Assembly: GCA_964642735.1 (NCBI GenBank)
Contig: CAZXSV010000011.1
Coordinates: forward strand, 21,589 to 85,588
DNA from: an uncultured Acidobacteriota bacterium
GTDB taxonomy: Bacteria; Acidobacteriota; UBA6911
DNA length: 64,000 nucleotides
Direction: 5' to 3'
In this document: positions 1-64,000 of the stretch, piece by piece
How the letters are laid out: each line of letters opens with the position of its first letter
How positions within the stretch are numbered: the stretch's first letter is position 1
Program-made: the position numbers and the translations under genes
Notes under the pieces: generated by a model
The model's database searches: none
Told to the model about the DNA's origin: nothing
Seen by the model: the letters and a program-made list of their open reading frames with translations, nothing else

Positions 1-1614
1 CAGATCCAGAGACGTCCGGTCCCCAAGGTGCTTGAGACCCCACCCTTCGCGCGACGTCTGCTCGTTGCCGCCGACCGCCAGAACGACCACATCCGCCTCT
101 CTGGCGGCCTCGACAGCTTCTGCGATGCTGCGGCGGTCCTGTTCCGGATCGCCGGGAACGACTTCATCCTGCTGCCAGGACCCCCCGATCGTGATCTTGC
201 AGCCTTCCGAATAGAGGACGTTAAGTCCGGCTGCGCGGCTGCGGATTCCCTCCAACAGAGTGGAACACCGTTTAGGCCGGCCGCTGTAGCCGCCCAGCAG
301 CTGGCGATCGGCATTCGGCCCGATGACGGCAAGCGTTTTGATTCTGTTCAGATCCAGCGGCGCAATCCCTCCGTCGTTCTTCAGCAGCGTGATCGTTTCC
401 CGCGCCGCCTGAAGCGCCAGGGCACGATGCGCATCGCATCCCACGATCCTTTCCGCCTCATCCGGATCGACATAGGGGTCCTCGAACAGCCCGAGTTTGA
501 ATTTCCACGTCAACATGGGGGCGATCAGCTCATCAAGCATGGACTCCTTGACAATGCCTTTTCGGACCAGCTCGACGATGTGGAGGTAGCAGTCAGGATC
601 CGGCAATTCGATATTGACGCCTGCCTTGATCGCCAGGGCAGCCGCCTGCCTGCCGTCTTCCGCCACAAAGTTGCCGAAAAAGCCCGGGCGTTCGTTCAAT
701 TCCCGGATGGCGTAATAGTCCGAAACAACATATCCCTTGAAGCCCCATTCCTTGCGCAAAACATCCCGAAGAAGCCATTTATTGGCATGGGACGGAACGC
801 CGTCAATTTCGTTATAGGAAGCCATCACGCTGATTGCGCCGCCTTTTTTTATCGCTTCCCTGAAAGTGAACAGAAAAGTTTCACGGAGCACACGCTCCGA
901 CACATTGACAGGGGCGCAGTTGGTCCCGGATTCGGGCTGCCCATGGGCGGCGAAATGCTTGAGCGTCGCGATAAGGCGCGTTTTATCTTTAAACGTCGCG
1001 TCTCCCTGGAATCCCTGGACAGCCGCGATGCCCATGCGCGAAACCAAATAGGGATCCTCGCCGTAGGTTTCCTCAACCCGGCCCCAGCGAGGCTCGCGTG
1101 CGACATCCACCACGGGCGTCAGCGCCTGGTGCGCCCCGCGGATGCGCGTCTCCAGGGCGGTCATTTCGAAAAGCTTCCGAACCAAATCCGGATCGAACGT
1201 GGCGCCGAGGCCGATCGGCTGAGAAAAACTTGTGGCGTCCACCGCAGCGTGCCCGTGAAGACATTCTTCGTGAACAATCACCGGAATCCCGAGACGGCTG
1301 CGTTCAATGAAAAACTTCTGAATGGCGTTGGTCAGCTCCGCCATTTGCCTTGCGTTAAGCCCGCCTCCTGAATCGCTGGCCCGTCCGACCTGGCCAAGCC
1401 CAAGACGCTGTTTGAATTGGGTTTTTGCCTTTTGCAGATCGAATTTTCCCTGCTCGTCAATGAGCGTTTCCTTCTTTTTCTCCCACATGCAGAGCATCTG
1501 GGCCGCTTTCTCCTTCAAAGTCATACGCGAAAGCAGGTCCCGTGTGCGGCGCTCAGCCGGAAGACTCGGATTCAGATAAGCAGGCTTCGTTCGTGGTTTG
1601 GATTTTGATTTCAC
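1..1614 (-). CDS. Glycoside hydrolase family 3 beta-glucosidase (BglX-like); 3' end runs off the window start
   Basis: Absent from the ORF track because there is no stop inside the window. My reverse-strand translation from GTG at 1614 (AAAGGAG 6 nt upstream) stays open to position 1: VKSKSKPRTKPAYLNPSLPAERRTRDLLSRMTLKEKAAQM...GIPVIVHEECLHG...KHFAAHGQPESG...GFKGYVVSDYYAI...LAVIGPNAD, which are GH3 signatures. The listed 28..1371 + ORF is its antisense shadow. Confidence 0.85.
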   Translation of the reverse strand, partial: MKSKSKPRTKPAYLNPSLPAERRTRDLLSRMTLKEKAAQMLCMWEKKKETLIDEQGKFDLQKAKTQFKQRLGLGQVGRASDSGGGLNARQMAELTNAIQKFFIERSRLGIPVIVHEECLHGHAAVDATSFSQPIGLGATFDPDLVRKLFEMTALETRIRGAHQALTPVVDVAREPRWGRVEETYGEDPYLVSRMGIAAVQGFQGDATFKDKTRLIATLKHFAAHGQPESGTNCAPVNVSERVLRETFLFTFREAIKKGGAISVMASYNEIDGVPSHANKWLLRDVLRKEWGFKGYVVSDYYAIRELNERPGFFGNFVAEDGRQAAALAIKAGVNIELPDPDCYLHIVELVRKGIVKESMLDELIAPMLTWKFKLGLFEDPYVDPDEAERIVGCDAHRALALQAARETITLLKNDGGIAPLDLNRIKTLAVIGPNADRQLLGGYSGRPKRCSTLLEGIRSRAAGLNVLYSEGCKITIGGSWQQDEVVPGDPEQDRRSIAEAVEAAREADVVVLAVGGNEQTSREGWGLKHLGDRTSLDL

Positions 1615-1867
1615 TACATTCTCCTTTATCGCTGCACCGCCGCCTATTATTTTCGCCGCTCGGCCATCTTGTGCTGTTCTTTTCCACAACATTGAGTGGA
1701 CGCATCCGGCGGAGGGGCACTGAATGGCCCTGTTGGGAAGACGGCCATTCGGCCCTTGAATTTACGGAAAATTCCTTAACTGTGCGTTTAACGGGGTGTT
1801 ATAGTACCACGCGTTCAAACGGCAAACATAATAAATTCATGATAGCGGCGATTCCCGGGATGCAGAA

Positions 1868-2635
1868 ATGATCGCAAACGACAGCCATGTTTCCGAAAAA
1901 AAATTATTGCTGAGGGTTGACGGCGTTGCGATCGCCGGCGAGGTCTTTTCCCCGCCGGGTGGGCGGACTCCACATCCTGCGCTTTGCCTCTGCCACGGCA
2001 TCCCTTCCCCGAATCCGAGCCCTTCCGATGAGGGATACGCCCCGCTTGCCAGGCGTTTTGCGCTGGAAGGCTTTGTCGCCTGCACGTTCAATTTCAGGGG
2101 GACCGGACGGAGCGGAGGCAATCTGGATCTGCTGGACTGGACGCGCGACCTGAATGCGGTGGTCGAAAGCCTGCTTGAAACCGACGGCGTCGATCCGTCA
2201 AAAATCTTCCTCATGGGATTCAGCGCGGGCGCAGCGGCGGCCATCTATGTCGCCGCTCATGACGGGCGCATTTCGGCTGTAGTCAGCTGCGCTTCGCCCG
2301 CGGAGTTTTGCTCACTGCGTCTGGACGAGCTGCTGGAGCAGTGCCGCCGCCTGGGCACGATCAAAGATGAGCTTTTTTCCTTCTCTTCCGAGGAATGGCG
2401 AAATCATTTTTTTGAAATCAATCCCATCCGGTGGATCGGCAAGGTTGCGCCCCGCCCGTCGCTCATCCTCCACGGGACAGACGATGAACTCATCAATATC
2501 GACCATGCAGAGAGGCTGCACCGGGCAGCGAAGGATCCCAAGAAGCTTGTCGTCCTGCCGGGAGCAGGACATCGGTTAAGAGTCAGCGATGCGGCTATGG
2601 ACGCCGCCATGGCTTGGCTGAAAGCTCTTTGTTGA
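1868..2635 (+). CDS. Alpha/beta hydrolase (dienelactone hydrolase / S9-like)
   Basis: 255-aa ORF with a GFSAGAAAA nucleophile elbow (G-x-S-x-G) and C-terminal HGTDDELI and GAGH motifs. Confidence 0.8.
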   Translation: MIANDSHVSEKKLLLRVDGVAIAGEVFSPPGGRTPHPALCLCHGIPSPNPSPSDEGYAPLARRFALEGFVACTFNFRGTGRSGGNLDLLDWTRDLNAVVESLLETDGVDPSKIFLMGFSAGAAAAIYVAAHDGRISAVVSCASPAEFCSLRLDELLEQCRRLGTIKDELFSFSSEEWRNHFFEINPIRWIGKVAPRPSLILHGTDDELINIDHAERLHRAAKDPKKLVVLPGAGHRLRVSDAAMDAAMAWLKALC

Positions 2636-2688
2636 AAAAGCTCTCCGAAATATCCGAAGCAAAAATGCGATCCCCGGGAGGGGACAGT

Positions 2689-2913
2689 CTAGGGCTCGAT
2701 TCCCATATCCTTCAAATGCTTTTTTTGCGATTTTGAAAGCTCTTTATCGCTTTGCATTCGAAATTTCTCATAAGATTTTTTCAAATCTTTGTGCATGTTG
2801 AGATAAATGAACGCCTGGGCCGCATCTTCAATCGCCTTGTACTGCACCGAATTCTTGTCGAAAGCGTTCGCAATGGATTCCAGGATCAGCAAATTGTCTT
2901 CCCATTGTTTCAT
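2689..2913 (-). CDS. Small hypothetical helical protein (74 aa)
   Basis: Lies inside listed ORF 2689..3108. The ATG at 2913 directly follows a GGAGGA RBS. Product starts MKQWEDNLLILESIANAF...; no family recognised. Confidence 0.45.
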   Translation of the reverse strand: MKQWEDNLLILESIANAFDKNSVQYKAIEDAAQAFIYLNMHKDLKKSYEKFRMQSDKELSKSQKKHLKDMGIEP

Positions 2914-3477
2914 GAATCCTCCGTCTGATGCCGTTCGCATCCGCCCGATCGGGCGATGACGATTTCGATTCACAATAAGGCAATCCGGCCGCTCTTTCAA
3001 CTTCAGATTGCCCCGGCAAATGAAAAACTCATTGAACCGATCATGGAATAATCCGCGACAAAAGCGCAGAAATTCATCAGGCGCCCCTGCACTCCGACGC
3101 TGGCGCATCTCGCGCGTTTCGCGGCAATAAATTCGGGCGCTGAAAAACAGGCGAGCGATAGGCCGTGATCTTAACCCGCATTATTCATGAAGCTTAGGGC
3201 CTGCGCAAAAATAAGTTCGCACTTTGGCGCGAGCGCCGGGCGGGCAGATGCAAGGCGGCGCGACGCGGGCGATGTGGGACATCGTCGAGGAGCGCTAACG
3301 CAGCAGATGCCCGCCCGCCGCCGCGCCCCGCAGGGCTGCCGGCTCTCAGAATCGCAAACATCTATGTCACTTTTTCGTATGTTCAACCAACCTGAGAGCC
3401 AGCAGCAAAATGCGAAATTTTTGCGCCGGCCCTTATGCAGCGGCGACGGATCCGGCTTGAAGCGCAGGGCGAATAAA

Positions 3478-3527
3478 GGCGCCGCCCTGTTTCCTGGCGG
3501 AAAAAATGGGCGGCGCCCCTATTTTTT
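3478..3527. terminator. GC-rich hairpin with flanking T/A runs (bidirectional terminator-like)
   Basis: GGCGCCGCCC (3478-3487) pairs perfectly with GGGCGGCGCC (3508-3517). It is followed by CCTATTTTTT on plus and TTTATTCG on minus, and lies just downstream of the minus gene 3532..4011. Confidence 0.6.
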
Positions 3528-3531
3528 AAAA

Positions 3532-4011
3532 TCAGTCGGGCAGGGACCGGAGCGCGATGTCTGAAAATTTAAAATCCAGCACAGCGTCGGAATTCTTGAT
3601 AGAGAAAAATTTATTGAGGTTCAGCTTTTTTTCAAACTGGACAATTCCGGAAATCTTCGATCCTTTGGGCAACTCTCCATCCACAAAATTCTGAAGATTT
3701 AACACAACGGTCCCCGGAGTTTTCTCCTCGTCCTGGATGGCGATGAATTTGGTGTCCAGTTTTGCGTTTTTATCCGCAGTTCCCGAAATGTAGAAAGCCG
3801 TCCCTCCGTCGGTCTTGGCTTTGACGGTGTCTTTGCTGGCGCCCTTGAATAGCAGATCGATCGTCTTATCGGTCAGAAGCATGAAGTTCAGTTTTGTCCC
3901 GCCAAAATAGGTGGCGCGTGTAAATTCCTGAACGAGCTGCCTTTGATCCTGTGCAGAGGCCACGGAGGCAAAAAATACCCCTAATAAAGCGAATGCTAAA
4001 ACTCTTTTCAT
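3532..4011 (-). CDS. Secreted hypothetical protein (signal peptide)
   Basis: N-terminus MKRVLAFALLGVFFASVASAQD is a classical Sec signal. The rest is Lys/Asp-rich and looks beta-rich; no family recognised. Confidence 0.6.
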   Translation of the reverse strand: MKRVLAFALLGVFFASVASAQDQRQLVQEFTRATYFGGTKLNFMLLTDKTIDLLFKGASKDTVKAKTDGGTAFYISGTADKNAKLDTKFIAIQDEEKTPGTVVLNLQNFVDGELPKGSKISGIVQFEKKLNLNKFFSIKNSDAVLDFKFSDIALRSLPD

Positions 4012-4286
4012 CTCGAATTATTTCTCCCGGGGAAAAGTGATCAAGGTGAGTTCCTATCCTTCCAAAACATTATAAGATTAATTCAAATCGTGGAATTTAA
4101 CAATTGAAATGTCTCGCCGCGGGCGCAGCGGCGGCCCCCGGACCCGATCCGTCTCATAATTGTGTTGATTTTTCGGGCTTCAAAGCTAAAATCCGGATAC
4201 GGCAACTCCGTATTTTCATGATGGTTGCCGTCAAACTGGGGCGAGCGGCGCCAACCCTGTCTCGGCGAACTGAGTTCAAGGAATCC

Positions 4287-5510
4287 ATGCATAAACTCAT
4301 CAAGCGACGCCTCCATTTGCCCCCCTCGATCGAGCGCCCATCGGAAATCTGGATCTACTTATTGCTGGCCGGATCCGTTGCCTCCACGCTGGTTTCGATC
4401 GCAATCTCGCAGATTCTGCTCGCCTCCTCCATGATTTTATGGATTGGGGCGTCGAACCGGTCAGACAAAAAAGCGCTTCTGAAGCTGCCGTTTCTGCCGC
4501 CGCTCCTGGGATTTTTCGTCTGGACTGTCGCGTCCGCAATGGCGTCGTCCGAACCTGTCTCCAACATCCTGGCGGCAAAAAAGTTCTTCCTGTGCCTTCC
4601 TTTGTTTTTGGTTCCCGCAATCGTAAGAGGCGAAAAGAAGCTTTCCTGGATTTACCGAGCCCTGTTCGCCCTCTCCGCGCTGTCGGCCGGCGTGGGACTC
4701 TTCCAGCATCTCTCGAATCCTGATCGAGACCTTTCTCACCGGATATCGGGCTTCATGAGCCATTGGATGACCTATTCCGGGCTGTTGATGCTTGTTCTTG
4801 TGCTGCTTATAAGCTATGCGCTGAACGGCCGGGTCCGAAACTCCAGGTGGATCATTCCGCTCGGCTGCCTTATTTGCGCCGCAATCATCCTTTCGGAAAC
4901 CCGAAGCGCCTGGATGGGAGCGATCGCGGGCTCAGTCCTCGTCATTCTGTTGAAGCAGCCGCGCGCGATTTTCGGCTTGTTTGCGATCGTTGCGATAGCC
5001 TATTTTGTTTCGCCGGAAAAGATAAGGCAGCGGCTGCAATCCAGCTGGAATCTGCAGGACGTCAACACAAACAATCGACTCGAGATTTGGGGCACGTCCC
5101 TGCGACTGATCCAGGACAATCCGTGGTTCGGCGTCGGCCTCAAAAACGTCGACAGCGAATCCTTGCGCTACAGGCGGAACCGGGAGTTTCCCGATTGGGC
5201 GTACCAGCACGCGCACAACAATTTCCTGCAAATTGCCGCCGAAAGAGGAATCCCCGGGCTGATGCTCTGGATGTGGCTCATTCTTCGGCTCGGTTGGGAC
5301 GCCGTGAAGGTCTATCGATCCGCCCGGGCCGCTTCGGGGAATTCAGGAGAAGCCCTTGTCGCATCGATCTCCGCTTTGGGCGCGCTGGCCGCGCTCCTGA
5401 CCGCGGGGCTGACGGAATATAATTTCGGGGATTCGGAAATTCTCCTCCTTTTCTTTTTTATTGCAGCCGCTCCTTATGCACAAACGCCAAAGCTGCAAAG
5501 GGCGGATTGA
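4287..5510 (+). CDS. O-antigen ligase / polymerase family (Wzy_C) membrane protein
   Basis: Polytopic membrane ORF with the loop motif QHAHNNFLQIAAERGIPGL typical of the O-antigen ligase family. I prefer the ATG at 4287 (AAGGAA RBS) over the track start at 4104. Confidence 0.75.
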   Translation: MHKLIKRRLHLPPSIERPSEIWIYLLLAGSVASTLVSIAISQILLASSMILWIGASNRSDKKALLKLPFLPPLLGFFVWTVASAMASSEPVSNILAAKKFFLCLPLFLVPAIVRGEKKLSWIYRALFALSALSAGVGLFQHLSNPDRDLSHRISGFMSHWMTYSGLLMLVLVLLISYALNGRVRNSRWIIPLGCLICAAIILSETRSAWMGAIAGSVLVILLKQPRAIFGLFAIVAIAYFVSPEKIRQRLQSSWNLQDVNTNNRLEIWGTSLRLIQDNPWFGVGLKNVDSESLRYRRNREFPDWAYQHAHNNFLQIAAERGIPGLMLWMWLILRLGWDAVKVYRSARAASGNSGEALVASISALGALAALLTAGLTEYNFGDSEILLLFFFIAAAPYAQTPKLQRAD

Positions 5511-5618
5511 AAAAGGAGGCGAAAAGGATGGTGCGATAGGATTCCGGCCGTTGACCTCGTTTTTCAGCGCGCTCCTCTTCCGTGATTGGGAAATCGAGCC
5601 AAGGGAGTGGCAGGAATT

Positions 5619-7574
5619 TCATCCGCTGTGTTTATGATGGTCTCGGCCGAGGAAATAATTCACCCACGACGATGTCTGCCAGAGATCCCAATTGCACGGG
5701 GGGACGATATTGGCGCCGATCTCATCCTCCCTATGCTGCGCTTTAAGACGCAGATAGGCCCTTACCCACACACACAGCTTATCTCCGGGATAGACCTCGC
5801 ACCAGCCGTGATAGCTCCCGCCACAGGGAGCGTTGCGTTGATCCTTGGGGCACTGCGAAACCGGGCAAAGATACGCCGCATCAAATAAGGCGCAATCGCC
5901 GCAGTCTTTGCAGCTATAAAGCGCCGTCTTGCCGCCTCGTTCAAAAAAGTGGAGCGCTTTATAGAATAGCCTGGATGAATCGACAACCTTCATCAACCGT
6001 TTCAGCGGCTTGAAAAAAAGGCTTTCCGGTTTGAAAGCCAGCGCATGGACTAGCCGCGAAATTAAATAGACCGGCGGCTGGAGAGGTTCTTGAACTCTTC
6101 TCGCCGGCTGCATTGTATTGAGCCCGGTCGCCGCATCCCGCCGGAAATAATAGAATCCGTTTTTCTGCGGATAGTCAAATTCCGGCAACAGATCCCTCCA
6201 GTTTTCAGCCAGTTCATTCCCTTTAGCGGCGATGTATTCCACGCTTTCGAACGGCAAACCTTGTCCGCTGATATAGGCGCCTTTGTATCCCATTCCCTTC
6301 GCGATGGCGAACATTTTAGCCGCCCGATCCAGCCTTGCCTGCTTTCCCTTGTCCTTGCTCTCGAATTCCGAGGCGATTTGGGCGAGCAATTTTGAGGTGA
6401 CAACGCATCCCGGGATGTTATTTTCGTGCATCGCTTTTGCCACTGGATAAGAAAGAACGTAGATGCTCGCCAGCGCAGGGATTCGATATTCCCGGATTTT
6501 CAGCCACAAAAGGAATTCCTGCAACTTGCGGGCGTCGTAGCCGACCTGGGTGATGGCGAAATCGGCGCCCGCCTCCATTTTTTTCTGCATTTTATAAAAT
6601 TGCCCCATCGTCTCCGCTTCCGTCTGTTTGAAAGGCGAGAACGCAACGCCGGCGAAGAAGCCTGTAGGCGCCAGACGGACGGGCTTCCGCAGAATCTCCC
6701 GCTGCATGCCGCGGTTCATCTCTGCCACCAGCCTGAGGCCATTGACGGAGTCCAGGTCGAAAACCGGCTTGGACTTCCCGGTAAATCCCAAAGCGGACGG
6801 ATAGTCTCCGGTCAATATCAGAACATTGTGGATGTCCAGGGCGGCGAGCTGAAACAGGAGGCTTTCCGCCTGATTCCTGTTTTTATCGCGGAAAGCGATG
6901 TGCACGATGGGCTCGATGCCCGATTTGAGGATCTCCGCGCACAGGATGTCGGTCGCGATAGCCGGATTTCCTCCGGGATTGTCGGTGATGCTGATGGCGC
7001 ACACCTTGCCGCTCCGGGCGGCTTTGCGGGAATTCTCCAGGACTATATCCTGGCGCGTTTCAAAAGCTCCGGGCCCCGGGATCTGCTCCCACGCCAGGCA
7101 AAACTTGTCAGGATCCATCATCGATCTTTTAAAACGGTTCTCCCTGGCTTTCATCTTTCGTTCAATGGCTTCCGTCAGCGCGAAAACGAGACGTTCTGCC
7201 GGAAAGAAAGGGCTGGGGACTCCTTTTTGAAAAACGTATTCTCCAATGCTCCTGCCCAGATTTTCATCGCTCAAAATCCGGAAGCCGCTTCCGGATTCGC
7301 TTCCGTCGACAATGAGTATGGCGGCGTGGTGCGATATCCATCCTTCCAGCAACTCGCGATAGAATGCCGGAACGTCCTGGGGTGAACTCAGCCGGCCAAG
7401 AACGATTAAGTCCGGACGAATCTCCGTCAGTTTCTTGCGCCCTTCGGCTTCGTCAGCCGCCCAATCCACCGAAACGGCCACGCCGGCGGCTTTGCGGACC
7501 GCCTCCGGCAATTCGGCGTCTCGCCCGATCGCCAATATGCGTTTAGTTGAAAGCTCAGATTTCATTTGCAGCAT
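5619..7574 (-). CDS. metF: Methylenetetrahydrofolate reductase fused to an N-terminal degenerate receiver-like domain and a C-terminal MetV-like Cys-rich domain
   Basis: The central region has ITDNPGG...LILTGDYP MTHFR motifs. The C-terminus has CKDCGDCALFDAAYLCPVSQCPKDQRNAPCGGS (MTHFR_C/MetV-type CPK...PCGG). The N-terminal ~120 aa has a CheY-like layout but shows ILAIGRD and LIVLGRL where DD and the phospho-Asp are expected. Confidence 0.8.
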   Translation of the reverse strand: MLQMKSELSTKRILAIGRDAELPEAVRKAAGVAVSVDWAADEAEGRKKLTEIRPDLIVLGRLSSPQDVPAFYRELLEGWISHHAAILIVDGSESGSGFRILSDENLGRSIGEYVFQKGVPSPFFPAERLVFALTEAIERKMKARENRFKRSMMDPDKFCLAWEQIPGPGAFETRQDIVLENSRKAARSGKVCAISITDNPGGNPAIATDILCAEILKSGIEPIVHIAFRDKNRNQAESLLFQLAALDIHNVLILTGDYPSALGFTGKSKPVFDLDSVNGLRLVAEMNRGMQREILRKPVRLAPTGFFAGVAFSPFKQTEAETMGQFYKMQKKMEAGADFAITQVGYDARKLQEFLLWLKIREYRIPALASIYVLSYPVAKAMHENNIPGCVVTSKLLAQIASEFESKDKGKQARLDRAAKMFAIAKGMGYKGAYISGQGLPFESVEYIAAKGNELAENWRDLLPEFDYPQKNGFYYFRRDAATGLNTMQPARRVQEPLQPPVYLISRLVHALAFKPESLFFKPLKRLMKVVDSSRLFYKALHFFERGGKTALYSCKDCGDCALFDAAYLCPVSQCPKDQRNAPCGGSYHGWCEVYPGDKLCVWVRAYLRLKAQHREDEIGANIVPPCNWDLWQTSSWVNYFLGRDHHKHSG

Positions 7575-7728
7575 ATTTTCGCTTTTTCCTTTAAAATATC
7601 AGCATGCCATGAATCGGCTAAAATTCACAATCTTTGATCTGCCGCCGGGATGACTGCGGGCGATGGAAGCATGGATCCCGCCGGCGGCGGCATCCGCCGG
7701 TGCGACGGGTATAGCGACGGGGGGGAAT

Positions 7729-8208
7729 ATGAAATTCGGGCTTTCACTGGCGGCGCTGGTTTTGTTCATTGCGGTCTGCCTAATGGCGGGCGGCTTGGGA
7801 GCGATTTTCACGGCCGGCGCCGTGCGGGATTGGTATCCGGGGCTGACGAAACCTTCATGGACGCCCCCAGGCTGGCTGTTCGGACCGGTTTGGACCGCTC
7901 TTTATCTTATGATGGCCGTCGCCGCTTGGATTGTCTGGCAAAAAAGGGGGTTCACCCACGGAAGCGGCGCGCTGGGATTGTTCTTCTTTCAGTTAGCCCT
8001 CAACGCGGCATGGTCTCCTCTCTTTTTCGGACTGAGAAATCCGTTGGCGGGATTGCTGGATATTGTTCCTTTGTGGGCCGCCATTTTGGCGACGATCGTC
8101 TCCTTCTGGAGAATCGCCCCGGCCGCCGGAGCTTTGCTGGCGCCGTACTGGCTATGGGTCAGCTACGCCACGGCTCTTAATTTTGCCTTGTGGAAAATGA
8201 ACCGGTGA
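7729..8208 (+). CDS. tspO: TspO/MBR tryptophan-rich sensory protein
   Basis: Contains WYPGLTKPSWTPPGWLFGPVWTALYLMMAVAAW and five hydrophobic segments. The ATG at 7729 follows a GGGGGAA RBS. Confidence 0.85.
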   Translation: MKFGLSLAALVLFIAVCLMAGGLGAIFTAGAVRDWYPGLTKPSWTPPGWLFGPVWTALYLMMAVAAWIVWQKRGFTHGSGALGLFFFQLALNAAWSPLFFGLRNPLAGLLDIVPLWAAILATIVSFWRIAPAAGALLAPYWLWVSYATALNFALWKMNR

Positions 8209-8690
8209 ACGATCAAAGGCGCGCATCCATTCAGCTTGGAAGGGATAAAGAGGTTTTCACTCTGGAGTCGCGCCTTTTCATGCCTCATCCGGTCGAGCGC
8301 GTTTTCCCTTTTTTCGCCGATGCGGGCAACCTCGAGATCATCACTCCAGACTGGCTGCGATTCGAAATCCTCACGCCCGTTCCGATCTCGATGAAAACCG
8401 GCGCGATCCTTGAATACCGATTGCGCCTTTACGGCGTTCCATTCCGCTGGCAGACCGAAATCACCCTATGGGCGCCGCCGTGGCGGTTCGTGGACGAACA
8501 ACGGCGCGGCCCCTACCGACAATGGATCCATGAGCATGTATTCATTGAGCGCGATCGTGGGTGCGAAATGCGCGATTCCGTGCGGTACGCCGCGCCCGGA
8601 GGCAGGTTGACGGGCTTTCTATTTGTTCAGCGCAATGTGCGACGGATCTTTGAATACCGCGCCCGGAAACTTGAAGAGCTGTTCGGCTGA
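8190..8690 (+). CDS. SRPBCC-superfamily protein
   Basis: 166-aa ORF overlapping the tspO stop. Its size and pattern (FPFFADAGNLEIITPDWL...YRQWIHEHVF) resemble SRPBCC/cyclase-like proteins. Confidence 0.55.
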   Translation: MENEPVNDQRRASIQLGRDKEVFTLESRLFMPHPVERVFPFFADAGNLEIITPDWLRFEILTPVPISMKTGAILEYRLRLYGVPFRWQTEITLWAPPWRFVDEQRRGPYRQWIHEHVFIERDRGCEMRDSVRYAAPGGRLTGFLFVQRNVRRIFEYRARKLEELFG

Positions 8691-8694
8691 GCTT

Positions 8695-9645
8695 TCATAC
8701 GTGATTGCGCAGCTGCAGTTCGACCGGGTGAGGGTTCAGGTAATATTGCTTTTTCAGATAAGGCTCGTCGTACTTCCGGACATAGTGGCTGATCAGGGTG
8801 AGCGGAACGATCAGCGGGACCATCTTTCTCCGATACCGATCGATCACCTCCACCAATTCCTCTTTCTCGCCGGATGAAAGATTCTTTTTAAAATATCCGG
8901 CCATGTGCATCAGGACGTTTGCATTCTTCTGCGGCGTCGCTTTGAGTTTGAGCCCTTCCATGAGCTGCTTCTGATACTCCGAAAAAAGAATTTGCGACGA
9001 AACCTTCTTCGCGCCGGCGACGAGCCGCCCCAGGGATTGGTAATGCCTGGCGCTGTGGGAGAGGATAAGAAATTTGTGTTGGGCATGGAATTCAACCAGC
9101 CCTCCAAGTCCGGCGCCCCCCTCCAAAAGCTTTCTCCAGCGGGCAAGCGCAAAAACGCGCTCGATGAAATTTTCCCGGAGAGCCGGGTCGTGCAATCGCC
9201 CTTCCTCTTCCACGGGAAGAAGCGGGAAATGCGCCATGAACAAACGGGCAAACATGCCGACGCCTTTCCGGACAGCCATTTTGTTTTCGTTATAGACCTT
9301 GACCCGCTCCATTCCGCTGCTGGGAGAATCGCTCTTGAAAATAAAAGCCATCAAATTTTCTTTTTCCAGCTCCACGACACGTTTTTGAGCCCAGCGGACC
9401 ATCTGGTCGGTTTTATCGATTCCGGTTTTGATCGTAACCAGCCGCGGGGATTCGTGGTCTCCGGCAAGATGCATCGCTTCTCTGGGAACCGGCATCCCGC
9501 ATTCAACCTCCGGGCAGACGGGCATGTACTCGACGTATTGCCCCAGAGTTTCGGCGAGGAAACGATCCAGCTTGTGCCCCCCATCGTAACGGACTCCATT
9601 CCCGAGCAGACAGGAGCTGATTCCAATCTTGATCTTTGCAGTCAT
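8695..9645 (-). CDS. DUF523 + DUF1722 (YbgA-like) fusion protein
   Basis: The N-terminus KIGISSCLLGNGVRYDGGHK is the DUF523 signature. The C-terminal half (HSARHYQSLGRLVAG...HMAGYFKK) is YbgA/DUF1722-like. Confidence 0.75.
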   Translation of the reverse strand: MTAKIKIGISSCLLGNGVRYDGGHKLDRFLAETLGQYVEYMPVCPEVECGMPVPREAMHLAGDHESPRLVTIKTGIDKTDQMVRWAQKRVVELEKENLMAFIFKSDSPSSGMERVKVYNENKMAVRKGVGMFARLFMAHFPLLPVEEEGRLHDPALRENFIERVFALARWRKLLEGGAGLGGLVEFHAQHKFLILSHSARHYQSLGRLVAGAKKVSSQILFSEYQKQLMEGLKLKATPQKNANVLMHMAGYFKKNLSSGEKEELVEVIDRYRRKMVPLIVPLTLISHYVRKYDEPYLKKQYYLNPHPVELQLRNHV

Positions 9646-9923
9646 AGGCCCCCTTCTAACATTAGAAATCCGCCATTTCTATTTCATTTTTAACTCTGGA
9701 TGATCGAGTCTACAAGAACAAAGAAAAAAAGGACATCTTCACTTGGCGCCATTTGGCTTATTTAATTATATTGGCGCAATGAAGCGCGTTCGAATCAGGG
9801 AACTTGCCGGAAAGCGGTTTAGCGGAGGGAAATTAACAGCGAACCGTTTTCAGGATCCGGAGGGCCTTCTCTTGTCCTATCATGTACATTAGCGGAAGCA
9901 TCTCAAAAAAGGAGGTTCATCCT

Positions 9924-10652
9924 ATGTCGACAATCCACGAGTTCAATCAATACGGCGAAGATATGGAAAGGCTTCTCATCATGAGGACCTCGCCCATTGC
10001 CGTTAAAATGCTGGAAAAGGAAGCGGACATCCCGCAGGGAGCGATCCGGCCGAAGAAAGACCGCCGATGCCACTTCGCGCAATGTCAGGCCTTCGCGCTG
10101 TCCCGGCGCGAAGGAACGCCGGTTGCCATGCTGAAGGAAGATCACTGGTGCCCGGCCGCGGTCATAGCCTACGGGCTGGAGAAAAAGCCGGAATCCCTGG
10201 CAAAGCTGTCGCATCCTTACAATTGTTTCGAACACGGAAAATACATCGGCATCGTCACCGCGCCTTTGAAAAGCGCCAATTTCATTCCAGATATTGTGAT
10301 CGCCTATTTGAAGCCGGCGCAGCTGCGGGGACTTCTGTTGAGCCTGAAAGTCGAAGATGTGCCCGAAGTCAGCGGTCACTTCTTCCCCCCTTCCTGCGCC
10401 TGGGCTGTCGTCGAGCCGATGAAGACGGGCCGGTACTGGGTCGTGACGCCGGATCCGGGAGAATATCAGCGGGCGCTGACCGACGAGGGGGATATGATGT
10501 TTTCCGCACCGCAAAGCAAAATGCCCGCCCTGATGGCGGGCTTAAGGCAAAACAAAATTTTCTCGTATCGCGACCACCACATGGCCATGCTGCCGGATTT
10601 CGAACGGCCCGCTTTTTACGTCGAATTATTCAAAAGCTGGGGGATGGAGTAA
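9924..10652 (+). CDS. DUF169 domain protein (copy 1)
   Basis: Contains RTSPIAVKMLEKEADIP...CHFAQCQAFALSRREG...EDHWCPAA. The ATG at 9924 follows GGAGG (9911-9915). Paralogous to 13893..14675 and to the decayed copy near 35 kb. Confidence 0.8.
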   Translation: MSTIHEFNQYGEDMERLLIMRTSPIAVKMLEKEADIPQGAIRPKKDRRCHFAQCQAFALSRREGTPVAMLKEDHWCPAAVIAYGLEKKPESLAKLSHPYNCFEHGKYIGIVTAPLKSANFIPDIVIAYLKPAQLRGLLLSLKVEDVPEVSGHFFPPSCAWAVVEPMKTGRYWVVTPDPGEYQRALTDEGDMMFSAPQSKMPALMAGLRQNKIFSYRDHHMAMLPDFERPAFYVELFKSWGME

Positions 10653-10731
10653 GACAACGCCAAAGTCTTGAGGGCTTTGCGCAGCAATGGGCCGGAAAAT
10701 CAAATAGAGGGGCCCGGGCGCCCAGTTTTAT

Positions 10732-11589
10732 TCAGCCTTGCTGCAAAAGGCTGCCGCCGCCGATGAACGTCTCCGGATCCTTTCTTTCGGCGGCGTTGAG
10801 GCTAAGCCATCCGATCGCATTCAAGAAGAAGGGATCTTTGAGAGCCCTGGCATTTGCGGGGCAGGCCCGAACGCAGGCGCAACACAGGATGCATGTTTGT
10901 GCATTCGATCTCGACGTTGTGTCGATGGATATCGAGCCGGTTGGGCATCGGGAAACACACACGCCGCAAGCAGTGCACAGGGCCGGCTCGGTTTCCGGAG
11001 AAGTTTTCGGAAATTGGGACCGCTCTCTGAAGGGCCGGTTCCCGGGCGGTTTCGGGGGAAAAATGTCGCCGGGGATTTGAACGTTTCGCAGATAAAGGCC
11101 AATCGTCGACCCGAATTCCCGGGCGCGGTTGAAATCGGACGTATCCGGACGCCCTTTTGAAAGGGGCGCCGCCGCCGTGGAAAACGAGTGCTCCCCGATG
11201 AACGCCCCTGCGGCAGCCAGAGAAAATCCGGCCTCTCGAACAAGATCGGTTAATTCCAAAAGCGCGTCATGGTATCCCTTGTTGCCGTAAAGCACGACGG
11301 CGACCGCCGGACTCCCGTTCGCTTTCAGCGTTCGGAACCTCCGGATGGCCGTCTCCGGAAGCCTGCCGGAGTAAACGGGCGCTCCAATGACGAGCAGATC
11401 ATTTTTTTTCATTGCCTCGACCGTGCGCCGCTCCATATCGGGATAGGTCGCATCGATGGGCTCGACAGCATCCGCACCGATGCCATCGGCAATGCTCTCC
11501 AGAATCGATTTCGTCGTCCCGGTCGGCGAAAAATAAAGCAGCCACACCTTTTGTATTTTCAAAATCCCCTCCGTCCCGTTCCAGGGCAT
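10732..11589 (-). CDS. Flavodoxin-like domain fused to a 2x[4Fe-4S] ferredoxin domain
   Basis: LLYFSPTGTTKSI flavodoxin P-loop-like start, plus CTACGVCVSRCP and CILCCACVRACP cluster motifs. An alternative TTG start near 11562 follows GGAGGGG. Confidence 0.75.
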   Translation of the reverse strand: MPWNGTEGILKIQKVWLLYFSPTGTTKSILESIADGIGADAVEPIDATYPDMERRTVEAMKKNDLLVIGAPVYSGRLPETAIRRFRTLKANGSPAVAVVLYGNKGYHDALLELTDLVREAGFSLAAAGAFIGEHSFSTAAAPLSKGRPDTSDFNRAREFGSTIGLYLRNVQIPGDIFPPKPPGNRPFRERSQFPKTSPETEPALCTACGVCVSRCPTGSISIDTTSRSNAQTCILCCACVRACPANARALKDPFFLNAIGWLSLNAAERKDPETFIGGGSLLQQG

Positions 11590-11626
11590 CTATTCGAACG
11601 GCGGCCGGATAAGCGGTCCCGAGACT

Positions 11627-12103
11627 CTATTGCCTGTTCTTTCTTTCCAGAATATGTTCGCAACAACCGTCTCCGGCGGGCAGGGACTTGCCGATCCGGT
11701 AGACAAGGCCGGGATTCAGTTCTTCAACGACAGTCTTCTCCATGGCGGTGTGAGCCAGACACATTTCCGGGATATCGAAATCAAGGGGGCATCGATTGAC
11801 TTTAATGACAACTCTGTCTTCGCTCTTCTCTGCTGTTGTTATCATGTCGCGCCCGCGGGCGACTGTGTCGAATATCCTGAGAAGATATTCCGCCACTGAA
11901 GCCATGTCGTTGTCCAAAAGCCTGGTTTTCGCCCTCTTTGCGACGCTGAGCCCGTACTCGCGGCTCATTTCCTCGATCAACTTCAAGCCCTCATCGCCGA
12001 ATTTTCGATACAAGAAATCATAGTTGCTTCTCAGCCGCCCATACAGCCCGCGGACGGCGCTCCGATAGACTTGCTCCAGCGTACGATCGTTTTCCGAAAC
12101 CAT
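11627..12103 (-). CDS. L-2-amino-thiazoline-4-carboxylate hydrolase-family-like protein
   Basis: 158 aa. The overall pattern (FDTVARGRDM...VIKVNRCPL...CLAHTAME...GDGCCEH) resembles the ATC-hydrolase family. Assignment is from memory only. Confidence 0.45.
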   Translation of the reverse strand: MVSENDRTLEQVYRSAVRGLYGRLRSNYDFLYRKFGDEGLKLIEEMSREYGLSVAKRAKTRLLDNDMASVAEYLLRIFDTVARGRDMITTAEKSEDRVVIKVNRCPLDFDIPEMCLAHTAMEKTVVEELNPGLVYRIGKSLPAGDGCCEHILERKNRQ

Positions 12104-12159
12104 GTCCTTTCCCTTTCTCTCGATGAAGATTCGCTCCTCGACCTGTCCGGAAACAAATC

Positions 12160-12726
12160 TTATTGAAAACCCTCAAAGCCCGCTGTCAGCTTTCTCGTCG
12201 CATGAACAAGGCGCGACAGCGACTCCTGTCCAAGGTCGATCCGATGCCCCTTCCGCATGAAGACCAGGCTGTTTGTCGCCACAATCACCTGGAGGCTCTT
12301 TGCCATCTTCAGCAGGCCTAGATGAATTTGTTCGCTGTTTTCCATATCCTGCCCGGTCTCCGGGCTGTCGATCAGCACTGCCGTTTCATCGGCTCGCGAC
12401 TGATTCATCAAGCTGTCCACAACCCCCTGGCCGTGCGAGAGAAACATGGAGCGAACGCCCTGGACCATCGTCTCCCAGCTGGAGAAGGTCCCGCCGATAT
12501 TCGGATTGAGCGTCTCAGTCGTAATAAATTTGATCATCTTTTTATCGGCGCCGTCTATCGTGCAAAAAGGACACAGCGCCATCGCCCTTAAAATCGTCGA
12601 CTTCCCTGAGCCATTGGGGCCGATCAGCGCATTATAGCCCGGCTCAAAATGGACGACCGGATCCTTTTCACGCAATTTGCCGACCTTGATGGAATGGTTT
12701 ATACAGAGTTTGACGCTGGATATCAT
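12160..12726 (-). CDS. Minimal ABC/SMC-like ATPase (~188 aa)
   Basis: Walker A GPNGSGKST, signature-like LSHGQG and Walker B VLIDSPETGQD. I prefer the ATG at 12726 over the track start at 12780. Confidence 0.6.
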   Translation of the reverse strand: MISSVKLCINHSIKVGKLREKDPVVHFEPGYNALIGPNGSGKSTILRAMALCPFCTIDGADKKMIKFITTETLNPNIGGTFSSWETMVQGVRSMFLSHGQGVVDSLMNQSRADETAVLIDSPETGQDMENSEQIHLGLLKMAKSLQVIVATNSLVFMRKGHRIDLGQESLSRLVHATRKLTAGFEGFQ

Positions 12727-13025
12727 GATTATCCTCAAATCGCGGCCGGTTTGCGACCAGACCCGATCCTCTGATTTCAAAAGACGCTTCCGCTATTGTG
12801 AATCGCAAAGGATCGCCCTTTGCAGCAGACCCCTCCATTGCATTGACGCCGGGGTTTCAAGCAAATACCGGGCCGCGAATGCGCATCCATCGCTGCATCG
12901 CCAGATTCGGAACAGATCCTTCATCCGCTTGCCGCCCGGAAGTCCGCCTTCTTTGCCGCCGAAAAAATAACAATGCCGAGCGGTCCATCTGAAAATGGCT
13001 ATTCATGCCTGCATCGCCGCGGAAA

Positions 13026-13697
13026 TTACACCCTATTTTTTTCAAAAAGCAGTCCGAGGAAACCCGCTTCGGGGTGCATCCCGCATTCGGAGCGAGGATT
13101 CGTTTCCGGACGCTCTTCGGGCGACCAGAAGAGAGTGCTGGCGGCTCTCTTCAGTTCAAGCCCGGCGGTTTTCATCCAAGCCACGATATCGGGCGTGCGA
13201 TAGAACGTTGCATAGGCATAGACGGAGCGCCCTTGCTTTTTTTTCTTTTCATATGCCCGGCCCCACGGACTGTCTGCGGGGATGATCCCGAGGAGAAGAC
13301 TGCCTCCCGGTCGCAAGATTCGGCTGCATTCATTCAATGCCTTCTGAGGGTCCGCAATGAAACAAAGAGTCAGCGCCAGCAAAACGCCATCGAAGGAATC
13401 CGCCGGGAAAGGGATGCTCTCAGCACGGCCTGCGCATGTCCTGATCCCCCGGGCCGCAGCATGCCTAAGCATTGGGACCGAAGGATCCATCCCGTTGGCA
13501 ATTCCCAGAGATGAAGCGAATCGGCCCGTGCCCACCCCTGCCTCCAGCCAGCGGTCCACAGGATGCCTGCAAAGCGGCCGGAGGCATTGCAGTTCCGCAT
13601 TGAAAACAGCGCGTCCATCGGGCTCATCGTACCAACGGTCGTAACTATCCGCAATGGAGTCGAATATTTGCACGAATCGCCCCCCTCCAAAATGCAT
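13026..13697 (-). CDS. Class I SAM-dependent methyltransferase
   Basis: Motif I WLEAGVGTGRFA, post-I GMDPS, and LRPGGSLLL. Confidence 0.8.
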   Translation of the reverse strand: MHFGGGRFVQIFDSIADSYDRWYDEPDGRAVFNAELQCLRPLCRHPVDRWLEAGVGTGRFASSLGIANGMDPSVPMLRHAAARGIRTCAGRAESIPFPADSFDGVLLALTLCFIADPQKALNECSRILRPGGSLLLGIIPADSPWGRAYEKKKKQGRSVYAYATFYRTPDIVAWMKTAGLELKRAASTLFWSPEERPETNPRSECGMHPEAGFLGLLFEKNRV

Positions 13698-13892
13698 TTC
13701 CAGTTTCTCAAAGCAAAAGGCGTTCCCTGTCGGCCTGCCTTGCCGGCGCCGCCGATAGCTCGCCGATATTTACAATGAGCTTCAGAGAAGGGACAGCAGG
13801 CCCAGACCGGCCGCTGTATTATGCTGTTTAAATTGAATCTTAAGAAAAGATATCCTGTAGTATGATCCGAACAGGCATAAGGAGACCATTCC

Positions 13893-14675
13893 ATGCTGAA
13901 TTTAAGCGAAATCAACCGATGCGGCGAAGAAATTGAGAAGCTCCTGTTTTTGAGGACTTCTCCTATCGCCGTGAAAATGCTGGAGAAGGAATCGGACATA
14001 CCGGTCGGCGCTCTCAGGCCCAAGAAGGATCGGGGCTTTCATCTCGCTCAGTGCCAGGCTTTTTCCTTGTCGCGCCGTCAGGGCGCCGCTGTGGCCATGC
14101 TTAAAGAGGATAACTGGTGCTGGGGCTCTTTGATGGCTTACGGGCTGGTGGATCAACGCATCGCAGAGCGGTTCCCCGAGCTCAAGGATGAAGTCAGGAA
14201 AATCCCTCTTATTGAACATGGCAAGTATATAGGGATCGTCTCGGCGCCTTTGAAAACCGCCAATTTTCTGCCGGACATCGCGCTCATTTATTCCAACAAC
14301 GCCCAGTTGAACAACATGCTCCACGCCCTTTCCTTCAAAGGCGAAGGCATGATTTCATCTCCGTTGTACGCCATCGCATCCTGCGCCTTTGCGGTTGTGC
14401 CCGCGCTTTCGGGACAGTACTGCGTCACCTTGCCGGATCCCGGAGAACTGGGCCGGGCGCTGGCCGGAGAGGACGAAATAATATTTTCAGTCCCTCGGGG
14501 CAAGCTGGAAGGATTGACCGCCCAATTGAAAATGTTCGAGGAAAGAAAATTCGGGTACAGGCATCACGCTTTTCTGGAAATGCGGCCGGATTTTCCCCGA
14601 CCGGATTTCTACAAAAAACTTTTCCGCGAATGCGGGTTGGACGCCGACGATGTCCCAACCTGGCCGGCTCTCTGA
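13893..14675 (+). CDS. DUF169 domain protein (copy 2)
   Basis: Contains RTSPIAVKMLEKESDIP...FHLAQCQAFSLSRRQG...EDNWCWG and is collinear with copy 1. Confidence 0.8.
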   Translation: MLNLSEINRCGEEIEKLLFLRTSPIAVKMLEKESDIPVGALRPKKDRGFHLAQCQAFSLSRRQGAAVAMLKEDNWCWGSLMAYGLVDQRIAERFPELKDEVRKIPLIEHGKYIGIVSAPLKTANFLPDIALIYSNNAQLNNMLHALSFKGEGMISSPLYAIASCAFAVVPALSGQYCVTLPDPGELGRALAGEDEIIFSVPRGKLEGLTAQLKMFEERKFGYRHHAFLEMRPDFPRPDFYKKLFRECGLDADDVPTWPAL

Positions 14676-14785
14676 CGATCAGCCCCCAGGGCTACAGGAA
14701 TCGCCAGGGGCTTGAGCTTTAAAATTATAATTCCTCTCCCCCTCCCTATTTCTGGCATTTTGCCTGATTCTTCGAAACCAATTCA

Positions 14786-14798
14786 TTGCATTATGCAA
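14786..14798. promoter_or_regulatory. Type-1 palindrome TTGCATTATGCAA (putative enhancer-binding-protein site)
   Basis: Perfect TTGCA/TGCAA inverted arms, centred about 82 bp upstream of the GG of the -24 element at 14873. Confidence 0.45.
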
Positions 14799-14872
14799 CA
14801 AGTCAGTCCTTTCCATCTACTGGAATGGCCGGGTGCGGCCTTGGAATAAGGGAAAAAACAGGAAGGAAAGTA

Positions 14873-14887
14873 TGGCACGCTCAATGC
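14873..14887 (+). promoter_or_regulatory. Sigma-54 (-24/-12) promoter candidate upstream of thioredoxin
   Basis: TGGCACGCTCAATGC has a perfect TGGCACG -24 box, the exact GG-N10-GC spacing and an ATGCA -12 box. It lies about 70 nt upstream of the ATG at 14957. Confidence 0.65.
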
Positions 14888-14956
14888 ATAGTCCTTCATT
14901 ACGGATCAGCATGAATGATCGGGCTAAAAAGCCGCGCTATTCGAGAGAGGGCTTCA

Positions 14957-15304
14957 ATGACTGAAAAAAGCAAAATTTTGTACGCCAACGACGAAACATT
15001 CGACACGACCGTCCTCGACAGCGCTTTGCCGGTGCTGGTCGATTTTTGGGCGCCGTGGTGCGGCCCGTGTCGAACGTTCGAGCCTACAATCGAGGAACTC
15101 GCAAAGGAGTATGCGGGCAAAATCAAATTCGTCAAGGTCAATGTCGATCAGGGCCTGCGGACGGCGATGTCTCTGGATGTGAGAAACATTCCTGCCGTCG
15201 TTCTGTTCGCTCAAGGCAAGCCGGTCCGAAAACTCGTGGGCGCGCAGCCTAAAGCCGATCTGAATTCCGCAATCGAGCAATGGCTGAATGCAAACGCAGC
15301 TTAA
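14957..15304 (+). CDS. trxA: Thioredoxin
   Basis: VLVDFWAPWCGPCR active site and a length of about 115 aa. I prefer the ATG at 14957 over the track start at 14915. Confidence 0.9.
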   Translation: MTEKSKILYANDETFDTTVLDSALPVLVDFWAPWCGPCRTFEPTIEELAKEYAGKIKFVKVNVDQGLRTAMSLDVRNIPAVVLFAQGKPVRKLVGAQPKADLNSAIEQWLNANAA

Positions 15305-15317
15305 ATACAACGCACTG

Positions 15318-16154
15318 TCAAGGCATCTCGACGACCGACCCGGCTTTATTGAAGAAAAAAACCTCGCCAAATTCCTGAGACAAAAGGCGGGCCGCTTTCA
15401 TATCGGTGCAATGGCATAACCCCAGCCTTTGAATGCCGAACTCCCGAAGCGCGTCGACGGTCTGCCACAAGCGCTCCTCTGAAGCGCTTATCAGATGAGA
15501 ACCGCCGACCACGGCGTAGATGTTCTCTTCACCCGTCAGACGTTTCGCGTGGTTTAAGGTGTTGATCATGCCCCGGTGGGCGCAACCCAAAACGACGACA
15601 AGACCGGCGGCCGTCCTGACAACAAGAGCCTGGTCGTCCATAACTTCATCCGGCTGCAGCCCGGGCCCTTCTTTGACCAAGAGGGCGGGATCGACTTCTT
15701 CAAAAGAAACGGCCATCGGTATTTCTCCGGTCGTCATGATGGAGTCGTCGATTTTCACAGGTTTAGGGCTGAGAACAAACGAAGCGCCGAGGCTTTCCAA
15801 TTCGCATTGACGGTAGGGGATGCCGATATAGTGAACCGGCTCGCCCTTGCGGCGAGAGTATTTCAGCCCCCATACGTCCGGGTGGGCTATCACGTCCACT
15901 TTTTTACGCATCCGGCGCAAAATTTCACGCAGGCCGCCGGTATGGTCGAAGTGGCCGTGGCTCAGCACGATTTTATCTATGTTGTGAAGATCGATCCCAA
16001 GAACGTCGGCATTGTGAACGCTGGAATGTCCTTGGCCCGTATCGAGCAAAACTCTCGTTTTTTCCGTCTCGACGAGAATGCTCAAGCCCCATTCCGCAAG
16101 AAATTCGCCGATGGAGGCGGTGTTTTCGCTTAAAGTTGTTATCCGCAGCCCCAT
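15318..16154 (-). CDS. MBL-fold metallo-hydrolase (COG1237-type)
   Basis: LSHGHFDHTGG metal motif. The N-terminus ITTLSENTA...EWGLSILVE...VLLDTG is typical of the COG1237 subgroup. Confidence 0.8.
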   Translation of the reverse strand: MGLRITTLSENTASIGEFLAEWGLSILVETEKTRVLLDTGQGHSSVHNADVLGIDLHNIDKIVLSHGHFDHTGGLREILRRMRKKVDVIAHPDVWGLKYSRRKGEPVHYIGIPYRQCELESLGASFVLSPKPVKIDDSIMTTGEIPMAVSFEEVDPALLVKEGPGLQPDEVMDDQALVVRTAAGLVVVLGCAHRGMINTLNHAKRLTGEENIYAVVGGSHLISASEERLWQTVDALREFGIQRLGLCHCTDMKAARLLSQEFGEVFFFNKAGSVVEMP

Positions 16155-16233
16155 GCCCAGCCCTCCTCAAAAGATGATTATCAAGCGCTTTTCCCGAACA
16201 TCCTCATTCGCAATCCGGCAATATTCATTCACC

Positions 16234-17262
16234 TCAGAAGCCTAAGGCCATCAACGCCGCTCCCGCCGCGAGTCCAATGGCAAGATTGATAAGTTTAATG
16301 AGAAAAAAAGTGCGGCGGGAATGAGCCAGCATCGGAAGCATTCCATGGCCGTCCTGAACAATGCAGCTTGCAAGCAGGACGCTTAAAGGAATCAGATTTT
16401 TGGAAAATAGCGTTACAAATATCAGATGCGGACCCGATTCCGGCGCCAGACCGATCAAGGCGGCGATCGTCAGCATGATCCACTTGCTGTTCTGAATCGC
16501 CTCCCCGATCTGCCATTGGTGGACCAAAAGCTCCATAAGCCAGAGAGCGCTGAAAGTCCAGAGAAACACGCGCGGGACATGCTGGCGCACGACGTGCTTC
16601 CATAAATGCTCTTCCAGGAAATGCTCCGGCGCCGCCGCCACAATGAACAGCCCGATCCCGGAAGTCAGCAGAATGGTCGCCCGAATCCAGTTCCAATGTC
16701 CGGGGCCGATCTCTCCGGCGACGACGAGAAATATAAATAACAACAGGGAGAAAAAAAGCGCCCCTCGGGCGGCCGAGCATTTTTTCCACTGAGCGACGAA
16801 TTGGCCGACTTCAAAGAATTTACCGCAGTCCTGTTCGTGAAGGCGGAAATCTTCGCTGCAAGACAGAAAACGAGTCGTCTTGGGGCCGGCCAGCCAATCC
16901 GTCAAAAACGCTCCAAGAAGACCGATAACGAACAGCAAACCATGAATCAGAAAAGCGGTTTTGGGAATCATGGCGAACATGACAAAGGATTCGTCTCCGG
17001 AAGTTGCAATCATCGCAGCCACCACGCTGCCCAGAGTCAATCTGCGGTGGGCGTACATTGCCACGACCGCAAAGGCGCCCAGACACCCCGGAGTGACGCC
17101 CAAAAAGGAAGCGAGCAGGTACTGCCCGAAGAGGCGCCGGGACAACCGCTCCTGCCATGCGCCTCGGCTGAACACGTTGAGGCACTCGATAACCAGCATG
17201 ATGATTGCGACAAAGCCGGCAATCAACAACGCCTGATTCAATGCGATCCTTGCCATCTGCAC
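16234..17262 (-). CDS. ~10-TM membrane protein, putative metal permease (ArsP_2 / 'putative manganese transporter'-like)
   Basis: Polytopic hydrophobic ORF with VIECLN near the N-terminus. The family assignment is from memory and tentative. Confidence 0.5.
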   Translation of the reverse strand: MQMARIALNQALLIAGFVAIIMLVIECLNVFSRGAWQERLSRRLFGQYLLASFLGVTPGCLGAFAVVAMYAHRRLTLGSVVAAMIATSGDESFVMFAMIPKTAFLIHGLLFVIGLLGAFLTDWLAGPKTTRFLSCSEDFRLHEQDCGKFFEVGQFVAQWKKCSAARGALFFSLLLFIFLVVAGEIGPGHWNWIRATILLTSGIGLFIVAAAPEHFLEEHLWKHVVRQHVPRVFLWTFSALWLMELLVHQWQIGEAIQNSKWIMLTIAALIGLAPESGPHLIFVTLFSKNLIPLSVLLASCIVQDGHGMLPMLAHSRRTFFLIKLINLAIGLAAGAALMALGF

Positions 17263-17348
17263 TCAGCCCCCTTCCTGCCGGGATGCGGCGATAAGCGCAT
17301 CCAACGGCGTATTTGGCAAAATTATAGGAAACCGCGAACTGCAAAATC

Positions 17349-17367
17349 AGCGCCAGTTTTGGGCGCT
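17349..17367 (-). terminator. Weak hairpin plus U-run between the two permease genes
   Basis: AGCGCC (17349-17354) pairs with GGCGCT (17362-17367). On the minus strand it is followed by GATTTTG. The stem is only 6 bp. Confidence 0.3.
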
Positions 17368-17440
17368 CAGCCTGTTTCCGGCGCCGCCGGCGCTTTCACG
17401 CCGGACCGACAACCTGACGCAAGCTAAACAATCAGACAGT

Positions 17441-18736
17441 CTAATCCAACAGGCGACGCAGCAACAGGAAATAGCCGACGATCAAAGCGCCTGTCGTCAA
17501 CGAGGAAGGCAGCAGATAACGGTAGACCGGACCGTACGTCGTGCCGAAATACCGGTTGCTGACGATCTGGCAGATATGGATGGGGCTCAGCATCTGTCCG
17601 AGGTGCCCGAAAGCGTAAGCCAGCGGGATGTAAGCCGCCATCGGACCAGCCGATTCGGCCCCGCCCGCAAGATTCAGGACGATCGGGAAAGACGTCCCCA
17701 CGAATCCGACGGCAATTCCCGTAACAAATCCGGCGATGAAAGGCAGGATGGCCGCCACCAGGGCTATCGGCACGCTGAGGTTCTGCAGTTCCCGGGCGAT
17801 CTGTTGCGGCGCCTGAACCGCTTCGAGTATATGTTGAAAGATCAGGACGGCCAAAACCAGTCCGGCGGTCGAGTAAAGAACAGGCTGCGAAAATGCTTTT
17901 AAAAGCTTTGCAATGGCGAGCCTGCGATCGAATAGCGTGAACAGGATGCTGCCCAGCAGCCCTAAAATCAACGGGCCATGTTGCAGAAGCGCGCCGGCGA
18001 GCGTTTTGGAGGGGCGATTGTCCAGACATAAGCCTGCAGCGATGTGCGCCACAAACCAAATCAGCAGAATCAACCAGATGGACGACGTCGCACGCAACAA
18101 TTTTCGTTTCACGCCGACCGGCGAAGCGGCGTTTTGAGCCTGCATGCCGGGATTCATTCGGATAAGCATCAGCAGGCCGCCAAGGAACATGGCTACAGTC
18201 CCGTAGATCATGAGAGCGGTCCAGGAAAACATATTGCGATTCGTCATTGCCATCGCAAGGATTACTCCCGGGTACAGAGGCCAGAAATACTCCCAGATGT
18301 GGCGAAACCAATAGTTGATATACGAAAGGCGCCCGTTGGAGAGTCCCGTCTTGCCGCCGGCCGCTTCAACCATCGGGGCGGAGAAGATGGCGCCGCCCGG
18401 CATGGGCAGCAAGCCAATCAGGGCCGGCATAGCCATGATTGTCACAACCGGGCGGCGAAGCGCTGCGTGAGCGAGGGAGACTATTTCCTCCAATAGTCCG
18501 CTCTCACGCATCAGTATGGACAACCCCAGAAGCAGCACGGTGATGGCGGCCAGGGCGAGGGTTTGAGGAGCGGCGCCTCCCGCCCAGGCAGCCTCGGCCA
18601 GACTTAAGGCGTCCATGCCGAAAGCCAAACCCGCCGCGGCGCTCCCGGCCAGAATAGCGAGGCCCAAAGGCGCGCGAAGGCGGGCCAAAGTGAGAATAAG
18701 CGCAAAAGCGCCGAGAGTGACCAGCAAAGCAAACAT
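17441..18736 (-). CDS. DUF401-like polytopic permease (ion-transporter superfamily)
   Basis: 431 aa with more than 10 hydrophobic segments. The N-terminus MFALLVTLGAFALILTLARLRAPLGLAILAG resembles DUF401/TIGR00529 proteins. Tentative. Confidence 0.5.
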   Translation of the reverse strand: MFALLVTLGAFALILTLARLRAPLGLAILAGSAAAGLAFGMDALSLAEAAWAGGAAPQTLALAAITVLLLGLSILMRESGLLEEIVSLAHAALRRPVVTIMAMPALIGLLPMPGGAIFSAPMVEAAGGKTGLSNGRLSYINYWFRHIWEYFWPLYPGVILAMAMTNRNMFSWTALMIYGTVAMFLGGLLMLIRMNPGMQAQNAASPVGVKRKLLRATSSIWLILLIWFVAHIAAGLCLDNRPSKTLAGALLQHGPLILGLLGSILFTLFDRRLAIAKLLKAFSQPVLYSTAGLVLAVLIFQHILEAVQAPQQIARELQNLSVPIALVAAILPFIAGFVTGIAVGFVGTSFPIVLNLAGGAESAGPMAAYIPLAYAFGHLGQMLSPIHICQIVSNRYFGTTYGPVYRYLLPSSLTTGALIVGYFLLLRRLLD

Positions 18737-18793
18737 GGCGACCCGACAAAATATCCCGATGCCTTGTTTAAATAATTCGCCGTATCATGGGGT

Positions 18794-19690
18794 TCAGATC
18801 TGGAAATTCGCATCAGGCCGAATCCCGGCGCCGGCCTCCAAAACGCCCGACAGATTGCGCCAGAGGCTTTTTATTTCCTGAGCGACCCTGCCGCTGGAAT
18901 ACTCGACTACCGGAACTCCACGAACAATGGATTCCGTAACAACGTTGTCAAAAGGTATTTTCCCCGCTATCTTGACTCCCCGGCCCAAACACTGGCTTTC
19001 TATCCGCCTTGCATTATCTTGATTCAAATCGCATTTGTTGATGCAAACCATAGCCAGGACGCCGAAATGTTTGCAGACGTCAAGCACTCTGTCCAAATCA
19101 TGCATCCCCGAAAGAGTGGGTTCGGCAACCAGCAGGGCCAGGGAGGCCCCGGACAGCGATGAAATTACCGGGCAGCCGATGCCGGGAGGGCCGTCGCATA
19201 TAATCAATTCTTTCCCTTCGCTCTCAGCGATTTTTTTGGCATGGCGCCGCACCACGGCGACAAGCTTTCCAGAGTTCTCCTCGGCGACGCCAAGCCGGGC
19301 GTGAACCAGCGGCCCGAACCTGGTTTCGGAAACAAACCAGTGTCCGCACATTCTATCTTTCATCGATATGGCTTCGGCGGGACAGATCAAGGAGCAAAAT
19401 TTGCAGCCTTCGCAGGAAACGGGATCGACGCAGAAATTTTCAATCGCGCCAAAACGGCAAATTTCCCGGCATTGGCCGCACTGGGTGCATTTTTCAGGAT
19501 CGATATAGGCGGCCTGCCCGCTCCAGAACTCGTTTTTCTGCCGCTCCTCCGGACAAAGCAGCAGATGAAGATCCGCAGCGTCCACATCGCAGTCGGCGAG
19601 CGCCTTGTTATCCGCCAAAACCGCCAGTGAACCGACGATGGTGGTTTTCCCGGTCCCCCCTTTACCGCTCAGTATGACAATTTCTTTCAT
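18794..19690 (-). CDS. MinD/ParA-type P-loop ATPase with an inserted 2x[4Fe-4S] ferredoxin domain
   Basis: ILSGKGGTGKTT deviant Walker A, plus CTQCGQCREICRFGAI and CEGCKFCSLICPAEAI. The ATG at 19690 overlaps the upstream paralog by 29 nt. Confidence 0.8.
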   Translation of the reverse strand: MKEIVILSGKGGTGKTTIVGSLAVLADNKALADCDVDAADLHLLLCPEERQKNEFWSGQAAYIDPEKCTQCGQCREICRFGAIENFCVDPVSCEGCKFCSLICPAEAISMKDRMCGHWFVSETRFGPLVHARLGVAEENSGKLVAVVRRHAKKIAESEGKELIICDGPPGIGCPVISSLSGASLALLVAEPTLSGMHDLDRVLDVCKHFGVLAMVCINKCDLNQDNARRIESQCLGRGVKIAGKIPFDNVVTESIVRGVPVVEYSSGRVAQEIKSLWRNLSGVLEAGAGIRPDANFQI

Positions 19691-20537
19691 CGATGAATCC
19701 TTTGACTCTATCGAAAAGCTCCTGGAAGCTTTTCTTCCACTTCGGCATCCCTTCAACCAAAGGTATGCCGCGCGAATAAAACCGGGCGATCTCGGCGTCC
19801 AGCGGGATGGAAAGCAGGATTGGAATGCCCTCTTTCCGACAATACTCCTGCACTCCGGAGTCTCCGACTCCGGTGCGGTTCAGCGCCACTCCGAAGGGAA
19901 TATCAAGCTTCCTTGCCATTTCCACGGCGAGAGAAAGGTCATTAAGACCAAAGGGAGTCGGTTCGGTGACCAGCAGGCAGAAATCGCTTCCTTTCACGGC
20001 TTCCACCACGGGGCAGGAAGTCCCCGGCGGAACGTCTCTGATGACGACGCCTTCGCATCCCGCGTTTTCCTTCACCTTTCGGATAACGGGCGGGGCCATG
20101 GCTTCCCCCACATTCAGTGCGCCATGAATGAAACTTATGCCGTTTGAATCCCCCCATTCGACGATTCCTGTTTCCCTGTTTTCCTCCTCGATCGCCTTTT
20201 CCGGGCAAAGGAAGCTGCACGCGCCGCAGCCGTGACAAAGCTGGGGAAAAGTCAACACACGCTTCCCCATAACGATAATCGCATTATAAGCGCATGCTTC
20301 GGCGCACTTCCGGCATAGGGTGCACTTTTTCTCGTCGACTTTCGGAACCGGAATCCACACGGCGCTTCTTCCGGCTATTTCAGGATTAAGAAAAATGTGA
20401 TCGTTCGGCTCTTCGACGTCGCAGTCGACGAGCTGGACTTTATGGGAATCTTTCAAAGAGAGGGCGAGGCTGGTCGCCACCAGCGTCTTGCCGGTTCCTC
20501 CTTTGCCGCTGGCTACCGATATAATCATTTTGTTCAA
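19662..20537 (-). CDS. MinD/ParA-type P-loop ATPase with an inserted 2x[4Fe-4S] ferredoxin domain (paralog)
   Basis: VASGKGGTGKTL, plus CTLCRKCAEACAYNAI and CHGCGACSFLCPEKAI. Confidence 0.8.
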   Translation of the reverse strand: MNKMIISVASGKGGTGKTLVATSLALSLKDSHKVQLVDCDVEEPNDHIFLNPEIAGRSAVWIPVPKVDEKKCTLCRKCAEACAYNAIIVMGKRVLTFPQLCHGCGACSFLCPEKAIEEENRETGIVEWGDSNGISFIHGALNVGEAMAPPVIRKVKENAGCEGVVIRDVPPGTSCPVVEAVKGSDFCLLVTEPTPFGLNDLSLAVEMARKLDIPFGVALNRTGVGDSGVQEYCRKEGIPILLSIPLDAEIARFYSRGIPLVEGMPKWKKSFQELFDRVKGFIDERNCHTER

Positions 20538-20546
20538 CTTCCTTGT

Positions 20547-21107
20547 TCAATTATTTTTCCCCAACTCTTCGATCCGCCGTTGGATTTCCGCCAGCTGATC
20601 CGCCATCATCCGCGACTGATTCTTCAGCTCCTGGAGCTCCTGTTCACGGCCTGATGACTGGGTTGAGGGCTCTGCCGCGCCTTTGCCCCTGCCGCAGCCT
20701 TTTCCCGCCCCTCGATTCATTCCGCCGCCTGCGCCCGGCGATCCCCCCATGCCAAAATGATCCGGCGCGTTAGCCTGATCGCTCGCTTTGTATTTGCCCA
20801 ACCGATAGTTTTGCACGACGTCTTTCACCTTGCCTGAGACTCCGGTGATGATCCCGACGCCGGCGGCGGAAAGCGCCTGGTAAGCGTTGGGTCCGCAGTG
20901 GCCTGTCAATACCGCCTGCACGCCTTTATCGGCGATTGTCTGTGCGGCTGCAATCCCTGCGCCGCCGGCCGCCGAAGCCGCGGAGTTGTCCATTGCTTCG
21001 AACGCCATTGTCTCGGGATCGACAATAATAAAGTAAGGGCAACGGCCGAACCGTGGCTCGGCTTCGGCTTCCAGGCCGGGGCCCGCTGCTGAAATTGCAA
21101 TTTTCAT
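20547..21107 (-). CDS. NifX/NifB-C-terminal-like (dinitrogenase FeMo-cofactor-binding fold) domain fused to a Gly-rich linker and a DUF5320-like coiled coil
   Basis: N-terminus MKIAISAAG...RFGRCPYFIIVD...AVLTGHCGPNAYQAL, then GGSPGAGGGMNRGAGKGCGRGKG, then ELQELKNQSRMMADQLAEIQRRIEEL. Confidence 0.75.
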   Translation of the reverse strand: MKIAISAAGPGLEAEAEPRFGRCPYFIIVDPETMAFEAMDNSAASAAGGAGIAAAQTIADKGVQAVLTGHCGPNAYQALSAAGVGIITGVSGKVKDVVQNYRLGKYKASDQANAPDHFGMGGSPGAGGGMNRGAGKGCGRGKGAAEPSTQSSGREQELQELKNQSRMMADQLAEIQRRIEELGKNN

Positions 21108-21124
21108 ATCTCCTCCTCGTTTTT

Positions 21125-21859
21125 CTATTTATTATTCCTAACCATGGTGAGCCGACGAACTCCCCCGATCTGCCGGTAATTGGCGCCCTGGCTCACACAG
21201 CGGAGGGCCAGGTCCGCGTCAAAAACTTTCGTGCCCGATATGGCATCGATGCCGTAATCAAAAAGAACGGGCGACAGCGGCGCGCTGTCGCCGAGGATTA
21301 CAACATAGGCTTCAGGTCTGCACAAATCCAGCAGTTGTTCGATAGTATGGTTGGTAAAGGCCGTACCGGTAATTCCAACGACATCGGCCATTGGGATGCA
21401 ATCAACCGACGCGGATTCATCCAGGTCTCCTTCGGCCGGATTCTTCTCAATAACCCAGAGTTCCTTCACCGCTTCACGCAGCTCGGGGATGAAGGGAAAA
21501 TGCCCAACGATGGCCACATTCCGGCCCCTTCCCTTTTCGGCGATCAATTCGCGGGCATTGAGGTTTCGGCAGCGTTCTTCATCAATTTCGAGCAATGAAT
21601 TGATCGTCGCCATGCCAACGGCCGCTTCCAGAATGCTGTCGGAATAAGCCATTTCAACCAGCTCCGATGCGCTTTTAGCCAAAAGCTCGCCCGGCGTCCG
21701 GATAGACGGACGGCCCTGTTTTAAAACGTCGCGCGGCAGGGTGGAAGCCAAACCGCAATTGCGGGTCGCCACGCCCGTATGAAAGAGACCGACGCGTATG
21801 TCTCTTACATCCGCTTCAGTGTTCAAAGTCGAAAGCAAGTCTTCGAGAATTTTTTTCAC
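21125..21859 (-). CDS. DUF4213/DUF364 protein (putative metal-chelation fold), copy 1
   Basis: Contains IRVGLFHTGVATRNCGLASTL and a Rossmann-like VAIVGHFPF. Collinear with 43399..44145. Confidence 0.75.
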   Translation of the reverse strand: MKKILEDLLSTLNTEADVRDIRVGLFHTGVATRNCGLASTLPRDVLKQGRPSIRTPGELLAKSASELVEMAYSDSILEAAVGMATINSLLEIDEERCRNLNARELIAEKGRGRNVAIVGHFPFIPELREAVKELWVIEKNPAEGDLDESASVDCIPMADVVGITGTAFTNHTIEQLLDLCRPEAYVVILGDSAPLSPVLFDYGIDAISGTKVFDADLALRCVSQGANYRQIGGVRRLTMVRNNK

Positions 21860-22047
21860 AGCTTCATCCGCCTTCCGGTCGCAATATCTTGCTCAGCCTG
21901 AGAATCCCAAGCCTGTGGACTTGTAAAAGAGGCAAAGAAGCGCAGAATCCGAAATGTTCACAGGGCGCTTCATCGGCGCATCCGGAGAATACACTGCGTG
22001 GCTTTTGAATCCTCGCTGTTTTCCGTCTGCTGCACCTTAAGAGTCAA

Positions 22048-22062
22048 GCAATAATCTTTCCA
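22048..22062 (-). promoter_or_regulatory. Sigma-54 promoter candidate for the DUF364-NifX-MinD-permease-MBL operon
   Basis: The minus strand reads TGGAAAGATTATTGC with exact GG-N10-GC spacing. The -24 box is weaker (TGGAAA) and the site is about 190 nt upstream of the ATG at 21859. I saw no clear type-1 site beside it. Confidence 0.35.
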
Positions 22063-22140
22063 ATACTGTTCCGAAAATGCCGTACGGTTCGATGCGGGCA
22101 TTGCAAGGTACGCTTTGCTTGGGCGAACTGTTCATCAACA

Positions 22141-23517
22141 CTATCGCACGCGTTTCCTGCCGGCGCGGCCATCCCGTTCCGGCGGCTTGATTCCGAGTCT
22201 TTTCATCCGCCGAAATAAAGTTGTCTTGTGGATGCCCAGCTCCTTCGCCGCCGCAAGGCGATTGAATCCGGTTCGATCGAGAGTCGAACGAATGGCCTGT
22301 GCATCGAAAACGTCATGGACTGATCGAATGCCGGAATCGAACCGGCCGGCGGCGGCCAAGCCGGTCAACTCTTCAGGCAGGTGCGGGATATCGATAAATC
22401 CGTCCCTGCAAAGAACGAAAGCGCGCTCGATGACATTTTCCAGTTCCCGAATATTGCCTGGCCAATGATACGCCATCATAAGCGACAGAGCTTCTGGCGC
22501 GACCCCCTGGACATTCTTTCGCTGCAGGCGGTTGAAACGCGCAATGAACTGGTTTGCCAGAAGCGGAATGTCCTCTTTCCGCCGGCGCAACGGCGGAAGT
22601 TCGATGCGGACGACATGGACCCGGTAGTAAAGGTCCTCTCTGAAAAGACCCTTGCGGACCATTTCACGCAGGTCTTTGTTGGTGGCGGCAATGACGCGGG
22701 CATCGGCGGCGACGGATCGATCGGCGCCAAGCGGTTCATAGGCGCGCTCCTCGAGCACGCGCAGCAGCTTGACCTGGAGAGCCGGAACGACTTCAGCGAT
22801 TTCGTCGAGGAAAATGGTCCCCCCGCCGGCCAAGGCAAAACGTCCCGGCTTGTCCCGGTTTGCTCCCGTAAACGCTCCGGCCTTATAGCCGAACAGTTCA
22901 GACTCCAGAAGCGTTTCCGGCAAAGCGCCGCAATTGACAGCTATGAATGGCCCATGGCGCCGGGGGCTTAGAGAATGAACGGTTCTAGCCGCCACCTCTT
23001 TTCCGGTTCCCGTCTCCCCCAGGATCAAAACCGTGCTCAGGCTGGACGCAATTGCGGGAAGGACTTCAAACACCCGCTGCATCAAAGGACTCCTGCTGAC
23101 AAGATCGCCGGCGTGGAATTTCCCCTCGAGTTCACGACGCAGCGCCTCCAGTTCGGAAAGGTCTCTGAAAGTCTCGGCGCCGCCGACCACACGTCCGCTG
23201 CCATCCCTTAACACCGCCGTGGAAATGCTTACCGGTATGCGGGTCCCTTCGGAGTTGATTATGAACGCTGATTTTCCAATGATGGGTTTCCCCGTTTCCA
23301 GGGTCTTGGCAAGAGCGCACGCGTCCCCGCACATGCTGCAGCGGAACACTTCCGAACATCGCTGTCCAACGGCTTCTTTTCTGGAAACGCCTGTGATTTC
23401 CTCGGCCGCACGGTTAAAAGAGGCAATGCGCCATTGCCCGTCTACGGTGAAAACGCCATCGGAAATGCTCTCCAAAATGGCTTCAGTCTGGAATCGTTTT
23501 CTCGGATTCTTTTTCAC
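22141..23517 (-). CDS. Sigma-54-dependent transcriptional activator, PAS - AAA+ - Fis-HTH (EBP1)
   Basis: GETGTGKEVAARTVH Walker A, GAFTGA loop, C-terminal AAKELGIHKTTLFRRMKRLGI, and an N-terminal PAS domain (ISDGVFTVDGQWRIASFNRAAEEITG). Confidence 0.9.
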   Translation of the reverse strand: MKKNPRKRFQTEAILESISDGVFTVDGQWRIASFNRAAEEITGVSRKEAVGQRCSEVFRCSMCGDACALAKTLETGKPIIGKSAFIINSEGTRIPVSISTAVLRDGSGRVVGGAETFRDLSELEALRRELEGKFHAGDLVSRSPLMQRVFEVLPAIASSLSTVLILGETGTGKEVAARTVHSLSPRRHGPFIAVNCGALPETLLESELFGYKAGAFTGANRDKPGRFALAGGGTIFLDEIAEVVPALQVKLLRVLEERAYEPLGADRSVAADARVIAATNKDLREMVRKGLFREDLYYRVHVVRIELPPLRRRKEDIPLLANQFIARFNRLQRKNVQGVAPEALSLMMAYHWPGNIRELENVIERAFVLCRDGFIDIPHLPEELTGLAAAGRFDSGIRSVHDVFDAQAIRSTLDRTGFNRLAAAKELGIHKTTLFRRMKRLGIKPPERDGRAGRKRVR

Positions 23518-23636
23518 AGCGCGCCCCTGCCCCGCTTTCTTTCATGCAGACGCCGTGCCACAGACGGGATGTTTTTGCACAAAGCGCTTCCTGCCGGCCT
23601 ATCGGCGCCGCCGCCGGAAAACATGGATACGATACA

Positions 23637-23680
23637 TTGCACAATGCAAAAATAACATTTTCACTTAATGCATTTTGCAA
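23637..23680. promoter_or_regulatory. Pair of type-1 palindromes (TTGCACAATGCAA and ATGCATTTTGCAA), 31 bp centre to centre
   Basis: Sites at 23637-23649 and 23668-23680, in the divergent EBP1/mrp intergenic region. They lie 140-171 bp upstream of the -24 element at 23813. Confidence 0.5.
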
Positions 23681-23812
23681 CAATATCATCGGCCGAGTGG
23701 AATAAACGGGAGGCGCCGCGGAAACAAAACCTTCGGCGGAATCCTGTGCGCGGAAGCGGGCGCCTGAGTTAAAAGCGAACCCTGGAGATCCCGATCGAAA
23801 TTTCTTTCGCCT

Positions 23813-23827
23813 TGGCACGATCATTGC
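23813..23827 (+). promoter_or_regulatory. Sigma-54 promoter candidate for the mrp-nifX-like-fmdB-like-radical SAM operon
   Basis: TGGCACGATCATTGC is a consensus -24 TGGCACG and -12 TTGC with exact spacing. It lies 66 nt upstream of the ATG at 23893. Confidence 0.7.
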
Positions 23828-23892
23828 CTGCATTAAACCTGTCAAGAGCGCAAAGGCCCGAAAACACGGAGCAACCCCTGTGAGAGTGAGCT

Positions 23893-24972
23893 ATGGCAAC
23901 CGAATCTGAAGTGAGAAAGGCGTTGGAGCAGGTTCAGGACCCTGAACTCGGCAGGAGCATTGTCGATCTCGGGATGGTGCGCAACCTGCAAGTTGAGGAA
24001 GGCATCGTGGCTTTCACGCTGGCGCTGACCAGCCTGTCGTGTCCGTTTAAGGATCGCATGGTTGAAAGTGCAAAAAAAGCGGTGCAAGCGTTGGATGGGG
24101 TCCGGGACGTCGACGTCTTCCTGGAACAAATGACGCCTACGGAAAAAGGCTCTTTGAACAAAAAGGATGCGCCCAAGAGCATTGTGGAAAAGCTGAACGA
24201 CGTCAAACACGTCATCGCCGTTATGAGCGGGAAGGGCGGAGTCGGGAAATCCCTGGTCACGGGCCTTCTGGCGGCCAGCTTTCGCCGCATGGGTCATAAA
24301 GTGGGAGTGCTCGACGCCGACATTACCGGCCCCAGCATTCCCAAGATGTTTTTTAAAAATGGCGCGCGCCCCGGAACCAGCCCTATGGCACTGTTGCCGC
24401 CGAAGACGCAGACGGGCATATCCGTAATGTCGATAAACCTTCTGCTTGAGAGCGAAGACCAGGCGGTGATCTGGCGCGGCCCACTAGTCAGCAACGCCAT
24501 AAAGCAGTTCTGGACCGAGGTTTTATGGGGGGAATTGGACTACCTGCTGGTCGACCTGCCTCCCGGCACCTCAGACGCCTCTCTGACGGTGCTTCAATCT
24601 CTGCCGATGAGCGGAGTCGTTTTGGTTACGTCGCCGCAGAATCTCGCAGGAATGGTTGTACGCAAAGCGGCGAACATGGTTCGGGACATCGGAATCCCGA
24701 TCCTTGGCTTGCTGGAAAACATGAGCTATTTCGTCTGCCCCGACACCGGCGCCCATCACGAGATTTTCGGAAAGAGCGAGCCTGAGCTCATGGCCTCTCA
24801 ACTCGGGATCCCGCTGCTCGGATGTCTGCCGATCGATCCAGCGATCGCGGCGCTATGCGACCGGGGAGAGATTGAAAATTATCCGGGAGATTTGTTCACA
24901 CCGATCGCCCGTCAAATTGCAAAACTCGCGCCGGCGGCAAGCGCTCCTAAAATGCCGCCGCAGGAATCCTAA
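23893..24972 (+). CDS. apbC: Mrp/NBP35/ApbC-family Fe-S cluster carrier ATPase with an N-terminal DUF59-like domain
   Basis: VMSGKGGVGKS deviant Walker A, LDYLLVDLPPGTSD, NMSYFVCPDTG (CxxC-type carrier motif region), and N-terminal VQDPELGRSIVDLGMV. Confidence 0.85.
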   Translation: MATESEVRKALEQVQDPELGRSIVDLGMVRNLQVEEGIVAFTLALTSLSCPFKDRMVESAKKAVQALDGVRDVDVFLEQMTPTEKGSLNKKDAPKSIVEKLNDVKHVIAVMSGKGGVGKSLVTGLLAASFRRMGHKVGVLDADITGPSIPKMFFKNGARPGTSPMALLPPKTQTGISVMSINLLLESEDQAVIWRGPLVSNAIKQFWTEVLWGELDYLLVDLPPGTSDASLTVLQSLPMSGVVLVTSPQNLAGMVVRKAANMVRDIGIPILGLLENMSYFVCPDTGAHHEIFGKSEPELMASQLGIPLLGCLPIDPAIAALCDRGEIENYPGDLFTPIARQIAKLAPAASAPKMPPQES

Positions 24973-25028
24973 CAAGTTTCGTGCGAGCCAAATCACAAAG
25001 TGGCGCGCCATTTGCACCAGGGTGTTCT

Positions 25029-25415
25029 ATGAGAGTTGCAATTCCATTGTGGCAAGGACGCGTTTCGCCGGTTTTCGACGAGGCGCGCAGGATTCTTCTT
25101 GTAGACATTTTCGAAAAACAGGAAAAAAGCCGGCAGGAGGAGTCTCTGACGGCACGAAATCCATTCGAACGGGCGCAGCTGCTTCCGGAGCTCGGAGTCG
25201 ACCTTCTGATCTGCGGGATGATATCTCAAACTCAGCAGACCGCGCTTGCTTCCGCCGGGATCCGGATAATCCCGCACATCTGCGGTCCGATGGAGGATGT
25301 GATTGCCGCATTTCTTGACGGCCGGATTGAAAACGGAGCGCTGCTAATGCCAGGATGCAGCGGCCGAAAGCGCTCGCGCCGCAGAATCGCCGGATCATGC
25401 CGGAAAGAGGTCTAA
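25029..25415 (+). CDS. NifX/NifB-C-terminal-like cofactor-binding-fold protein
   Basis: MRVAIPLWQGRVSPVFDEARRILLVD...LLICGMISQ...ASAGIRIIP. I prefer the ATG at 25029. Confidence 0.75.
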   Translation: MRVAIPLWQGRVSPVFDEARRILLVDIFEKQEKSRQEESLTARNPFERAQLLPELGVDLLICGMISQTQQTALASAGIRIIPHICGPMEDVIAAFLDGRIENGALLMPGCSGRKRSRRRIAGSCRKEV

Positions 25416-25472
25416 CCCGCATTGCTCGTGAAACTTCGTAGCGAGCCATGCGGGCTGATTGATGGGGGAACG

Positions 25473-25733
25473 ATGATCACCTATGAGTATCAGTGTGAAG
25501 CTTGCGGACGCCAATTTGAGTTCCGGCAGGCCATTACGGAAGAGCTTATCGACACCTGCCCGGAATGCCAGGGAAAGCTGAGCCTTTTGGTCAGCGGAGG
25601 ATCAGGTTTCGTGGTCAAGGGAGGCGGCCATGAAGTTCGCGGAAGAAGCAAAGACGGCTGCTCGTTTGAATCGACGGGAAGGACCTGCTGCGGCCAACAG
25701 CAGCGTTGCGGGAAGCCCGCATGCGAGACCTAG
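25473..25733 (+). CDS. FmdB-family zinc-ribbon protein with a Cys-rich tail
   Basis: YEYQCEACGRQFE...CPECQG zinc ribbon with tail CSFESTGRTCCGQQQRCGKPACET. The ATG at 25473 follows GGGGGAA. Confidence 0.75.
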   Translation: MITYEYQCEACGRQFEFRQAITEELIDTCPECQGKLSLLVSGGSGFVVKGGGHEVRGRSKDGCSFESTGRTCCGQQQRCGKPACET

Positions 25734-25735
25734 CC

Positions 25736-26701
25736 ATGAAGGAATCGCGCTTGAAACATATCTACGGCCCGGTCCCTTCACGGCGTCTGGGGCGATCCCT
25801 GGGAATCGATCTGGTCCCTTTTAAAACCTGCACCTACGACTGCGTTTATTGCAACCTGGGAAAAACAACCAGCAAAACAATTGAGCGAAAGCAATATACG
25901 GCGGCATCGGAAGTTCTTGAAGAACTGGAACAAAAACTGGCTTGCCCGGAGGCTTTGGACTATATCAGCCTTGCAGGCTCCGGCGAACCGACCTTGAATA
26001 GCGGCATCGGAAATTTAATCCTCGAAATCAAAAGAAGGACCGATATTCCGGTGGCGGTATTGACCAACGGATCTCTTCTATGGATGAGCGCCGTTCAGGA
26101 CGCCTTGATGGAAGCAGACCTCGTGCTACCCTCCTTGGACGCAGGCGACGAACTGCTTTTTGACTACGTCAACCGCCCTCACAGGGACATCGCCTTCGAA
26201 AGGATGGTGGACGGCCTTGCCGCTTTCACCGATCGATACAGGGGAGAGGTTTGGGTGGAAATTCTCCTGCTGGCGGGCGTTACAGGAATTCCGGACGAAG
26301 TTGAAAAAATCGCATCCATTCTCAAGCATATCCGATTGACGAAAGTCCAGATGAACACCGTGGTTCGACCTCCGGCAGAGGAGTATGCCAAGCCCTTATC
26401 TCAAAAGCAGATGCTTGCTTTGAAGGGTCTTTTCCAGGGCAGGGTTGACATCATCAGCGATATAGACGCGGCGGATTGGGAAAGGCGGCTGCCCCCCGAA
26501 TCCATGCAGGGCGACCTGCTTTCATTGCTATCAAGGAGGCCATGCACGAGCGAAGATGTCGCGCACGGCCTGGGATTGCACGCCAATGAAGCGCTTAAAT
26601 ATTTGAATGCATTCGTCGTCGCGGGAAATGTGGCGACGGTGCGGATGGGCGATAAAGTTTTTTACACCGTTAAAAGACCGGAAAATAATTTGAGGCCTTG
26701 A
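25736..26701 (+). CDS. Radical SAM protein
   Basis: CTYDCVYCNLG (CxxxCxxC), preceded by the conserved YGPVPSRRLGRSLGID. The ATG at 25736 is 2 nt after the fmdB-like stop. Confidence 0.85.
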   Translation: MKESRLKHIYGPVPSRRLGRSLGIDLVPFKTCTYDCVYCNLGKTTSKTIERKQYTAASEVLEELEQKLACPEALDYISLAGSGEPTLNSGIGNLILEIKRRTDIPVAVLTNGSLLWMSAVQDALMEADLVLPSLDAGDELLFDYVNRPHRDIAFERMVDGLAAFTDRYRGEVWVEILLLAGVTGIPDEVEKIASILKHIRLTKVQMNTVVRPPAEEYAKPLSQKQMLALKGLFQGRVDIISDIDAADWERRLPPESMQGDLLSLLSRRPCTSEDVAHGLGLHANEALKYLNAFVVAGNVATVRMGDKVFYTVKRPENNLRP

Positions 26702-26702
26702 T

Positions 26703-26795
26703 ATGAGCGCTATGCTGGCGATCGTGTTTCTCCTGATTTGCTTTGCCGCGCAGGCGGCGTTCTCCAAATCGAAACACTCCGCAAAACGCAAATAA
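26703..26795 (+). CDS. Possible 30-aa hydrophobic micro-ORF coupled to the radical SAM gene
   Basis: The ATG lies 1 nt after the radical SAM stop (TGATATG), with GAGG 7 nt upstream. It encodes MSAMLAIVFLLICFAAQAAFSKSKHSAKRK, one TM-like segment plus a basic tail. It is below the ORF-track size cut-off and has no homology support. Confidence 0.25.
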   Translation: MSAMLAIVFLLICFAAQAAFSKSKHSAKRK

Positions 26796-27048
26796 GCGTC
26801 CTGAGGCAAAGCCGGAGTCTTAACGGGTTTCCCGCAAATGCCATAAGGAAGCGCCTTCCGCCGTGTGTTGCAGGTCTTCTTGATTGAAAATAAGACTCGG
26901 GCATAAAACATTCTCCAGTATTTTCAGGACTGCCGCGCTCCCCGGCGGAGCCGAAAAATTTATCCTGCCCGTTTCCGGATATGGCCTTAAATTCTCAAAG
27001 CCTTCCGTTTATAATGGCGAAAAAACATCAGACAAGAGGTTTGGAATT

Positions 27049-27837
27049 ATGTATAACTTTTCAGAAGTGGAAGTATCGCGGGCAATTCTGGAAGCCTATG
27101 GCGCCAAATTCGGCAAAGCCCTGCAGAGCGATGTTGTGCTGGTCGGAGCAGGGCCTTCCGGCCTGGTGGCGGCCTGGCGTCTTGCTCAGGCGAATTACAG
27201 CGTTGTCATACTCGAAAAGCGTCTCAGCCCCGGAGGCGGCGTCTGGGGCGGCAGCCTCGGAATGAATGAGGTCGTCGTCCAGCAGGAGGCCTTAAGCATC
27301 CTCGAGGAGGCAGGGGTGCGATTCCAGCCGAGCGGGCGTTTGTTTAACGCCGATGCGATGGAACTGGCGTCGGCCCTGTGCGTGAAGGCTTTGCACGCCG
27401 GCGCAATCATGCTCAATCTCATGACCGCCGAGGATCTTTGCGTTCGCGGCGAACGGGTGACGGGAGTCGTCGCCAACAGATCGCTGCTGGGCGAGAATCT
27501 GCCCATCGACCCCATTGCTTTCTCGACGAAGGCCGTGATTGACGCGACAGGGCATGAAGCCGTCCTTGCCAACTGCCTGCAGCGGCGCGGACTGCTCCCC
27601 AACAATCAAGCCCGGCTTCCCGGCGAAGGCCCGATGGACGCTTCTTCCGGAGAAAAATTCGTCGAGGATTCGGTGACCGAAATATTTCCGGGCTTATGGG
27701 TGGCCGGGATGAGCATCTGCGCGTCCATAGGCGGGCCGAGAATGGGGCCGATCTTCGGCGGCATGCTTCTGTCGGGCAACAGGGCGGCCCGGTTGGTGGC
27801 TTCCTCTGTCGGGAAGAATCCAGGCTCCGGCGAATAA
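27049..27837 (+). CDS. thi4: Thi4-type thiazole synthase (Cys-less, sulfide-dependent type)
   Basis: VVLVGAGPSGLVAAWRL FAD motif and VIDATGHEA (the archaeal DATGHDA-type motif, with no catalytic Cys). I prefer the ATG at 27049. Confidence 0.85.
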   Translation: MYNFSEVEVSRAILEAYGAKFGKALQSDVVLVGAGPSGLVAAWRLAQANYSVVILEKRLSPGGGVWGGSLGMNEVVVQQEALSILEEAGVRFQPSGRLFNADAMELASALCVKALHAGAIMLNLMTAEDLCVRGERVTGVVANRSLLGENLPIDPIAFSTKAVIDATGHEAVLANCLQRRGLLPNNQARLPGEGPMDASSGEKFVEDSVTEIFPGLWVAGMSICASIGGPRMGPIFGGMLLSGNRAARLVASSVGKNPGSGE

Positions 27838-28064
27838 TCGTCCACAAAACCGGGAGTTTAACTATACGGGACGAAAAGCATCGGCCCGCCTTGCAGAGCG
27901 CCGATACGCCAGGAACCGATCGCGGCGAATGAGCAAAGGCGCCACGGTTGATTCGGGAGCAATGTTGGGAAGCATCCGCGACGGTATTTTTTTGCAGCCA
28001 CTGTCCCGAACATCCCGATAAATAGCAGGATTCTGTTGCATTTAAAACAAAGAAAGGAGTTGTC

Positions 28065-29753
28065 GTGAAAGCAATCATCATTGGAGGAGTGGCCGCGGGC
28101 CCCAAAGCCGCAGCTAGAATCATTCGCATGAAGCCCGATGCGGATGTAACGATCGTGGAAAAGGGTTTGTTCCTTTCGTACGCGGGATGCGGCCTTCCCT
28201 ATTATGTTTCCGGCGAAATTAAGGAGCAGAATGAACTGATGGAAACCGCTGCGGGCGTCGTCCGGGACGCTGCGTTTTTTCTGAGCGTCAAAAATCTGAA
28301 AGTCCAAAACAGAACAGAAGCCATCGAAATAGACCGCGGCGGCAAACGCGTCCATATTAAAGCTTTGTCAACAGGCAAAGAATCCTGGCTTCATTATGAC
28401 AAGCTCCTGCTGGCCACCGGCGCTTCCCCGGTGGTTCCTTCTATTCCCGGCGTGGAAAAAAAGAACGTTTTCACTCTTCACGGCATCCACGACGCCGAAG
28501 GAATCAAAAAAGCGCTGGCCGAACGAAAAGCCAAGGACGTCGTCATCATAGGCGGCGGCCTTATCGGAGTGGAAGCGACCGAAGCATTGGCCACTCATGG
28601 CTGCCGTGTAACGATTGTGGAAATGCTGCCGCAGGTTCTCAGCATGCTGGATTGGGAGATGGCCCGCCTGATCGAAAATTACTTGGAGTCCAACGGCGTC
28701 CGGGTGATGACCCAAACTAAAGCCCTTGCACTGGAAAGCCGGACTGGATCGGAGGACATCGTCCATTTTGTGCGAACCGACAAAGGAGATCTTCCCGCCG
28801 ACATGGTCATCCTGGCTATTGGCGTGCGACCGAACATTTCATTGGCGCAAAAAGCCGGACTGGCCATCGGCGAAAAAACCGGCGCGATCCGCGTCGACAG
28901 CCATATGCGCACCTCGGACCCGGACATTTACGCCGCGGGCGATTGCGTGGAATGCCTGGACATCCTGACCGGGGGCCCCTGCTATGTCCCGCTCGGCTCC
29001 ACGGCCAATAAGCAAGGCCGCGTGGCGGCAGTGAATATGTGCGGCGGCAATGAAGTATTTCCGGGCATTTTGGGCAGTTCGATCTGCAAAATATTCGATT
29101 ACTGCGCAGGCCGCACGGGCCTGACGGAGCGCGCAGCGAGCTCTTTGGGATATGACGTCCTCACCGCAATGGTCCCCGGAGCGGACAGGGCGCACTACAT
29201 GCCCAAATCCCAAACCCTGTTGATGAAGGTCGTTGCCGACAGGAAAAGCGGCAGGCTGCTGGGCGTTCAGGCGACTGGGCCCGGCGAAGGCGCCAAAAGA
29301 ATCGATGTCGCAGCTACAGCGATCACGGCGGGCATGACGCTGGATCAAATCGCCCATCTCGATCTTTCCTATGCTCCGCCTTACGCGTCCGCCATGGACA
29401 ACCTGATAACGGCGGCGAACGTGGCTCGAAACAAGCGGGATGGACTTATGAACGGCATCACGGCAGAATTCGTATGGCGCAAGATACAAAACGGGGAGGA
29501 TTTCGTCTTTCTCGATGTCCGGTCTCCCCAGGAGCACGCGCAGGTTCATCTGCCCAAGTCGATCCTGATCCCGTTGGGCGCATTGCGCAAGCGCCTCGCG
29601 GAACTGCCGAAAGACAAAGAAATCATCGCCTACTGCGCAATTTCGCTTCGCGGATATGAAGCGTCTCTGATTTTAAGAGCGGCCGGTTTCACGGATGTAA
29701 AAGTCCTGGACGGCGGCATAGCCATGTGGCCCTACGAGAAGGAAGAGCCGTAG
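28065..29753 (+). CDS. CoA-disulfide/persulfide reductase-like FAD oxidoreductase with a C-terminal rhodanese domain
   Basis: IIGGVAAGPKAA, the redox Cys in SYAGCGLPYY, and a second dinucleotide fold VVIIGGGLIGVE. The C-terminal rhodanese domain has IIAYCAISLRG. GTG start after AAAGGAG. Confidence 0.85.
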   Translation: MKAIIIGGVAAGPKAAARIIRMKPDADVTIVEKGLFLSYAGCGLPYYVSGEIKEQNELMETAAGVVRDAAFFLSVKNLKVQNRTEAIEIDRGGKRVHIKALSTGKESWLHYDKLLLATGASPVVPSIPGVEKKNVFTLHGIHDAEGIKKALAERKAKDVVIIGGGLIGVEATEALATHGCRVTIVEMLPQVLSMLDWEMARLIENYLESNGVRVMTQTKALALESRTGSEDIVHFVRTDKGDLPADMVILAIGVRPNISLAQKAGLAIGEKTGAIRVDSHMRTSDPDIYAAGDCVECLDILTGGPCYVPLGSTANKQGRVAAVNMCGGNEVFPGILGSSICKIFDYCAGRTGLTERAASSLGYDVLTAMVPGADRAHYMPKSQTLLMKVVADRKSGRLLGVQATGPGEGAKRIDVAATAITAGMTLDQIAHLDLSYAPPYASAMDNLITAANVARNKRDGLMNGITAEFVWRKIQNGEDFVFLDVRSPQEHAQVHLPKSILIPLGALRKRLAELPKDKEIIAYCAISLRGYEASLILRAAGFTDVKVLDGGIAMWPYEKEEP

Positions 29754-29785
29754 CCGAAGATTGAAACGGAAAACGGAAGGAATTT

Positions 29786-29826
29786 TTAAGCGGCGCAGGG
29801 GCCGCATCGGCGCCTGCGCCGCTTAA
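29786..29826. other. Perfect 14-bp inverted repeat (hairpin) downstream of the reductase gene
   Basis: TTAAGCGGCGCAGG (29786-29799) pairs with CCTGCGCCGCTTAA (29813-29826). There is no U-run after it on either strand, so it is not a canonical terminator. Confidence 0.4.
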
Positions 29827-29959
29827 ATGGGAAGAAAAGCCTGCCTGGTCAAAAGAATGTCCGGCGTGGCGGAATTTGACTTCCACGGGAGCATCCCCAA
29901 TGGCGCGCGCGGCGTTTTCAAAAAGAGCCTTTGCCGTTCTGTGACTGTTTTCAAACGGA

Positions 29960-31120
29960 TCAGGAGTTCAGGATCTCCTTGGCGGTGATCAATATCTCAA
30001 TTTTCGCCTTTTCCCGAATCCGCTCGATCAGTTTGTTCAATTGTTCCTGGTATTTCTGATTCTTCAAAAAATCGGTCAGCTGCTGCTTGACATCCTCGAG
30101 CGAATATGTTCCCTGACTTTTTCTGTCGACGACTTTCATAATGTGGTAGCCGATTGGGGTCCTGACGATCCGTATTTCCCCCACCGGCAGCGAGAACGCC
30201 GCATCCGCATATTCCGGCGGCAAAGATTCCCTGGCAGTAAATCCGACATCGCCGCCGCGTGAAGCCGAGGAATCCGCCGAATTTTCCCTGGCCAGTTTTG
30301 CGAAATCCTCGCCCTTTTTGATACGCGCATAGATGCCTTCCGCCTGCTTTTTCGCCGCCGCATCCTGTTCCAGGCTGTCTCCTGCGGGACGAATCAGAAT
30401 ATGGCTCGTCCGGACGATGTCCGGATGGCGAAATTCGTCGGAGTTTCCCGAGTAGTATTTGGCAAGCTCCTCCTCGGAAACCGGAAAGTCCTTGCCAATC
30501 TCGCGCTCGACATATTTGGATGTTGTCAGGTTTTCAGACACGCTCTTTTTGAGAGATGACAAGTCCATGTTTTGACGCGCGAGAGACTCCATCATTTCCG
30601 CTTCGCTCTTGTATGATTTTTTTATTTGATCGAGCTCAGCCTGAACTTCAGCGTCCGTGGCCTTCGTTCCCGCGGCGGCGGCTTGCTGGTATAGAAGCTT
30701 CGAATTGATCAGCAGGTTCATCCTTCCCAGCGTCAATTCGCTTCGATATTCGCCGCGCAGTTTATTCCACTCCGGATTGCCGATAACGTTGAGTTCAGCC
30801 CGAACCAGTTCTTCGAGATCCGAACCGAGGATCTCATCCCCGTTCACTTTGGCGACGACGGCAGGAAACATGCCTTTGGCCGCGGCCGGCGCAGTCTGTT
30901 TGCTCCTTTCAGGTTTAGCCTGAGAATTGGCAGGAGCGGCCGAAGGCGCCGCGCTCGCCTTCGGCGGAGTTTTCCGCGCCTTTGCATCCGATTGAGCAAA
31001 GGATAAACATGAAAAAAGCAAAAGAAAACCGGGAACGGCAAATTTTGCATTGAACTTCACGGCTATTTGTTTCTCCTTTTCAAAATAATCGTCCATCCCG
31101 AGACAGAGCAAAAGTCGCAT
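29960..31120 (-). CDS. Periplasmic parvulin-type peptidyl-prolyl isomerase (SurA/PrsA-like)
   Basis: Hydrophobic signal or anchor, an Ala/Pro-rich spacer, and a parvulin core HILIRPAG...GGDVGF...PIGYHIMKV. The exact start is uncertain. Confidence 0.8.
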   Translation of the reverse strand: MRLLLCLGMDDYFEKEKQIAVKFNAKFAVPGFLLLFSCLSFAQSDAKARKTPPKASAAPSAAPANSQAKPERSKQTAPAAAKGMFPAVVAKVNGDEILGSDLEELVRAELNVIGNPEWNKLRGEYRSELTLGRMNLLINSKLLYQQAAAAGTKATDAEVQAELDQIKKSYKSEAEMMESLARQNMDLSSLKKSVSENLTTSKYVEREIGKDFPVSEEELAKYYSGNSDEFRHPDIVRTSHILIRPAGDSLEQDAAAKKQAEGIYARIKKGEDFAKLARENSADSSASRGGDVGFTARESLPPEYADAAFSLPVGEIRIVRTPIGYHIMKVVDRKSQGTYSLEDVKQQLTDFLKNQKYQEQLNKLIERIREKAKIEILITAKEILNS

Positions 31121-31164
31121 CTTCGATCAACGGGCCGTTCGGCCTGCTCCGTCGTTCACAAGCG

Positions 31165-31926
31165 TCAGTGAGGATTTTTGTGGCACGTATCGCACGTCAT
31201 GCCGCTGGCGACATTCGCCTTGACTTTGCCCGGGCCATGGCAGGACATGCACCCTTGGGAAAAAGCGTTCAATTTTTCCTTGTAGACGGCCTTGCCGGCG
31301 GCGTACTCGTTGAGCATCTCGACCGCCCGCAGCGTCACATCCGCAACAAGGCGGTTGCACCTTTCAAAATGCTCCGGAGTCATCAGCTTATGCCCTGAGG
31401 CGTTGGCCCAGGAAGTTGAAGAAATGTGACAAAGATTCGAATGGGATACGGACGTAACGACCGGAATGTCCAGTTTGGGCTTCCTCGGCTTGTAGGAAGG
31501 CAACTCGGCGTTTTCATACCAAAGAGAGACCTCCTGGCAGAGGGCGAACAGATCCTCCTGGCTCTTGACGAAAAGGTTGAACAGAAGGCCGCAGGCATTG
31601 ATCGCGCCGCAAAGCGAACCGACGCCGCCCAAGCCGCCGCTGCCGTAAATAGTGGCTTCAATCGGGAAAGCGTTGTAAGGAGCGCCGTACTTGTCCGCCA
31701 AAGTCCCGAGGACCGCCTCTACCGTGCCGTACATGCAGCCGATTTTGGCCCAGGCGGATTGATAGGCGCGTTCCTGAAGATCCGGCGACTTGATATCTTT
31801 CCAAGGCCAAGGCAGCGCCGCTGACGATTTTTTGCCTGTTTGAGCAGCGCCAAACATAGAACCGCCAACCGCGAGACTGCCGACGCCGATGCTCAGAACA
31901 GATCGTCGTGTGAGTTTCAATCCCAT
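31165..31926 (-). CDS. Tat-exported C_GCAxxG_C_C-family protein with two C-terminal CxxCH haem motifs (split-Soret cytochrome c-like)
   Basis: LTRRSVLSIG twin-Arg signal, GSLCGAINACG family motif, and CMSCH plus CDTCH near the C-terminus. Confidence 0.7.
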   Translation of the reverse strand: MGLKLTRRSVLSIGVGSLAVGGSMFGAAQTGKKSSAALPWPWKDIKSPDLQERAYQSAWAKIGCMYGTVEAVLGTLADKYGAPYNAFPIEATIYGSGGLGGVGSLCGAINACGLLFNLFVKSQEDLFALCQEVSLWYENAELPSYKPRKPKLDIPVVTSVSHSNLCHISSTSWANASGHKLMTPEHFERCNRLVADVTLRAVEMLNEYAAGKAVYKEKLNAFSQGCMSCHGPGKVKANVASGMTCDTCHKNPH

Positions 31927-32111
31927 AGCTGTTCACCTCTCGCAGAAACGATGAGCATCATATAACCAGATTATGCACGCAAACCGCAAGCCAATCAATC
32001 TATGGAATAATCTTTGCGTCCATCGTTGATTTAAGATAAAAACTCTGGGAAATTATTGCATTGCGAAATGCCAAAGTTACGGAGACGACAACAGAAAGCC
32101 GCGGCGACCTT

Positions 32112-33503
32112 ATGACGAAACTTCAAAGAAAAACTCACAAAAATGGCGCGTATTATCCAATCATCTTCATGCTGCTGGCTTTTTCGGTCGGCCAGTTTTG
32201 GGCTGCAGAAAAAAATACGCCTGTCGTACGGGCGATTCTTTTCACTTCGCCGACCTGTCCGCACTGCGCCATGGTCAAAGAGGAAGTCCTGCCACCGCTT
32301 GCCGAACGCTATGGTCCGCAGTTGCAGGTCGTCGTAGTCAGTATTGCCACGACATCCGGCTATGAGCTTTTTCTGTCCGCTTGTATGAAGCATGCCCTCC
32401 TGCGACTTTCGGTGCCGTTGCTCATTGTGGGCAACACTCCCATGGTAGGCTCGGATGAAATACCCCAGAAATTTCCGGGCCTTATCGAGAAGTACATCGC
32501 CGAAGGAGGCATCGGGTGGCCCAACATCTCCGGACTGAACGCAATGCTTGCAGAAAGCCCGGCTTTCTCCCCCGAAGCGGCGCCCAGAGGCGAACAAGCC
32601 ACAGCCGTATCCGCTCCGGCGACTCAAGGGCATATTGCTTTGGATTTCGAACCTCCCGCCGACACTTCCGTCGCCAAGGCGGCGGCGCATGCAGAAAAAA
32701 CCTCGACCGCTGAGGCATCGCAATCTTCGCATGCCGCAAATCCAAAGGAGGCGGAGCGCGCGGCTTCCGCTCCGCCTCCGATTAAACCCGCAGAATCGGA
32801 CATCTCCCGAATCGACGAAACGGCGTCTGCCGGCTCTGCAATTCCGGCGCCCGAAGTTAAAGAGGGGCCTTCGGGAATAATTGATTTGACCGCCGATACG
32901 GCGGAGGCCGGCGTTTGGGATCGCATAAAGCGCGATAAATACGGCAACGGCCTCGCAATCCTGGTGTTGGCCGGGATGATCCTGACGCTTCTGGCTTCAA
33001 TGAAAGTGCTCAGGAAATCCTCATTCCAACCGGCGGAAACGAAAAATCCGCGTTTCGACTGGTTGATTCCGCTGCTGACTATCGCCGGCATGGGAGTGGC
33101 GGCTTATCTTTCGCATGTGGAACTGAGGCAGGTGGAAGCGGTCTGCGGGCCTGTAGGCGACTGCAATACCGTGAATCAAAGCGAATATGCGAAGCTTTTC
33201 GGCGTCCTGCCGATCGGAGTTCTTGGATTGTTTGGCTTCCTTGTCATCCTCGCCGTCTGGGCGCTTCGTCGATGGGGGCCGGAACGTCTTTCCCGATGGG
33301 CAGCCGCGGGAATTTTGGCAATGACAGGATTCGGCGTGCTCTTTTCGGTGTATCTGACTTTTCTCGAACCTTTTGTGATCGGGGCGACGTGCCTCTGGTG
33401 CCTCAGTTCGGCCGCAATTATGACAGCGCTCTACGCTCTCTCTCTCAAACCGGGGCGCCAGGCGTTTTCAGCGCTTTTCCGGACCCGCCGCCCTTCCGGC
33501 TGA
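32112..33503 (+). CDS. Thioredoxin-fold (CPHC) domain - low-complexity linker - VKOR membrane domain fusion
   Basis: FTSPTCPHCAMV, a roughly 150-aa Ala/Pro/Glu/Ser-rich linker, and a VKOR loop CGPVGDC with the TM motif GATCLWC. I prefer the ATG at 32112. Confidence 0.8.
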   Translation: MTKLQRKTHKNGAYYPIIFMLLAFSVGQFWAAEKNTPVVRAILFTSPTCPHCAMVKEEVLPPLAERYGPQLQVVVVSIATTSGYELFLSACMKHALLRLSVPLLIVGNTPMVGSDEIPQKFPGLIEKYIAEGGIGWPNISGLNAMLAESPAFSPEAAPRGEQATAVSAPATQGHIALDFEPPADTSVAKAAAHAEKTSTAEASQSSHAANPKEAERAASAPPPIKPAESDISRIDETASAGSAIPAPEVKEGPSGIIDLTADTAEAGVWDRIKRDKYGNGLAILVLAGMILTLLASMKVLRKSSFQPAETKNPRFDWLIPLLTIAGMGVAAYLSHVELRQVEAVCGPVGDCNTVNQSEYAKLFGVLPIGVLGLFGFLVILAVWALRRWGPERLSRWAAAGILAMTGFGVLFSVYLTFLEPFVIGATCLWCLSSAAIMTALYALSLKPGRQAFSALFRTRRPSG

Positions 33504-33806
33504 TCCCAAAAAACGGTCAAAATCAGGAGGGGTTGCTTCGTCCGACCGATCCTGGTTGTCCGATAAAACCGCCTCTGCCCCATCGCCCGGCCGCTTTGAA
33601 AAAGCTATTCCGGTATAAGGCGTTTTGACCACGCGGCCGCTTTCCCAACGGGAGTCCCGCTGCAGGCTATTATTTTCGTTTTGAAAATGCGCATAAAAGC
33701 AAAGATTCTGATGGCGTCCTCGATAAAGGGAGCATTCCAAACACGGCCCCCCGGTGAACGGACACGCCATTTTAGCCTTTTTCATTTCGCCTTCTTTTCC
33801 TTCCAC
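33468..33806 (-). CDS. Small Cys-rich hypothetical protein
   Basis: The track ORF starts at a GTG. The internal ATG at 33785 follows GGAAGGAAAAGAAGG and gives MKKAKMACPFTGGPCLECSLYRGRHQNLCFYAHF... The 3' end overlaps the convergent VKOR gene by 36 nt. No family recognised. Confidence 0.4.
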   Translation of the reverse strand: MEGKEGEMKKAKMACPFTGGPCLECSLYRGRHQNLCFYAHFQNENNSLQRDSRWESGRVVKTPYTGIAFSKRPGDGAEAVLSDNQDRSDEATPPDFDRFLGSAGRAAGPEKR

Positions 33807-33847
33807 GCCTGGAATTCGGCATGGTCGTCAATCCACGAAAGCATGAA

Positions 33848-33862
33848 GCAATATGCCTTCCA
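33848..33862 (-). promoter_or_regulatory. Sigma-54 promoter candidate for the small Cys-rich ORF
   Basis: The minus strand reads TGGAAGGCATATTGC with exact GG-N10-GC spacing. It is very similar to the 22048 candidate (TGGAAAGATTATTGC). Confidence 0.4.
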
Positions 33863-34021
33863 ATAACTTCAAATATCCTGCAACTGTCGGCGGTCGTGGA
33901 TTGCTTCCCGCAAATGTGGAAACATCAGCGAATTATCATGGGAGGCTGCAGCGGAAAATCCTTTTTATGCCGGCGCTGTCAACCTTTTATGCGCCGTTTT
34001 TCAAAAGTTGAATTCGGAGCG

Positions 34022-34034
34022 TTGCAAAATGCAA
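34022..34034. promoter_or_regulatory. Type-1 palindrome TTGCAAAATGCAA
   Basis: Perfect arms, centred about 167 bp upstream of the GG of the 33848-33862 promoter candidate, in non-coding DNA. Confidence 0.4.
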
Positions 34035-34177
34035 TATTTTCTCGGCCTTCGCCTGCGCCCTTATTGAAAACGGGACAGGCTGCTCTTCGATCCGGAGGCC
34101 TCAGGAACAGAAGAGGCAGCCTTTTCCCGTGGCGTGTCTATGAAAACTTCATACTAATGTTGTTGAGCCAAAAAACT

Positions 34178-34588
34178 TCAGGCGATCTTTTTTCCGGCGT
34201 CGGGGCCCGGCGCTATAGAAAAAATCTCGGTTATTTTGATCACGATCGCGCCCTTGGATTGAAGCGTCAAGCCCAGCTTTTTGCCTTCTTCCTCTGTCCA
34301 GGACTGCGTTTCCTTGAATACGGGACCGGCAGTGACAATTTCTGCGGCGCCTTTGAATTGATATCCCGCAAACCCTTCCCAACAGGAGAAAGCGCATGCC
34401 GGGTTTTCCATGAGGTTGCTGAACGTCTTGGTCATGAAAACCGCCGATGCGAGAATCGTTTCGTCGTCCAGTATTTTCATGAAATTGATGGGAACGACAT
34501 TAGGCGCGCCACTCTTGCTGGCCGTGGCCAACTGCTTGATTCCCACGCGGTTGAACATTTCCTGCATTTCCTTTGTCATTTTTGCCAT
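34178..34588 (-). CDS. Pyridoxamine 5'-phosphate oxidase-like FMN-binding split-barrel protein
   Basis: 136 aa. LATASKSGAPNVVPINFMKILDDETI...AFSCWEGFAGYQFKG matches the PNPOx-like fold pattern. Confidence 0.75.
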   Translation of the reverse strand: MAKMTKEMQEMFNRVGIKQLATASKSGAPNVVPINFMKILDDETILASAVFMTKTFSNLMENPACAFSCWEGFAGYQFKGAAEIVTAGPVFKETQSWTEEEGKKLGLTLQSKGAIVIKITEIFSIAPGPDAGKKIA

Positions 34589-34879
34589 AGGGACGTCTCC
34601 TTTTCTGAACTATACCCGCTTCGCCACCGGTCATTTCCGCAATAGCCATCGACATGCGAAAAAACACCCGGCGTCCGCCCGGGGATTTTACATTTTATTC
34701 CGGCGTTGAGGAACAATCGCCACAATAAATCCCTGCCACAGAAGACGCTGCGGGGAACGCAGAAATAGATTGTTCCCTCGTTCTCTCTGCCGGTTTCTCT
34801 TCGCGCATTCGCCTCTGCACTGTGCAGGATCATATTTTACATGCAAATTCTTTTCCAATACCTTCTGCAAGGCGGCGAA

Positions 34880-35413
34880 GACCGGGGATGAACGCCGTGC
34901 GAGTCTCAACCAACCTCGCCCGGATGGGTCGTTCCAGCCTGGCTTTTTCCGAATCCCGGACGTTTTCATGCCCACCCTTACAATTGTTTTGAGCACGGCA
35001 AATATGTCGGGATCGTCTCTGCGCCTTTGAAAAAAGCCAACTTCCTGCCCGATGGGGCGATCCCCTACCTAGAACCGACGCAGTTGCGCGGATTGCTTTT
35101 ATCTTTTAAAATCGAAGACGTTCCCGAGGTGAGCGGCCGCTATTTTCCGCTTTCCTGCGGCTATGCGGTGGTGGAGGCGATGCAAACCGGCAAGTACTGG
35201 GCTGGCATGCCGGATCCCGGAGAATATCAGATGGCTCTTACGGAAGAAGGAGATAGGATGTTTTGCATTCCGCAGAGCAAGCTTCCCGGCATGATGGCGG
35301 GTTTGAGGCAGGGCGGGATGTTCTCCTATCGAGACAACCCTATGGAGATGATGCCGGATTTCGAACGGCCTCCATTTTATGTAGAATTATTTAAAAGCTG
35401 GGGGCTCGAGTAG
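34880..35413 (+). pseudogene. Decayed DUF169 paralog (copy 3); the 5' boundary is uncertain
   Basis: The 3' half (35027..35413) is closely similar to the C-terminus of copy 1 (QLRGLLLS.K.EDVPEVSG...PDPGEYQ.ALT.EGD.MF...YVELFKSWG.E). In-frame homology continues upstream (HPYNCFEHGKY; GWVVPAW against HWCPAAV; TPCES against TPVAM). It is broken by an in-frame TGA at 34889-34891 where copy 1 has GGA (Gly), by loss of the HWC Cys, and by a deletion of several codons. Confidence 0.6.
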
Positions 35414-35434
35414 CAGCCCCTATAAGGAATTATT

Positions 35435-35493
35435 CTGAAGGCCTGTCCGAGGATCGGGGATCGCCGTCCGACGCCCGCCGGACAGGCCTTCAG
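35435..35493. other. Perfect 15-bp inverted repeat after the DUF169 pseudogene
   Basis: CTGAAGGCCTGTCCG (35435-35449) pairs with CGGACAGGCCTTCAG (35479-35493) across a 29-nt GC-rich loop. No U-run follows. Confidence 0.5.
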
Positions 35494-35517
35494 GAAGTCA
35501 AATCGGGAGGGCATCCA

Positions 35518-36090
35518 TTGATAACGCCAAAATATCGCAACCTGTCTCCGGAGCGATTGCTTGACCTGGCCTCCGAGCTTGCCGCATCTTTTGAAAAATA
35601 TTCGGGCAGCTGCTCCCAGTGCACGGCCGCCGCCTTGCAGGAAATTCTCGGCTTCGAAGAAACCGTCGTCAAGGTCGCAACTTCATCGTGCGGCGGCCAT
35701 GCGGGCCTTTCCCAGGGCGCCTGCGGCGGCATTGTCGGCGGAACCATCGTGCTGGACTATTACCTCGGCCGATCCGTCGACATGTTGTCCGCAACGCGTG
35801 AAATCCCGGGAAGCCAGTCGGAATTGTCCCGTGCGATGGCCGCGGCCCGATCGCTCTGCGATAAATTCATCCGTCGATACGGATCCATTTTATGCCCGAA
35901 TATCCAGACCAATATTTTCGGAAGGTCTTTCAACCTCCAGGATCCTTCCGACTGGGATGCGTTCATCGATGCGGGCGCCCATTCCGATCCGTCGAAGTGC
36001 ATGAGCGTGGTAGGCAATGCGGCTCGCTGGACACTGGAGACTCTTTTCGAAATGAACGCCGTTTCAACCGACGGAAGCCAGGCGCCATGA
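35518..36090 (+). CDS. C_GCAxxG_C_C family protein (cytoplasmic paralog)
   Basis: GSCSQCTAAAL, GACGGIVGG, ILCPN and PSKCMSV conserved-Cys pattern. TTG start after GGGAGGG. Confidence 0.75.
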   Translation: MITPKYRNLSPERLLDLASELAASFEKYSGSCSQCTAAALQEILGFEETVVKVATSSCGGHAGLSQGACGGIVGGTIVLDYYLGRSVDMLSATREIPGSQSELSRAMAAARSLCDKFIRRYGSILCPNIQTNIFGRSFNLQDPSDWDAFIDAGAHSDPSKCMSVVGNAARWTLETLFEMNAVSTDGSQAP

Positions 36091-36467
36091 TTTCCCAAGC
36101 GGGGAATGCGGGCGGCCGCTGTTTTCAACCCAAGCAATCCTTGGTGAAAGTGCAATCTGCCGCGCGCAGCTGTATTTGCGTCCTCTGTCCATAAACAAAA
36201 GCTGTTCCCCGCCGTCCATCCCAAGCTGGCCGCTCCTGCCGCAAAACGGCCGTTTCAAAGGCCGCGGATTCCGAAAACAGCGGCCGGCGCCGCAAGCTTC
36301 AGCACATAGAAAAACCGGGGAAAAGCGTCTTGTTTCTGTGACAGATTCTTCAACATAAACAGTTCCTCGGCCCAGCGCATTGACCCGAGCCGCCGATTCG
36401 ATTTGCATTGGATGAATAAAGTCTTCCGTATCGACTGTAAAGCGCCATCGTTTCAGTCGATTTGTAT

Positions 36468-37532
36468 TTATCCGGAAGCTTTGGGAAAAGCCAGGACGGC
36501 TTCGGGACGCACGCAAATCCAGCGATCGTCCCCCGCAGAGACGCCGCTGGAAGAATCCCGGCAGAACGGATGGTAGGCGATAAGCGGAAACCCCGCATCC
36601 ATCTCCAATTCAAGGAAGGAAGGGCGAAATCGGACCTGAACGATTCTGGCTTTGAAGCGATTCCCATCCTTGGGATCGTTGTTTTCGGTCGCGAAAGCGA
36701 TTCCCTCGGGTCGAATAGCGAAAACAACCGGGCCTTCCAGCGATTTGCCGCTGCTGTGCAGAACGACGCCCGAAGGAGTTCTTATTCGGCAGCCTCCGGG
36801 GATTGTCTCGGCGACGCCTTCATTGAAGTTTCGCGTTCTCGTAAACTCCGCGATGAACAAAGTGGAAGGATTGGCGAGTATTTCCTGAATCGATCCCGCC
36901 TGTTCAATCGAACCCCGGTTCATGATGGCGATGCGATCCGCCACCAAAGAAGCCTCTTCGAAACTGTGACACACATGAAGAAACGTTCGATTGGAATCTT
37001 GTTGAATCCGCCTGAGTTCGCCCGCGAGTTGCGAACGCAGATTCTCGTCCAGAGCGCTTAAAGGCTCATCCAGCAGCAGAATGTTTGGCTGAGTGATCAG
37101 CGCCCTGCCGAGTGCGACTCGTTGCTTTTCGCCTCCGCTCAGGAAAAGCGGCAAGCGGTTCTGCAGAGGCGCGACTCCCAATTTTTCCATCATGGATTCC
37201 ACTCTCGTCCGGATTTCCGAGGGATTGATTTTGCGCGCTTTCAAGCCGTAGCCGAGGTTTTGCCGGACAGTCATGTTGGGAAACAGGGCGTAGTCCTGGG
37301 GCACGTATCCGATGTTTCTTTCTTCGGGATAGCAGCCGACGACGTCCCGGCCATTGATGCGGATGCCGCCGGAATCCGGCTTGTTTATTCCGGCGATGCA
37401 TTCCAGCAGAACGCTTTTCCCCGCTCCCGTAGGCCCCAGAAGAACGAAATACTCTCCCTCGTTTATCCGAAGATGGATGTCACGCAGGTCAAACTCGCCG
37501 AGATGGATGTTTAGTTTTTCAATCTGAATCAT
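36468..37532 (-). CDS. ABC transporter ATP-binding protein with a C-terminal TOBE-like domain (molybdate/tungstate/sulfate class)
   Basis: GPTGAGKS, LSGGEKQRVALGRAL, LLLDEPLSALD and a C-terminal beta-rich regulatory domain. The ATG at 37532 is 4 nt after the permease stop. Confidence 0.85.
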   Translation of the reverse strand: MIQIEKLNIHLGEFDLRDIHLRINEGEYFVLLGPTGAGKSVLLECIAGINKPDSGGIRINGRDVVGCYPEERNIGYVPQDYALFPNMTVRQNLGYGLKARKINPSEIRTRVESMMEKLGVAPLQNRLPLFLSGGEKQRVALGRALITQPNILLLDEPLSALDENLRSQLAGELRRIQQDSNRTFLHVCHSFEEASLVADRIAIMNRGSIEQAGSIQEILANPSTLFIAEFTRTRNFNEGVAETIPGGCRIRTPSGVVLHSSGKSLEGPVVFAIRPEGIAFATENNDPKDGNRFKARIVQVRFRPSFLELEMDAGFPLIAYHPFCRDSSSGVSAGDDRWICVRPEAVLAFPKASG

Positions 37533-37536
37533 GCCG

Positions 37537-38499
37537 TCACCACACGTATCCCCTGCCGCCCAGACGATGCAGAACGTAAATGCTGATCCCGCTGATGAAA
37601 ACCAACGCAAAGGCGATTCCAAAACCATATTCAAGCTCGCCATACTCGATTGCCGACCACATGGCGACAGGAAGAATGTCCGCCTGATGCAGCTGCAATT
37701 CCTGTAGAAAAGGAGAAAAACGGGACAGCGGAAGCTCGCGGAATGTGCCGCAAAATAAAAGAACCGCGCCGAATTCGGCCATCGCCCGCGCCCATGCCAG
37801 GATGAACCCGGCAAAGAGCCCCGTCCGACACAAGGGGAGCGTCACGGTCCGAAAAGCCCGCCAATGCGAACTGCCCAAGGAACGGGCCACGTGCTCGTAG
37901 CGGGGATGGACGCCGTCAAAGGCGGCCTTCCAGGCGCTCAGTCCGATGGCCAGCGATAGCACGAGTTGGGCGACGACAATGCCCGGAAAAACGGAGTGGG
38001 CGGCCTGAATATGAAAATGCGCCTGCAGCCTGGACAGAAACCCATGCTGAAAAACGACGATCAGACAAAGACCGACGGATGAAGCGGGCAGCACGATCAC
38101 CGAAGAAAACAGAACGTCAATGACGGAGCGTCCCGGAATCCGGAACCGCGACAACGCGTACGCCGAGGGAATGCCCAGGATTGCGGCGATCAAAGCGGTC
38201 AGAGTGGATGAGGCGATCGACAGATGAACCGAACGCCAGAAGGCGGGATCCTTCCACAATCCTCCGGCGAATTCATTCGCCCGGCTTGTTTTTCGCCACA
38301 AGTCCATCCCTTCCGTTGCAACGAGCTTTTTGGGAAACAGCTCCCCTGCGTTGCTTAAAAAAAGCCAGCAGGATGCAAGCGCCAGGAGAATGGCGGCGGC
38401 GTAAAAAACAGCGGCAAACAAATGGCCGGCTTTGCGGCTCGGGAGCACGGATGGATTGGACGACGGATTGCTACCAAACATAGCTCTTCCTCCCGACAA
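37537..38499 (-). CDS. ABC transporter permease (CysTW/ModB class), subunit 2
   Basis: EAA-loop region ARSLGSSHWRAFRTVTLPL and six hydrophobic segments. Confidence 0.85.
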   Translation of the reverse strand: MSGGRAMFGSNPSSNPSVLPSRKAGHLFAAVFYAAAILLALASCWLFLSNAGELFPKKLVATEGMDLWRKTSRANEFAGGLWKDPAFWRSVHLSIASSTLTALIAAILGIPSAYALSRFRIPGRSVIDVLFSSVIVLPASSVGLCLIVVFQHGFLSRLQAHFHIQAAHSVFPGIVVAQLVLSLAIGLSAWKAAFDGVHPRYEHVARSLGSSHWRAFRTVTLPLCRTGLFAGFILAWARAMAEFGAVLLFCGTFRELPLSRFSPFLQELQLHQADILPVAMWSAIEYGELEYGFGIAFALVFISGISIYVLHRLGGRGYVW

Positions 38500-39277
38500 T
38501 CCGCACTGCGCCCATCGCGGCGATCGCCATCCAGATGCAAAGGAGGCTCAACGAAACCACCCAGCCCATCATGCCCCCGTTCCAGTCGAGATAGACGGCG
38601 AAAGGAAGCGTATCGGTGCGCCCTTCCGTCCCGCCCACAAAAAGCATCAACGCCTCCCATTCCGCCGCGGCTCTGGCCCACACGACTATCAAGCTGGCGA
38701 CAATTCCCCGGCGAGCCAACGGAATGGTGATTTGAAAAAAGGTTCGCGCGCGCGAGGCGCCAAGGGACCGGGATACAAATTCCAAGCGAGGATTGACCGC
38801 GTCGAAGGCCGTTTTCATCAAGCGGGCGCAAAAAGCCACGGTGACGACAAACTGTGCGAACACAACTCCCGCCGCCGTGCGGCCGAGATCGAGTCCCAGC
38901 AGCGTCAAAAGGTCGCGCAACGGCGGCGTATGCGTCAATCCGAAAAGAAACGCGCCGACGGCGGCCGGAGGGACAAGCACCGGCAGATCGATGATCGTGG
39001 CCATAAGCCGAGGGCACGGGAAGCGGAAACGGGACAGGGCGTATCCTGCGAAGATTCCGAAAACAAGCGAAAATCCTGTGGCCAGCGTGGCTGTCCAGAT
39101 TGTCAGCCAGAGGCGTTTCCAGAGCCTCGGATGGCTGAAAAAATAAAGGCTGTCGCTAAAACCCAGATAAAAAATGTTGCTCAAAACGAGCAAAAAATAT
39201 CCGATCAGGATGATGCTCACCGACGCCAGACAAATGACCGGCCATATCCGGTTGCGGCTCGACGAAGATTTCTTCAT
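38471..39277 (-). CDS. ABC transporter permease (CysTW/ModB class), subunit 1
   Basis: SRSLGASRARTFFQITIPL EAA loop. I prefer the ATG at 39277 (MKKSSSSRNRIWPVI...); the long track extension to 39685 overlaps the SBP gene. Confidence 0.85.
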   Translation of the reverse strand: MKKSSSSRNRIWPVICLASVSIILIGYFLLVLSNIFYLGFSDSLYFFSHPRLWKRLWLTIWTATLATGFSLVFGIFAGYALSRFRFPCPRLMATIIDLPVLVPPAAVGAFLFGLTHTPPLRDLLTLLGLDLGRTAAGVVFAQFVVTVAFCARLMKTAFDAVNPRLEFVSRSLGASRARTFFQITIPLARRGIVASLIVVWARAAAEWEALMLFVGGTEGRTDTLPFAVYLDWNGGMMGWVVSLSLLCIWMAIAAMGAVRIVGRKSYVW

Positions 39278-39303
39278 TGAATAATTCCGAATCGCGGGGC
39301 TTC

Positions 39304-40284
39304 TCAGTCCCCCGCGCGAATTGTTTTCCGTTGGCGCGTCACTTCTCCCCCAAGCGGGCCGACCTCTTCTTGGCCGGTTTTGCGGGAAGGATCCTTGACG
39401 GCGGCGGCGGCGTTCATAAGCCATTGCATCAGCTGGTCGACGGCGCGGTCTTCCGCGGCTTGGAATCCGTCCTTGTCCCGCGGAATCGAGCCTACCGCGT
39501 ATGCATGTCTCAAAAAGATCTCTTTGCCTTGATCCGAAAGCATAAAGTTCTTCAGCGAAACAGCCGCCCGAGGATGTTTTGAAAAAGCAAGGGTTGCGAC
39601 CGGAAGGCGCACTACCGCACGGTACCGGTGTGGCAGCGGCAGCACCTCGCAGTCGCGCAGGTACAGTACCGCTGTAGTCGCCCAAACGATCGTGGCGTCG
39701 ATGAGATTATGCTGGGCGGCGTTGCCTAGCTCTGGAATGCATTTAGCGCTAAAGGACGCATTTTTCCGGACCTCCTCCAAAATGCCGGCTTTTTTGAAGA
39801 CTTTTTCATGCTCGACTCCGATCGCGCAGGATCGAGGATTCCCCAAACCGACCCTGACATCCGGTCTGGCAAAGTCTTCTATCCCCCGAATCTGCTTTGG
39901 ATTCCCACGCGGCGTCAAAATGACGGTGATGAAATAGGCGGCAATGTCCCGATTGGGATCGTAATCGGTCACAAAGCCTCTCTCGGCCGCCTGGAGCACG
40001 TAGAACTCTTCGCCAGGCATGAAAAGATCGCCTTCTTGGGAACGGCTGAGATCCGCCAAGAAATAACCGGAACCCTTGAAGGAAAAATTGACGCGCACGT
40101 CGGGATGGATTTTTTGAAACTTCTGCTGGACTTCCCTGAGAGAAGAACGCTGTCCGACCCCTGCGTGAAAAAGCAGGGTCTGTTCACGCTTGCATTGGGC
40201 GCAGGGAATTAAAAGAAGAACGACCCCTGTGCAACAGAACAGCCGTTTAAATCCAAGGAGCTTTCTATAGTTCATAAAATGCAT
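39304..40284 (-). CDS. ModA/WtpA-like periplasmic oxyanion-binding protein with a ~70-aa C-terminal extension
   Basis: Signal or lipoprotein-like N-terminus. NFSFKGSGYFLADLSRSQEGDLFMPG parallels the ModA sfggSg...aDvf.sa pattern. Ligand specificity is unknown. Confidence 0.7.
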   Translation of the reverse strand: MHFMNYRKLLGFKRLFCCTGVVLLLIPCAQCKREQTLLFHAGVGQRSSLREVQQKFQKIHPDVRVNFSFKGSGYFLADLSRSQEGDLFMPGEEFYVLQAAERGFVTDYDPNRDIAAYFITVILTPRGNPKQIRGIEDFARPDVRVGLGNPRSCAIGVEHEKVFKKAGILEEVRKNASFSAKCIPELGNAAQHNLIDATIVWATTAVLYLRDCEVLPLPHRYRAVVRLPVATLAFSKHPRAAVSLKNFMLSDQGKEIFLRHAYAVGSIPRDKDGFQAAEDRAVDQLMQWLMNAAAAVKDPSRKTGQEEVGPLGGEVTRQRKTIRAGD

Positions 40285-40493
40285 TTGAAATCAAGCCGCC
40301 GTCGAAGCCTTTTCTTGAAGCCTTCGCCCATGGCGGCGACTCGTTCGTCTCCCACGGATAGCGGCAAGGAATAAAGAAACATGAATTCAGCGCGCATCCG
40401 CCGGCGCTTCAGACAGTAGCTCCGGCAAGCCGGCGGAGAATTGGGCGCCGAATATTTCGGACTATTGGGACGCGCGAGTTTACAGTCAATCAT

Positions 40494-41651
40494 CTAAGCG
40501 TTCGCTTCTATGGATGAAATGCCGCGAAGCCGCCGGACGGTATCGGCCAGGGCGGCGACGACAGCATCGACGTCCTCCTCTTTCGTGCTCCTGCCGAACG
40601 AGACCCTGACGGAGCTTTGCGCTTCCTTGGGAGAAAGCCCCATCGCGAGAAGGACATGCGAGGGCTCCGGGTCGCCTGTGGAGCATGCGGAGCCCGTCGA
40701 AACATAGATTCCGCGAAGGTCCAATCCAAGAACGATAGATTCCCCGTCGACGGACTCGAAACTCAGGCTGGAAGTGTTCGGCGCGCGCGGCGAGGACGAT
40801 CCGTTGATTTTCACTCGCGGCGCCGCGGAAACGATCCGGGACTCAAACCGGTCGCGAAGGCGCCGCAGCCGCCTGGATTCGGCAGCCGAAGACTCGACCG
40901 CCAAGGCGAGCGCGTGAGCGAATCCGACAATGCCGGCGACATTTTCCGTTCCGGCGCGCAAACCGCGCTCATGCGGCCCGCCGGTGAGGATGGGATCGAC
41001 CGGAGTCCCTTCGCGGACGTACAGCGCAGCCGTCCCCTTGGGGCCGTATATCTTGTGGCCGGAAACGGAAATAAGGTCGGCGCCGAGCTCGCACAACCGG
41101 CCGGGCATCTTGCCCGCCGTCTGCACCGCGTCCGTGTGAAATACAACGCCGCGCCTTTTAGCCAGCGCGGCGATCTCCTCAACCGGCTGGAGCACGCCGG
41201 TCTCGTTGTTGGCGTGCATGACGCTGATCAGGACGGTCTCCGGGCGCAAACTTGATTCGACGTCCTCAACGCGGACGGCGCCGCCGGCCCCGACCGGCAG
41301 ATAGGAGATCCGTCTGCCTTCAGATTCCAGGGCTTTGCACGTGTGGAGCACGGCGTGGTGTTCGATCGCCGTTGTTACGATGTGATCGCCGCGCGACCGC
41401 AACGAGCGCGCCACTCCGCGAATCGCAAGGTTGTCCGATTCCGTGCCGCAGGAAGTAAAAAATACTTCCGCAGGCTTGCACCCGAAGCAATCGGCGACGC
41501 TCTCCCGGGCCTTTTCCACGGCGAGCCTGGCCTGATTGCCGAAGCTGTAAGGGCTGGAGGGATTGCCCCAGCGATCGTTCAGGAAAGGAAGCATGGCTTC
41601 CAGGACCCGGCCGTCCAGCGGGGTTGTCGCGTTGTAATCGAGATAGATCAC
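40494..41651 (-). CDS. nifS: Cysteine desulfurase NifS
   Basis: IYLDYNATTP, SGHKIYGPKG (PLP Lys) and STGSACS (active Cys loop). The GTG at 41651 overlaps the nifU stop (GTGA). The track start at 41867 lies inside nifU. Confidence 0.9.
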   Translation of the reverse strand: MIYLDYNATTPLDGRVLEAMLPFLNDRWGNPSSPYSFGNQARLAVEKARESVADCFGCKPAEVFFTSCGTESDNLAIRGVARSLRSRGDHIVTTAIEHHAVLHTCKALESEGRRISYLPVGAGGAVRVEDVESSLRPETVLISVMHANNETGVLQPVEEIAALAKRRGVVFHTDAVQTAGKMPGRLCELGADLISVSGHKIYGPKGTAALYVREGTPVDPILTGGPHERGLRAGTENVAGIVGFAHALALAVESSAAESRRLRRLRDRFESRIVSAAPRVKINGSSSPRAPNTSSLSFESVDGESIVLGLDLRGIYVSTGSACSTGDPEPSHVLLAMGLSPKEAQSSVRVSFGRSTKEEDVDAVVAALADTVRRLRGISSIEANA

Positions 41652-42121
41652 CGTTTCTTCTCCTCGCGAGCGAGCTTTCTCGCCTCCCAATCCCTTATGG
41701 CCGCCTGAAGGGCCAAAACGCCCAGCAGCGAACAGTGCTTTTTCCTTTCCGGAATCCCTCCGAGGGCCTCCACAACGTCGTCGTCCGTTATTCTCCCAGC
41801 TTCTTCTATAGACTTCCCTTTCGCCAGGGCGGTCAACATGCTGCTGGTGGCGATCGCACCCGGACATCCGAAAGATTTAAACGCAATCTTTTCGATCCGC
41901 TCGGACTTGACCGATATCCAGAGCTTCATCTGGTCGCCGCAGGAGGGGTCGCCGACCAATCCGTATCCATCCGTCTCGCTCTCCGGCAGTTCTCCTGCAT
42001 TGCGCGGATTGATGAAATGATCGATGACATCTTCATTGTAAAAAAGGACAGGTCCCGAATACCGGGGCTGTTCTTTATTCTCATCCGTATTCTCATCCGT
42101 CGGTGGTTTTTCCATAGCCAT
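41648..42121 (-). CDS. nifU: NifU/IscU-type Fe-S scaffold (N-terminal-domain type)
   Basis: GDPSCGDQMKLWI, FGCPGAIATSS and KKHCSLL, the three scaffold Cys motifs. Confidence 0.85.
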   Translation of the reverse strand: MAMEKPPTDENTDENKEQPRYSGPVLFYNEDVIDHFINPRNAGELPESETDGYGLVGDPSCGDQMKLWISVKSERIEKIAFKSFGCPGAIATSSMLTALAKGKSIEEAGRITDDDVVEALGGIPERKKHCSLLGVLALQAAIRDWEARKLAREEKKR

Positions 42122-42167
42122 TGATTCTCCCCGCCATCACTTTACACGGGTTTTCGCAGAAAGTCAG

Positions 42168-42182
42168 GCGATCCCTAAGCCA
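42168..42182 (-). promoter_or_regulatory. Sigma-54 promoter candidate upstream of nifU-nifS
   Basis: The minus strand reads TGGCTTAGGGATCGC with exact spacing. The -12 box is TCGC (GC conserved). It lies 47 nt upstream of the ATG at 42121. Confidence 0.35.
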
Positions 42183-42271
42183 TCCCACAGGCCGATGCGC
42201 CGGCTTGACCTCGGGGCGTCCGGAAGATGTGGGAAGGGATGGAATGCAACAAAATTGAATATAATGTTTTA

Positions 42272-42284
42272 TTGCAGAATGCAA
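42272..42284. promoter_or_regulatory. Type-1 palindrome TTGCAGAATGCAA
   Basis: Perfect arms, centred about 97 bp upstream of the GG of the 42168-42182 candidate, in the thioesterase/nifU intergenic gap. Confidence 0.4.
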
Positions 42285-42291
42285 TGAGCAT

Positions 42292-42765
42292 TTACAGCGC
42301 TTCGTCGCTCCCTCCGGCCTGGATCAAATCCCGGTCGATAAATTTGGCCGAGGCCCGGACCAGAGTCCGCCCTTCCTGCTCCAGCTCCGCTTCCATCACA
42401 TACAGCGGCGGCTCATATTCCCTGATCCAGGCCTTGACGGTAGCCGGGCGATCGATTTCCACCGGAAGAAGGAATCGGACGATGAGCCTTGCCGTCACCG
42501 CAACGATTCTGCGGGCGAAAAGACAATTGGCCATCGCAGAATCCAGCAGCATAGAACTGACGCCTCCGTGCAGAAAACCCGGATACCCTTGATACACCCG
42601 GCTGCATGAAAACTCCGCCTGGACGCCCTTGTCGTCCCGAAGGGAAAACTCGAGTGCAAGCCCCGTAGCGTTCCCCGCGCTGCACGTGATGCAGTTCGGA
42701 TGCGCCAGTCTCCTGGTAGTTTCAAGATCTTGCGTGCAAGGGTCAACCATATAAATATCGTTCAA
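42292..42765 (-). CDS. PaaI-family hotdog-fold thioesterase
   Basis: YQGYPGFLHGGVSSMLLDSAMANC core motif, 157 aa. Confidence 0.75.
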   Translation of the reverse strand: MNDIYMVDPCTQDLETTRRLAHPNCITCSAGNATGLALEFSLRDDKGVQAEFSCSRVYQGYPGFLHGGVSSMLLDSAMANCLFARRIVAVTARLIVRFLLPVEIDRPATVKAWIREYEPPLYVMEAELEQEGRTLVRASAKFIDRDLIQAGGSDEAL

Positions 42766-42775
42766 AATGAAAGAT

Positions 42776-43150
42776 TTAATGACCGCACTGCCCGCCGTGT
42801 TCCTGACAGGAATCGTTCATTGAAAGCTCTTGAAGCCTGTCTTCTTTCAATAATGCGATATTTTCGTCGATGGTTGCGGCGCCCGCTCTGTAAACCTTTA
42901 CGCCCATCGCGTTGAATTTCGAAACGGCCCCCGGGCCCATGCCGCCTACAATCATCGCATCGACGCTGTTCCCTCCAAGGGTCATAAACGGATTGCAGAC
43001 GCCATGCTCCCGATGAGAGTTGGCATTATCCACCGCGGAAATCTGCAGATTGTCGACGTCGACAATGACAAATGCGGGCGCCGAGCCGAAGTGTCCATAA
43101 ACAGCGCTTTTAAGTCCTTGATTGAATTGAACCGGGAAACCAACCTTCAT
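42776..43150 (-). CDS. NifX/NifB-C-terminal-like cofactor-binding-fold protein with a Cys/His tail
   Basis: VYGHFGSAPAFVIVD...AMIVGGMGPGAVSKFNAMGVKVY, with tail DSCQEHGGQCGH. Confidence 0.8.
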   Translation of the reverse strand: MKVGFPVQFNQGLKSAVYGHFGSAPAFVIVDVDNLQISAVDNANSHREHGVCNPFMTLGGNSVDAMIVGGMGPGAVSKFNAMGVKVYRAGAATIDENIALLKEDRLQELSMNDSCQEHGGQCGH

Positions 43151-43231
43151 CTCTTTCTCCTTCGATTAAATTTAATTGGGAACGTTTCTCAAACCGAGCC
43201 GATCTCCTTCCAAAACTCGTCCTGCTTTCAA

Positions 43232-43246
43232 GCAATTTGATGGCCC
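43232..43246 (-). promoter_or_regulatory. Sigma-54 promoter candidate for the nifX-like-thioesterase unit
   Basis: The minus strand reads GGGCCATCAAATTGC with exact GG-N10-GC spacing. It lies about 85 nt upstream of the ATG at 43150. Confidence 0.4.
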
Positions 43247-43309
43247 TATTATAGGAAATTTTCTCTACGATTTAAACCTCTTCGCTCTGTCTTCGCACGG
43301 TTGCACGAC

Positions 43310-43324
43310 AGGCACGCCGATTGC
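43310..43324 (+). promoter_or_regulatory. Sigma-54 promoter candidate for DUF364 copy 2 (and possibly EBP2)
   Basis: AGGCACGCCGATTGC has GGCACG at -24 and TTGCT at -12 with exact spacing. It lies about 75 nt upstream of the ATG at 43399. Confidence 0.65.
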
Positions 43325-43398
43325 TTTTTTGAACACTTTCGATACAATGGGGCCGGGCGAGAGGATGGGTCGCTTTTCCACAATGCGGAGGATTTTTC

Positions 43399-44145
43399 AT
43401 GCTGGCGAATGAAATAGCCGATCACGGACTCACGCTCGTCGATCGTCACACCGTTTCCGACATCCGAATCGGTCTTGGCTATACAGCGGTCCTGCTCGAC
43501 GACGGCCGGTGCGGCTTGGCCTACACCCTGCACGAACAGCCCTACGAGTCCTGCAGCGTGATTTCCGAAGCCGGGACACTGGCCGGAAGAAAAGCGTCGG
43601 AATTGATCCCCTGGATGAAATCTAAGGATGTCACGGCCTGCGCCGTCGGGTTGGCGACGCTCAACGCCCTGATCCGTCCGCATGCCGCGGCGGCGGAATC
43701 CGACATCATCGACCTGCTGCCGGTGAACCCCGGCGATCGAGTCGGGATGGTCGGCTATTTCGGCCCGCTGGTTGCGCCGATAAAAAAACGGGCTCAAGCC
43801 CTCTACATCTTCGAACGCAAGGCCAATTCCGAATACGACATATTGCCCGAATCGGCGGCGGAAGAACTGCTTCCCACATGCCAGGTTGCCATCCTGTCCG
43901 CGACCGCAATCATGAACCACACCATCGACAGGCTGCTCGGATTGTCCGAATCAGCCCGCGAAATTGCAGTCCTTGGCCCTTCCACTCCTTTTCTGCCTGA
44001 AATCTTCCGTTCGTACGGCGTAACAATGCTTTCAGGAATTCAAGTCGTCGATTCCCGCCGGATCCTTCAGATTGTGAGCGAAGCGGGCGGCACCCGGCTG
44101 TTTGGCCGTGCGGTCCGGAAGCTTTCCTTGCGCTGCGCCGCATAA
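43399..44145 (+). CDS. DUF4213/DUF364 protein, copy 2
   Basis: IRIGLGYTAVLLDDGRCGLAYTL and VGMVGYFGP, collinear with copy 1. Confidence 0.75.
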   Translation: MLANEIADHGLTLVDRHTVSDIRIGLGYTAVLLDDGRCGLAYTLHEQPYESCSVISEAGTLAGRKASELIPWMKSKDVTACAVGLATLNALIRPHAAAAESDIIDLLPVNPGDRVGMVGYFGPLVAPIKKRAQALYIFERKANSEYDILPESAAEELLPTCQVAILSATAIMNHTIDRLLGLSESAREIAVLGPSTPFLPEIFRSYGVTMLSGIQVVDSRRILQIVSEAGGTRLFGRAVRKLSLRCAA

Positions 44146-44198
44146 TCAGAGAACCGGCGCCCCCGGCCGCAATCCCGGTTCCGGTCGGCATCGACTGT

Positions 44199-44242
44199 TT
44201 GCATAATGCAAATGTTTTGACATTATTTAATGCATAATGCAA
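44199..44242. promoter_or_regulatory. Pair of type-1 palindromes (TTGCATAATGCAA and ATGCATAATGCAA), 31 bp centre to centre
   Basis: Sites at 44199-44211 and 44230-44242, ending 25 nt before the EBP2 ATG. The order and spacing match the pair at 23637-23680. Confidence 0.5.
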
Positions 44243-44266
44243 TATTTTTCCGGGAAGGACGGCAAG

Positions 44267-45637
44267 ATGAAGGAACCGGACGAACGGGAAAAAACAATTC
44301 TGGACTCGATTAATGAAGGCGTTTTCACGGTCGATCTCGACTGGCGGATCACCGCCTTCAATCGGGCGGCCGAACACATAACCAGGGTAAGCAGGCGGGA
44401 GGCTCTGGGACAGCAGTGCTTTGAAGTTTTCCGGGCCAGCATCTGCGAAAACGCATGCGCGCTTAGACGGACGATGTCCAGCGGTAAACCGGTGCTGAAC
44501 GCCACCGCTCATATCGTCAGCCGGGGCGGAGAGCGCATTCCCATCCGCATCTCCACCGCTCTCTTGAAAAACAGCGCCGGGCAAACCATCGGTGGAGTCG
44601 AAACTTTCCAGGATTTGAGCCCCATCGAACAACTGCAGAAGGAATTAAAATCCCGATACACATTTGAAGACATCGTCGGCCGAAGCGCGGCCATGATGAA
44701 GCTCTTCGACATCCTGCCGCAAATCGCCGACAGCTCCAGCACCGTTTTGATTGAAGGGCCCAGCGGCACGGGCAAAGAGCTGTTTGCGAAAGCCATCCAC
44801 AGTCTCTCCCCGCGAAAGAAAAAGCCGTTTATCGCGGTCAACTGCGCAGCCCTGCCCGACACCCTGCTGGAAAGCGAGCTTTTCGGCCATAAAGCCGGCG
44901 CCTTCACCGACGCGCGGCGCGACAAACCCGGGCGTTTTGCGCTGGCGAACGGCGGCACCCTGTTTCTGGACGAAATCGGGGACATTTCGCCGGCGATGCA
45001 GATACGGCTCCTGCGCGTCCTCCAGGAGCGCATGATCGAACCCCTGGGATCCGTCGAACCGATAAAAGTGGACGTGCGGATTGTCGCGGCCACGAACCGG
45101 GTCTTGAGCCGTCTGGTCCAGGAAGGACGCTTCCGCGATGATCTTTTCTATCGCATCCGCGTCGTCAGTCTGAACCTGCCGAGCCTCTGCCAGCGCCGGG
45201 AGGACATTCCGCTCCTGGTGGATCATCTGGTGGCAAAGCTGAACCTGCTTCAGGGAAAAGACATCGAGGGCGTATCGGAAGAAGTAATGGCGCAACTGAT
45301 GGAATACGAATACCCCGGGAATGTCCGGGAACTGGAGAATATTATCGAGCAGGCCTTCGTGCTGTGCCGCGGGCGGCTGATTGAGCTTCATCACCTTCCG
45401 GCCGAACTCCGTCCCGCCGGGGCTTCGGGCATCGGGAAAAGCAACCCCATGTCTCTTCAGGCCATGGAAAAGCTGCTGATCAGCGAGGCGCTTCGCCGCC
45501 ACAGAGGCAGCCGGAGCAAAGCAGCCAGACAGCTGGGGATCAACCCGAGCACGCTTTACCGGAAAATGAAGTTTCTGAACATTGATTTTAAAAAAGAACA
45601 GCTGGGAATCCGGCAGGCGCCCGGGAAAAAAGACTGA
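44267..45637 (+). CDS. Sigma-54-dependent transcriptional activator, PAS - AAA+ - Fis-HTH (EBP2, paralog of EBP1)
   Basis: GPSGTGKELFAKAIH, GAFTDA loop, C-terminal AARQLGINPSTLYRKMKFL. The ATG at 44267 (GGAAGGACGG RBS) aligns with the EBP1 N-terminus, whereas the track start at 44237 lies inside the palindrome. Confidence 0.9.
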   Translation: MKEPDEREKTILDSINEGVFTVDLDWRITAFNRAAEHITRVSRREALGQQCFEVFRASICENACALRRTMSSGKPVLNATAHIVSRGGERIPIRISTALLKNSAGQTIGGVETFQDLSPIEQLQKELKSRYTFEDIVGRSAAMMKLFDILPQIADSSSTVLIEGPSGTGKELFAKAIHSLSPRKKKPFIAVNCAALPDTLLESELFGHKAGAFTDARRDKPGRFALANGGTLFLDEIGDISPAMQIRLLRVLQERMIEPLGSVEPIKVDVRIVAATNRVLSRLVQEGRFRDDLFYRIRVVSLNLPSLCQRREDIPLLVDHLVAKLNLLQGKDIEGVSEEVMAQLMEYEYPGNVRELENIIEQAFVLCRGRLIELHHLPAELRPAGASGIGKSNPMSLQAMEKLLISEALRRHRGSRSKAARQLGINPSTLYRKMKFLNIDFKKEQLGIRQAPGKKD

Positions 45638-45757
45638 GGCCTTTTCGGCTATTTCCTATGACGACAAGCGGCGCCCGGATTGCGCAGGGGAATCCGTATG
45701 ACCATCCATGCTCAAAGAATGACTCGGCCAACGAGCCGTTGCCGCTTCCCGGACAAA

Positions 45758-45790
45758 GCCGGGGGCTTGCAAAAACAGCTTGCCCCCGGC
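45758..45790 (-). terminator. Hairpin plus short U-run downstream of the small secreted-protein gene
   Basis: GCCGGGGGC (45758-45766) pairs with GCCCCCGGC (45782-45790). On the minus strand it is followed by TTTGTCC. Confidence 0.45.
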
Positions 45791-45800
45791 CATAAAAGTC

Positions 45801-46190
45801 TTATTTCTTTCCAGTCACGCTGATCACTCGGATCACGCCCGTTCCCGAAAAGGAATCGCCATAAACAGTCGTTCCGGATAGTTTCAAAACGTTTTCGCCT
45901 TTCACTACCGCATCTTTAACATCCGCAGAATTAAACTTTGCGACGAAGTTTCCCCGATCGTCGGATTTCCACCAGGCGATCGGAATGTCATTCAGCGTGA
46001 CGCTGGCGCCGACCACGATGCCATACGCAATATCGGTGTGGATAGTGACAACTTCCCCCTGATAGGCAAGATTGAGGGTGCTCGGGGCAATATCGATGTC
46101 GATGGCTATGTCCGCGCTTTTAGCCGGAGCGGCAAAAAACATCAACGCCAAAAAACTCAGCGCGAGGGTTGGAAACATTAACTTTTTCAT
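45801..46190 (-). CDS. Small secreted beta-rich hypothetical protein
   Basis: MKKLMFPTLALSFLALMFFAAPAKSAD signal peptide, followed by about 100 aa with alternating beta-strand-like patterns. I prefer the ATG at 46190 (GGGAG RBS). Confidence 0.6.
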   Translation of the reverse strand: MKKLMFPTLALSFLALMFFAAPAKSADIAIDIDIAPSTLNLAYQGEVVTIHTDIAYGIVVGASVTLNDIPIAWWKSDDRGNFVAKFNSADVKDAVVKGENVLKLSGTTVYGDSFSGTGVIRVISVTGKK

Positions 46191-46275
46191 CGGCGCAACT
46201 CCCATGCAGAGAAATTAAAGCTTCTCTGCTCCAATTAAATTCAAAAATCTGAAATTAAGCCTGATTATTATTAAC

Positions 46276-46290
46276 GCAATAATTATGCCA
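46276..46290 (-). promoter_or_regulatory. Sigma-54 promoter candidate for the small secreted-protein gene
   Basis: The minus strand reads TGGCATAATTATTGC, close to the TGGCAC-N5-TTGC consensus, with exact spacing. Confidence 0.7.
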
Positions 46291-46363
46291 GCCGGCGACA
46301 GGGATTGTGCGCCTAAAAAAGCCAATTATTTCATCTATTCCGCCAAAATCCGAGTCCGACGGA

Positions 46364-46398
46364 GTGCAGAAATTGCACGACCGGTGCAATTTCTGCAT
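46364..46398. promoter_or_regulatory. Type-2 tandem palindromes GTGCAGAAATTGCAC - 5 bp - GTGCAATTTCTGCAT
   Basis: Two 15-bp GTGCA-N5-TGCAC-like elements that are near-exact mutual reverse complements (14 of 15 positions), 20 bp centre to centre. The pair starts 73 bp beyond the -24 edge of the 46276-46290 promoter. Confidence 0.55.
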
Positions 46399-46692
46399 CC
46401 GAAAATCATCGTTTAACGATTGCTTCGGGGCGAGACGCTACTCCGGGGGCGATGGAGAGGTTTTTCTCGATTGATCCGATTGGCATTATGCTTGATCCGC
46501 CGCTTCATCCAACCGATGCCGACCGCCTAGCCCTGTCCCTGGTTTCCGCCGACCGCCTCTCCCCTGCGGGAATGCAGCCGGAAACAGAAGCAGGGGCATT
46601 GTCGCGCAATCCCAATCTTTATTATCCTCGCGACTCCTCCGCTATGCCCTATCGATCGGTTCATTCGCCATTCTTCAGTTCACTTCATCAGT

Positions 46693-47277
46693 TCAATTCA
46701 TTGCGTCGATGCGGCTGTTGAAAGCGTCCAGGTGTCGAGCAGATCCGTTCAACAAATTCCCATAAACTTTCAAAACATCTTTGTTGTCCGTTTCGTTTAT
46801 CGCAATTTTCAGGTCGTCGATGTCCTTTTCTTCAATCGCCACGCCTGCCGCCAGCGCGTCCGGCAGAGAACGCCTGCCCTTGTCAATCAAATCGTAATAA
46901 AGCTTCTGAAGTTCGGGATTGGTAAAAATCCCGGGCGACGGTTGTGCGAGATCGGGCAGCCCGTAGCGTTCGATCAGAATTCCGACAGCTTCAAAATGCC
47001 GCTGCTCGCTGGCCGCGATGTTGCTGAAAATCGGCGTTCGCCACCTGGCATAAAGCGCCCGGTATACGTCGCGGGCAAGTTTTTCCTCTTCTCTTAAAAA
47101 AAGAAGATGTTCCGCTTCCTTTGCATTCAAAGGCTGCAGGACGGCGGCAGGCTGCATCGGGCAGTTTCCGCTTCGATTTTCTGCGCCATTCTGAGCCCGT
47201 AAACCCTTCTGCGCCCAACCGGAAGCAGAAGCGGCAATAATCAAACACAGCATGCAAATCGCTTTCAAGCATTTCAT
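46693..47277 (-). CDS. DUF2202 (ferritin-like) secreted protein
   Basis: MKCLKAICMLCLIIAASASGWAQ signal peptide. LFLREEEKLARDVY...ASEQRHFEAV...AIEEKDIDDL...GSARHLDAF shows ferritin-like EExxH repeats. Confidence 0.7.
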   Translation of the reverse strand: MKCLKAICMLCLIIAASASGWAQKGLRAQNGAENRSGNCPMQPAAVLQPLNAKEAEHLLFLREEEKLARDVYRALYARWRTPIFSNIAASEQRHFEAVGILIERYGLPDLAQPSPGIFTNPELQKLYYDLIDKGRRSLPDALAAGVAIEEKDIDDLKIAINETDNKDVLKVYGNLLNGSARHLDAFNSRIDAMN

Positions 47278-47339
47278 TGTCTTCTTTCCTTTCCTGCTGT
47301 TTGTTCGGTCCATCCCTTGATTCCTTCGCATCTGCTTGC

Positions 47340-47355
47340 TGCAAGAGTCGTTCCC
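47340..47355 (-). promoter_or_regulatory. Sigma-54 promoter candidate for the DUF2202 gene
   Basis: The minus strand reads GGGAACGACTCTTGCA with GG, AC and TTGCA at consensus positions and exact spacing. It lies about 63 nt upstream of the ATG at 47277. Confidence 0.5.
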
Positions 47356-47429
47356 GATGCTGCTTGCCTCTGTTGTCCAATAAAACCAATGATTTAAAAA
47401 ATTTTCAAAATCGGGGCGGCGCCTGAGGA

Positions 47430-47464
47430 GCGCAATATCTGCGCAATCGACGCAAAAATTGCAG
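47430..47464. promoter_or_regulatory. Type-2 tandem elements GCGCAATATCTGCGC - 5 bp - ACGCAAAAATTGCAG
   Basis: Same architecture as 46364-46398: two 15-mers and a 5-bp spacer. The pair starts 74 bp beyond the -24 edge of the 47340-47355 promoter. The 15-mers match the other locus at 12/15 and 11/15 positions. Confidence 0.5.
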
Positions 47465-47478
47465 TCGGGCGGAGAGGA

Positions 47479-49284
47479 TCAGAGAGGCCAGAGCAGCGGC
47501 GTCAGGACCATGGCCAGCAGAAAAACGATTGCCGTAAGGCTGAGCCCGGCACGGAAATAATCGCCGAACTTATAGCCTCCGGGACCCATGACCAACACAT
47601 TGGCCGGATGGCTGACGGGCGTCAGGAATCCCGAAGAAGAGCCCAAAACAATCATCATGATCAAGGGATAAGGGCTTATCTGATGCTGCGCGGCGGCGCT
47701 CAACGCGACAGGAGCGATCAAAACCGTTGTGGCGGCGCCCGACAACAACTGAGCCAGGAGCATGGAAAATAGGAAGAACCCGGCCAGCACCGCAAGATCC
47801 CCCAAAGGACTCAGCACATTCAAAAGGCCGCGCGACATCAGGTCCGCCGCTCCGCTTTTGGTCAAGGCCGTTCCGAGCGAAAGCATGCCTCCGATCAGCA
47901 CGACCGCTTTCCACTCGACAGCCCGATAGCCTTCCTCGATCTTGAGAGCGCCGGAAAGAGCCATTGCCAGCACGCCCGCGAGCGACGCTGCGGCGATGTG
48001 CAAAAAACCGAAACCGGCGGCCAGGAGCATCAGGCCGAGTCCCGCCAGAGCCCAGGGCGCCTTGTCCGGCCTCCCTATTTCCCCGAGAGCCGGCTCTTCC
48101 AGTACGATAAAATCCTTTTCCTGATCGAGCAGCTTGATTTGCGGGCGCGGGCCTTGCACCAGCAGCGTATCGCCGAAACGCAGAGGAGTGTTTTCCGCGC
48201 CGAGGAGGATCGGCCCCCCGTCCCGCATAATGGCGATCGCCGTAAGACCGAATTTTTGGCGGAAGTTGACTTCCCGCAAGGACTGTCCGACGATTCCGGC
48301 GTGAGGAGAAATCAACGCTTCCACCACTCCGACGTTGAGGTCGGCAAGATCCACATTCAAGCCCGATCCCGCCGACTCAAGCCTCAGGCCAAGACGATCT
48401 TGAGCCGCTTGCAGGCTTGCGCGGTCGCCCTTGATGATCAGCCTGTCTCCGGAATGCAGGAGGTCGCCGGTTTGCGGCGCCAGCAGGACTTTCCGTCCGC
48501 GAAGCAGGCCGAGAATATTCAAATTAAAGGAGCGGCCCAGCCCGCTTTCCGCAACGCTCCTGCCGGCCAGGGGCGATCCCGGGAGAATGCGCGCCTCGAA
48601 AACCAGGTCGGGAAGCCGATACATTCTGGCCAGTTCTCCCGGATTTTCCCACGCCTTCATCGCCTCCCTGGCCGGATTATTCGGCAGCATCCTCCTGCCC
48701 AGAACGGCCATAAATGCGATACCCGCCAGGCTCATGACGGCGCCGATGCGGAAAAAATCAAACAGGCTGAAAGGCTCCAATCCCGCCCGCCGCAACGCGT
48801 CGTTGGCGAGGAGGTTGACCGTGGTCAACAGCGTCGCCATGCCGCCCAGGAGGGCGCCGAAAGAAAGCGGGATCATCAATTTCGAAGAGGGGATTCCGGT
48901 GCGCCGCGAGATGCTTTTCAGTCCGGGAAGCAGCACCGACGCCGCGGCGATATTGTTCATGACCAGCGAAAGAGTCGCGGACGCCGTCATCGCAACCGCG
49001 ACCAGCCGCGCCTCGTTTTTCCCGGCGATGCGGAAAATGCCAGTTCCGATCCTCGCGGCAATGCCGGTGTTGGTCAAACCGGCCGTGATCAGAAAAACGG
49101 CGGCGATCGTGACGACGGCGGGATTGGCGAATCCCGCTAGGGCGTCGGTCAGGTCGAGAGTCCGGCTGAGCAGCAGCGCGACCATTGTCAGCATCGCGAC
49201 AACATCCGGGCTGAAAATGTCGGCGATGAAAAGAATGATTGCCGCGGCCAGGATGCACAAGACGAGGATAATTTCGACAGTCAT
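47479..49284 (-). CDS. SLC13/DASS-family anion permease with two internal TrkA-C (RCK_C) domains
   Basis: Two blocks of TM helices flank two RCK_C-like segments (ARILPGSPLAGRSVAES..., EALISPHAGIVGQSLREV...). I prefer the ATG at 49284. Confidence 0.85.
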   Translation of the reverse strand: MTVEIILVLCILAAAIILFIADIFSPDVVAMLTMVALLLSRTLDLTDALAGFANPAVVTIAAVFLITAGLTNTGIAARIGTGIFRIAGKNEARLVAVAMTASATLSLVMNNIAAASVLLPGLKSISRRTGIPSSKLMIPLSFGALLGGMATLLTTVNLLANDALRRAGLEPFSLFDFFRIGAVMSLAGIAFMAVLGRRMLPNNPAREAMKAWENPGELARMYRLPDLVFEARILPGSPLAGRSVAESGLGRSFNLNILGLLRGRKVLLAPQTGDLLHSGDRLIIKGDRASLQAAQDRLGLRLESAGSGLNVDLADLNVGVVEALISPHAGIVGQSLREVNFRQKFGLTAIAIMRDGGPILLGAENTPLRFGDTLLVQGPRPQIKLLDQEKDFIVLEEPALGEIGRPDKAPWALAGLGLMLLAAGFGFLHIAAASLAGVLAMALSGALKIEEGYRAVEWKAVVLIGGMLSLGTALTKSGAADLMSRGLLNVLSPLGDLAVLAGFFLFSMLLAQLLSGAATTVLIAPVALSAAAQHQISPYPLIMMIVLGSSSGFLTPVSHPANVLVMGPGGYKFGDYFRAGLSLTAIVFLLAMVLTPLLWPL

Positions 49285-49420
49285 GACGATCGGAGAATAG
49301 AATTTTGAATTCAAACAGGCAAGGAAGAATTTCATTCGAAGCTGTGGACCGGCGATTTGCATGCTATGATTGGGATCCGCCGACGCAGACTATGCGCCAT
49401 GGCGTGGAGGCGCAAGAATC

Positions 49421-50680
49421 ATGACAGATGACGCCGCCGTAAAAAATCGCGATCCGAAGAGTCCGGCGCCCCGCCGGCTGATCATCCTTGTCGCTTTCAT
49501 GCTTTGCCTGGCGCTTCTGGCTTCCGGGCTTTTCACCTTCGCCACGCTTTCGCGCCTGCGCGTCTATTATCTCACCCATCGATGCCAGGAGATCGCCTCC
49601 GCCATCGATCTTCAGGTCCGCGGACCGGGGCGGCGCAACAACCCGGAGTTCTGGAGATCCGTTTTTGAAAGCAATTTTGAAACTTATTCCGGTTCCGTCG
49701 CTCTCCTGGCGCTGGTAGATCAAAACGGAAATCTTCTCGCAAGCAAGGAAACAGAGGAGATCCAAAGCGGCGGCGTTTATTATTTCGATCACACGCTTCC
49801 GCGGTCCCGCATCGCTCACGGCGAAGGAAGTCAATCCACCTCCGGCTGGCGCGTGCGCGTCGGCCTGCGCTCGGCGGAGGCGGATTTCATTCGACGGATA
49901 GCCTTCCTGCAACTCGTCGTTTCGGGCCTGGCGATCGCCGCGATCATCGCGCTCTCGCGGCATCTTGTTCGCATGCTAAGCCGCTTTATGGAATTGAAAG
50001 CGCGCGAAAGCGCGGAGGTTCAGCTGAAGTCCCTGGGAATCATGGCCGCGTCGCTGGCGCATGAGATACGGAATCCCTTGGGAGCGATGAAAGGGCTGAC
50101 CCAGCTTGCCCAGGAGGAGCTGCCTCCGGACCATGCCGCTCAAGCACAGCTGCAAACCGTCGTCGGCGAAGCAGAACGCCTGGAAAAGCTGGTAGCGGAT
50201 TTGCTTGATTTTGCGCGCGCCAAAGAGCCGCAAATCATCGAGTTCGACTTGGCCAACCTGTTGTCGGACGTCAAAATCATGCTGAAATCCAGGCTGGACG
50301 AGTCCAAAACAGATCTTCGGTTCTCCGTGGATCCCGATCCCTTCATTCTGAGATCCGATCCCTCCGGACTGCGGCAGGTCCTGCTCAACGTGCTCATCAA
50401 CGCAATCGAAGCATCGCCTCCGGGCGGCGCCGTCGCGTTAACGGCGTTGCGCCGCGAAAATCAGAGATCCATCGCCCTGGAGGTCGACGACTCCGGCTCG
50501 GGCCTGGGCGTGAAAAATCCCGAAGATCTGTTCCATCCATTCGTGACGACAAAAGTGCGGGGGACAGGCCTGGGGCTTACGGTGTCGAAACAAATTGTCG
50601 AAAGCCTGGGCGGCAGTCTGAGCCTGGGGAATTTGCCGAACGGCGGCGCGCGATGTTCTATCGTTCTTCCGATGAACTGA
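49421..50680 (+). CDS. Sensor histidine kinase (2 TM, extracytoplasmic loop, HisKA + HATPase_c)
   Basis: H-box SLAHEIRNPLGAM, N-box LLNVLINAIEA, G-boxes DDSGSGL and GTGLGL. Confidence 0.85.
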   Translation: MTDDAAVKNRDPKSPAPRRLIILVAFMLCLALLASGLFTFATLSRLRVYYLTHRCQEIASAIDLQVRGPGRRNNPEFWRSVFESNFETYSGSVALLALVDQNGNLLASKETEEIQSGGVYYFDHTLPRSRIAHGEGSQSTSGWRVRVGLRSAEADFIRRIAFLQLVVSGLAIAAIIALSRHLVRMLSRFMELKARESAEVQLKSLGIMAASLAHEIRNPLGAMKGLTQLAQEELPPDHAAQAQLQTVVGEAERLEKLVADLLDFARAKEPQIIEFDLANLLSDVKIMLKSRLDESKTDLRFSVDPDPFILRSDPSGLRQVLLNVLINAIEASPPGGAVALTALRRENQRSIALEVDDSGSGLGVKNPEDLFHPFVTTKVRGTGLGLTVSKQIVESLGGSLSLGNLPNGGARCSIVLPMN

Positions 50681-50694
50681 CCAGGGAAAAAGCG

Positions 50695-52035
50695 ATGAAA
50701 TGCAGCATTCTTGCAGTGGACGATGAACCAAGCCAGCGCCAGTTCATAAGCGGCGCTCTTTCCAAGGATTATGAGGTCGTAACCGCGGCGAACGGGTCGG
50801 AGGCGTCCCAGCTGCTGTCGCACCGTAACTTTAACCTCGTAATCACCGATGAACGCATGCCGGGCATGGGTGGGATCGAGTTGATCCGCTGGATGCGCGA
50901 GAAATCTCCGGAAACGCCGGTTGTCGTCATCACAGCGTATGGTTCCATCGAAACCGCCGTGGAGGCCATCAAACTGGGAGCGGAAGAGTACCTCATCAAG
51001 CCGCTGAAAAGCCCGGAAGAGCTTCGCGTCATCGTGGCAAAAGTCCTGCAAAGCCGGACTTTGAAAAACAGGAGCCTTTTGCTTCAGGAGGAAACCGAGG
51101 CCGCGCTTCCGCCCGATGTGGTGGCTGAAAGCGAAAGCATGAAACGAATCTTCCAGATGGCGGACCAGGTGGCCAAACAGAACACGACCGTCCTGCTGAC
51201 GGGCGAATCGGGGACCGGGAAAGAGGTCGTCTCCCGGTTCATTCATCGCCGGAGCCTGCGCAAAGACCATTCTTTCGTCGCCGTCAACTGCTCCGCGATC
51301 CCCGAGACGCTGCTGGAATCCGAGCTGTTCGGCCACGAGAAGGGATCGTTCACCGGAGCGGTTCAAACCCGGCGAGGCCGCTTTGAACTTGCGGATGAGG
51401 GGACTCTTTTCCTGGATGAAATAGCGGAGATGAGCGCGAATCTGCAGGCCAAACTGCTCCGCGTGCTCCAAAATCAACAGTTTGAGCGCCTCGGCGGCGA
51501 CCGGACCATGACCGTGGATGTCCGGGTGATCGCGGCCACCAATCGAGACCTCCCTCAATCGATTGCGAACGGCTCGTTTCGGGAAGACCTTTATTACCGG
51601 CTCAATGTCTTCCCGATCCATATCCCGCCTTTGCGGGAGAGACGGGACGACATCCTGCCCCTTGCAAATTCCTTTTTAAAAGTCCTTGCATCCCGCACCG
51701 GAAAAGCCGTTCAATCGATCAGTCCGGAAGCCATGGAACTGCTGAGCGGCTACGATTGGCCGGGAAACGCGCGCGAACTGGCCAACGCCATTGAAAGGGC
51801 CTTGATTGTTTCACAGGGCGCGACCCTGGAAGCCGACGATCTGCCGTTCAAACAAGGCGCCGGCGAAGCCAGACTCGGGCGTCCAGGACTGCTGGCGCAG
51901 ATCGAGAAAACCGCGATTCTCGAAGCTCTCGCTCGAAACAATGGAGACCGCAAGGCGGCTTCGGAAGAACTTGGCATCAGTCTGCGCACGCTTCAGTATC
52001 GGCTGAAGGAATATGGGATAAGCGGCCGGGAATAA
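50695..52035 (+). CDS. NtrC-family sigma-54-dependent response regulator (REC - AAA+ - Fis-HTH)
   Basis: ILAVDDE and LVITDERMPG receiver motifs, GESGTGKEVVSRFIH, GSFTGA loop, and C-terminal ASEELGISLRTLQYRLKEYGI. Confidence 0.9.
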   Translation: MKCSILAVDDEPSQRQFISGALSKDYEVVTAANGSEASQLLSHRNFNLVITDERMPGMGGIELIRWMREKSPETPVVVITAYGSIETAVEAIKLGAEEYLIKPLKSPEELRVIVAKVLQSRTLKNRSLLLQEETEAALPPDVVAESESMKRIFQMADQVAKQNTTVLLTGESGTGKEVVSRFIHRRSLRKDHSFVAVNCSAIPETLLESELFGHEKGSFTGAVQTRRGRFELADEGTLFLDEIAEMSANLQAKLLRVLQNQQFERLGGDRTMTVDVRVIAATNRDLPQSIANGSFREDLYYRLNVFPIHIPPLRERRDDILPLANSFLKVLASRTGKAVQSISPEAMELLSGYDWPGNARELANAIERALIVSQGATLEADDLPFKQGAGEARLGRPGLLAQIEKTAILEALARNNGDRKAASEELGISLRTLQYRLKEYGISGRE

Positions 52036-52089
52036 CTCGCGCTCCCGCCGGCGGATCATTTTTTGAAAATTCCGTGCAACGATCAACGG

Positions 52090-53016
52090 CTATCGGCTCT
52101 TTCCTTTGATCCAATCGGAGAAGTCAAACCGAACGGAAAAGAAAACAGAGTTATAGTCATAGGAAACGCTTCTGCTGTAGCCCAGCTCGAGCGCCACATT
52201 CGGATTGGGCATGACATCCACCCAGGCGGAAAAGCCATGGTCTTTGGCTATCTCCTCGGTTCCCGACACCATGAAAACAGTCTCAAAAACGCTATTCTGC
52301 CCCTTCCCTCTTCCGGCGCCGGCGCTGCCGCCGGTTCCGGCGCCGGAACCGGCGGCGGAGCTCTGAACAATCTTGCTGTAAATCTTCTGCTCCCCCGAAG
52401 GCGCAACGGCGTATCCGGATCCTCCAACCCCCAGCCAGCGGGCGGGTTCGTAAAGCATCCCTCCCTCAAAATGGCCAACCAGCCCCAGTGAAGTGAACGG
52501 ACGGCTGAAAAAATGGGTGTCGGAAATCGTGTTGGCGACACCGATGCTGCCAAAGGGGGCAAAGCGGTCGAAGCTGTATTCAAAATAATTGCTCCAGTCG
52601 ACCGTTGCCCGTCCGGTGCTGAACCCGTCCTCCGAACTGCCTGTCGGGGCCGTCCCGTGGACGCTGCTGCTGAAATAGAAGTTGGAGCGACTCAGCATGA
52701 ACTTAAAATCAATCCAAGCATTGCCGATTCCGCTTTTCGAGCTCAAGCCGTCGGAGGTTTCAGAATCGGGCACGCGGACGAAATACACGGGCAATCCGGC
52801 GTCGATTTCGAAGTGCTTGTTGAATTTATAGCCTGCGAGGGGGTCCAGCCTGAAAATCCAGCCCGGATCGTTTGAACTGCCCGAAAAACCCAGCGAAAGA
52901 ACGGGTCCCCGGTCGTCCGTTTCGCAAAATGCAATCCTGGCTGAGAAAATCAAAATCGCCGCTGCAATGCAACTTTTTAAAACATGATTTTTTGCCAGCG
53001 AACGCTTCATATCCAT
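52090..53016 (-). CDS. Putative outer-membrane beta-barrel protein
   Basis: Signal-like N-terminus, alternating hydrophobic beta-strand pattern and Gly-rich loops. The family is uncertain (possibly MetA-pathway/'transporter'-type barrel). Confidence 0.45.
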   Translation of the reverse strand: MDMKRSLAKNHVLKSCIAAAILIFSARIAFCETDDRGPVLSLGFSGSSNDPGWIFRLDPLAGYKFNKHFEIDAGLPVYFVRVPDSETSDGLSSKSGIGNAWIDFKFMLSRSNFYFSSSVHGTAPTGSSEDGFSTGRATVDWSNYFEYSFDRFAPFGSIGVANTISDTHFFSRPFTSLGLVGHFEGGMLYEPARWLGVGGSGYAVAPSGEQKIYSKIVQSSAAGSGAGTGGSAGAGRGKGQNSVFETVFMVSGTEEIAKDHGFSAWVDVMPNPNVALELGYSRSVSYDYNSVFFSVRFDFSDWIKGKSR

Positions 53017-53105
53017 CCCCTCCCGAGAAGAATCTTGCGCCGGTCAGCCCGGCCCGTTTCTGAACCCGCATCATTCATGAAGCTTCTGTTGCGGCGGCGG
53101 GTTAA

Positions 53106-53157
53106 GGCCTGTCAATAAATAAGGCCGTATTTTGCAGCCTTTATTTACTGACAGGCC
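53106..53157. other. Long AT-rich imperfect hairpin downstream of the 53177..53677 gene
   Basis: GGCCTGTCAATAAATAAGGC pairs with GCCTTTATTTACTGACAGGCC (one mismatch, one bulge) around an 11-nt loop. Confidence 0.4.
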
Positions 53158-53176
53158 CTTGCTGATTGAAAAGCCC

Positions 53177-53677
53177 TTACCGGCCGCCACGGCCTGCCGA
53201 GTTTCTTGTTTGTGTCTGGTTCGACTGCCGCGACGTCTGGTTGGATCTCTCTCTCGTCCCCTTCGGTTCGCCACCGACGCGGGCCCGAATTTTCTCAGCC
53301 GCCTGGTTCGATCGTCTCAACTGGCTGACGACCGGACCAAGTTTCACCCCATAGTTTTTGCCGATTTCACCCCAGCCTTTGCCGGCTTGAAATTCCTGAA
53401 CCAGCGCGGAAAATTCCTGGCCGGAAGCCTTGGCCAGGGCGTTGGCCGCAAAAATATTACCGCAGCCCAAGCTGGTTTCCTTTTGCTGCGCTTCCAGAGT
53501 TTCAACCGGAATCCCCAGTTGGCCGGACATAGCCCGGAACATTTGCCCATCGCCGATTTGCGACGCTTTCCCATCCAGAAGCCTGACTTGATTTCTTATT
53601 TCCGCCGACTCATCGGAGCAAAACACCGGAACGGCAGTCAATAACAACATAAAAAAAAGTGTGATTGATTTGCGCAT
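53177..53677 (-). CDS. Secreted hypothetical protein with a basic low-complexity tail
   Basis: MRKSITLFFMLLLTAVPVFCSD signal peptide and an Arg/Gln/Ser-rich C-terminus. No family recognised. Confidence 0.5.
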   Translation of the reverse strand: MRKSITLFFMLLLTAVPVFCSDESAEIRNQVRLLDGKASQIGDGQMFRAMSGQLGIPVETLEAQQKETSLGCGNIFAANALAKASGQEFSALVQEFQAGKGWGEIGKNYGVKLGPVVSQLRRSNQAAEKIRARVGGEPKGTRERSNQTSRQSNQTQTRNSAGRGGR

Positions 53678-53957
53678 CTTCTTATCCTCCCTTGAAATTC
53701 CAATTGCTTAAACATACATTTCAGGGATTGGTTCCGGTCGATTCGTGATAGTCGTCACCAATTCATGTGAATAATTCGTATTCTCGTCAGAATGGGGTCG
53801 AAAGGCCATCCAAAAGATTTGAAAATCAGCCAACGTTGGACGAATCCTCTTCGGGAGATGCTTGACTTTGCCCCGCGAGTTGCTCTTGATTTACCTGGAT
53901 TATGCTGTTATTAAACATTCTGAGTATTTCGCTCCTCTGTGATATTTATAAATATTG

Positions 53958-54359
53958 ATGCGCACCGTTGGAACGCCCATGCACTTCGGATTGGAGCGGC
54001 CCAAAATCGATTACAGGGAAACCTATTCGCAGCTTGCAGATGTTTTTCTGTTGTTTTCCAATTCTACTCCCTGGTCGATAGTGCATTCGCTGGGTCGCGG
54101 CAGAATGACGCTTTCGGAAATTTCCAAAAAACTGAAAAGGACGCCGAAAGCGATCATTCCGGATTTAGCGGCCATGCAAAGCAAGAAAATGCTGGTTTCT
54201 TTCTGTAAATCCCGGAAAATCTATTATCGCCTGGCTGACGATCGCATCCTTCAGCCTTTCAACCTTATACATAAAATTTCCCGGAAGAAAGCAAAGCTAG
54301 GCGAAAGCGGAGGTTTCGCCTGCAAGGCCTGCAGGATTTCCCGGAAACAGCGGGCCTGA
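53958..54359 (+). CDS. ArsR/SmtB-like winged-helix transcriptional regulator
   Basis: LFSNSTPWSIVHSLGRGRMTLSEISKKLKRTPKAIIPDLAAMQSKKMLVS...YYRL follows the wHTH pattern. Tentative. Confidence 0.5.
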   Translation: MRTVGTPMHFGLERPKIDYRETYSQLADVFLLFSNSTPWSIVHSLGRGRMTLSEISKKLKRTPKAIIPDLAAMQSKKMLVSFCKSRKIYYRLADDRILQPFNLIHKISRKKAKLGESGGFACKACRISRKQRA

Positions 54360-54410
54360 ACACAGGCGGCATGCTAATCTGGAAATCAAAATGCCGGAGG
54401 AATTCCAATC

Positions 54411-55517
54411 GTGAAACGCTGGACGTTTGTACTTTTCTGCATCCCGATAACCGCCGGAATATTTCTGGATCAAGGCAAAGCAAACGGGAAGGCCGGCGGC
54501 AAGGAGATTTTCCGTTCTGCCTGCGCAGCCTGTCATGGCGCAAACGGCAAAGGCGCTCCCGACAACTTGCGCGCCTTTGAAAAACCGGACACTTTTCCCG
54601 ATTTCACCGACTGCGTCGCCACCGCGCGCGAATCCGACGATTTCTGGGGCGCCATTATACGGAACGGCGGGCCGGGCAGAGGATTTTCGGAAATTATGCC
54701 CTCTTTCCGCGAAGCGCTCAACGACGACGAAATCAACGAAGTCATGAAATACCTGAGAGTATTTTGCCGGGAGCCCGCCTGGCCGCGCGGCGAATTGAAT
54801 TTCCCGCGCCCTCTTGTCTTGGAAAAAGCATTTCCGGAAGACGAAATGGCAATGGACGTGGCTATTAATGCGGAAGGCGACGCGGCCATCAGCAACAAAG
54901 TCGTCTATGAAAAGCGTCTGGGGGCTCGGGGACAGCTCGATGTGGTCGTGCCGTTCAAGTTTCAGAAAGCCGGGGGCGCCGAATGGCAGAATGGGGTGGG
55001 CGACATCGTCGCGGGATACAAGCACGTGTTGATAGGCAATCTCCGGTCCGGCTCCATTCTCAGCGTCGCCGGAGAAACGGTGTTCGCAACCGGAGACGCG
55101 ACACGCAGCATGGGCAAAGGAGTCACGGTGATCGAGGGGTTCGCCAGCTATGGCCAGATCTTGCCCAAAAACGCTTTTCTCCAGTTTCAAACCGGGATTG
55201 AACTGCCGGTGGATGCGGACAGGGCCAATCGGGCGGTGTTTTGGCGTACGGTCGTAGGCAAAAGTTTCGCCAATAAAGGGGATGGACGGCAATGGTCGCC
55301 CATGGTCGAATTTCTGGCGGACAGGGAATTTGCTTCAGGAGAAAGAATCAACTGGGACATCGTTCCGGAGTTTCAGGTGACGCTGAACCGACGTCAGCAC
55401 ATCAGAGCCAATATCGGCTTGCGTCTTCCCCTAAACGATTTCGGACCCAGGCCCACGCAGGTTCTCTTCTACCTGATGTGGGACATGTTTGATGGAGGCC
55501 TGCGCGATGGCTGGTAA
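54411..55517 (+). CDS. Monohaem cytochrome c domain fused to a beta-strand-rich (outer-membrane-barrel-like) domain
   Basis: Signal peptide, CAACH haem motif and the distal IMPSF Met-ligand motif. About 240 aa of alternating-strand sequence (GVGDIVAGYKHVLI...) follows, ending in an aromatic residue (DGW). GTG start after GGAGG. Confidence 0.6.
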   Translation: MKRWTFVLFCIPITAGIFLDQGKANGKAGGKEIFRSACAACHGANGKGAPDNLRAFEKPDTFPDFTDCVATARESDDFWGAIIRNGGPGRGFSEIMPSFREALNDDEINEVMKYLRVFCREPAWPRGELNFPRPLVLEKAFPEDEMAMDVAINAEGDAAISNKVVYEKRLGARGQLDVVVPFKFQKAGGAEWQNGVGDIVAGYKHVLIGNLRSGSILSVAGETVFATGDATRSMGKGVTVIEGFASYGQILPKNAFLQFQTGIELPVDADRANRAVFWRTVVGKSFANKGDGRQWSPMVEFLADREFASGERINWDIVPEFQVTLNRRQHIRANIGLRLPLNDFGPRPTQVLFYLMWDMFDGGLRDGW

Positions 55518-57147
55518 CGATATGCCTGGAACTTTTCGTTTTCGCCGGCTGACGATCCTTGCGGCGATAGGCTTGGCGTTGTTCGTCTACGGCGCCGAGC
55601 CTGCGGACCGATCCGGCGTCCCGCATTTCCAAACGTCCGACCGGTGCGTCGCCTGCCACAACGGCCTCGCCACGCAATCCGGCGAGGATGTTTCGATAGG
55701 ACTGGCCTGGCAGCCAACCATGATGGCCAACTCCGCGCGCGACCCATACTGGCATGCAGGAGTGCGGCGCGAGAGCATCGATCACCCGGAATCGAGGACG
55801 GCAATCGAGGACGAATGCTCAATCTGCCACATGCCTATGGCGCGTTTCGAATCGAAGCTGGACGGCCATGAGGGCGCCGTCTTCGCCCGCCTGGGATTTC
55901 TGCCCGACGACCGCGGCGACATGCTGGCGGCCGATGGAGTCTCCTGTTCGCTGTGCCATCAAATAGCGAAAGAAAAGCTCGGAACGCGAGAAAGTTTTGT
56001 AGGCAATTTCACGATCGGCGGCCCGACGGCGCAGGGCGAACGGCTGGAATTCGGACCCTACGCGACCGACGCCGGGCTCGTCAGAATTATGCGCAGTTCA
56101 ACCGGCGGATTCCGCCCTGAGGAGTCCGCGCACATCCGCGAAAGCGAGCTCTGCGCAACCTGCCACACGCTGATCACCAAAACTCTCGGGCCGGGAGGCA
56201 AAGCAATCGGCGAATTTCCGGAGCAGGTCCCTTACCAGGAATGGCTGCACAGCGACTACCGGGGCGCGCGCAGCTGCCAGTCCTGCCATATGCCCGCGAT
56301 TGGGGAAGAAGTCGCCATCGCCAGCGTGCGCGGCGCGCCGCGCACCGGCGTCGCCCGCCACACGTTCCTGGGCGGCAACTTCTTCATGAATGCCATTCTC
56401 AACCGCCACCGGCACGAACTAAGCGTTGCAGCTTCTCCAGATGAACTCATGGGCAACGCGAACAAAACAAAAGAGCATCTCCAGTCCGAAGCGGCGCGGA
56501 TATCCATTGACAAAATGGAAGAGCGCAACGGGAGGCTGGAAGCTGAAATTTCGATACAAAACCTCGGCGGCCATAAACTGCCGACCGCGTATCCGTCGCG
56601 AAGAGTCTGGCTGCACGTGATCGTCAGGTCCGGGGACAACCGCGTGATATTCGAGTCGGGAGCATTGAGACCGACCGGCGCCATCGCCGGCAACGACAAC
56701 GATGCGGATGCCGATCGATTTGAACCGCATTACACGGAAATACGCAGCGCCGGACAGGTGCAAATCTACGAAGCGATCATGGCCGACAGCAACGGCAGGG
56801 TAACGACCGGGCTGCTGAGCGCCCTCCGCTATGCGAAAGACAACCGGCTTCTCCCGCGGGGATTTGCGAAAAAATCCGCGAATGCGGACATCGCGGCAGC
56901 CGGAAAAGCCCTGGAAGACGACGATTTCGTGGGCGGCGGAGATCGGATTCGATATTCGATTGAAACGGGCGGCGCACGGGGCCCGTTCCTGATTGAGGCG
57001 GAACTGTGTTACCAGTCGATCGGATATCGATGGGCCCTGAATTTAAAGTCCTACGACGCCGACGAAACCCGGCGGTTTGCGGCCTATTATGAAATGGCAT
57101 CCGCTTCTTCGATGCTGGCGCTGGCCCGGGCGCAAAGGCGGCAATGA
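55489..57147 (+). CDS. Pentahaem c-type cytochrome with a large C-terminal non-haem domain
   Basis: Five CxxCH motifs (CVACH, CSICH, CSLCH, CATCH, CQSCH). The start is ambiguous (55489, 55507 or 55522) and overlaps the upstream stop. Confidence 0.8.
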   Translation: MMEACAMAGNDMPGTFRFRRLTILAAIGLALFVYGAEPADRSGVPHFQTSDRCVACHNGLATQSGEDVSIGLAWQPTMMANSARDPYWHAGVRRESIDHPESRTAIEDECSICHMPMARFESKLDGHEGAVFARLGFLPDDRGDMLAADGVSCSLCHQIAKEKLGTRESFVGNFTIGGPTAQGERLEFGPYATDAGLVRIMRSSTGGFRPEESAHIRESELCATCHTLITKTLGPGGKAIGEFPEQVPYQEWLHSDYRGARSCQSCHMPAIGEEVAIASVRGAPRTGVARHTFLGGNFFMNAILNRHRHELSVAASPDELMGNANKTKEHLQSEAARISIDKMEERNGRLEAEISIQNLGGHKLPTAYPSRRVWLHVIVRSGDNRVIFESGALRPTGAIAGNDNDADADRFEPHYTEIRSAGQVQIYEAIMADSNGRVTTGLLSALRYAKDNRLLPRGFAKKSANADIAAAGKALEDDDFVGGGDRIRYSIETGGARGPFLIEAELCYQSIGYRWALNLKSYDADETRRFAAYYEMASASSMLALARAQRRQ

Positions 57148-57399
57148 CGTTCCGCGTGATTGGCGGCAGTCAATTTACGACCTGAGGGAGGCGGATCTCT
57201 CGCCACAAGGGCAATCGCCTCATCCCTGTTCAGGTTCGTCCAAACCAATTCATCGGCTTTTATTGACCTTGCAGGCGGGCGCAGCATCCCGTCGCCGGCG
57301 CCGAAATACTATCCAGCGGCCAAGAAGCCCCTTGAGACGCAGGAACGGATCTTACCCGCGTTCTATTCCGGATTTCTTTCTCCAGCTCCCGCAGCACCT

Positions 57400-60135
57400 C
57401 TAAGAAAGCGATTTGTCCCGCTGCAGCGAGTCGCGGGATCGCGAAGAAAACAGCTTTTCGATTTCGACGGCCAAATAGGCGACAATGCCGACGGCCAGGA
57501 CCTTCAGCCATTGAAGGCCTGTTATAGGGGCTGTGTCAAACCAACGATTCATGACCGGAGTGTAGGTCAACAAAAGCTGCAAAGCAGCCATCGAAAGGGA
57601 TCCGAATATCGCCCATCGATTCGACAAAAAACCGATAGTCCAGGAAGACCGCGTCAGGGAACGGCAGTTGAAAAGGTAAAACAGTTCCGTAAATACGATC
57701 ACGTGAACCACTGCGGTGCGGGCGGCGGCGGCGCTTCCTCCGCTTTCGACGATGTGATCGTGGATCCAGAAGCCGCCCGCCGCCATAATGACGCTGACAA
57801 GAATCAGGCGCGCCACGAGCGCGGGCGTGACGATCGGCTTCCGGGGATCCCGGGGAGGCCGCGTCATGACGCCCTGTTCGGTTGGTTCGAAAGCGAGCAT
57901 CAGCCCCAAAAAAAGCGCGGTAGTCATATTGATCCATAGAATCTGGACGGGGGTGACCGGTAGAACGAGGCCGAGGAAAATGGCCAGCATGATCAGAAGA
58001 CCTTCGCCCAAATTGGTCGGCAAGGTCCAGATGATAAATTTGGCAAGGTTGTCGAAAATCCCGCGCCCTTCTTCAACGGCGGCTTCGATTGTGGCGAAGT
58101 TGTCGTCCGTCAATATCATGTCCGCCGCTTCCCTGGCGACATCGGTGCCTGCAAGGCCCATGGCGATCCCGATATCGGCTTGCTTGAGCGCCGGCGCGTC
58201 GTTCACTCCGTCGCCGGTCATCGCCACAATATGGCCGCGGGATTGCAGAGATTCGACCAGGCGGAGCTTCTGAGAAGGATCGACTCGCGCAAAAACAGCC
58301 GTGCCCTCCACAATGGAAATCAGTTGCTCGTCGGTGAGCTCCGCCAGTTTTTTGCCGGTCAAGGCCTTCGGCAAACCGCCGGCGTCCGCTTCCCCGGACT
58401 GAAGCCCCAGTTCGGCCGCGATCGCAGCGGCCGTCAGCGCGTGGTCGCCCGTAATCATCTTCACCTGGATGCCGGCCGATTGGCAGGCGGCGACGGCTTG
58501 TTTGGATTCGGGGCGAGGCGGATCCATCAGAGCCTGAAGCCCGGTAAAAACCAGCTGTCCTTGCCAGAAATTCGGAGCCAGCGACTTTTGCGTTGAATCG
58601 CACCGGCCTTCGGCGAAAGCGAGCACTCGATATCCCTTCATGGCCAAGGACTCCGCATCCTTCAAGACCGCTTCCGAATTCAGCGGAGCGTTTTCTTCGC
58701 CTTCCGACGCCTGGAAACGGCATAGCTCCACAACTTTTTCAACGGCGCCTTTGACTAAAATGAGATTGTCGTTCGCATCCGCATGGAGCGTCGCCATGTA
58801 TTGACGGTCGGATTCGAAAGGAATCACATCGATTCGAGGCAGGATCCTGAACAACTCCTCCTGCGCCAGACCTCCCTTTTGAGCGGAAACCAGCAGGGCC
58901 GCTTCCGTAGGGTCGCCCTGAACCGCCCAGCGGCCCTCCTGCTCGGCGACGTGAGAATCGTTGCAGAGAGCGCCGGCGATCAGGACTCGATGAACGCCGG
59001 GAGGAATCGCTTCCAGAACGGCGCCGTCCGGTTTTTGAAACCTTCCTTCGGGAGCGTATCCCGACCCGGTGACGCCAAAAAGACCTTCCGCCGCAACGAT
59101 GCGCTGAACGGTCATTTGGTTTTGGGTCATGGTGCCGGTTTTGTCGGAGCAAACGATCGTGGTGCTTCCGAGCGTTTCAACCGCCGGCAGCTTGCGGATG
59201 ATCGCCCGGCGGTGAGCCAGCCGGTTGACCCCGATAGCCAGCGTGATCGTCACCGCGGCGGGCAGCCCTTCAGGAATCATACCGACAGCTAAAGCAACGG
59301 ACGCCATAAACATGTCCAAAGCAGGTTGACGCCGCAAAATTCCAACGACAAAAGTAAGCATGGCCAAGGCGGCGATTATGTAAAGGAGCGCCTGGCTGAA
59401 ATGCGCAATTTTTCGCGTCAGCGGAGTCGCCAGGTCCGCCGCTTCCGAAATCATTGCCGCGATCTGCCCGCTGGCGGTCTGGTTGCCGATCGCAACGACC
59501 ACCCCCCTGCCTTGTCCGTAGGTGACGAGCGTCCCCGCATAAGCCATGTTTCGACGATCTGCGAGAACCGCGTCATGCGGCATGGATTCAACGCCTTTTT
59601 GGACGGGAACCGATTCTCCGGTAAGCGCGGATTCGTCGATTTGAAGGTCGCGGCTTTCGATCAGCCTCATATCTGCGGGCGTTTTGTCGCCCGACTGCAG
59701 AAAAACCACATCTCCCGGGGCAAGTTCGCGCGACGAAATGCGCCGCTTGATCCCGTCCCGCAAGACCGTCGTTTCGGTTTGAACCATTTTTTTGAGGGAT
59801 TCGATCGCCTTTTCCGCTTTGGATTCCTGGAGGAATCCCACCACTGCGTTGACAAGCACGACGCCGAAAATCACCGCCGCATCGACATAATGAGCCATCG
59901 CCGCGGTCACCGCAGCCGCAAGGACCAGCAGGTAGACAAGCGGTTGGGCGAATTGTTTGAAAAACGCCCGCAGGGCGCTTCGCTCTTTCTTTGCCGTCAG
60001 TTCGTTGGGGCCGAAGCGTTCCTGGCGGTGTTTGGCTTCAAACATGGAGAGCCCTTTTTCGCCGTTTGAATCCAACAGGTCGACAGCTTCGGACGCGCTC
60101 AAGTGATGCCAGTGTTTTCCTATGATCTTTTCCAT
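57400..60135 (-). CDS. Cation-transporting P-type ATPase (type II, Ca2+/Mg2+/Mn2+-like)
   Basis: CSDKTGTMT phosphorylation site, TGES, MITGDH, MTGDGVNDAPAL and 10 TM segments. I prefer the ATG at 60135 (MEKIIGKHWHHL). Confidence 0.9.
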   Translation of the reverse strand: MEKIIGKHWHHLSASEAVDLLDSNGEKGLSMFEAKHRQERFGPNELTAKKERSALRAFFKQFAQPLVYLLVLAAAVTAAMAHYVDAAVIFGVVLVNAVVGFLQESKAEKAIESLKKMVQTETTVLRDGIKRRISSRELAPGDVVFLQSGDKTPADMRLIESRDLQIDESALTGESVPVQKGVESMPHDAVLADRRNMAYAGTLVTYGQGRGVVVAIGNQTASGQIAAMISEAADLATPLTRKIAHFSQALLYIIAALAMLTFVVGILRRQPALDMFMASVALAVGMIPEGLPAAVTITLAIGVNRLAHRRAIIRKLPAVETLGSTTIVCSDKTGTMTQNQMTVQRIVAAEGLFGVTGSGYAPEGRFQKPDGAVLEAIPPGVHRVLIAGALCNDSHVAEQEGRWAVQGDPTEAALLVSAQKGGLAQEELFRILPRIDVIPFESDRQYMATLHADANDNLILVKGAVEKVVELCRFQASEGEENAPLNSEAVLKDAESLAMKGYRVLAFAEGRCDSTQKSLAPNFWQGQLVFTGLQALMDPPRPESKQAVAACQSAGIQVKMITGDHALTAAAIAAELGLQSGEADAGGLPKALTGKKLAELTDEQLISIVEGTAVFARVDPSQKLRLVESLQSRGHIVAMTGDGVNDAPALKQADIGIAMGLAGTDVAREAADMILTDDNFATIEAAVEEGRGIFDNLAKFIIWTLPTNLGEGLLIMLAIFLGLVLPVTPVQILWINMTTALFLGLMLAFEPTEQGVMTRPPRDPRKPIVTPALVARLILVSVIMAAGGFWIHDHIVESGGSAAAARTAVVHVIVFTELFYLFNCRSLTRSSWTIGFLSNRWAIFGSLSMAALQLLLTYTPVMNRWFDTAPITGLQWLKVLAVGIVAYLAVEIEKLFSSRSRDSLQRDKSLS

Positions 60136-60489
60136 GCCAAGTGGCCTCCTTTCAATTTTCAGGGCTTTCCCCGAAGCGGGCGGTCTTATCGACCCTCGCG
60201 GCAAGCATTGGCTGCGACCTGCGCCATAGAATAGGCCGAAACGCTGCGGCTCCCGGAGCTTTCATGAAAATCAGCAGCCGGAGGACGCGTTCATTTTTCT
60301 CCGATACGAGTGCCGTTCCGCGACGATTCCGATCCCAAGGAGCCGTCGCCTCTGGATTTTCCCGCATCTGTGGTTCACTGCAGCGGCAGGGCCGGTCGGA
60401 ATTGCGCAGCCCGAGGCCGTGGGTCGACTGTCGCCGATGCTGCACTTCATCAGGATTGAACCTCGATCCTGCCGGCAATTTCGGGCGAT

Positions 60490-60951
60490 CTACGGATGCC
60501 CGGATGCGCTGTCATCCTTTTCCAGCCGGCGAAAACGGTCATGAAACGCGCGGGAAATCAAATAATATCCCAGCGACAGACTGAGGATGATCAACCCGAT
60601 CGCGAAAAGAGACGCCGCATCCATGGTTTTAATATCCAGGATGATGACCTTGCGCGCAATCGCAATGAGCGCGACGACCATCACTATTTCCACATGGACG
60701 GCATGCTCGATCAGGTAGGCTTTGATTGTCTCCAGGAGCTCCAATCCCAACAAGACCAGAAGGAACATGCCGAAGATGTCCAGAATTTCGTCAATCCCCA
60801 ACATGTGCCGTGGATGCATCGCGACATCCCGGATCAACTGGAACGCCAATTCGATGGTCGCCAGCGCGACGGTCAGCACCATTAAACCGACAAGAAAAAT
60901 GACGACTCCTTTTTCAAATCTGTCCAGGGCAGCCAAAACCCGATGGGTCAT
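60490..60951 (-). CDS. PsiE-like small membrane protein
   Basis: Four hydrophobic helices with VVALIAIARKVIILD typical of the PsiE family. I prefer the ATG at 60951. Confidence 0.55.
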   Translation of the reverse strand: MTHRVLAALDRFEKGVVIFLVGLMVLTVALATIELAFQLIRDVAMHPRHMLGIDEILDIFGMFLLVLLGLELLETIKAYLIEHAVHVEIVMVVALIAIARKVIILDIKTMDAASLFAIGLIILSLSLGYYLISRAFHDRFRRLEKDDSASGHP

Positions 60952-61119
60952 CAAAAACTCCTTTTTTTTTCTGCAAAGCCTTAAATCCGGATAATTCATG
61001 CAGCTTTGCACTCGAGGCGGCGCAACAGAATCTTACACCGCATTATTCATAAAGGTTAATGAACAATCCGAGTTAAACCTATGGCATAATTGAAAAAAAA
61101 TTTAAAGAGAGACAATTCC

Positions 61120-62529
61120 ATGAACGAGCGCCATCGGACCAAGATTGTCGCCACTCTGGGACCCGCGACCGACAGTCCTCGAGTGCTTCGCCAGTGCATC
61201 GCCGCGGGCATGGACATCGCGCGGCTGAATGCGGCGCATGGAACGGAAGAAGAAAAGGCGCGCCGAGTCGAGGCTTTGCGGAAGGCGGCGGAGAATCTCG
61301 ACATCCCGATCGGAGTTCTGGTGGATTTGCCGGGGCCCAAGTTCAGGCTGGGAGACCTGCCCGGCGGCCAGCGGGAACTGGTCCGGGGAGAATCGCTGCG
61401 TCTGGCGCCATCCGAAAGCTTTCCCCCAGGATCGCTTCCCGTCCGCGATCCCAGGATCCTGCATTCGGTTGAGCCCGGCCACCTGCTCCATTTGGCGGAC
61501 GGCACCGTCACACTCCGGGTCGTCAAGCGCGCAAGCGCCTTCGTTGAAAGCCGGGTGATCGTCGGCGGCGTTGTCCGTTCCGGATCCGGGATCAATATTC
61601 CAGACACAGAAATGAATATCCGAATCCCCACGCCCTCCGATCTCCGCGGAATCGCTTTTGCCGCCGCGCAAAAAGCGGAATGGGCCGGCGTTTCGTTTGT
61701 CCGGACGGCGCAGGACATTTCAAACGTCCGCCGCGCTTTTTCCAGGCATGGCCATATCCCCCGAATCATCGCCAAGATCGAAAAGAAACAGGCGTTGGCC
61801 AACCTGGACGCCCTTCTAAAGGAGGCCGACGGCATAATGGTGGCACGCGGCGATCTCGGGGTTGAGACTCCGCTGGCCCAGGTACCTATCGTTCAGAAGA
61901 GAATTATTGCCCGCGCCAATGAAATCGGCAAACCGGCAATCACCGCGACTCAAATGCTCGAATCCATGACACTCCACCGGTGGCCGACCCGGGCTGAAGT
62001 GGCAGACATCGCCAACGCAGTTCTGGACGGCTCGGATGCCGTGATGCTTTCGGCCGAAACTGCCATCGGGCGGCATCCCGCGGAAGCGATTCGCATGATG
62101 GGTTCGGTGCTGGCGGCCGCCGAAGAAGTCTATCCTTTCCAGACCGTCATCGACACCCGCTCCCAGAAGCCCAAACCTTCGCCCGAGGACGCCATCAGCC
62201 GCTCGGCCTGCCGGCTGGCATGGGACGCCGGCGCCAAAGCCATCGTCATTTCATCCTCATCCGCCGCGCTTCCGTATGGCGTTTCCCGCTTCCGGCCGTC
62301 CGTGCCGATTGTCGTTTCCACGAACGACCGTACGATCGCTCGCCAACTCTCTTTAAGCTGGGGCGTGCAACCTGTCTTTTCCACCCGCCCCTCCGAATCC
62401 CTGGAATCGCCACGCCGCTGGCTCCTGGAAAATCGGCTGGCTCGCCGCGGCGACTGCTTTGTTTGGATTCGCTCCGGGAAGGAACCGGCGGGGGAAGAGG
62501 GCTACTCGATTCAACTGGCTTCCCTCTAG
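61120..62529 (+). CDS. pyk: Pyruvate kinase
   Basis: RTKIVATLGPA, IARLNAAHG, IIAKIEK, MVARGDLGVE and ATQMLESM. Confidence 0.9.
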   Translation: MNERHRTKIVATLGPATDSPRVLRQCIAAGMDIARLNAAHGTEEEKARRVEALRKAAENLDIPIGVLVDLPGPKFRLGDLPGGQRELVRGESLRLAPSESFPPGSLPVRDPRILHSVEPGHLLHLADGTVTLRVVKRASAFVESRVIVGGVVRSGSGINIPDTEMNIRIPTPSDLRGIAFAAAQKAEWAGVSFVRTAQDISNVRRAFSRHGHIPRIIAKIEKKQALANLDALLKEADGIMVARGDLGVETPLAQVPIVQKRIIARANEIGKPAITATQMLESMTLHRWPTRAEVADIANAVLDGSDAVMLSAETAIGRHPAEAIRMMGSVLAAAEEVYPFQTVIDTRSQKPKPSPEDAISRSACRLAWDAGAKAIVISSSSAALPYGVSRFRPSVPIVVSTNDRTIARQLSLSWGVQPVFSTRPSESLESPRRWLLENRLARRGDCFVWIRSGKEPAGEEGYSIQLASL

Positions 62530-62640
62530 CTAAGATCGCCGCCTCGATCGGACGCCGAAGATCCATGCCGATAAAATTTCGATTTGACGAATCTCCGCCG
62601 GAGAAATAAATATAAGAATGGATCGTCTGCGGGAGGCCCC

Positions 62641-64000
62641 ATGCAAAAGAAGACCGGAGTCAATGTCAGTTACATATTTTTGGCGATCGCCGGCGTTTTT
62701 TTCCTCCATTCCATGATTCTTCAGGCGACGCGCCTCAAAGAAATCAGCTATGACGAGTTTCAGAAGCACCTCGCCGCCAAAAAAATCAAGGAGGTCGTCG
62801 TTTACGACAATCGCCTTGAGGGAATCATCGACGAAGGCGAAGGAAAAAAATGGCAGTTCACCAGCGCCCGCGTGGAAAGCGACATCGCCAAGGAACTCAG
62901 CCAATACAACGTCAAATTCCGCCGCCAGATTGAAAACACCTTTTTGCGCGACATCATCTCATGGATCCTTCCCGTATTATTTTTCGTTGCAATCTGGATG
63001 TTCATCATCCGACGTTTCGCTGGAAGCATGGGCGGCGGATTCATGACTATCGGGAAAAGCAAAGCCAAAGTCTATGTGGAATCGCACACCAAAGTCCGGT
63101 TTGAAGATGTCGCCGGAGTGGAGGAGTCGGTCGTTGAATTGCGGGAAATCGTAGATTTTTTAAAAGACCCGAAAGCATTCGGCCGATTGGGCGGCCGCAT
63201 GCCGAAAGGAGTGCTGCTGGTCGGCCCTCCGGGAACCGGCAAAACGCTGCTGGCTAAAGCAGTCGCGGGCGAGGCGGCGGTTCCCTTCTTCTCGATAAAC
63301 GGCTCTGAATTTGTGGAAATGTTCGTCGGCGTGGGCGCCGCGCGCGTCCGCGACCTGTTCGAACAGGCGCGACAAAAAGCGCCTGCGATCATTTTCATCG
63401 ATGAGCTGGATGCTCTGGGCCGGGCCCGGTCGTCTCACCCGATGACTGGAGGCCACGATGAGAAGGAACAGACACTGAACCAGTTGCTGGTGGAATTGGA
63501 CGGGTTTGATTCCACCAGCGGGCTGGTTCTGCTTGCCGCTACAAATCGGCCGGAAGTGCTCGATCCGGCGCTTCTGCGCGCGGGACGTTTCGACAGGCAG
63601 ATTCTGGTGGACCGGCCGGACAAGAGAGGCCGCATCGACATCCTGCGCATCCATATGAAAAAGGTTTCCGTCGATTCAGGCGTGGACGTGGAACAAATCG
63701 CCTCATTGACGCCCGGATTCACCGGGGCCGACCTCGCCAACCTTGTCAATGAAGCGGCGTTGCTCGCCACAAGACGCGGCGCCCGGGAAATCGCTCTCGA
63801 AGACTTTACCGCCGCTATGGAACGTATTGTCGCAGGGCTGGAAAAGAAGAACAGAATCCTCAATCATCGAGAGAGAACCATCGTCGCATACCACGAAATG
63901 GGACATGCGCTGGCCGCAGCGGCAATCCCGGGCGCCGATCCGGTGCACAAGATATCCATCATACCCAGAGGCATCGGCGCCCTCGGCTACACGCTCCAGA
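62641..64000 (+). CDS. ftsH: ATP-dependent zinc metalloprotease FtsH (3' end runs off the window)
   Basis: Absent from the ORF track (no stop in the window). My translation from the ATG at 62641 (GGGAGG RBS) gives [51 protein letters not shown] and the HEMGHAL zinc site. Confidence 0.95.

Follow-up and report, generated by a model that had tools for sequence, protein, structure and literature searches.

Gene organisation of the locus

The window, which is the whole 64,000-nucleotide stretch of DNA from an uncultured Acidobacteriota bacterium that was analysed, carries the following genes and predicted regulatory elements at the locus under study (module 2).

40494-41651, minus strand: nifS/misS-type cysteine desulfurase (385 aa; GTG start)
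41648-42121, minus strand: nifU/misU, single-domain IscU-type scaffold (Pfam NifU_N)
42164-42182, minus strand: sigma-54 promoter-like site of nifU, TGGCTTAGGGATCGCCTGA, with a weak -12 element (TCGC)
42272-42284, unstranded: OrpR-type box TTGCAGAATGCAA, between the thioesterase gene and nifU and ca. 95 bp upstream from the promoter of the latter
42292-42765, minus strand: PaaI/THEM4-type hotdog thioesterase (Pfam 4HBT; likely start 42750)
42776-43150, minus strand: NifX2, a NifX/ORP-family small cluster-carrier (PF02579 Nitro_FeMo-Co)
43231-43247, minus strand: predicted sigma-54 promoter of nifX-thioesterase, GGGCCATCAAATTGCT
43310-43324, plus strand: predicted sigma-54 promoter of DUF364-2, AGGCACGCCGATTGC
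43399-44145, plus strand: DUF4213+DUF364 protein, copy 2 (DUF364-2; Pfam)
44199-44242, unstranded: OrpR-type box pair in the DUF364-EBP2 spacer, TTGCATAATGCAA (44199-44211) and ATGCATAATGCAA (44230-44242)
44217-44246, plus strand: sigma-70-like promoter of EBP2 (TTGACA-18-AATATT), between and over the boxes
44237-45637, plus strand: EBP2, a PAS-sigma54-HTH_8 activator (Pfam; probable start 44267)

ORF calls and searches of Pfam and NCBIfam confirmed the six genes at the positions given in an earlier note on this DNA. The class-V aminotransferase/NifS ORF 40494-41867 (457 aa) is over-extended, and the true nifS start is the GTG at 41651, which overlaps the nifU stop codon (GTGA). The thioesterase and EBP2 probably start at ATG 42750 and ATG 44267, respectively.

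NifS matched Pfam Aminotran_5 (E 2.8e-84), and both the PLP-lysine motif (SGHK) and the active-site loop (GSACS) can be read in its translation; its best NCBIfam match, TIGR03402 FeS_nifS, scored 492.8 bits, below the cut-off of 530.75. NifU matched NifU_N (E 7.3e-39) and retains the three scaffold cysteines, while its best NCBIfam match, TIGR03419 NifU_clost, reached 142.3 bits, below the cut-off of 187.9. NifX2 matched Nitro_FeMo-Co (E 3.3e-19), its best NCBIfam match was the MrpORP Di-Nase domain, and its PDB matches were MTH1175 (1eo1) and D. gigas ORP (2wfb, E 3e-5). It has an HxxHGxCNP motif, and the Cys/His tail reported earlier (DSCQEHGGQCGH) is indeed present; the tail was kept in all 15 aligned Acidobacteriota orthologs, locus L016 having H in place of the second Cys. 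DUF364-2 gave Pfam E-values of 4.5e-45 and 5.2e-22 (DUF4213+DUF364) and has the PDB homologs 3npg and 3l5o; its orthologs (64-76% identical) adjoin EBP2 orthologs.

Beyond nifS, an ABC importer that was absent from the module described earlier continues on the same strand.

36468-40284, minus strand: ABC importer of molybdate/tungstate/sulfate type (Pfam SBP_bac_11, BPD_transp_1, ABC_tran+TOBE_2)
39304-40284, minus strand: binding protein
in 38471-39685 and 37537-38499, minus strand: permeases
36468-37814, minus strand: ATPase+TOBE

Its best NCBIfam matches (modA, TIGR01581, WtpB and WtpC) were all below cut-off, so that its substrate is not assignable, and its nearest PDB structure was ModA (4kd5). 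No strong terminator was found after nifS, where a sigma-70-like site is present, and neither a box nor a sigma-54 site was found in front of the importer. It is attached to the module loosely, perhaps by read-through, and its place beside the module is not conserved.

Predicted sigma-54 promoters and OrpR-type boxes

Three conserved sigma-54 promoters are predicted in module 2, for nifX-thioesterase, nifU-nifS and DUF364. Those of nifX and DUF364-2 lie back-to-back, an arrangement kept in 12 loci; the nifX block tGAGGCC-N4-AAATTGCAT and the DUF364-2 form GGCAC-N5-ATTGCAT were each kept in 12 loci. In L002, an upstream 'coding' extension of DUF364 was rejected, since alignment A2 places the DUF364 sigma-54 promoter there. 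The nifU promoter was found as TGGCAC-N5-ATTGCCTGA at the equivalent position in nine loci (L001, L005, L006, L007, L009, L010, L011, L012 and L019); the window has a weaker form of it, with just one good box in that region.

The boxes are palindromic (consensus TTGCA-N3-TGCAA) and are used at both this module and a related unit described below (module 1). Ten were found in the window against 2.7 expected, a number reached by none of 100 shuffles. A box was present in the thioesterase-nifU spacer of 11 orthologous loci and in the DUF364-EBP2 spacer of 13 loci. The two boxes before EBP2 are spaced by 31 bp, and a pair with 31-32 bp spacing recurs in the DUF364-EBP2 spacer of L001, L002, L005, L006, L009, L013-L016 and L018-L020. 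In the orp clusters of Planctomycetota, too, a box is found beside the EBP gene. No box was found within the 248-bp spacer holding the divergent nifX and DUF364 promoters in any locus, the nearest being ca. 0.9-1 kb off.

Relationship between the two modules

Module 1 contains the following paralogous unit.

21125-23680, minus strand: the paralogous unit as a whole
21125-21859, minus strand: DUF364-1
22048-22062, minus strand: sigma-54-like site
22141-23517, minus strand: EBP1
23542-23560, minus strand: sigma-54-like site
23637-23649 and 23668-23680: OrpR-type box pair, with the same spacing as the module 2 pair

EBP2 has a PAS-AAA+-HTH_8 architecture (Pfam). The PAS domains of both activators contain the motif C-x8-C-x3-C plus a Glu at +2, represented in EBP2 by C61, E63, C70 and C74, and EBP2 carries a GAFTDA loop. 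On these motifs, both activators are classed as OrpR-type sigma-54 enhancer-binding proteins. Module 1 also has genes for NifX-DUF5320 and for two MinD-Fer4 ATPases, and its Mrp matched MrpORP best, below the NCBIfam equivalog cut-off; by its predicted gene content it is an orange protein (orp) cluster. The earlier note had given the system no identity, and OrpR/orp is a kind already known.

The note had proposed a duplicated regulator-plus-DUF364 unit wired to different cargo. Both gene pairs are paralogous: EBP2 and EBP1 are collinear with 54% identity (E 6e-175), DUF364-2 and DUF364-1 share 33% identity (E 1e-29), and NifX2 resembles NifX1 (32% identity across 76 residues). The units also adjoin different cargo. 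However, EBP1 precedes DUF364-1 whereas DUF364-2 precedes EBP2, and in neighbour-joining trees without support values the copies of each protein grouped with homologs from other phyla and not with each other. The differing gene order and this cross-phylum grouping argue against simple block duplication; the paralogs appear ancient, and recent block copying was not supported. Nor can different cargo be read as exclusive wiring, since the box consensus is common to both modules; for the same reason, the assignment of activators to promoters is not separable between them. On these relationships, module 2 is identified as an anciently diverged second copy of the Orp regulatory module of anaerobes.

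Conservation of the gene arrangement

The layout, with the activator and DUF364 genes divergent from nifX-thioesterase-nifU-nifS, recurs in ca. 17 Acidobacteriota species genomes with 55-89% protein identity, which is more than chance would give. The Acidobacteriota loci contained NifX in 16, NifU in 15, NifS and DUF364 in 14 each, and EBP in 13 of 17. Among 64 other loci, many of them on short contigs, NifX was found in 34, MinD in 32 and Mrp in 30. The closest EBP2 relatives outside the Acidobacteriota (62-73% identity) adjoin canonical orp clusters.

The placing of a thioesterase among Fe-S assembly genes, which the earlier note had singled out, proved to be conserved: in Acidobacteriota the gene is flanked by nifX and nifU, and in other phyla it is terminal in orp clusters. 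The linkage is kept across genomes, so the separation in relatives that the note held would speak against its reading was not seen. In PVC-group phyla, members of the family end canonical orp clusters, inside which a NifU-like gene is also found. Judged by its gene neighbourhood, the thioesterase is a conserved, hitherto undescribed Orp-cluster gene in several phyla.

The thioesterase matched Pfam 4HBT with 30 bits, and its AF2 model (pLDDT 75) gave Foldseek probabilities of 1.0 to 2ov9, THEM4, THEM2 and PaaI. HGG66-68, D75 and T91 are invariant in the alignments and spaced like the catalytic Gly/Asp161/Thr177 of THEM4; the predicted catalytic Gly/Asp/Thr set is intact.

Proposed function and alternatives

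Taking together the computed gene identities, paralogy, synteny, conserved promoters and boxes, and thioesterase catalytic set, we consider it fairly probable that module 2 is an OrpR-type redox-gated regulon for the assembly and trafficking of MIS-type Fe-S (possibly heterometal) clusters. By analogy with OrpR, EBP2 would be a one-component sigma-54 activator gated by redox state, with the OrpR-type [4Fe-4S] ligand set in its PAS domain. It most likely binds TTGCA-N3-TGCAA at two places, its own promoter and upstream of nifU, and its binding to the 31-bp-spaced pair over its sigma-70-like promoter would cause autorepression. In a reduced, anoxic cell, EBP2 would drive P_nifX, P_nifU and P_DUF364, yielding a minimal (MIS/NIF-type) desulfurase, an IscU-type scaffold, a NifX/ORP carrier, a hotdog thioesterase with a putative His/Cys3 metal site, and a DUF364 enzyme. 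Clusters would flow from NifS through NifU to NifX/Orp proteins, with possible roles for the thioesterase and the DUF364 enzyme. These products may build Fe-S, possibly Mo/W-containing sulfide, clusters and pass them on for the Orp machinery of module 1, which comprises MinD-ferredoxin ATPases, Mrp and NifX-like proteins.

NifS-NifU pairs of this kind serve as the general Fe-S system in many anaerobes and are reported to have no accessory components (PMC13066941), and L013 and L014 have the nifX-thioesterase pair without nifU/nifS. A housekeeping MIS-type pair with the activator, DUF364, NifX-like and thioesterase genes nearby by chance is nevertheless very improbable, given the conservation of the six-gene arrangement, of the sigma-54 promoters and OrpR-type boxes before nifX, nifU and DUF364, and of the NifU-like gene and thioesterase in PVC orp clusters. 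A Mo/W-sulfide heterometal cluster of the orange-protein type, for which the importer would supply the oxyanion, DUF364 would chelate or process it, NifS would provide sulfide and the NifX-like protein would carry the product, would suit NifX2, whose family includes D. gigas ORP (2wfb), the holder of a Mo-Cu-sulfide cluster according to references in PMC6345978. The importer genes come after nifS in the same orientation, and mod-like genes are also found after the thioesterase in L027 and after the module in L005 and L007. We regard this as unlikely, because only these last two of 17 Acidobacteriota loci have the importer close by, and because it has its own sigma-70-like site, with neither a box nor a sigma-54 site in front, and matches all transporter families below cut-off; moreover, the Cys/His ligands that are conserved in NifX2, but not in ORP, would suit an Fe-S cluster.

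Two further alternatives concern the thioesterase. Along the lines of the earlier note, it may hydrolyse a CoA-linked thioester or act on a CoA persulfide-type species, tying cluster assembly to the CoA-disulfide/persulfide reductase-rhodanese (CoADR-rhodanese) gene at 28 kb, as its invariant, THEM4-like catalytic residues and its structural neighbours (acyl-CoA thioesterases, several solved with CoA) suggest. Mrp and, downstream of it, the CoADR-rhodanese gene share a strand, and a perfect-consensus sigma-54 promoter precedes Mrp. In L002, L016, L031 and L033, a CoADR-rhodanese gene, checked against Pfam, is no more than 10 kb away from the thioesterase. This link is possible but doubtful: the linkage is sparse (2/17 Acidobacteriota and 2/64 other loci), the sequence allows no substrate inference, no paper in the searched literature links a PaaI-type thioesterase with Fe-S assembly, and the fusion of two family members to a SAM methyltransferase points to another small-molecule substrate. 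Alternatively, the hotdog protein could be mainly a metal/cluster-binding adaptor or ligand sensor and not an enzyme, its His/Cys3 site serving to dock with NifU, Mrp or NifX proteins or to accept their clusters. Among 149 unbiased cluster representatives, His22, Cys25 and Cys28 were 95% and Cys81 88% conserved, and Cys54 was 91% conserved among orp-linked members; the gene always adjoins cluster carriers, and hotdog folds can be ligand sensors, FapR being among the structural matches. Such a role seems rather improbable, since the catalytic Asp and Thr are better conserved (99%), the model is poor in the N-terminal region (residues 27-34 have pLDDT below 50), and the N-terminal HxxCxxC motif also occurs in the homolog 2prx from an unrelated context, so that it may bind a structural zinc.

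Comparison with known systems

The preferred reading, an OrpR-type regulon for cluster assembly, relates module 2 to the Orp complex, which is without an assigned cellular function (PMC8359166). Orp proteins bind Fe-S clusters and receive them from MrpORP in vitro (PMC6345978). OrpR of Desulfovibrio (DvH) needs C52/E54/C61/C65 for [4Fe-4S] redox sensing, and C61/E63/C70/C74 of EBP2 match this set (PMC8359166); the GAFTDA loop is common to EBP2 and DvH DVU2106 (PMC4641369). The box sequence differs from the DvH OrpR site GGGCGYRTTTTGCGCCC. The position of the boxes over the sigma-70-like promoter of EBP2 parallels the autorepressed sigma-70 promoter of DvH orpR (PMC3897727).

Gene content of module 2 and its paralogy with module 1

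Pfam searches confirmed that the six genes described in the earlier note for module 2 were all real and lay where it had placed them. They are given below with their two paralogs in module 1 (the unit at ca. 21-24 kb) and the adjacent ABC transporter genes (the importer).

42776-43150, minus strand: NifX2, Nitro_FeMo-Co (NifX-like) protein; C-terminal end, DSCQEHGGQCGH
42292-42765, minus strand: hotdog 4HBT thioesterase; start most likely at 42750
41648-42121, minus strand: NifU_N scaffold; best NCBIfam match, NifU_clost
40494-41867 as called, minus strand: class-V aminotransferase/NifS; best NCBIfam match, FeS_nifS
43399-44145, plus strand: DUF364-2 (DUF4213+DUF364)
44237-45637, plus strand: EBP2, PAS-sigma54-HTH_8 activator
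21125-21859: DUF364-1, paralog in module 1
22141-23517: EBP1, paralog in module 1
36468-40284, same strand as nifS and beyond it: ModA/WtpBC-like ABC importer

The true start of nifS was the GTG codon at 41651, which overlaps the nifU stop codon (GTGA), and EBP2 most likely starts at the ATG codon at 44267.

The DUF364 genes and the activators had each been regarded as paralogs, and BLASTP agreed: DUF364-1 and DUF364-2 shared 33% identity (E = 1e-29), and EBP1 and EBP2 shared 54% identity over their full length (E = 6e-175). The idea of a duplicated regulator-plus-DUF364 unit was thus borne out as to paralogy, but a recent block duplication was contradicted by the trees and by the gene order, which was EBP then DUF364 in module 1 and DUF364 then EBP in module 2. 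In the neighbour-joining trees, built without support values, EBP2 fell inside an Acidobacteriota clade, sister to PVC activators with a GAFTDA loop; EBP1 (GAFTGA) grouped with Verrucomicrobia activators; and DUF364-1 fell outside the DUF364-2 clade, together with a copy from Elusimicrobiales. These groupings suggest that the two units are ancient paralogs or were acquired separately.

Assignment of module 2 to the OrpR type

In the Pfam search, EBP2 consisted of PAS_4/PAS_9, Sigma54_activat (E = 2.8e-69), AAA_lid_14 and HTH_8 domains and had no receiver domain. In Desulfovibrio vulgaris, the orange-protein (orp) operons are under the sigma-54 activator OrpR (DVU2106), whose residues C52, E/D54, C61 and C65 (strain Hildenborough, DvH) are needed for redox sensing by a [4Fe-4S] cluster (PMC8359166). 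The PAS domain of EBP2 carried the motif C-x8-C-x3-C and, at the second position after its first Cys, an acidic residue (C61, E63, C70 and C74); EBP1 and 35 of 36 related EBPs shared this pattern. The sigma-54 contact loop was GAFTDA in EBP2 and GAFTGA in EBP1, the unusual GAFTDA loop being tabulated for DVU2106 (PMC4641369). This likeness to DVU2106 is one of motifs reported in papers; by analogy, EBP2 may sense redox through a [4Fe-4S] cluster.

Module 1 encoded a NifX-DUF5320 protein and two MinD/CbiA ATPases with ferredoxin inserts, and divergently from these an Mrp gene, whose best NCBIfam match was MrpORP, behind a perfect sigma-54 consensus (TGGCACGATCATTGC). As judged from these predicted products, module 1 is an orp-type cluster. 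NifX2 had a single Nitro_FeMo-Co domain (PF02579) in ca. 120 aa (69.4 bits against a Pfam cut-off of 26.3), matched PDB entries 1eo1, 1o13 and 2wfb (D. gigas ORP) as well as the MrpORP Di-Nase domain of NCBIfam, and contained the conserved motifs HxxHGxCNP and, in its tail, DSCxEHGGQCGH. PF02579 relatives bind metal-sulfur clusters, namely Mo-Cu-S in ORP and Fe-S in the MrpORP Di-Nase domain (PMC6345978). By family, NifX2 is a putative small cluster carrier of the NifX/NafY/ORP type, and cluster binding is predicted. Together, the PAS and loop motifs, the orp-type module 1 and the NifX2 matches indicate that module 2 is a second OrpR-type module and not one with an unnamed regulator; the system is of the known OrpR/orp kind.

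Promoters and palindromic boxes

The DUF364/nifX spacer of the window was aligned with those of 11 orthologous loci (12 in all). Exactly two blocks were conserved, and these were two divergent promoters, both with the GG-N10-GC geometry of sigma-54:

43231-43247, minus strand: sigma-54 promoter facing nifX, tGAGGCC-N4-AAATTGCAT, conserved block
43310-43324, plus strand: sigma-54 promoter facing DUF364, GGCAC-N5-ATTGCAT, conserved block

A third sigma-54 promoter, TGGCAC-N5-ATTGCCTGA, lay upstream of nifU in nine loci, the window having a weaker version (42164-42182). The putative activator palindrome TTGCA-N3-TGCAA (13 bp, the box), first read from the spacer upstream of module 1, was enriched in the window, with 10 sites against 2.7 expected and none of 100 shuffles reaching 10. 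The sites included the following.

23637/23668: box pair, 31 bp apart, module 1
44199/44230: box pair, 31 bp apart, DUF364-2/EBP2 spacer
42272: single box, thioesterase/nifU spacer
14786 and 34022: boxes, each beside another sigma-54-like promoter

The pair in the DUF364-EBP2 spacer was kept in 13 Acidobacteriota loci and the box in the thioesterase-nifU spacer in 11, and box pairs flanked the activator gene in orp clusters of Planctomycetota (loci L033, L051, L055, L058 and L070). In the window, the 44199/44230 pair bracketed a sigma-70-like promoter (TTGACA-18-AATATT); a sigma-70 promoter with overlapping sites is the same layout as in the autorepression of DvH orpR (PMC3897727). Neither the 12-locus alignment nor counting of k-mers and palindromes revealed conserved proximal activator sites between the divergent promoters, and the nearest boxes were 0.9-1 kb off on either side. 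Paired palindromes and three sigma-54 promoters were thus present, but the box was unlike the DvH OrpR site (GGGCGYRTTTTGCGCCC; PMC8359166) and the divergent promoters had no boxes close by.

A sigma-54-like site, TGGCACGGCGTCTGCATGA, was found directly upstream of EBP1 (23542-23560), 77-120 bp from the box pair of module 1. EBP1 may therefore be sigma-54-dependent and self-activating, EBP2 having a sigma-70-like promoter instead. A conserved RNA structure in the nifX leader, considered for its AGGAGG/CCTCCT complementarity, was rejected, as RNAalifold, run on six leaders, found no more than 3 pairs at -0.6 kcal/mol and no compensatory changes; an Rfam search of the window returned no matches.

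NifS/NifU, the hotdog thioesterase and DUF364

The nifS and nifU genes were adjacent and co-oriented and encoded a desulfurase and a single-domain IscU-like scaffold. Both proteins scored below the NCBIfam equivalog cut-offs of what were still their best-scoring families (NifS, FeS_nifS TIGR03402, 492.8 against 530.75 bits; NifU, NifU_clost TIGR03419, 142.3 against 187.9 bits). In the translations, NifS showed the SGHK and GSACS motifs, and NifU had three Cys.

The thioesterase scored 30 bits against the 4HBT Pfam cut-off of 20.6. Its AlphaFold model (pLDDT 75, with a low-confidence N-terminal segment) resembled the hotdog acyl-CoA thioesterases 2ov9, THEM4, THEM2 and PaaI, and Foldseek matched it to 2ov9, 4gah, 3f5o and 2fs2 (probability 1.0, TM ca. 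0.6), although identity to any solved structure was ca. 20%. A family profile was searched against representatives clustered at 50% identity (137 at E ≤ 1e-30), and 149 sequences were aligned. HGG66-68, Asp75 and Thr91 reached 99-100% conservation, and their spacing was that of the catalytic residues of THEM4, that is, an HGG backbone amide (G67), an Asp eight residues on and a Thr/Ser 16 after the Asp. With this fold and catalytic set, the protein may be an acyl-CoA hydrolase, the sequence pointing to no particular substrate. Among the 149 aligned representatives, His22, Cys25 and Cys28 were 95% conserved, Cys81 88% and Cys54 63%. The conservation of His22, Cys25, Cys28 and Cys81 suggests that a His/Cys3 metal site is likely beside the active-site helix. 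Because the structural-genomics protein 2prx carries the HCxxCG part of this motif as well, a structural zinc is the conservative reading. The thioesterase shares the hotdog fold and the HGG/Asp/Thr-Ser set with THEM4, THEM2, PaaI and 2prx, and the N-terminal HCxxCG with 2prx, but differs from all of them in the extra conserved Cys81 (and Cys54) and in its fixed genomic tie to orp and NifSU genes. The literature searched contained no PaaI-type thioesterase tied to Fe-S assembly or orp, and the orp papers covered, a set without the 2011 orp paper, mentioned neither a thioesterase nor DUF364. Domain fusions were uninformative for Fe-S chemistry, consisting only of SAM methyltransferase fusions and one PS-decarboxylase fragment. 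In two family members (P0304 and P0348) an N-terminal class-I SAM methyltransferase (Methyltransf_11) was fused, and a free-standing Methyltransf_11 gene lay near module 1 (13026-13697).

The Pfam domains of DUF364-2 (PF04016 and PF13938) were above the gathering score at 153.3 and 78.4 bits, and the protein was homologous to PDB 3npg and 3l5o. The only characterised DUF364 member, Streptomyces Orf5, cyclises methyl-SAM in secondary metabolism (PMC12930334), a chemistry that is not transferable to DUF364-2 at such distance. In Methanococcus maripaludis, a DUF364 gene lies inside a modABC operon that is cofit with nifH. DUF364-2 resembles these proteins (Dhaf4260 (3l5o), 3npg, the M. maripaludis protein and Orf5) in its DUF4213+DUF364 architecture and metal-related gene association; unlike them, it has a predicted sigma-54 promoter beside an OrpR-type activator.

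The importer is clearly of the molybdate/tungstate/sulfate family type by its profile matches, all of which fell below the equivalog cut-offs (modA, 56.2 against 62.5; TIGR01581, 149 against 210; WtpB, 116-123 against 340; WtpC, 334.5 against 440) and so do not assign a specific substrate. A Mo/W reading is attractive, since ORP binds a Mo-Cu-sulfide cluster, and is weakly supported. The importer was preceded by a sigma-70-like site, and no sigma-54 site or box was found before it in the window, which suggests that it is loosely attached to module 2; apart from the window, just two Acidobacteriota loci had it close to the module.

Conservation across genomes

The thioesterase had 186 close relatives at 60-80% identity, those named being Acidobacteriota MAGs. 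Looking up genomic contexts and scanning a single genome for each species yielded 84 loci, to which the window proteins were mapped by tblastn. Neighbours were counted within 10 kb in 17 non-redundant Acidobacteriota loci and in 64 loci, many on short contigs, of other phyla (Planctomycetota, Verrucomicrobiota, Kiritimatiellia, Lentisphaerae, Elusimicrobia and Ignavibacteria).

Table. Genes within 10 kb of the thioesterase gene (Acidobacteriota; other phyla)
NifX: 16/17; 34/64
NifU: 15/17; 10/64
NifS: 14/17; count not recorded
DUF364: 14/17; 3/64
EBP2 ortholog: 13/17; 22/64 (any EBP)
MinD-Fer4: 2/17; 32/64
Mrp: 1/17; 30/64
Radical-SAM gene: 2/17; 20/64

The gene order of the Acidobacteriota loci was that of the window. 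The typical order in other phyla was activator, NifX(s), MinD, MinD, (NifU-like), Mrp and thioesterase, as confirmed by Pfam in the locus L033, where a CoADR-rhodanese gene follows. The comparison reveals the thioesterase as a cross-phylum orp-cluster gene.

Three Acidobacteriota loci (L001, at 8593-9075, L013 and L014) had a DUF134 gene between DUF364 and nifX, with a strong sigma-70-like promoter (TTGACA...CATAAT); the sequence of its first codons (ATGGTnAGGCCAnTAAATTGCAG) mimics that of the sigma-54 promoter of nifX. In L013 and L014, nifU/nifS were missing after the thioesterase. DUF169 (COG2043) genes recurred beside the module, after nifS and on the opposite strand in 9 of the 17 Acidobacteriota loci (e.g. 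L002, 12111-12836). The window carried one full DUF169 copy and a 128-aa ORF with a match to no more than the C-terminal half of the model (13893-14675 and 35027-35413), with two C_GCAxxG_C_C proteins near them.

Other candidate regulon members

A thioredoxin gene (14915-15304, plus strand; WCGPC; TIGR01068, 115.6 bits) was found under a longer opposite-strand ORF. Upstream of it were a sigma-54-like site, TGGCACGCTCAATGC (14873-14887), and, 87 bp upstream, an OrpR-type box, TTGCATTATGCAA (14786-14798); the gene is probably in the same regulon. A small Cys-rich ORF (33468-33806, minus strand; MKKAKMACPFTGGPCLECSLYRGRHQNLCF...) had a sigma-54-like site at 33848-33862 (TGGAAGGCATATTGC) and, ca. 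160 bp upstream, a perfect box at 34022-34034 (TTGCAAAATGCAA). The 274-aa plus-strand ORF over these elements had no Pfam match, and its 5' end is probably not real.

Following the perfect sigma-54 consensus of module 1, the plus strand encoded Mrp, an FmdB-type zinc ribbon, a radical-SAM protein, a sulfide-dependent Thi4 thiazole synthase and a CoA-disulfide reductase-rhodanese fusion (23893-29753); the radical-SAM, Thi4 and CoADR genes recurred downstream of the thioesterase in Planctomycetota loci. A 134-aa ORF (45801-46205) lay immediately downstream of EBP2 in the opposite orientation; it had a signal-peptide-like N-terminus, no Pfam match and, ca. 70 bp upstream, a near-consensus sigma-54 site, TGGCATAATTATTGC (46276-46290).

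Proposed mechanism and its meaning

Based on these computational results, which establish gene identities, synteny, motifs and the conservation of promoters and boxes and underlie all functional claims on module 2, we infer the following. Under reducing conditions, EBP2 in its reduced holo form would bind the boxes and activate the three sigma-54 promoters, and via the box pair it would repress the sigma-70 promoter of its own gene. NifS and NifU would act as a desulfurase and scaffold of the minimal iron-sulfur (MIS) type, building Fe-S clusters that might pass to the Cys/His-tailed NifX2 and from there to the module 1 Orp machinery. In vitro, MrpORP can pass clusters on to Orp proteins (PMC6345978). 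The thioesterase and DUF364 would provide conserved accessory activities.

The observation in the earlier note was confirmed, and its interpretation was supported in part. We consider it unlikely, though worth stating, that the His/Cys3 hotdog thioesterase is an integral, unrecognised Orp/MIS component, with assembly or trafficking via a thioester- or CoA/phosphopantetheine-linked intermediate, and that the OrpR paralog is a sigma-54 counterpart of IscR that directly redox-gates Fe-S biogenesis. New here are the MIS-type NifSU pair, the thioesterase with its probable metal site and DUF364 under an OrpR paralog, together with promoters and a box that are kept across a clade of Acidobacteriota.

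To our knowledge, Desulfovibrio vulgaris is the only organism in which the Orp system has been studied, and no cellular role has been assigned to it. MIS-type NifS/NifU is described as the least understood Fe-S biogenesis system, without carriers, chaperones or known dedicated regulators (PMC13066941). Module 2 joins the two systems physically and probably transcriptionally; it proposes an Fe-S-sensing sigma-54 activator as a MIS regulator and a NifX/ORP-family protein as a MIS carrier, and adds two undescribed conserved partners, the thioesterase and DUF364. It also offers concrete, testable DNA elements, namely the three promoters and the 13-bp box, which marks Planctomycetota orp clusters as well, and gives a reason to look to cluster assembly, and not to cell division, for the function of Orp.

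Comparison with known systems

Like the DvH orp/OrpR system, the window has a one-component PAS-AAA+-HTH sigma-54 activator with the C-x8-C-x3-C and acidic motif and GAFTDA, paired palindromic putative sites, and sigma-54 promoters before NifX/ORP-family operons. As for orpR, the own sigma-70 promoter of EBP2 is overlapped by activator sites, here putative, and the MinD-Fer4 ATPases and Mrp are supplied by module 1. The cargo differs: the DvH OrpR regulon comprises two orp operons only, by ChIP-seq (PMC8359166), and nifX-thioesterase-nifU-nifS and DUF364 are not described in it. The window also differs in the ca. 1 kb between the divergent promoters and the boxes and in having two paralogous activators together.

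With the MIS/NIF-like pairs of non-diazotrophic anaerobes, module 2 shares a two-gene, translationally coupled desulfurase and single-domain IscU-type scaffold; unlike MIS as described, the pair sits with a NifX-like carrier, a hotdog protein, DUF364 and a predicted Fe-S-sensing sigma-54 activator. IscR, an Rrf2 repressor, is sigma-70-dependent and reads the occupancy of its cluster. As in the IscR-isc system, a regulator predicted to hold an Fe-S cluster adjoins, and probably controls, genes that make such clusters; unlike IscR, EBP2 is a sigma-54 AAA+ activator, whose DvH homolog reads redox potential.

Follow-up and report, generated by a model that had tools for sequence, protein, structure and literature searches.

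A 64,000-nucleotide stretch of DNA from an uncultured Acidobacteriota bacterium (hereafter, the window) contains two loci, A and B, at which a pair of TGCA-N5-TGCA dyads lies upstream of a sigma-54-type promoter. Very probably, each locus is an AtoC-type enhancer that would present its two dyads on one face of the helix to an AtoC-like response regulator encoded nearby and act on the adjoining sigma-54 promoter. As judged from its recurrence upstream of orthologous genes in other acidobacteria, the tandem element is a conserved enhancer.

At both loci, two 15-mers with the core TGCA-N5-TGCA are placed 20 bp apart from centre to centre, around a spacer that reads gaccg at locus A and aatcg at locus B (Table 1). 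UAS-A measures 33 bp from its first to its last TGCA, as does the E. coli ato element. The gap between UAS and promoter is 73 bp at locus A (46291-46363) and 74 bp at locus B (47356-47429). A first-pass annotation, made from the letters alone, had described the tandem 15-mers, their spacers and the two gaps, and all of these agreed when they were re-read from the sequence. The sites it called 15-mers are real; their conserved core, however, is a 13-mer, yTGCA-RAWTY-TGCAy, and the outermost G/C is not conserved.

The pattern GCA-N5-TGC-N9-GCA-N5-TGC matched at loci A and B alone in the 64 kb, with 0 mismatches each, while the chance expectation for the window is 0.28 even with one mismatch permitted. 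Single GCA-N5-TGC sites were not enriched by themselves in the window (30 seen, 23 expected), and neither were matches to the sigma-54 consensus (38 seen, 30 expected). What stands out is the tandem arrangement together with its conservation, not single sites or sigma-54 matches alone. A weight matrix trained on sites from other loci only, and used to scan the approximately 64,000 positions of the window, ranked the four 15-mers 1st, 2nd, 4th and 6th. The two pairs scored 37.8 and 30.3, the next pair 11.4. Two strong N5-type sites that stand alone, at 31036 and 19392, are both inside coding sequence and were taken as chance occurrences; the former overlaps with a start codon and a signal peptide.

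Table 1. Elements of the two loci and the genes around them (positions in the window; UAS sequences are given as read on the plus strand).
Feature	Positions	Strand	Sequence	Remarks
UAS-A, promoter-distal site	46384-46398	-	GTGCAATTTCTGCAT	core TGCA-N5-TGCA; matrix score 19.2, the highest in the window
UAS-A, promoter-proximal site	46364-46378	-	GTGCAGAAATTGCAC	matrix score 18.5
IHF-like block A	46320-46332	-	GAAATAATTGGCT	invariant AA-N4-TTG; weak match to YAANNNNTTGATW
Sigma-54-type promoter A	46275-46290	-	TGGCATAATTATTGCG	GG at 46288-46289, GC at 46276-46277; score 13.2
Target gene A	45801-46190	-		129-aa secreted protein, signal peptide, Ig-like beta-sandwich
UAS-B, promoter-distal site	47450-47464	-	ACGCAAAAATTGCAG	matrix score 16.8
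UAS-B, promoter-proximal site	47430-47444	-	GCGCAATATCTGCGC	matrix score 13.6
IHF-like block B	47384-47396	-	TAAATCATTGGTT	within the A/T-tract segment
Sigma-54-type promoter B	47340-47355	-	GGGAACGACTCTTGCA	GG-N10-GC kept; score 11.7
Target gene B	46693-47277	-		194-aa secreted ferritin-like DUF2202 protein; Pfam PF09968, 1.5e-44
Sensor histidine kinase	49421-50680	+		two transmembrane segments, periplasmic domain of ~130 aa, HisKA, HATPase_c
AtoC-like sigma-54 activator/response regulator	50695-52035	+		receiver, AAA+ with GSFTGA, Fis-type HTH; proposed binder of both UAS

Tandem sites, IHF-like block and promoter recur together upstream of orthologous genes at 13 or more other acidobacterial loci. 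For 15 promoters at 13 loci we compiled tandem sites and promoter (30 sites), and the N5 spacing was found in 30/30. Positions of the consensus outside the search pattern were conserved as well (T2 in 20, R6 in 28, Y10 in 30 and A14 in 26 of the 30 sites). The promoter score was at least 10.7 in 13 of the 15, a value reached by chance in 3.6% of 190-nt stretches. When eight promoters were aligned, the invariant columns were the two sites, AA-N4-TTG, and GG...TTGC, with almost none elsewhere. Conservation upstream of orthologues, on which the first-pass annotation had staked its reading, was seen for both target genes: the N5 element accompanies DUF2202 orthologues at L001, L003, L086, L089 and L090 (handles with L denote related loci) and the orthologue of the 129-aa protein at L174, at the same promoter distance as in the window. 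The promoter of the latter is CGGCAAATTTTTTGCC, with a gap of 74; for promoter B, 6 orthologous promoters share GG(A/C/T)ACAG.T.TTGCA at a gap of 75-76.

The gap between sites and promoter is quantised, with values of 73-76, 95-99, 117 and 140 bp and thus steps of about 21 bp. Distances from the centre to the -24 element are near whole helical turns, that of E. coli (95.5 bp) included (Rayleigh R 0.89, p ~0.01, 5 classes). This regularity bears on a reading at the RNA level, in which the inverted 15-5-15 would be a hairpin serving as terminator or processing site of upstream minus-strand transcripts, from the DUF2202 gene before A and the transporter gene before B. Locus A does fold into a stem of 14-15 bp (-29.4 kcal/mol, z -5.1), and locus B lies 15 bp past the transporter stop codon with a fold z of -2.2; however, a T-run is absent after both stems, and a terminator scan called neither. 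Nor is the long hairpin kept in orthologous elements, which give a z of -0.9 at L001 and two separate small stems at L086, and compensatory stem changes were absent among the orthologous loci examined. In relatives, the element is located between divergent genes, where there is no transcript to terminate. Conservation concerns the fixed positions of four TGCA boxes and their constant, phased distance to a promoter, which is a constraint on the DNA, and we consider the hairpin reading extremely improbable.

Promoter A, taken as 46276-46290 on the minus strand, reads TGGCATAATTATTGC and keeps GG-N10-GC. A sigma-70-like hexamer pair overlaps it. The -24 element of promoter B is weak (GGGAAC). A further sigma-54-like match upstream of the transporter gene (49385-49400, minus) scores below 10 and is without a UAS. 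No rpoN gene was found in the 64-kb window. The sites could in principle be operators of another factor, such as the ArsR-like repressor seen at L004 and L085, or the promoters could be sigma-54-independent. The ArsR-like genes at these two related loci, the sigma-70-like pair over promoter A and the lack of window-wide enrichment of sigma-54 matches agree with such a view, which nevertheless seems to us very unlikely. No ArsR-like gene is present near the sites in the window or at most loci, and the sites are found 73-140 bp upstream of the promoter in ~21-bp steps, a placement typical of enhancers and atypical of operators. Moreover, the promoter position of the 8-promoter alignment shows GG and TTGC without variation, and the AtoC precedent is a sigma-54 UAS according to the summary in PMC3118216.

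The claim of the first-pass annotation that the segment between UAS and promoter is AT-rich was borne out for locus B (57% AT, with phased A/T tracts) and only weakly so for locus A (49% AT, against ~44% in the window). The IHF consensus YAANNNNTTGATW is perfect in the L001, L003 and L090 orthologues and partial at both window loci. IHF-like block A aligns with the invariant AA....TTG columns of the 8 promoters, and the IHF-like block AANNNNTTG recurs together with tandem sites and promoter in relatives. These blocks may have a role in bending the DNA at loci A and B.

The proposed binder of the two enhancers matches PF00158 (6.7e-74) and HTH_8 (2e-13) and has the loop GSFTGA. All regulator orthologues have its recognition helix, EELGISLRTLQYRLKEYG, unchanged or almost so. 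In the kinase encoded next to it, the periplasmic domain is without a Pfam match, and there is no PAS domain. Of 11 loci whose regulator has 71% identity or more, which were fetched via the regulator and contain it by construction, 8 carry the N5 motif; among those with at least 75% identity, the motif is beside a DUF2202 gene at 7 of 7. It was absent near the 71%-identical regulators of L005, L169 and L171, which have different neighbours; these regulators may be paralogues or may have their targets elsewhere. At L170 the motif occurs with a regulator orthologue though the target differs (DUF4405).

As a negative control, 852 kb around 79 paralogous activators were searched, and no perfect tandem match was found; among the matches listed in the regulator scan of the genome collection, from which this control was drawn, nearly all are paralogues of 41-50% identity. 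At metagenome loci anchored on DUF2202 with at least 3 kb on each side, a test with one informative locus, the motif was present in 1/1 with a regulator orthologue versus 0/14 without. The motif travels with regulator orthologues, not with target genes or PAS-type activators. This co-occurrence and the AtoC match suggest that the regulator is cognate to both UAS.

An alternative binder of the N5 sites would be a PAS-domain sigma-54 activator; the window encodes two, at 44237-45637 beside gene A and at 22141-23517. Only ~160 bp separate the former gene and the 3' end of gene A, and in the closest relative, L085, a PAS activator again adjoins a DUF2202 gene with an N5 UAS. However, the motif was found at seven loci without a PAS activator within 8-10 kb (L001, L003, L004, L086, L087, L088 and L170). 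The recognition helices of both PAS activators differ from that of the regulator, TGCA-N3-TGCA pairs flank both PAS activator genes, and the N5 element matches the site of AtoC, whose type of helix is present in the response regulator and not in the PAS proteins. Binding by a PAS activator is, in our judgement, very improbable. The first-pass annotation had proposed an activator different from that of the N3 motif; its candidate was the NtrC-type regulator encoded at 50695-52035. The differing helices of the PAS activators and the N3 pairs that adjoin their own genes speak for the former proposal; the motif following regulator orthologues, the AtoC-like site and AtoC as the best curated match speak for the latter.

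For the product of target gene A, no Pfam family was matched. Its structure model (pLDDT 82) matches generic Ig-like folds only, with a TM of ~0.4, and so provides no functional clue. Relatives of this 129-aa protein adjoin DUF2202 genes in unrelated contigs. The product of target gene B is homologous to MJ0754 (PDB 3q4o, 8e-41); in the searchable literature, DUF2202 is named only as a ferritin-like protein tied to ferrosome gene clusters. Proximity of the DUF2202 gene to the kinase-regulator pair is conserved. In relatives this gene is followed by a gene for a Q-rich secreted protein, and both are divergent from kinase and regulator. We rejected a ZraP/CpxP-like assignment of the Q-rich protein, which is without a significant Pfam or NCBIfam match. 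Targets in relatives also include the kinase-regulator operon itself, with one intergenic UAS and sigma-54 promoters in both directions. In the window, a transporter gene separates UAS-B from the kinase-regulator operon, and autoregulation is therefore not evident there.

From these features, we infer regulator binding, dimer stoichiometry, IHF involvement, sigma-54 dependence and signal as follows. The sensor kinase would phosphorylate the AtoC-like regulator, two dimers of which would take the tandem sites and nucleate an active AAA+ ring. The IHF-like or intrinsically bent segment would let the ring meet the closed sigma-54 RNA polymerase ~8 helical turns downstream, and the promoter would be opened through ATP hydrolysis. 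The two target proteins, the periplasmic ferritin-like DUF2202 protein and the secreted Ig-like one of 129 aa, would be the outputs; in relatives, the UAS would also serve the divergent kinase-regulator promoter (autoregulation). Targets and neighbouring genes suggest that metal or redox stress in the periplasm may be the signal. The mechanism is already known from textbooks; the targets, in an uncultured Acidobacterium, are new.

In this scheme, two families without an assigned function, the secreted ferritin-like DUF2202 proteins and the unannotated 130-aa Ig-like protein, would be tied to one signal. The AtoC box, so far represented by one high-affinity E. coli site, would become a motif shared by a whole family, whose consensus and variants of spacing can be defined. 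We found no characterised enhancer-binding protein for Acidobacteria in the searchable literature, and with the present system a sigma-54 two-component system of this phylum has for the first time a regulon and a binding motif that can be put to the test. More than 100 protein clusters contain the regulator at 70-86% identity. A broader and tentative idea, somewhat doubtful at this stage, is that the DUF2202/kinase/AtoC-like module is a widespread, strongly conserved acidobacterial envelope-stress circuit resembling ZraPSR. In such a circuit, a metal or redox signal from the periplasm would induce the ferritin-like dimetal protein together with its Ig-like partner and the system itself. The AtoC box would then be an ancient DNA specificity retained in both Proteobacteria and Acidobacteria, with sensors and regulons having been exchanged, and the 1-bp shift of each inner box (N6 to N5, the 33-bp span being kept) would reflect a re-tuned dimer geometry.

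Known systems share parts of this arrangement. At the sigma-54 promoter glnAp2, NtrC (NRI) acts from two upstream TGCACC-N5-GGTGCA sites. The shared logic consists of tandem TGCA dyads, a phosphorylated NtrC-family regulator and looped activation at a distance. NtrC boxes, however, are GCA-N9-TGC and not GCA-N5-TGC as here, and the separation of sites is ~32 bp instead of 20 bp. The regulator scored 407 against the NtrC equivalog cut-off of 558.6 and thus falls outside that equivalog. LuxO-type sites are TTGCA-N3-TGCAA, and LuxO shares with our system TGCA half-sites and an activator with a Fis-type HTH. It is the type-1 TGCA-N3-TGCA motif of the window that has LuxO geometry, whereas the N5 sites are a separate class with other places, other neighbour genes and another activator; the regulator is below the LuxO equivalog cut-off (388 against 800).

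The ZraP-ZraSR system of enterobacteria combines a sigma-54 two-component system with a divergent gene for a periplasmic metal-binding protein. The gene layout of the acidobacterial relatives is alike, with a small periplasmic protein gene divergent from kinase and regulator and a shared intergenic UAS. DUF2202, however, is a ferritin-like four-helix protein and not of the ZraP/Spy/CpxP type, and the regulator also fails the ZraR equivalog cut-off (383 against 760).

The closest likeness in DNA is to AtoC of E. coli. PMC3118216, which summarises Matta et al. (2007), reports a 40-bp inverted palindrome upstream of atoDAEB as the experimentally verified AtoC site, with ChIP evidence. The element, made of two inverted 20-bp sites of the form TGCA-N6-TGCA, reads ATGCAGAAATTTGCAC-ag-TGCGCAATTTTCTGCAT and lies upstream of the sigma-54 promoter TGGCACTCCCCTTGCT. 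Locus A can be derived from it by removing one base from each A/T tract, replacing the spacer and making two substitutions. In both elements, two mirrored dyad sites place four TGCA boxes over 33 bp, and the words are nearly the same, ATGCAGAAAT(T)TGCAC and G(C/T)GCAATTT(T)CTGCAT. In both, an A/T-rich segment separates the UAS from a sigma-54 promoter downstream, at a distance close to a whole number of helical turns. The two boxes of a site are spaced by N5 here (boxes at 0, 9, 20, 29) and by N6 in E. coli (0, 10, 19, 29), so that near-identity to the AtoC site does not amount to identity of specificity.

The regulator is 46% identical to AtoC over the full length, including LGISxRxLxYxLxEYGI, and the recognition helix is similar. 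AtoC is also its best NCBIfam match, yet 468.6 bits against an equivalog cut-off of 714 place it outside the AtoC equivalog. The kinase is more remote from AtoS: it is without a PAS domain, scored 174.9 bits against a cut-off of 646, and only AtoS residues 367-606 (the kinase core) align. Homologues of AtoD, AtoA, AtoE and AtoB were absent from the window and from 9 related loci, and the targets here are secreted or periplasmic proteins instead. Compared with the ato system, the window has two separate promoters with one UAS each, and relatives add a bidirectional UAS that drives the regulator operon.

The first-pass annotation was correct in all sequences and coordinates of loci A and B (see the table) when these were re-read. 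The tandem core GCA-N5-TGC-N9-GCA-N5-TGC matched twice in 64 kb, at loci A and B only and with 0 mismatches each; chance predicts 0.28 such matches even if one mismatch is permitted. Neither single N5 (TGCA-N5-TGCA) sites nor sigma-54 consensus matches, taken alone, were enriched in the window, so the evidence must rest on arrangement and conservation. With a weight matrix trained without the window's own sites, the four sites ranked 1st, 2nd, 4th and 6th in the window. Strong single matches at 31036-31050 (17.3) and 19392-19406 (14.7) lie inside coding sequence, the former overlapping a start codon and signal peptide. No partner site or sigma-54 promoter lies near either match, and both are most likely due to chance. 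On the plus strand, 82 bp to the right of UAS-A, TGGCATTATGCTTGAT (46481-46496) combines a good -24 with a broken -12 element (GA for GC) and may be a decayed divergent promoter. No convincing gene was found downstream of it, the ORF at 46452-46721 being without family.

Features of the window and of related loci (L handles, from other genomes or metagenomes)
Feature	Position	Strand	Remark
Locus A, GTGCAGAAATTGCAC-gaccg-GTGCAATTTCTGCAT	46364-46398		73 bp from promoter A
Promoter A, TGGCATAATTATTGC	46276-46290	minus	predicted, sigma-54-type
Locus B, GCGCAATATCTGCGC-aatcg-ACGCAAAAATTGCAG	47430-47464		74 bp from promoter B
Promoter B, GGGAACGACTCTTGCA	47340-47355	minus	predicted, sigma-54-type
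129-aa secreted protein	45801-46190	minus	downstream of promoter A; signal peptide
194-aa secreted DUF2202 protein	46693-47277	minus	downstream of promoter B
DASS/CitMHS-type transporter with TrkA-C domains	47479-49284	minus	stop codon 15 bp before UAS-B
Histidine kinase	49421-50680		domain search
Receiver/AAA+/HTH sigma-54 activator (regulator)	50695-52035		domain search
Two further sigma-54 activators	44237-45637; 22141-23517		PAS-type
TGCA-N3-TGCA matches	14787, 16362, 23638+23669, 34023, 34816, 42273, 44200+44231
Q-rich (glutamine-rich) secreted coiled-coil protein, ~200 aa	L001 6815-7456; L086 4819-5418; L085 5529-6077; L003 7113-7337		after DUF2202
Sigma-54-like promoter, CGGAATATTTCTTGCT and variants	L001 8492-8507; L003 8491-8506; L086 6489-6504; L085 6502-6517		conserved

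The proposed enhancer sites are kept upstream of orthologous genes. More than 100 relatives of the regulator were found at 70-86% identity, the named ones from Acidobacteria, and the surroundings of eleven were examined. In all seven loci with a regulator of at least 75% identity, a DUF2202 gene adjoins the kinase-regulator pair, divergently or collinearly, and is preceded by the tandem N5 element. Fifteen promoters compiled from 13 loci gave two copies of the consensus yTGCA-RAWTY-TGCAy, 19-21 bp apart from centre to centre (32 bp in L170), and conservation extended to site positions outside the search pattern. In an alignment of eight promoters, conservation is concentrated in three blocks, namely the pair of sites, AA-N4-TTG and GG...TTGC, with little else kept; in L001, L003 and L090 the middle block matches the IHF consensus perfectly (YAANNNNTTGATW). 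Locus A is conserved too. In L174 the 129-aa protein has an orthologue (61%) whose genomic surroundings differ and include no activator for 7 kb; upstream are ATGCAGGAATTGAAT-tggcc-CCGCAAATCCTGCAC and, separated by 74 bp, a promoter-like CGGCAAATTTTTTGCC. A reading of the sites as an RNA hairpin or terminator is disfavoured, since there is no T-tail, a terminator scan makes no call, and orthologues do not keep a long stem.

The gaps between proximal site and promoter fall into classes of 73-76 bp (DUF2202 type I, Q-rich protein, 129-aa protein), 95-99 bp (DUF2202 type II; divergent kinase promoters of L001, L003, L086 and L085), 117 bp (DUF4405 in L170) and 140 bp (L004), with steps of about 21 bp, or two helical turns. 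When E. coli ato is included, with 95.5 bp from site centre to -24, every class falls close to a whole number of turns (Rayleigh R 0.89, p about 0.01). Such fixed steps are the signature of activation through a loop with the sites on one helical face. Although promoter A overlaps a sigma-70-like match, the distances and the invariant GG/TTGC make it unlikely that the sites are an operator or the promoters sigma-70-type. The standard sigma-54 enhancer model appears best supported: phosphorylated regulator, presumably as dimers, would occupy the tandem sites and assemble an AAA+ ring, which a bend, putatively IHF-induced, would carry to the closed sigma-54 complex, with transcription presumably rpoN-dependent.

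In L001, L003, L086 and L085, a conserved promoter on the opposite side of the shared UAS, 96-97 bp away, faces the kinase-regulator operon, suggesting that in these relatives the UAS is bidirectional and probably autoregulatory. The window has no equivalent kinase-facing promoter at the UAS; the arrangement is broken by the transporter gene, which separates UAS-B from the kinase gene in the window only, among the loci compared. The closest relative, L085, retains just a 45-aa remnant of the transporter C-terminus (5126-5260, 53% identity), suggesting that the locus was rearranged recently.

Because regulator-fetched loci contain the regulator by construction, a second sample was anchored on DUF2202 in metagenomes. 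Of the 69 loci whose upstream sequence was long enough, 5 had tandem matches: four clear ones (L089, L090, L092, L135, the first two being the closest DUF2202 relatives) and L151, which has one mismatch and uncertain status. Where both flanks reached at least 3 kb (15 loci), one locus carried the motif, and it alone has an orthologue of the regulator (75% identity). In L170, next to a regulator of 71% identity, two N5 sites and TGGCGCAATTGTTGCA precede a DUF4405 rather than a DUF2202 gene, so the motif follows the regulator even with a changed target. Among the paralogous activators listed, the 79 loci sampled (852 kb) gave no perfect tandem match. Regulator orthologues share the recognition helix EELGISLRTLQYRLKEYG with no or almost no change, and both PAS activators, which are missing from most motif-bearing loci, have a different one. 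Co-occurrence, helix and AtoC match support the regulator as candidate binder, as initially proposed.

The annotation had also taken the N5 and N3 motifs to imply different activators, which the different helices and the placement of N3 pairs support. TGCA-N3-TGCA has 9 exact matches in the window (1.08 expected), including two pairs with 31-bp spacing directly beside the two PAS-activator genes, one (23638+23669) flanked by strong, divergent sigma-54-like promoters at 23545 (minus) and 23813 (plus), the other overlapping the start of the 44237 gene. This geometry resembles that of LuxO sites. In the distant lineages L099 (435-4028), L112 and L130, genes for a histidine kinase and an NtrC-type regulator (34-49% identical to that of the window) again come after DUF2202 and no N5 motif was found, so the link between DUF2202 and two-component genes may be older than N5 specificity.

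The window's DUF2202 protein is ferritin-like, a homologue of MJ0754 (PDB 3q4o, E 8e-41) with the ligand motifs REEEKLA, SEQRHF, IEE and xxH kept. The 129-aa protein has no family in Pfam or NCBIfam, and its AlphaFold model is a generic Ig-like sandwich (pLDDT 82). Its relatives adjoin DUF2202 genes in unrelated, lower-GC contigs (L096 1513-2483, L144 3852-4695) without AtoC-like regulator or N5 motif, suggesting that the two proteins act together independently of the regulator. The Q-rich protein, also without Pfam or NCBIfam family, is absent from the window; in L085 its gene has its own N5 UAS and a promoter-like AGGCACAGCTCTTGCA. Neighbours across loci include P-type cation ATPases, RND efflux, Usp, OsmC, thioredoxin, rhodanese, MntP, DUF4405 and Fe-S assembly genes. 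A response to metal or redox stress in the periplasm would be a plausible guess. Window regions 40494-44145 and 54411-60204 encode NifS-like/NifU-like Fe-S assembly proteins, a Nitro_FeMo-Co domain protein, DUF364/DUF4213 ('heavy-metal chelation'), c-type and MtrC-like cytochromes, and a P-type cation ATPase; ATPases of a similar type also adjoin the module in L001 and, in L174, the orthologue of the 129-aa protein.

Among curated entries the regulator matches AtoC best, and it is 46% identical to the E. coli protein, including LGIS.R.L.Y.L.EYGI. The E. coli atoC-atoD intergenic region contains ATGCAGAAATTTGCAC-ag-TGCGCAATTTTCTGCAT with promoter TGGCACTCCCCTTGCT downstream; these are described as experimentally verified AtoC sites, forming a 40-bp inverted palindrome needed for induction and occupied in vivo (PMC3118216). 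Locus A uses the same words, each A/T tract being one T shorter, and each element spans 33 bp from first to last TGCA. The N5 element therefore looks like an AtoC box. The system itself is not an ato system: its scores fall short of the equivalog cut-offs, its kinase has no PAS domain and resembles AtoS in the catalytic core only, and no atoDAEB genes were found in the window or the related loci searched. The paired N5 enhancer finding is real, and conservation, geometry, regulator co-occurrence and AtoC likeness argue for the enhancer interpretation. The element is of a known kind; new are its spacing and its regulon, and sequence comparison leads us to propose a spacing variant of the AtoC-type element with a new regulon.
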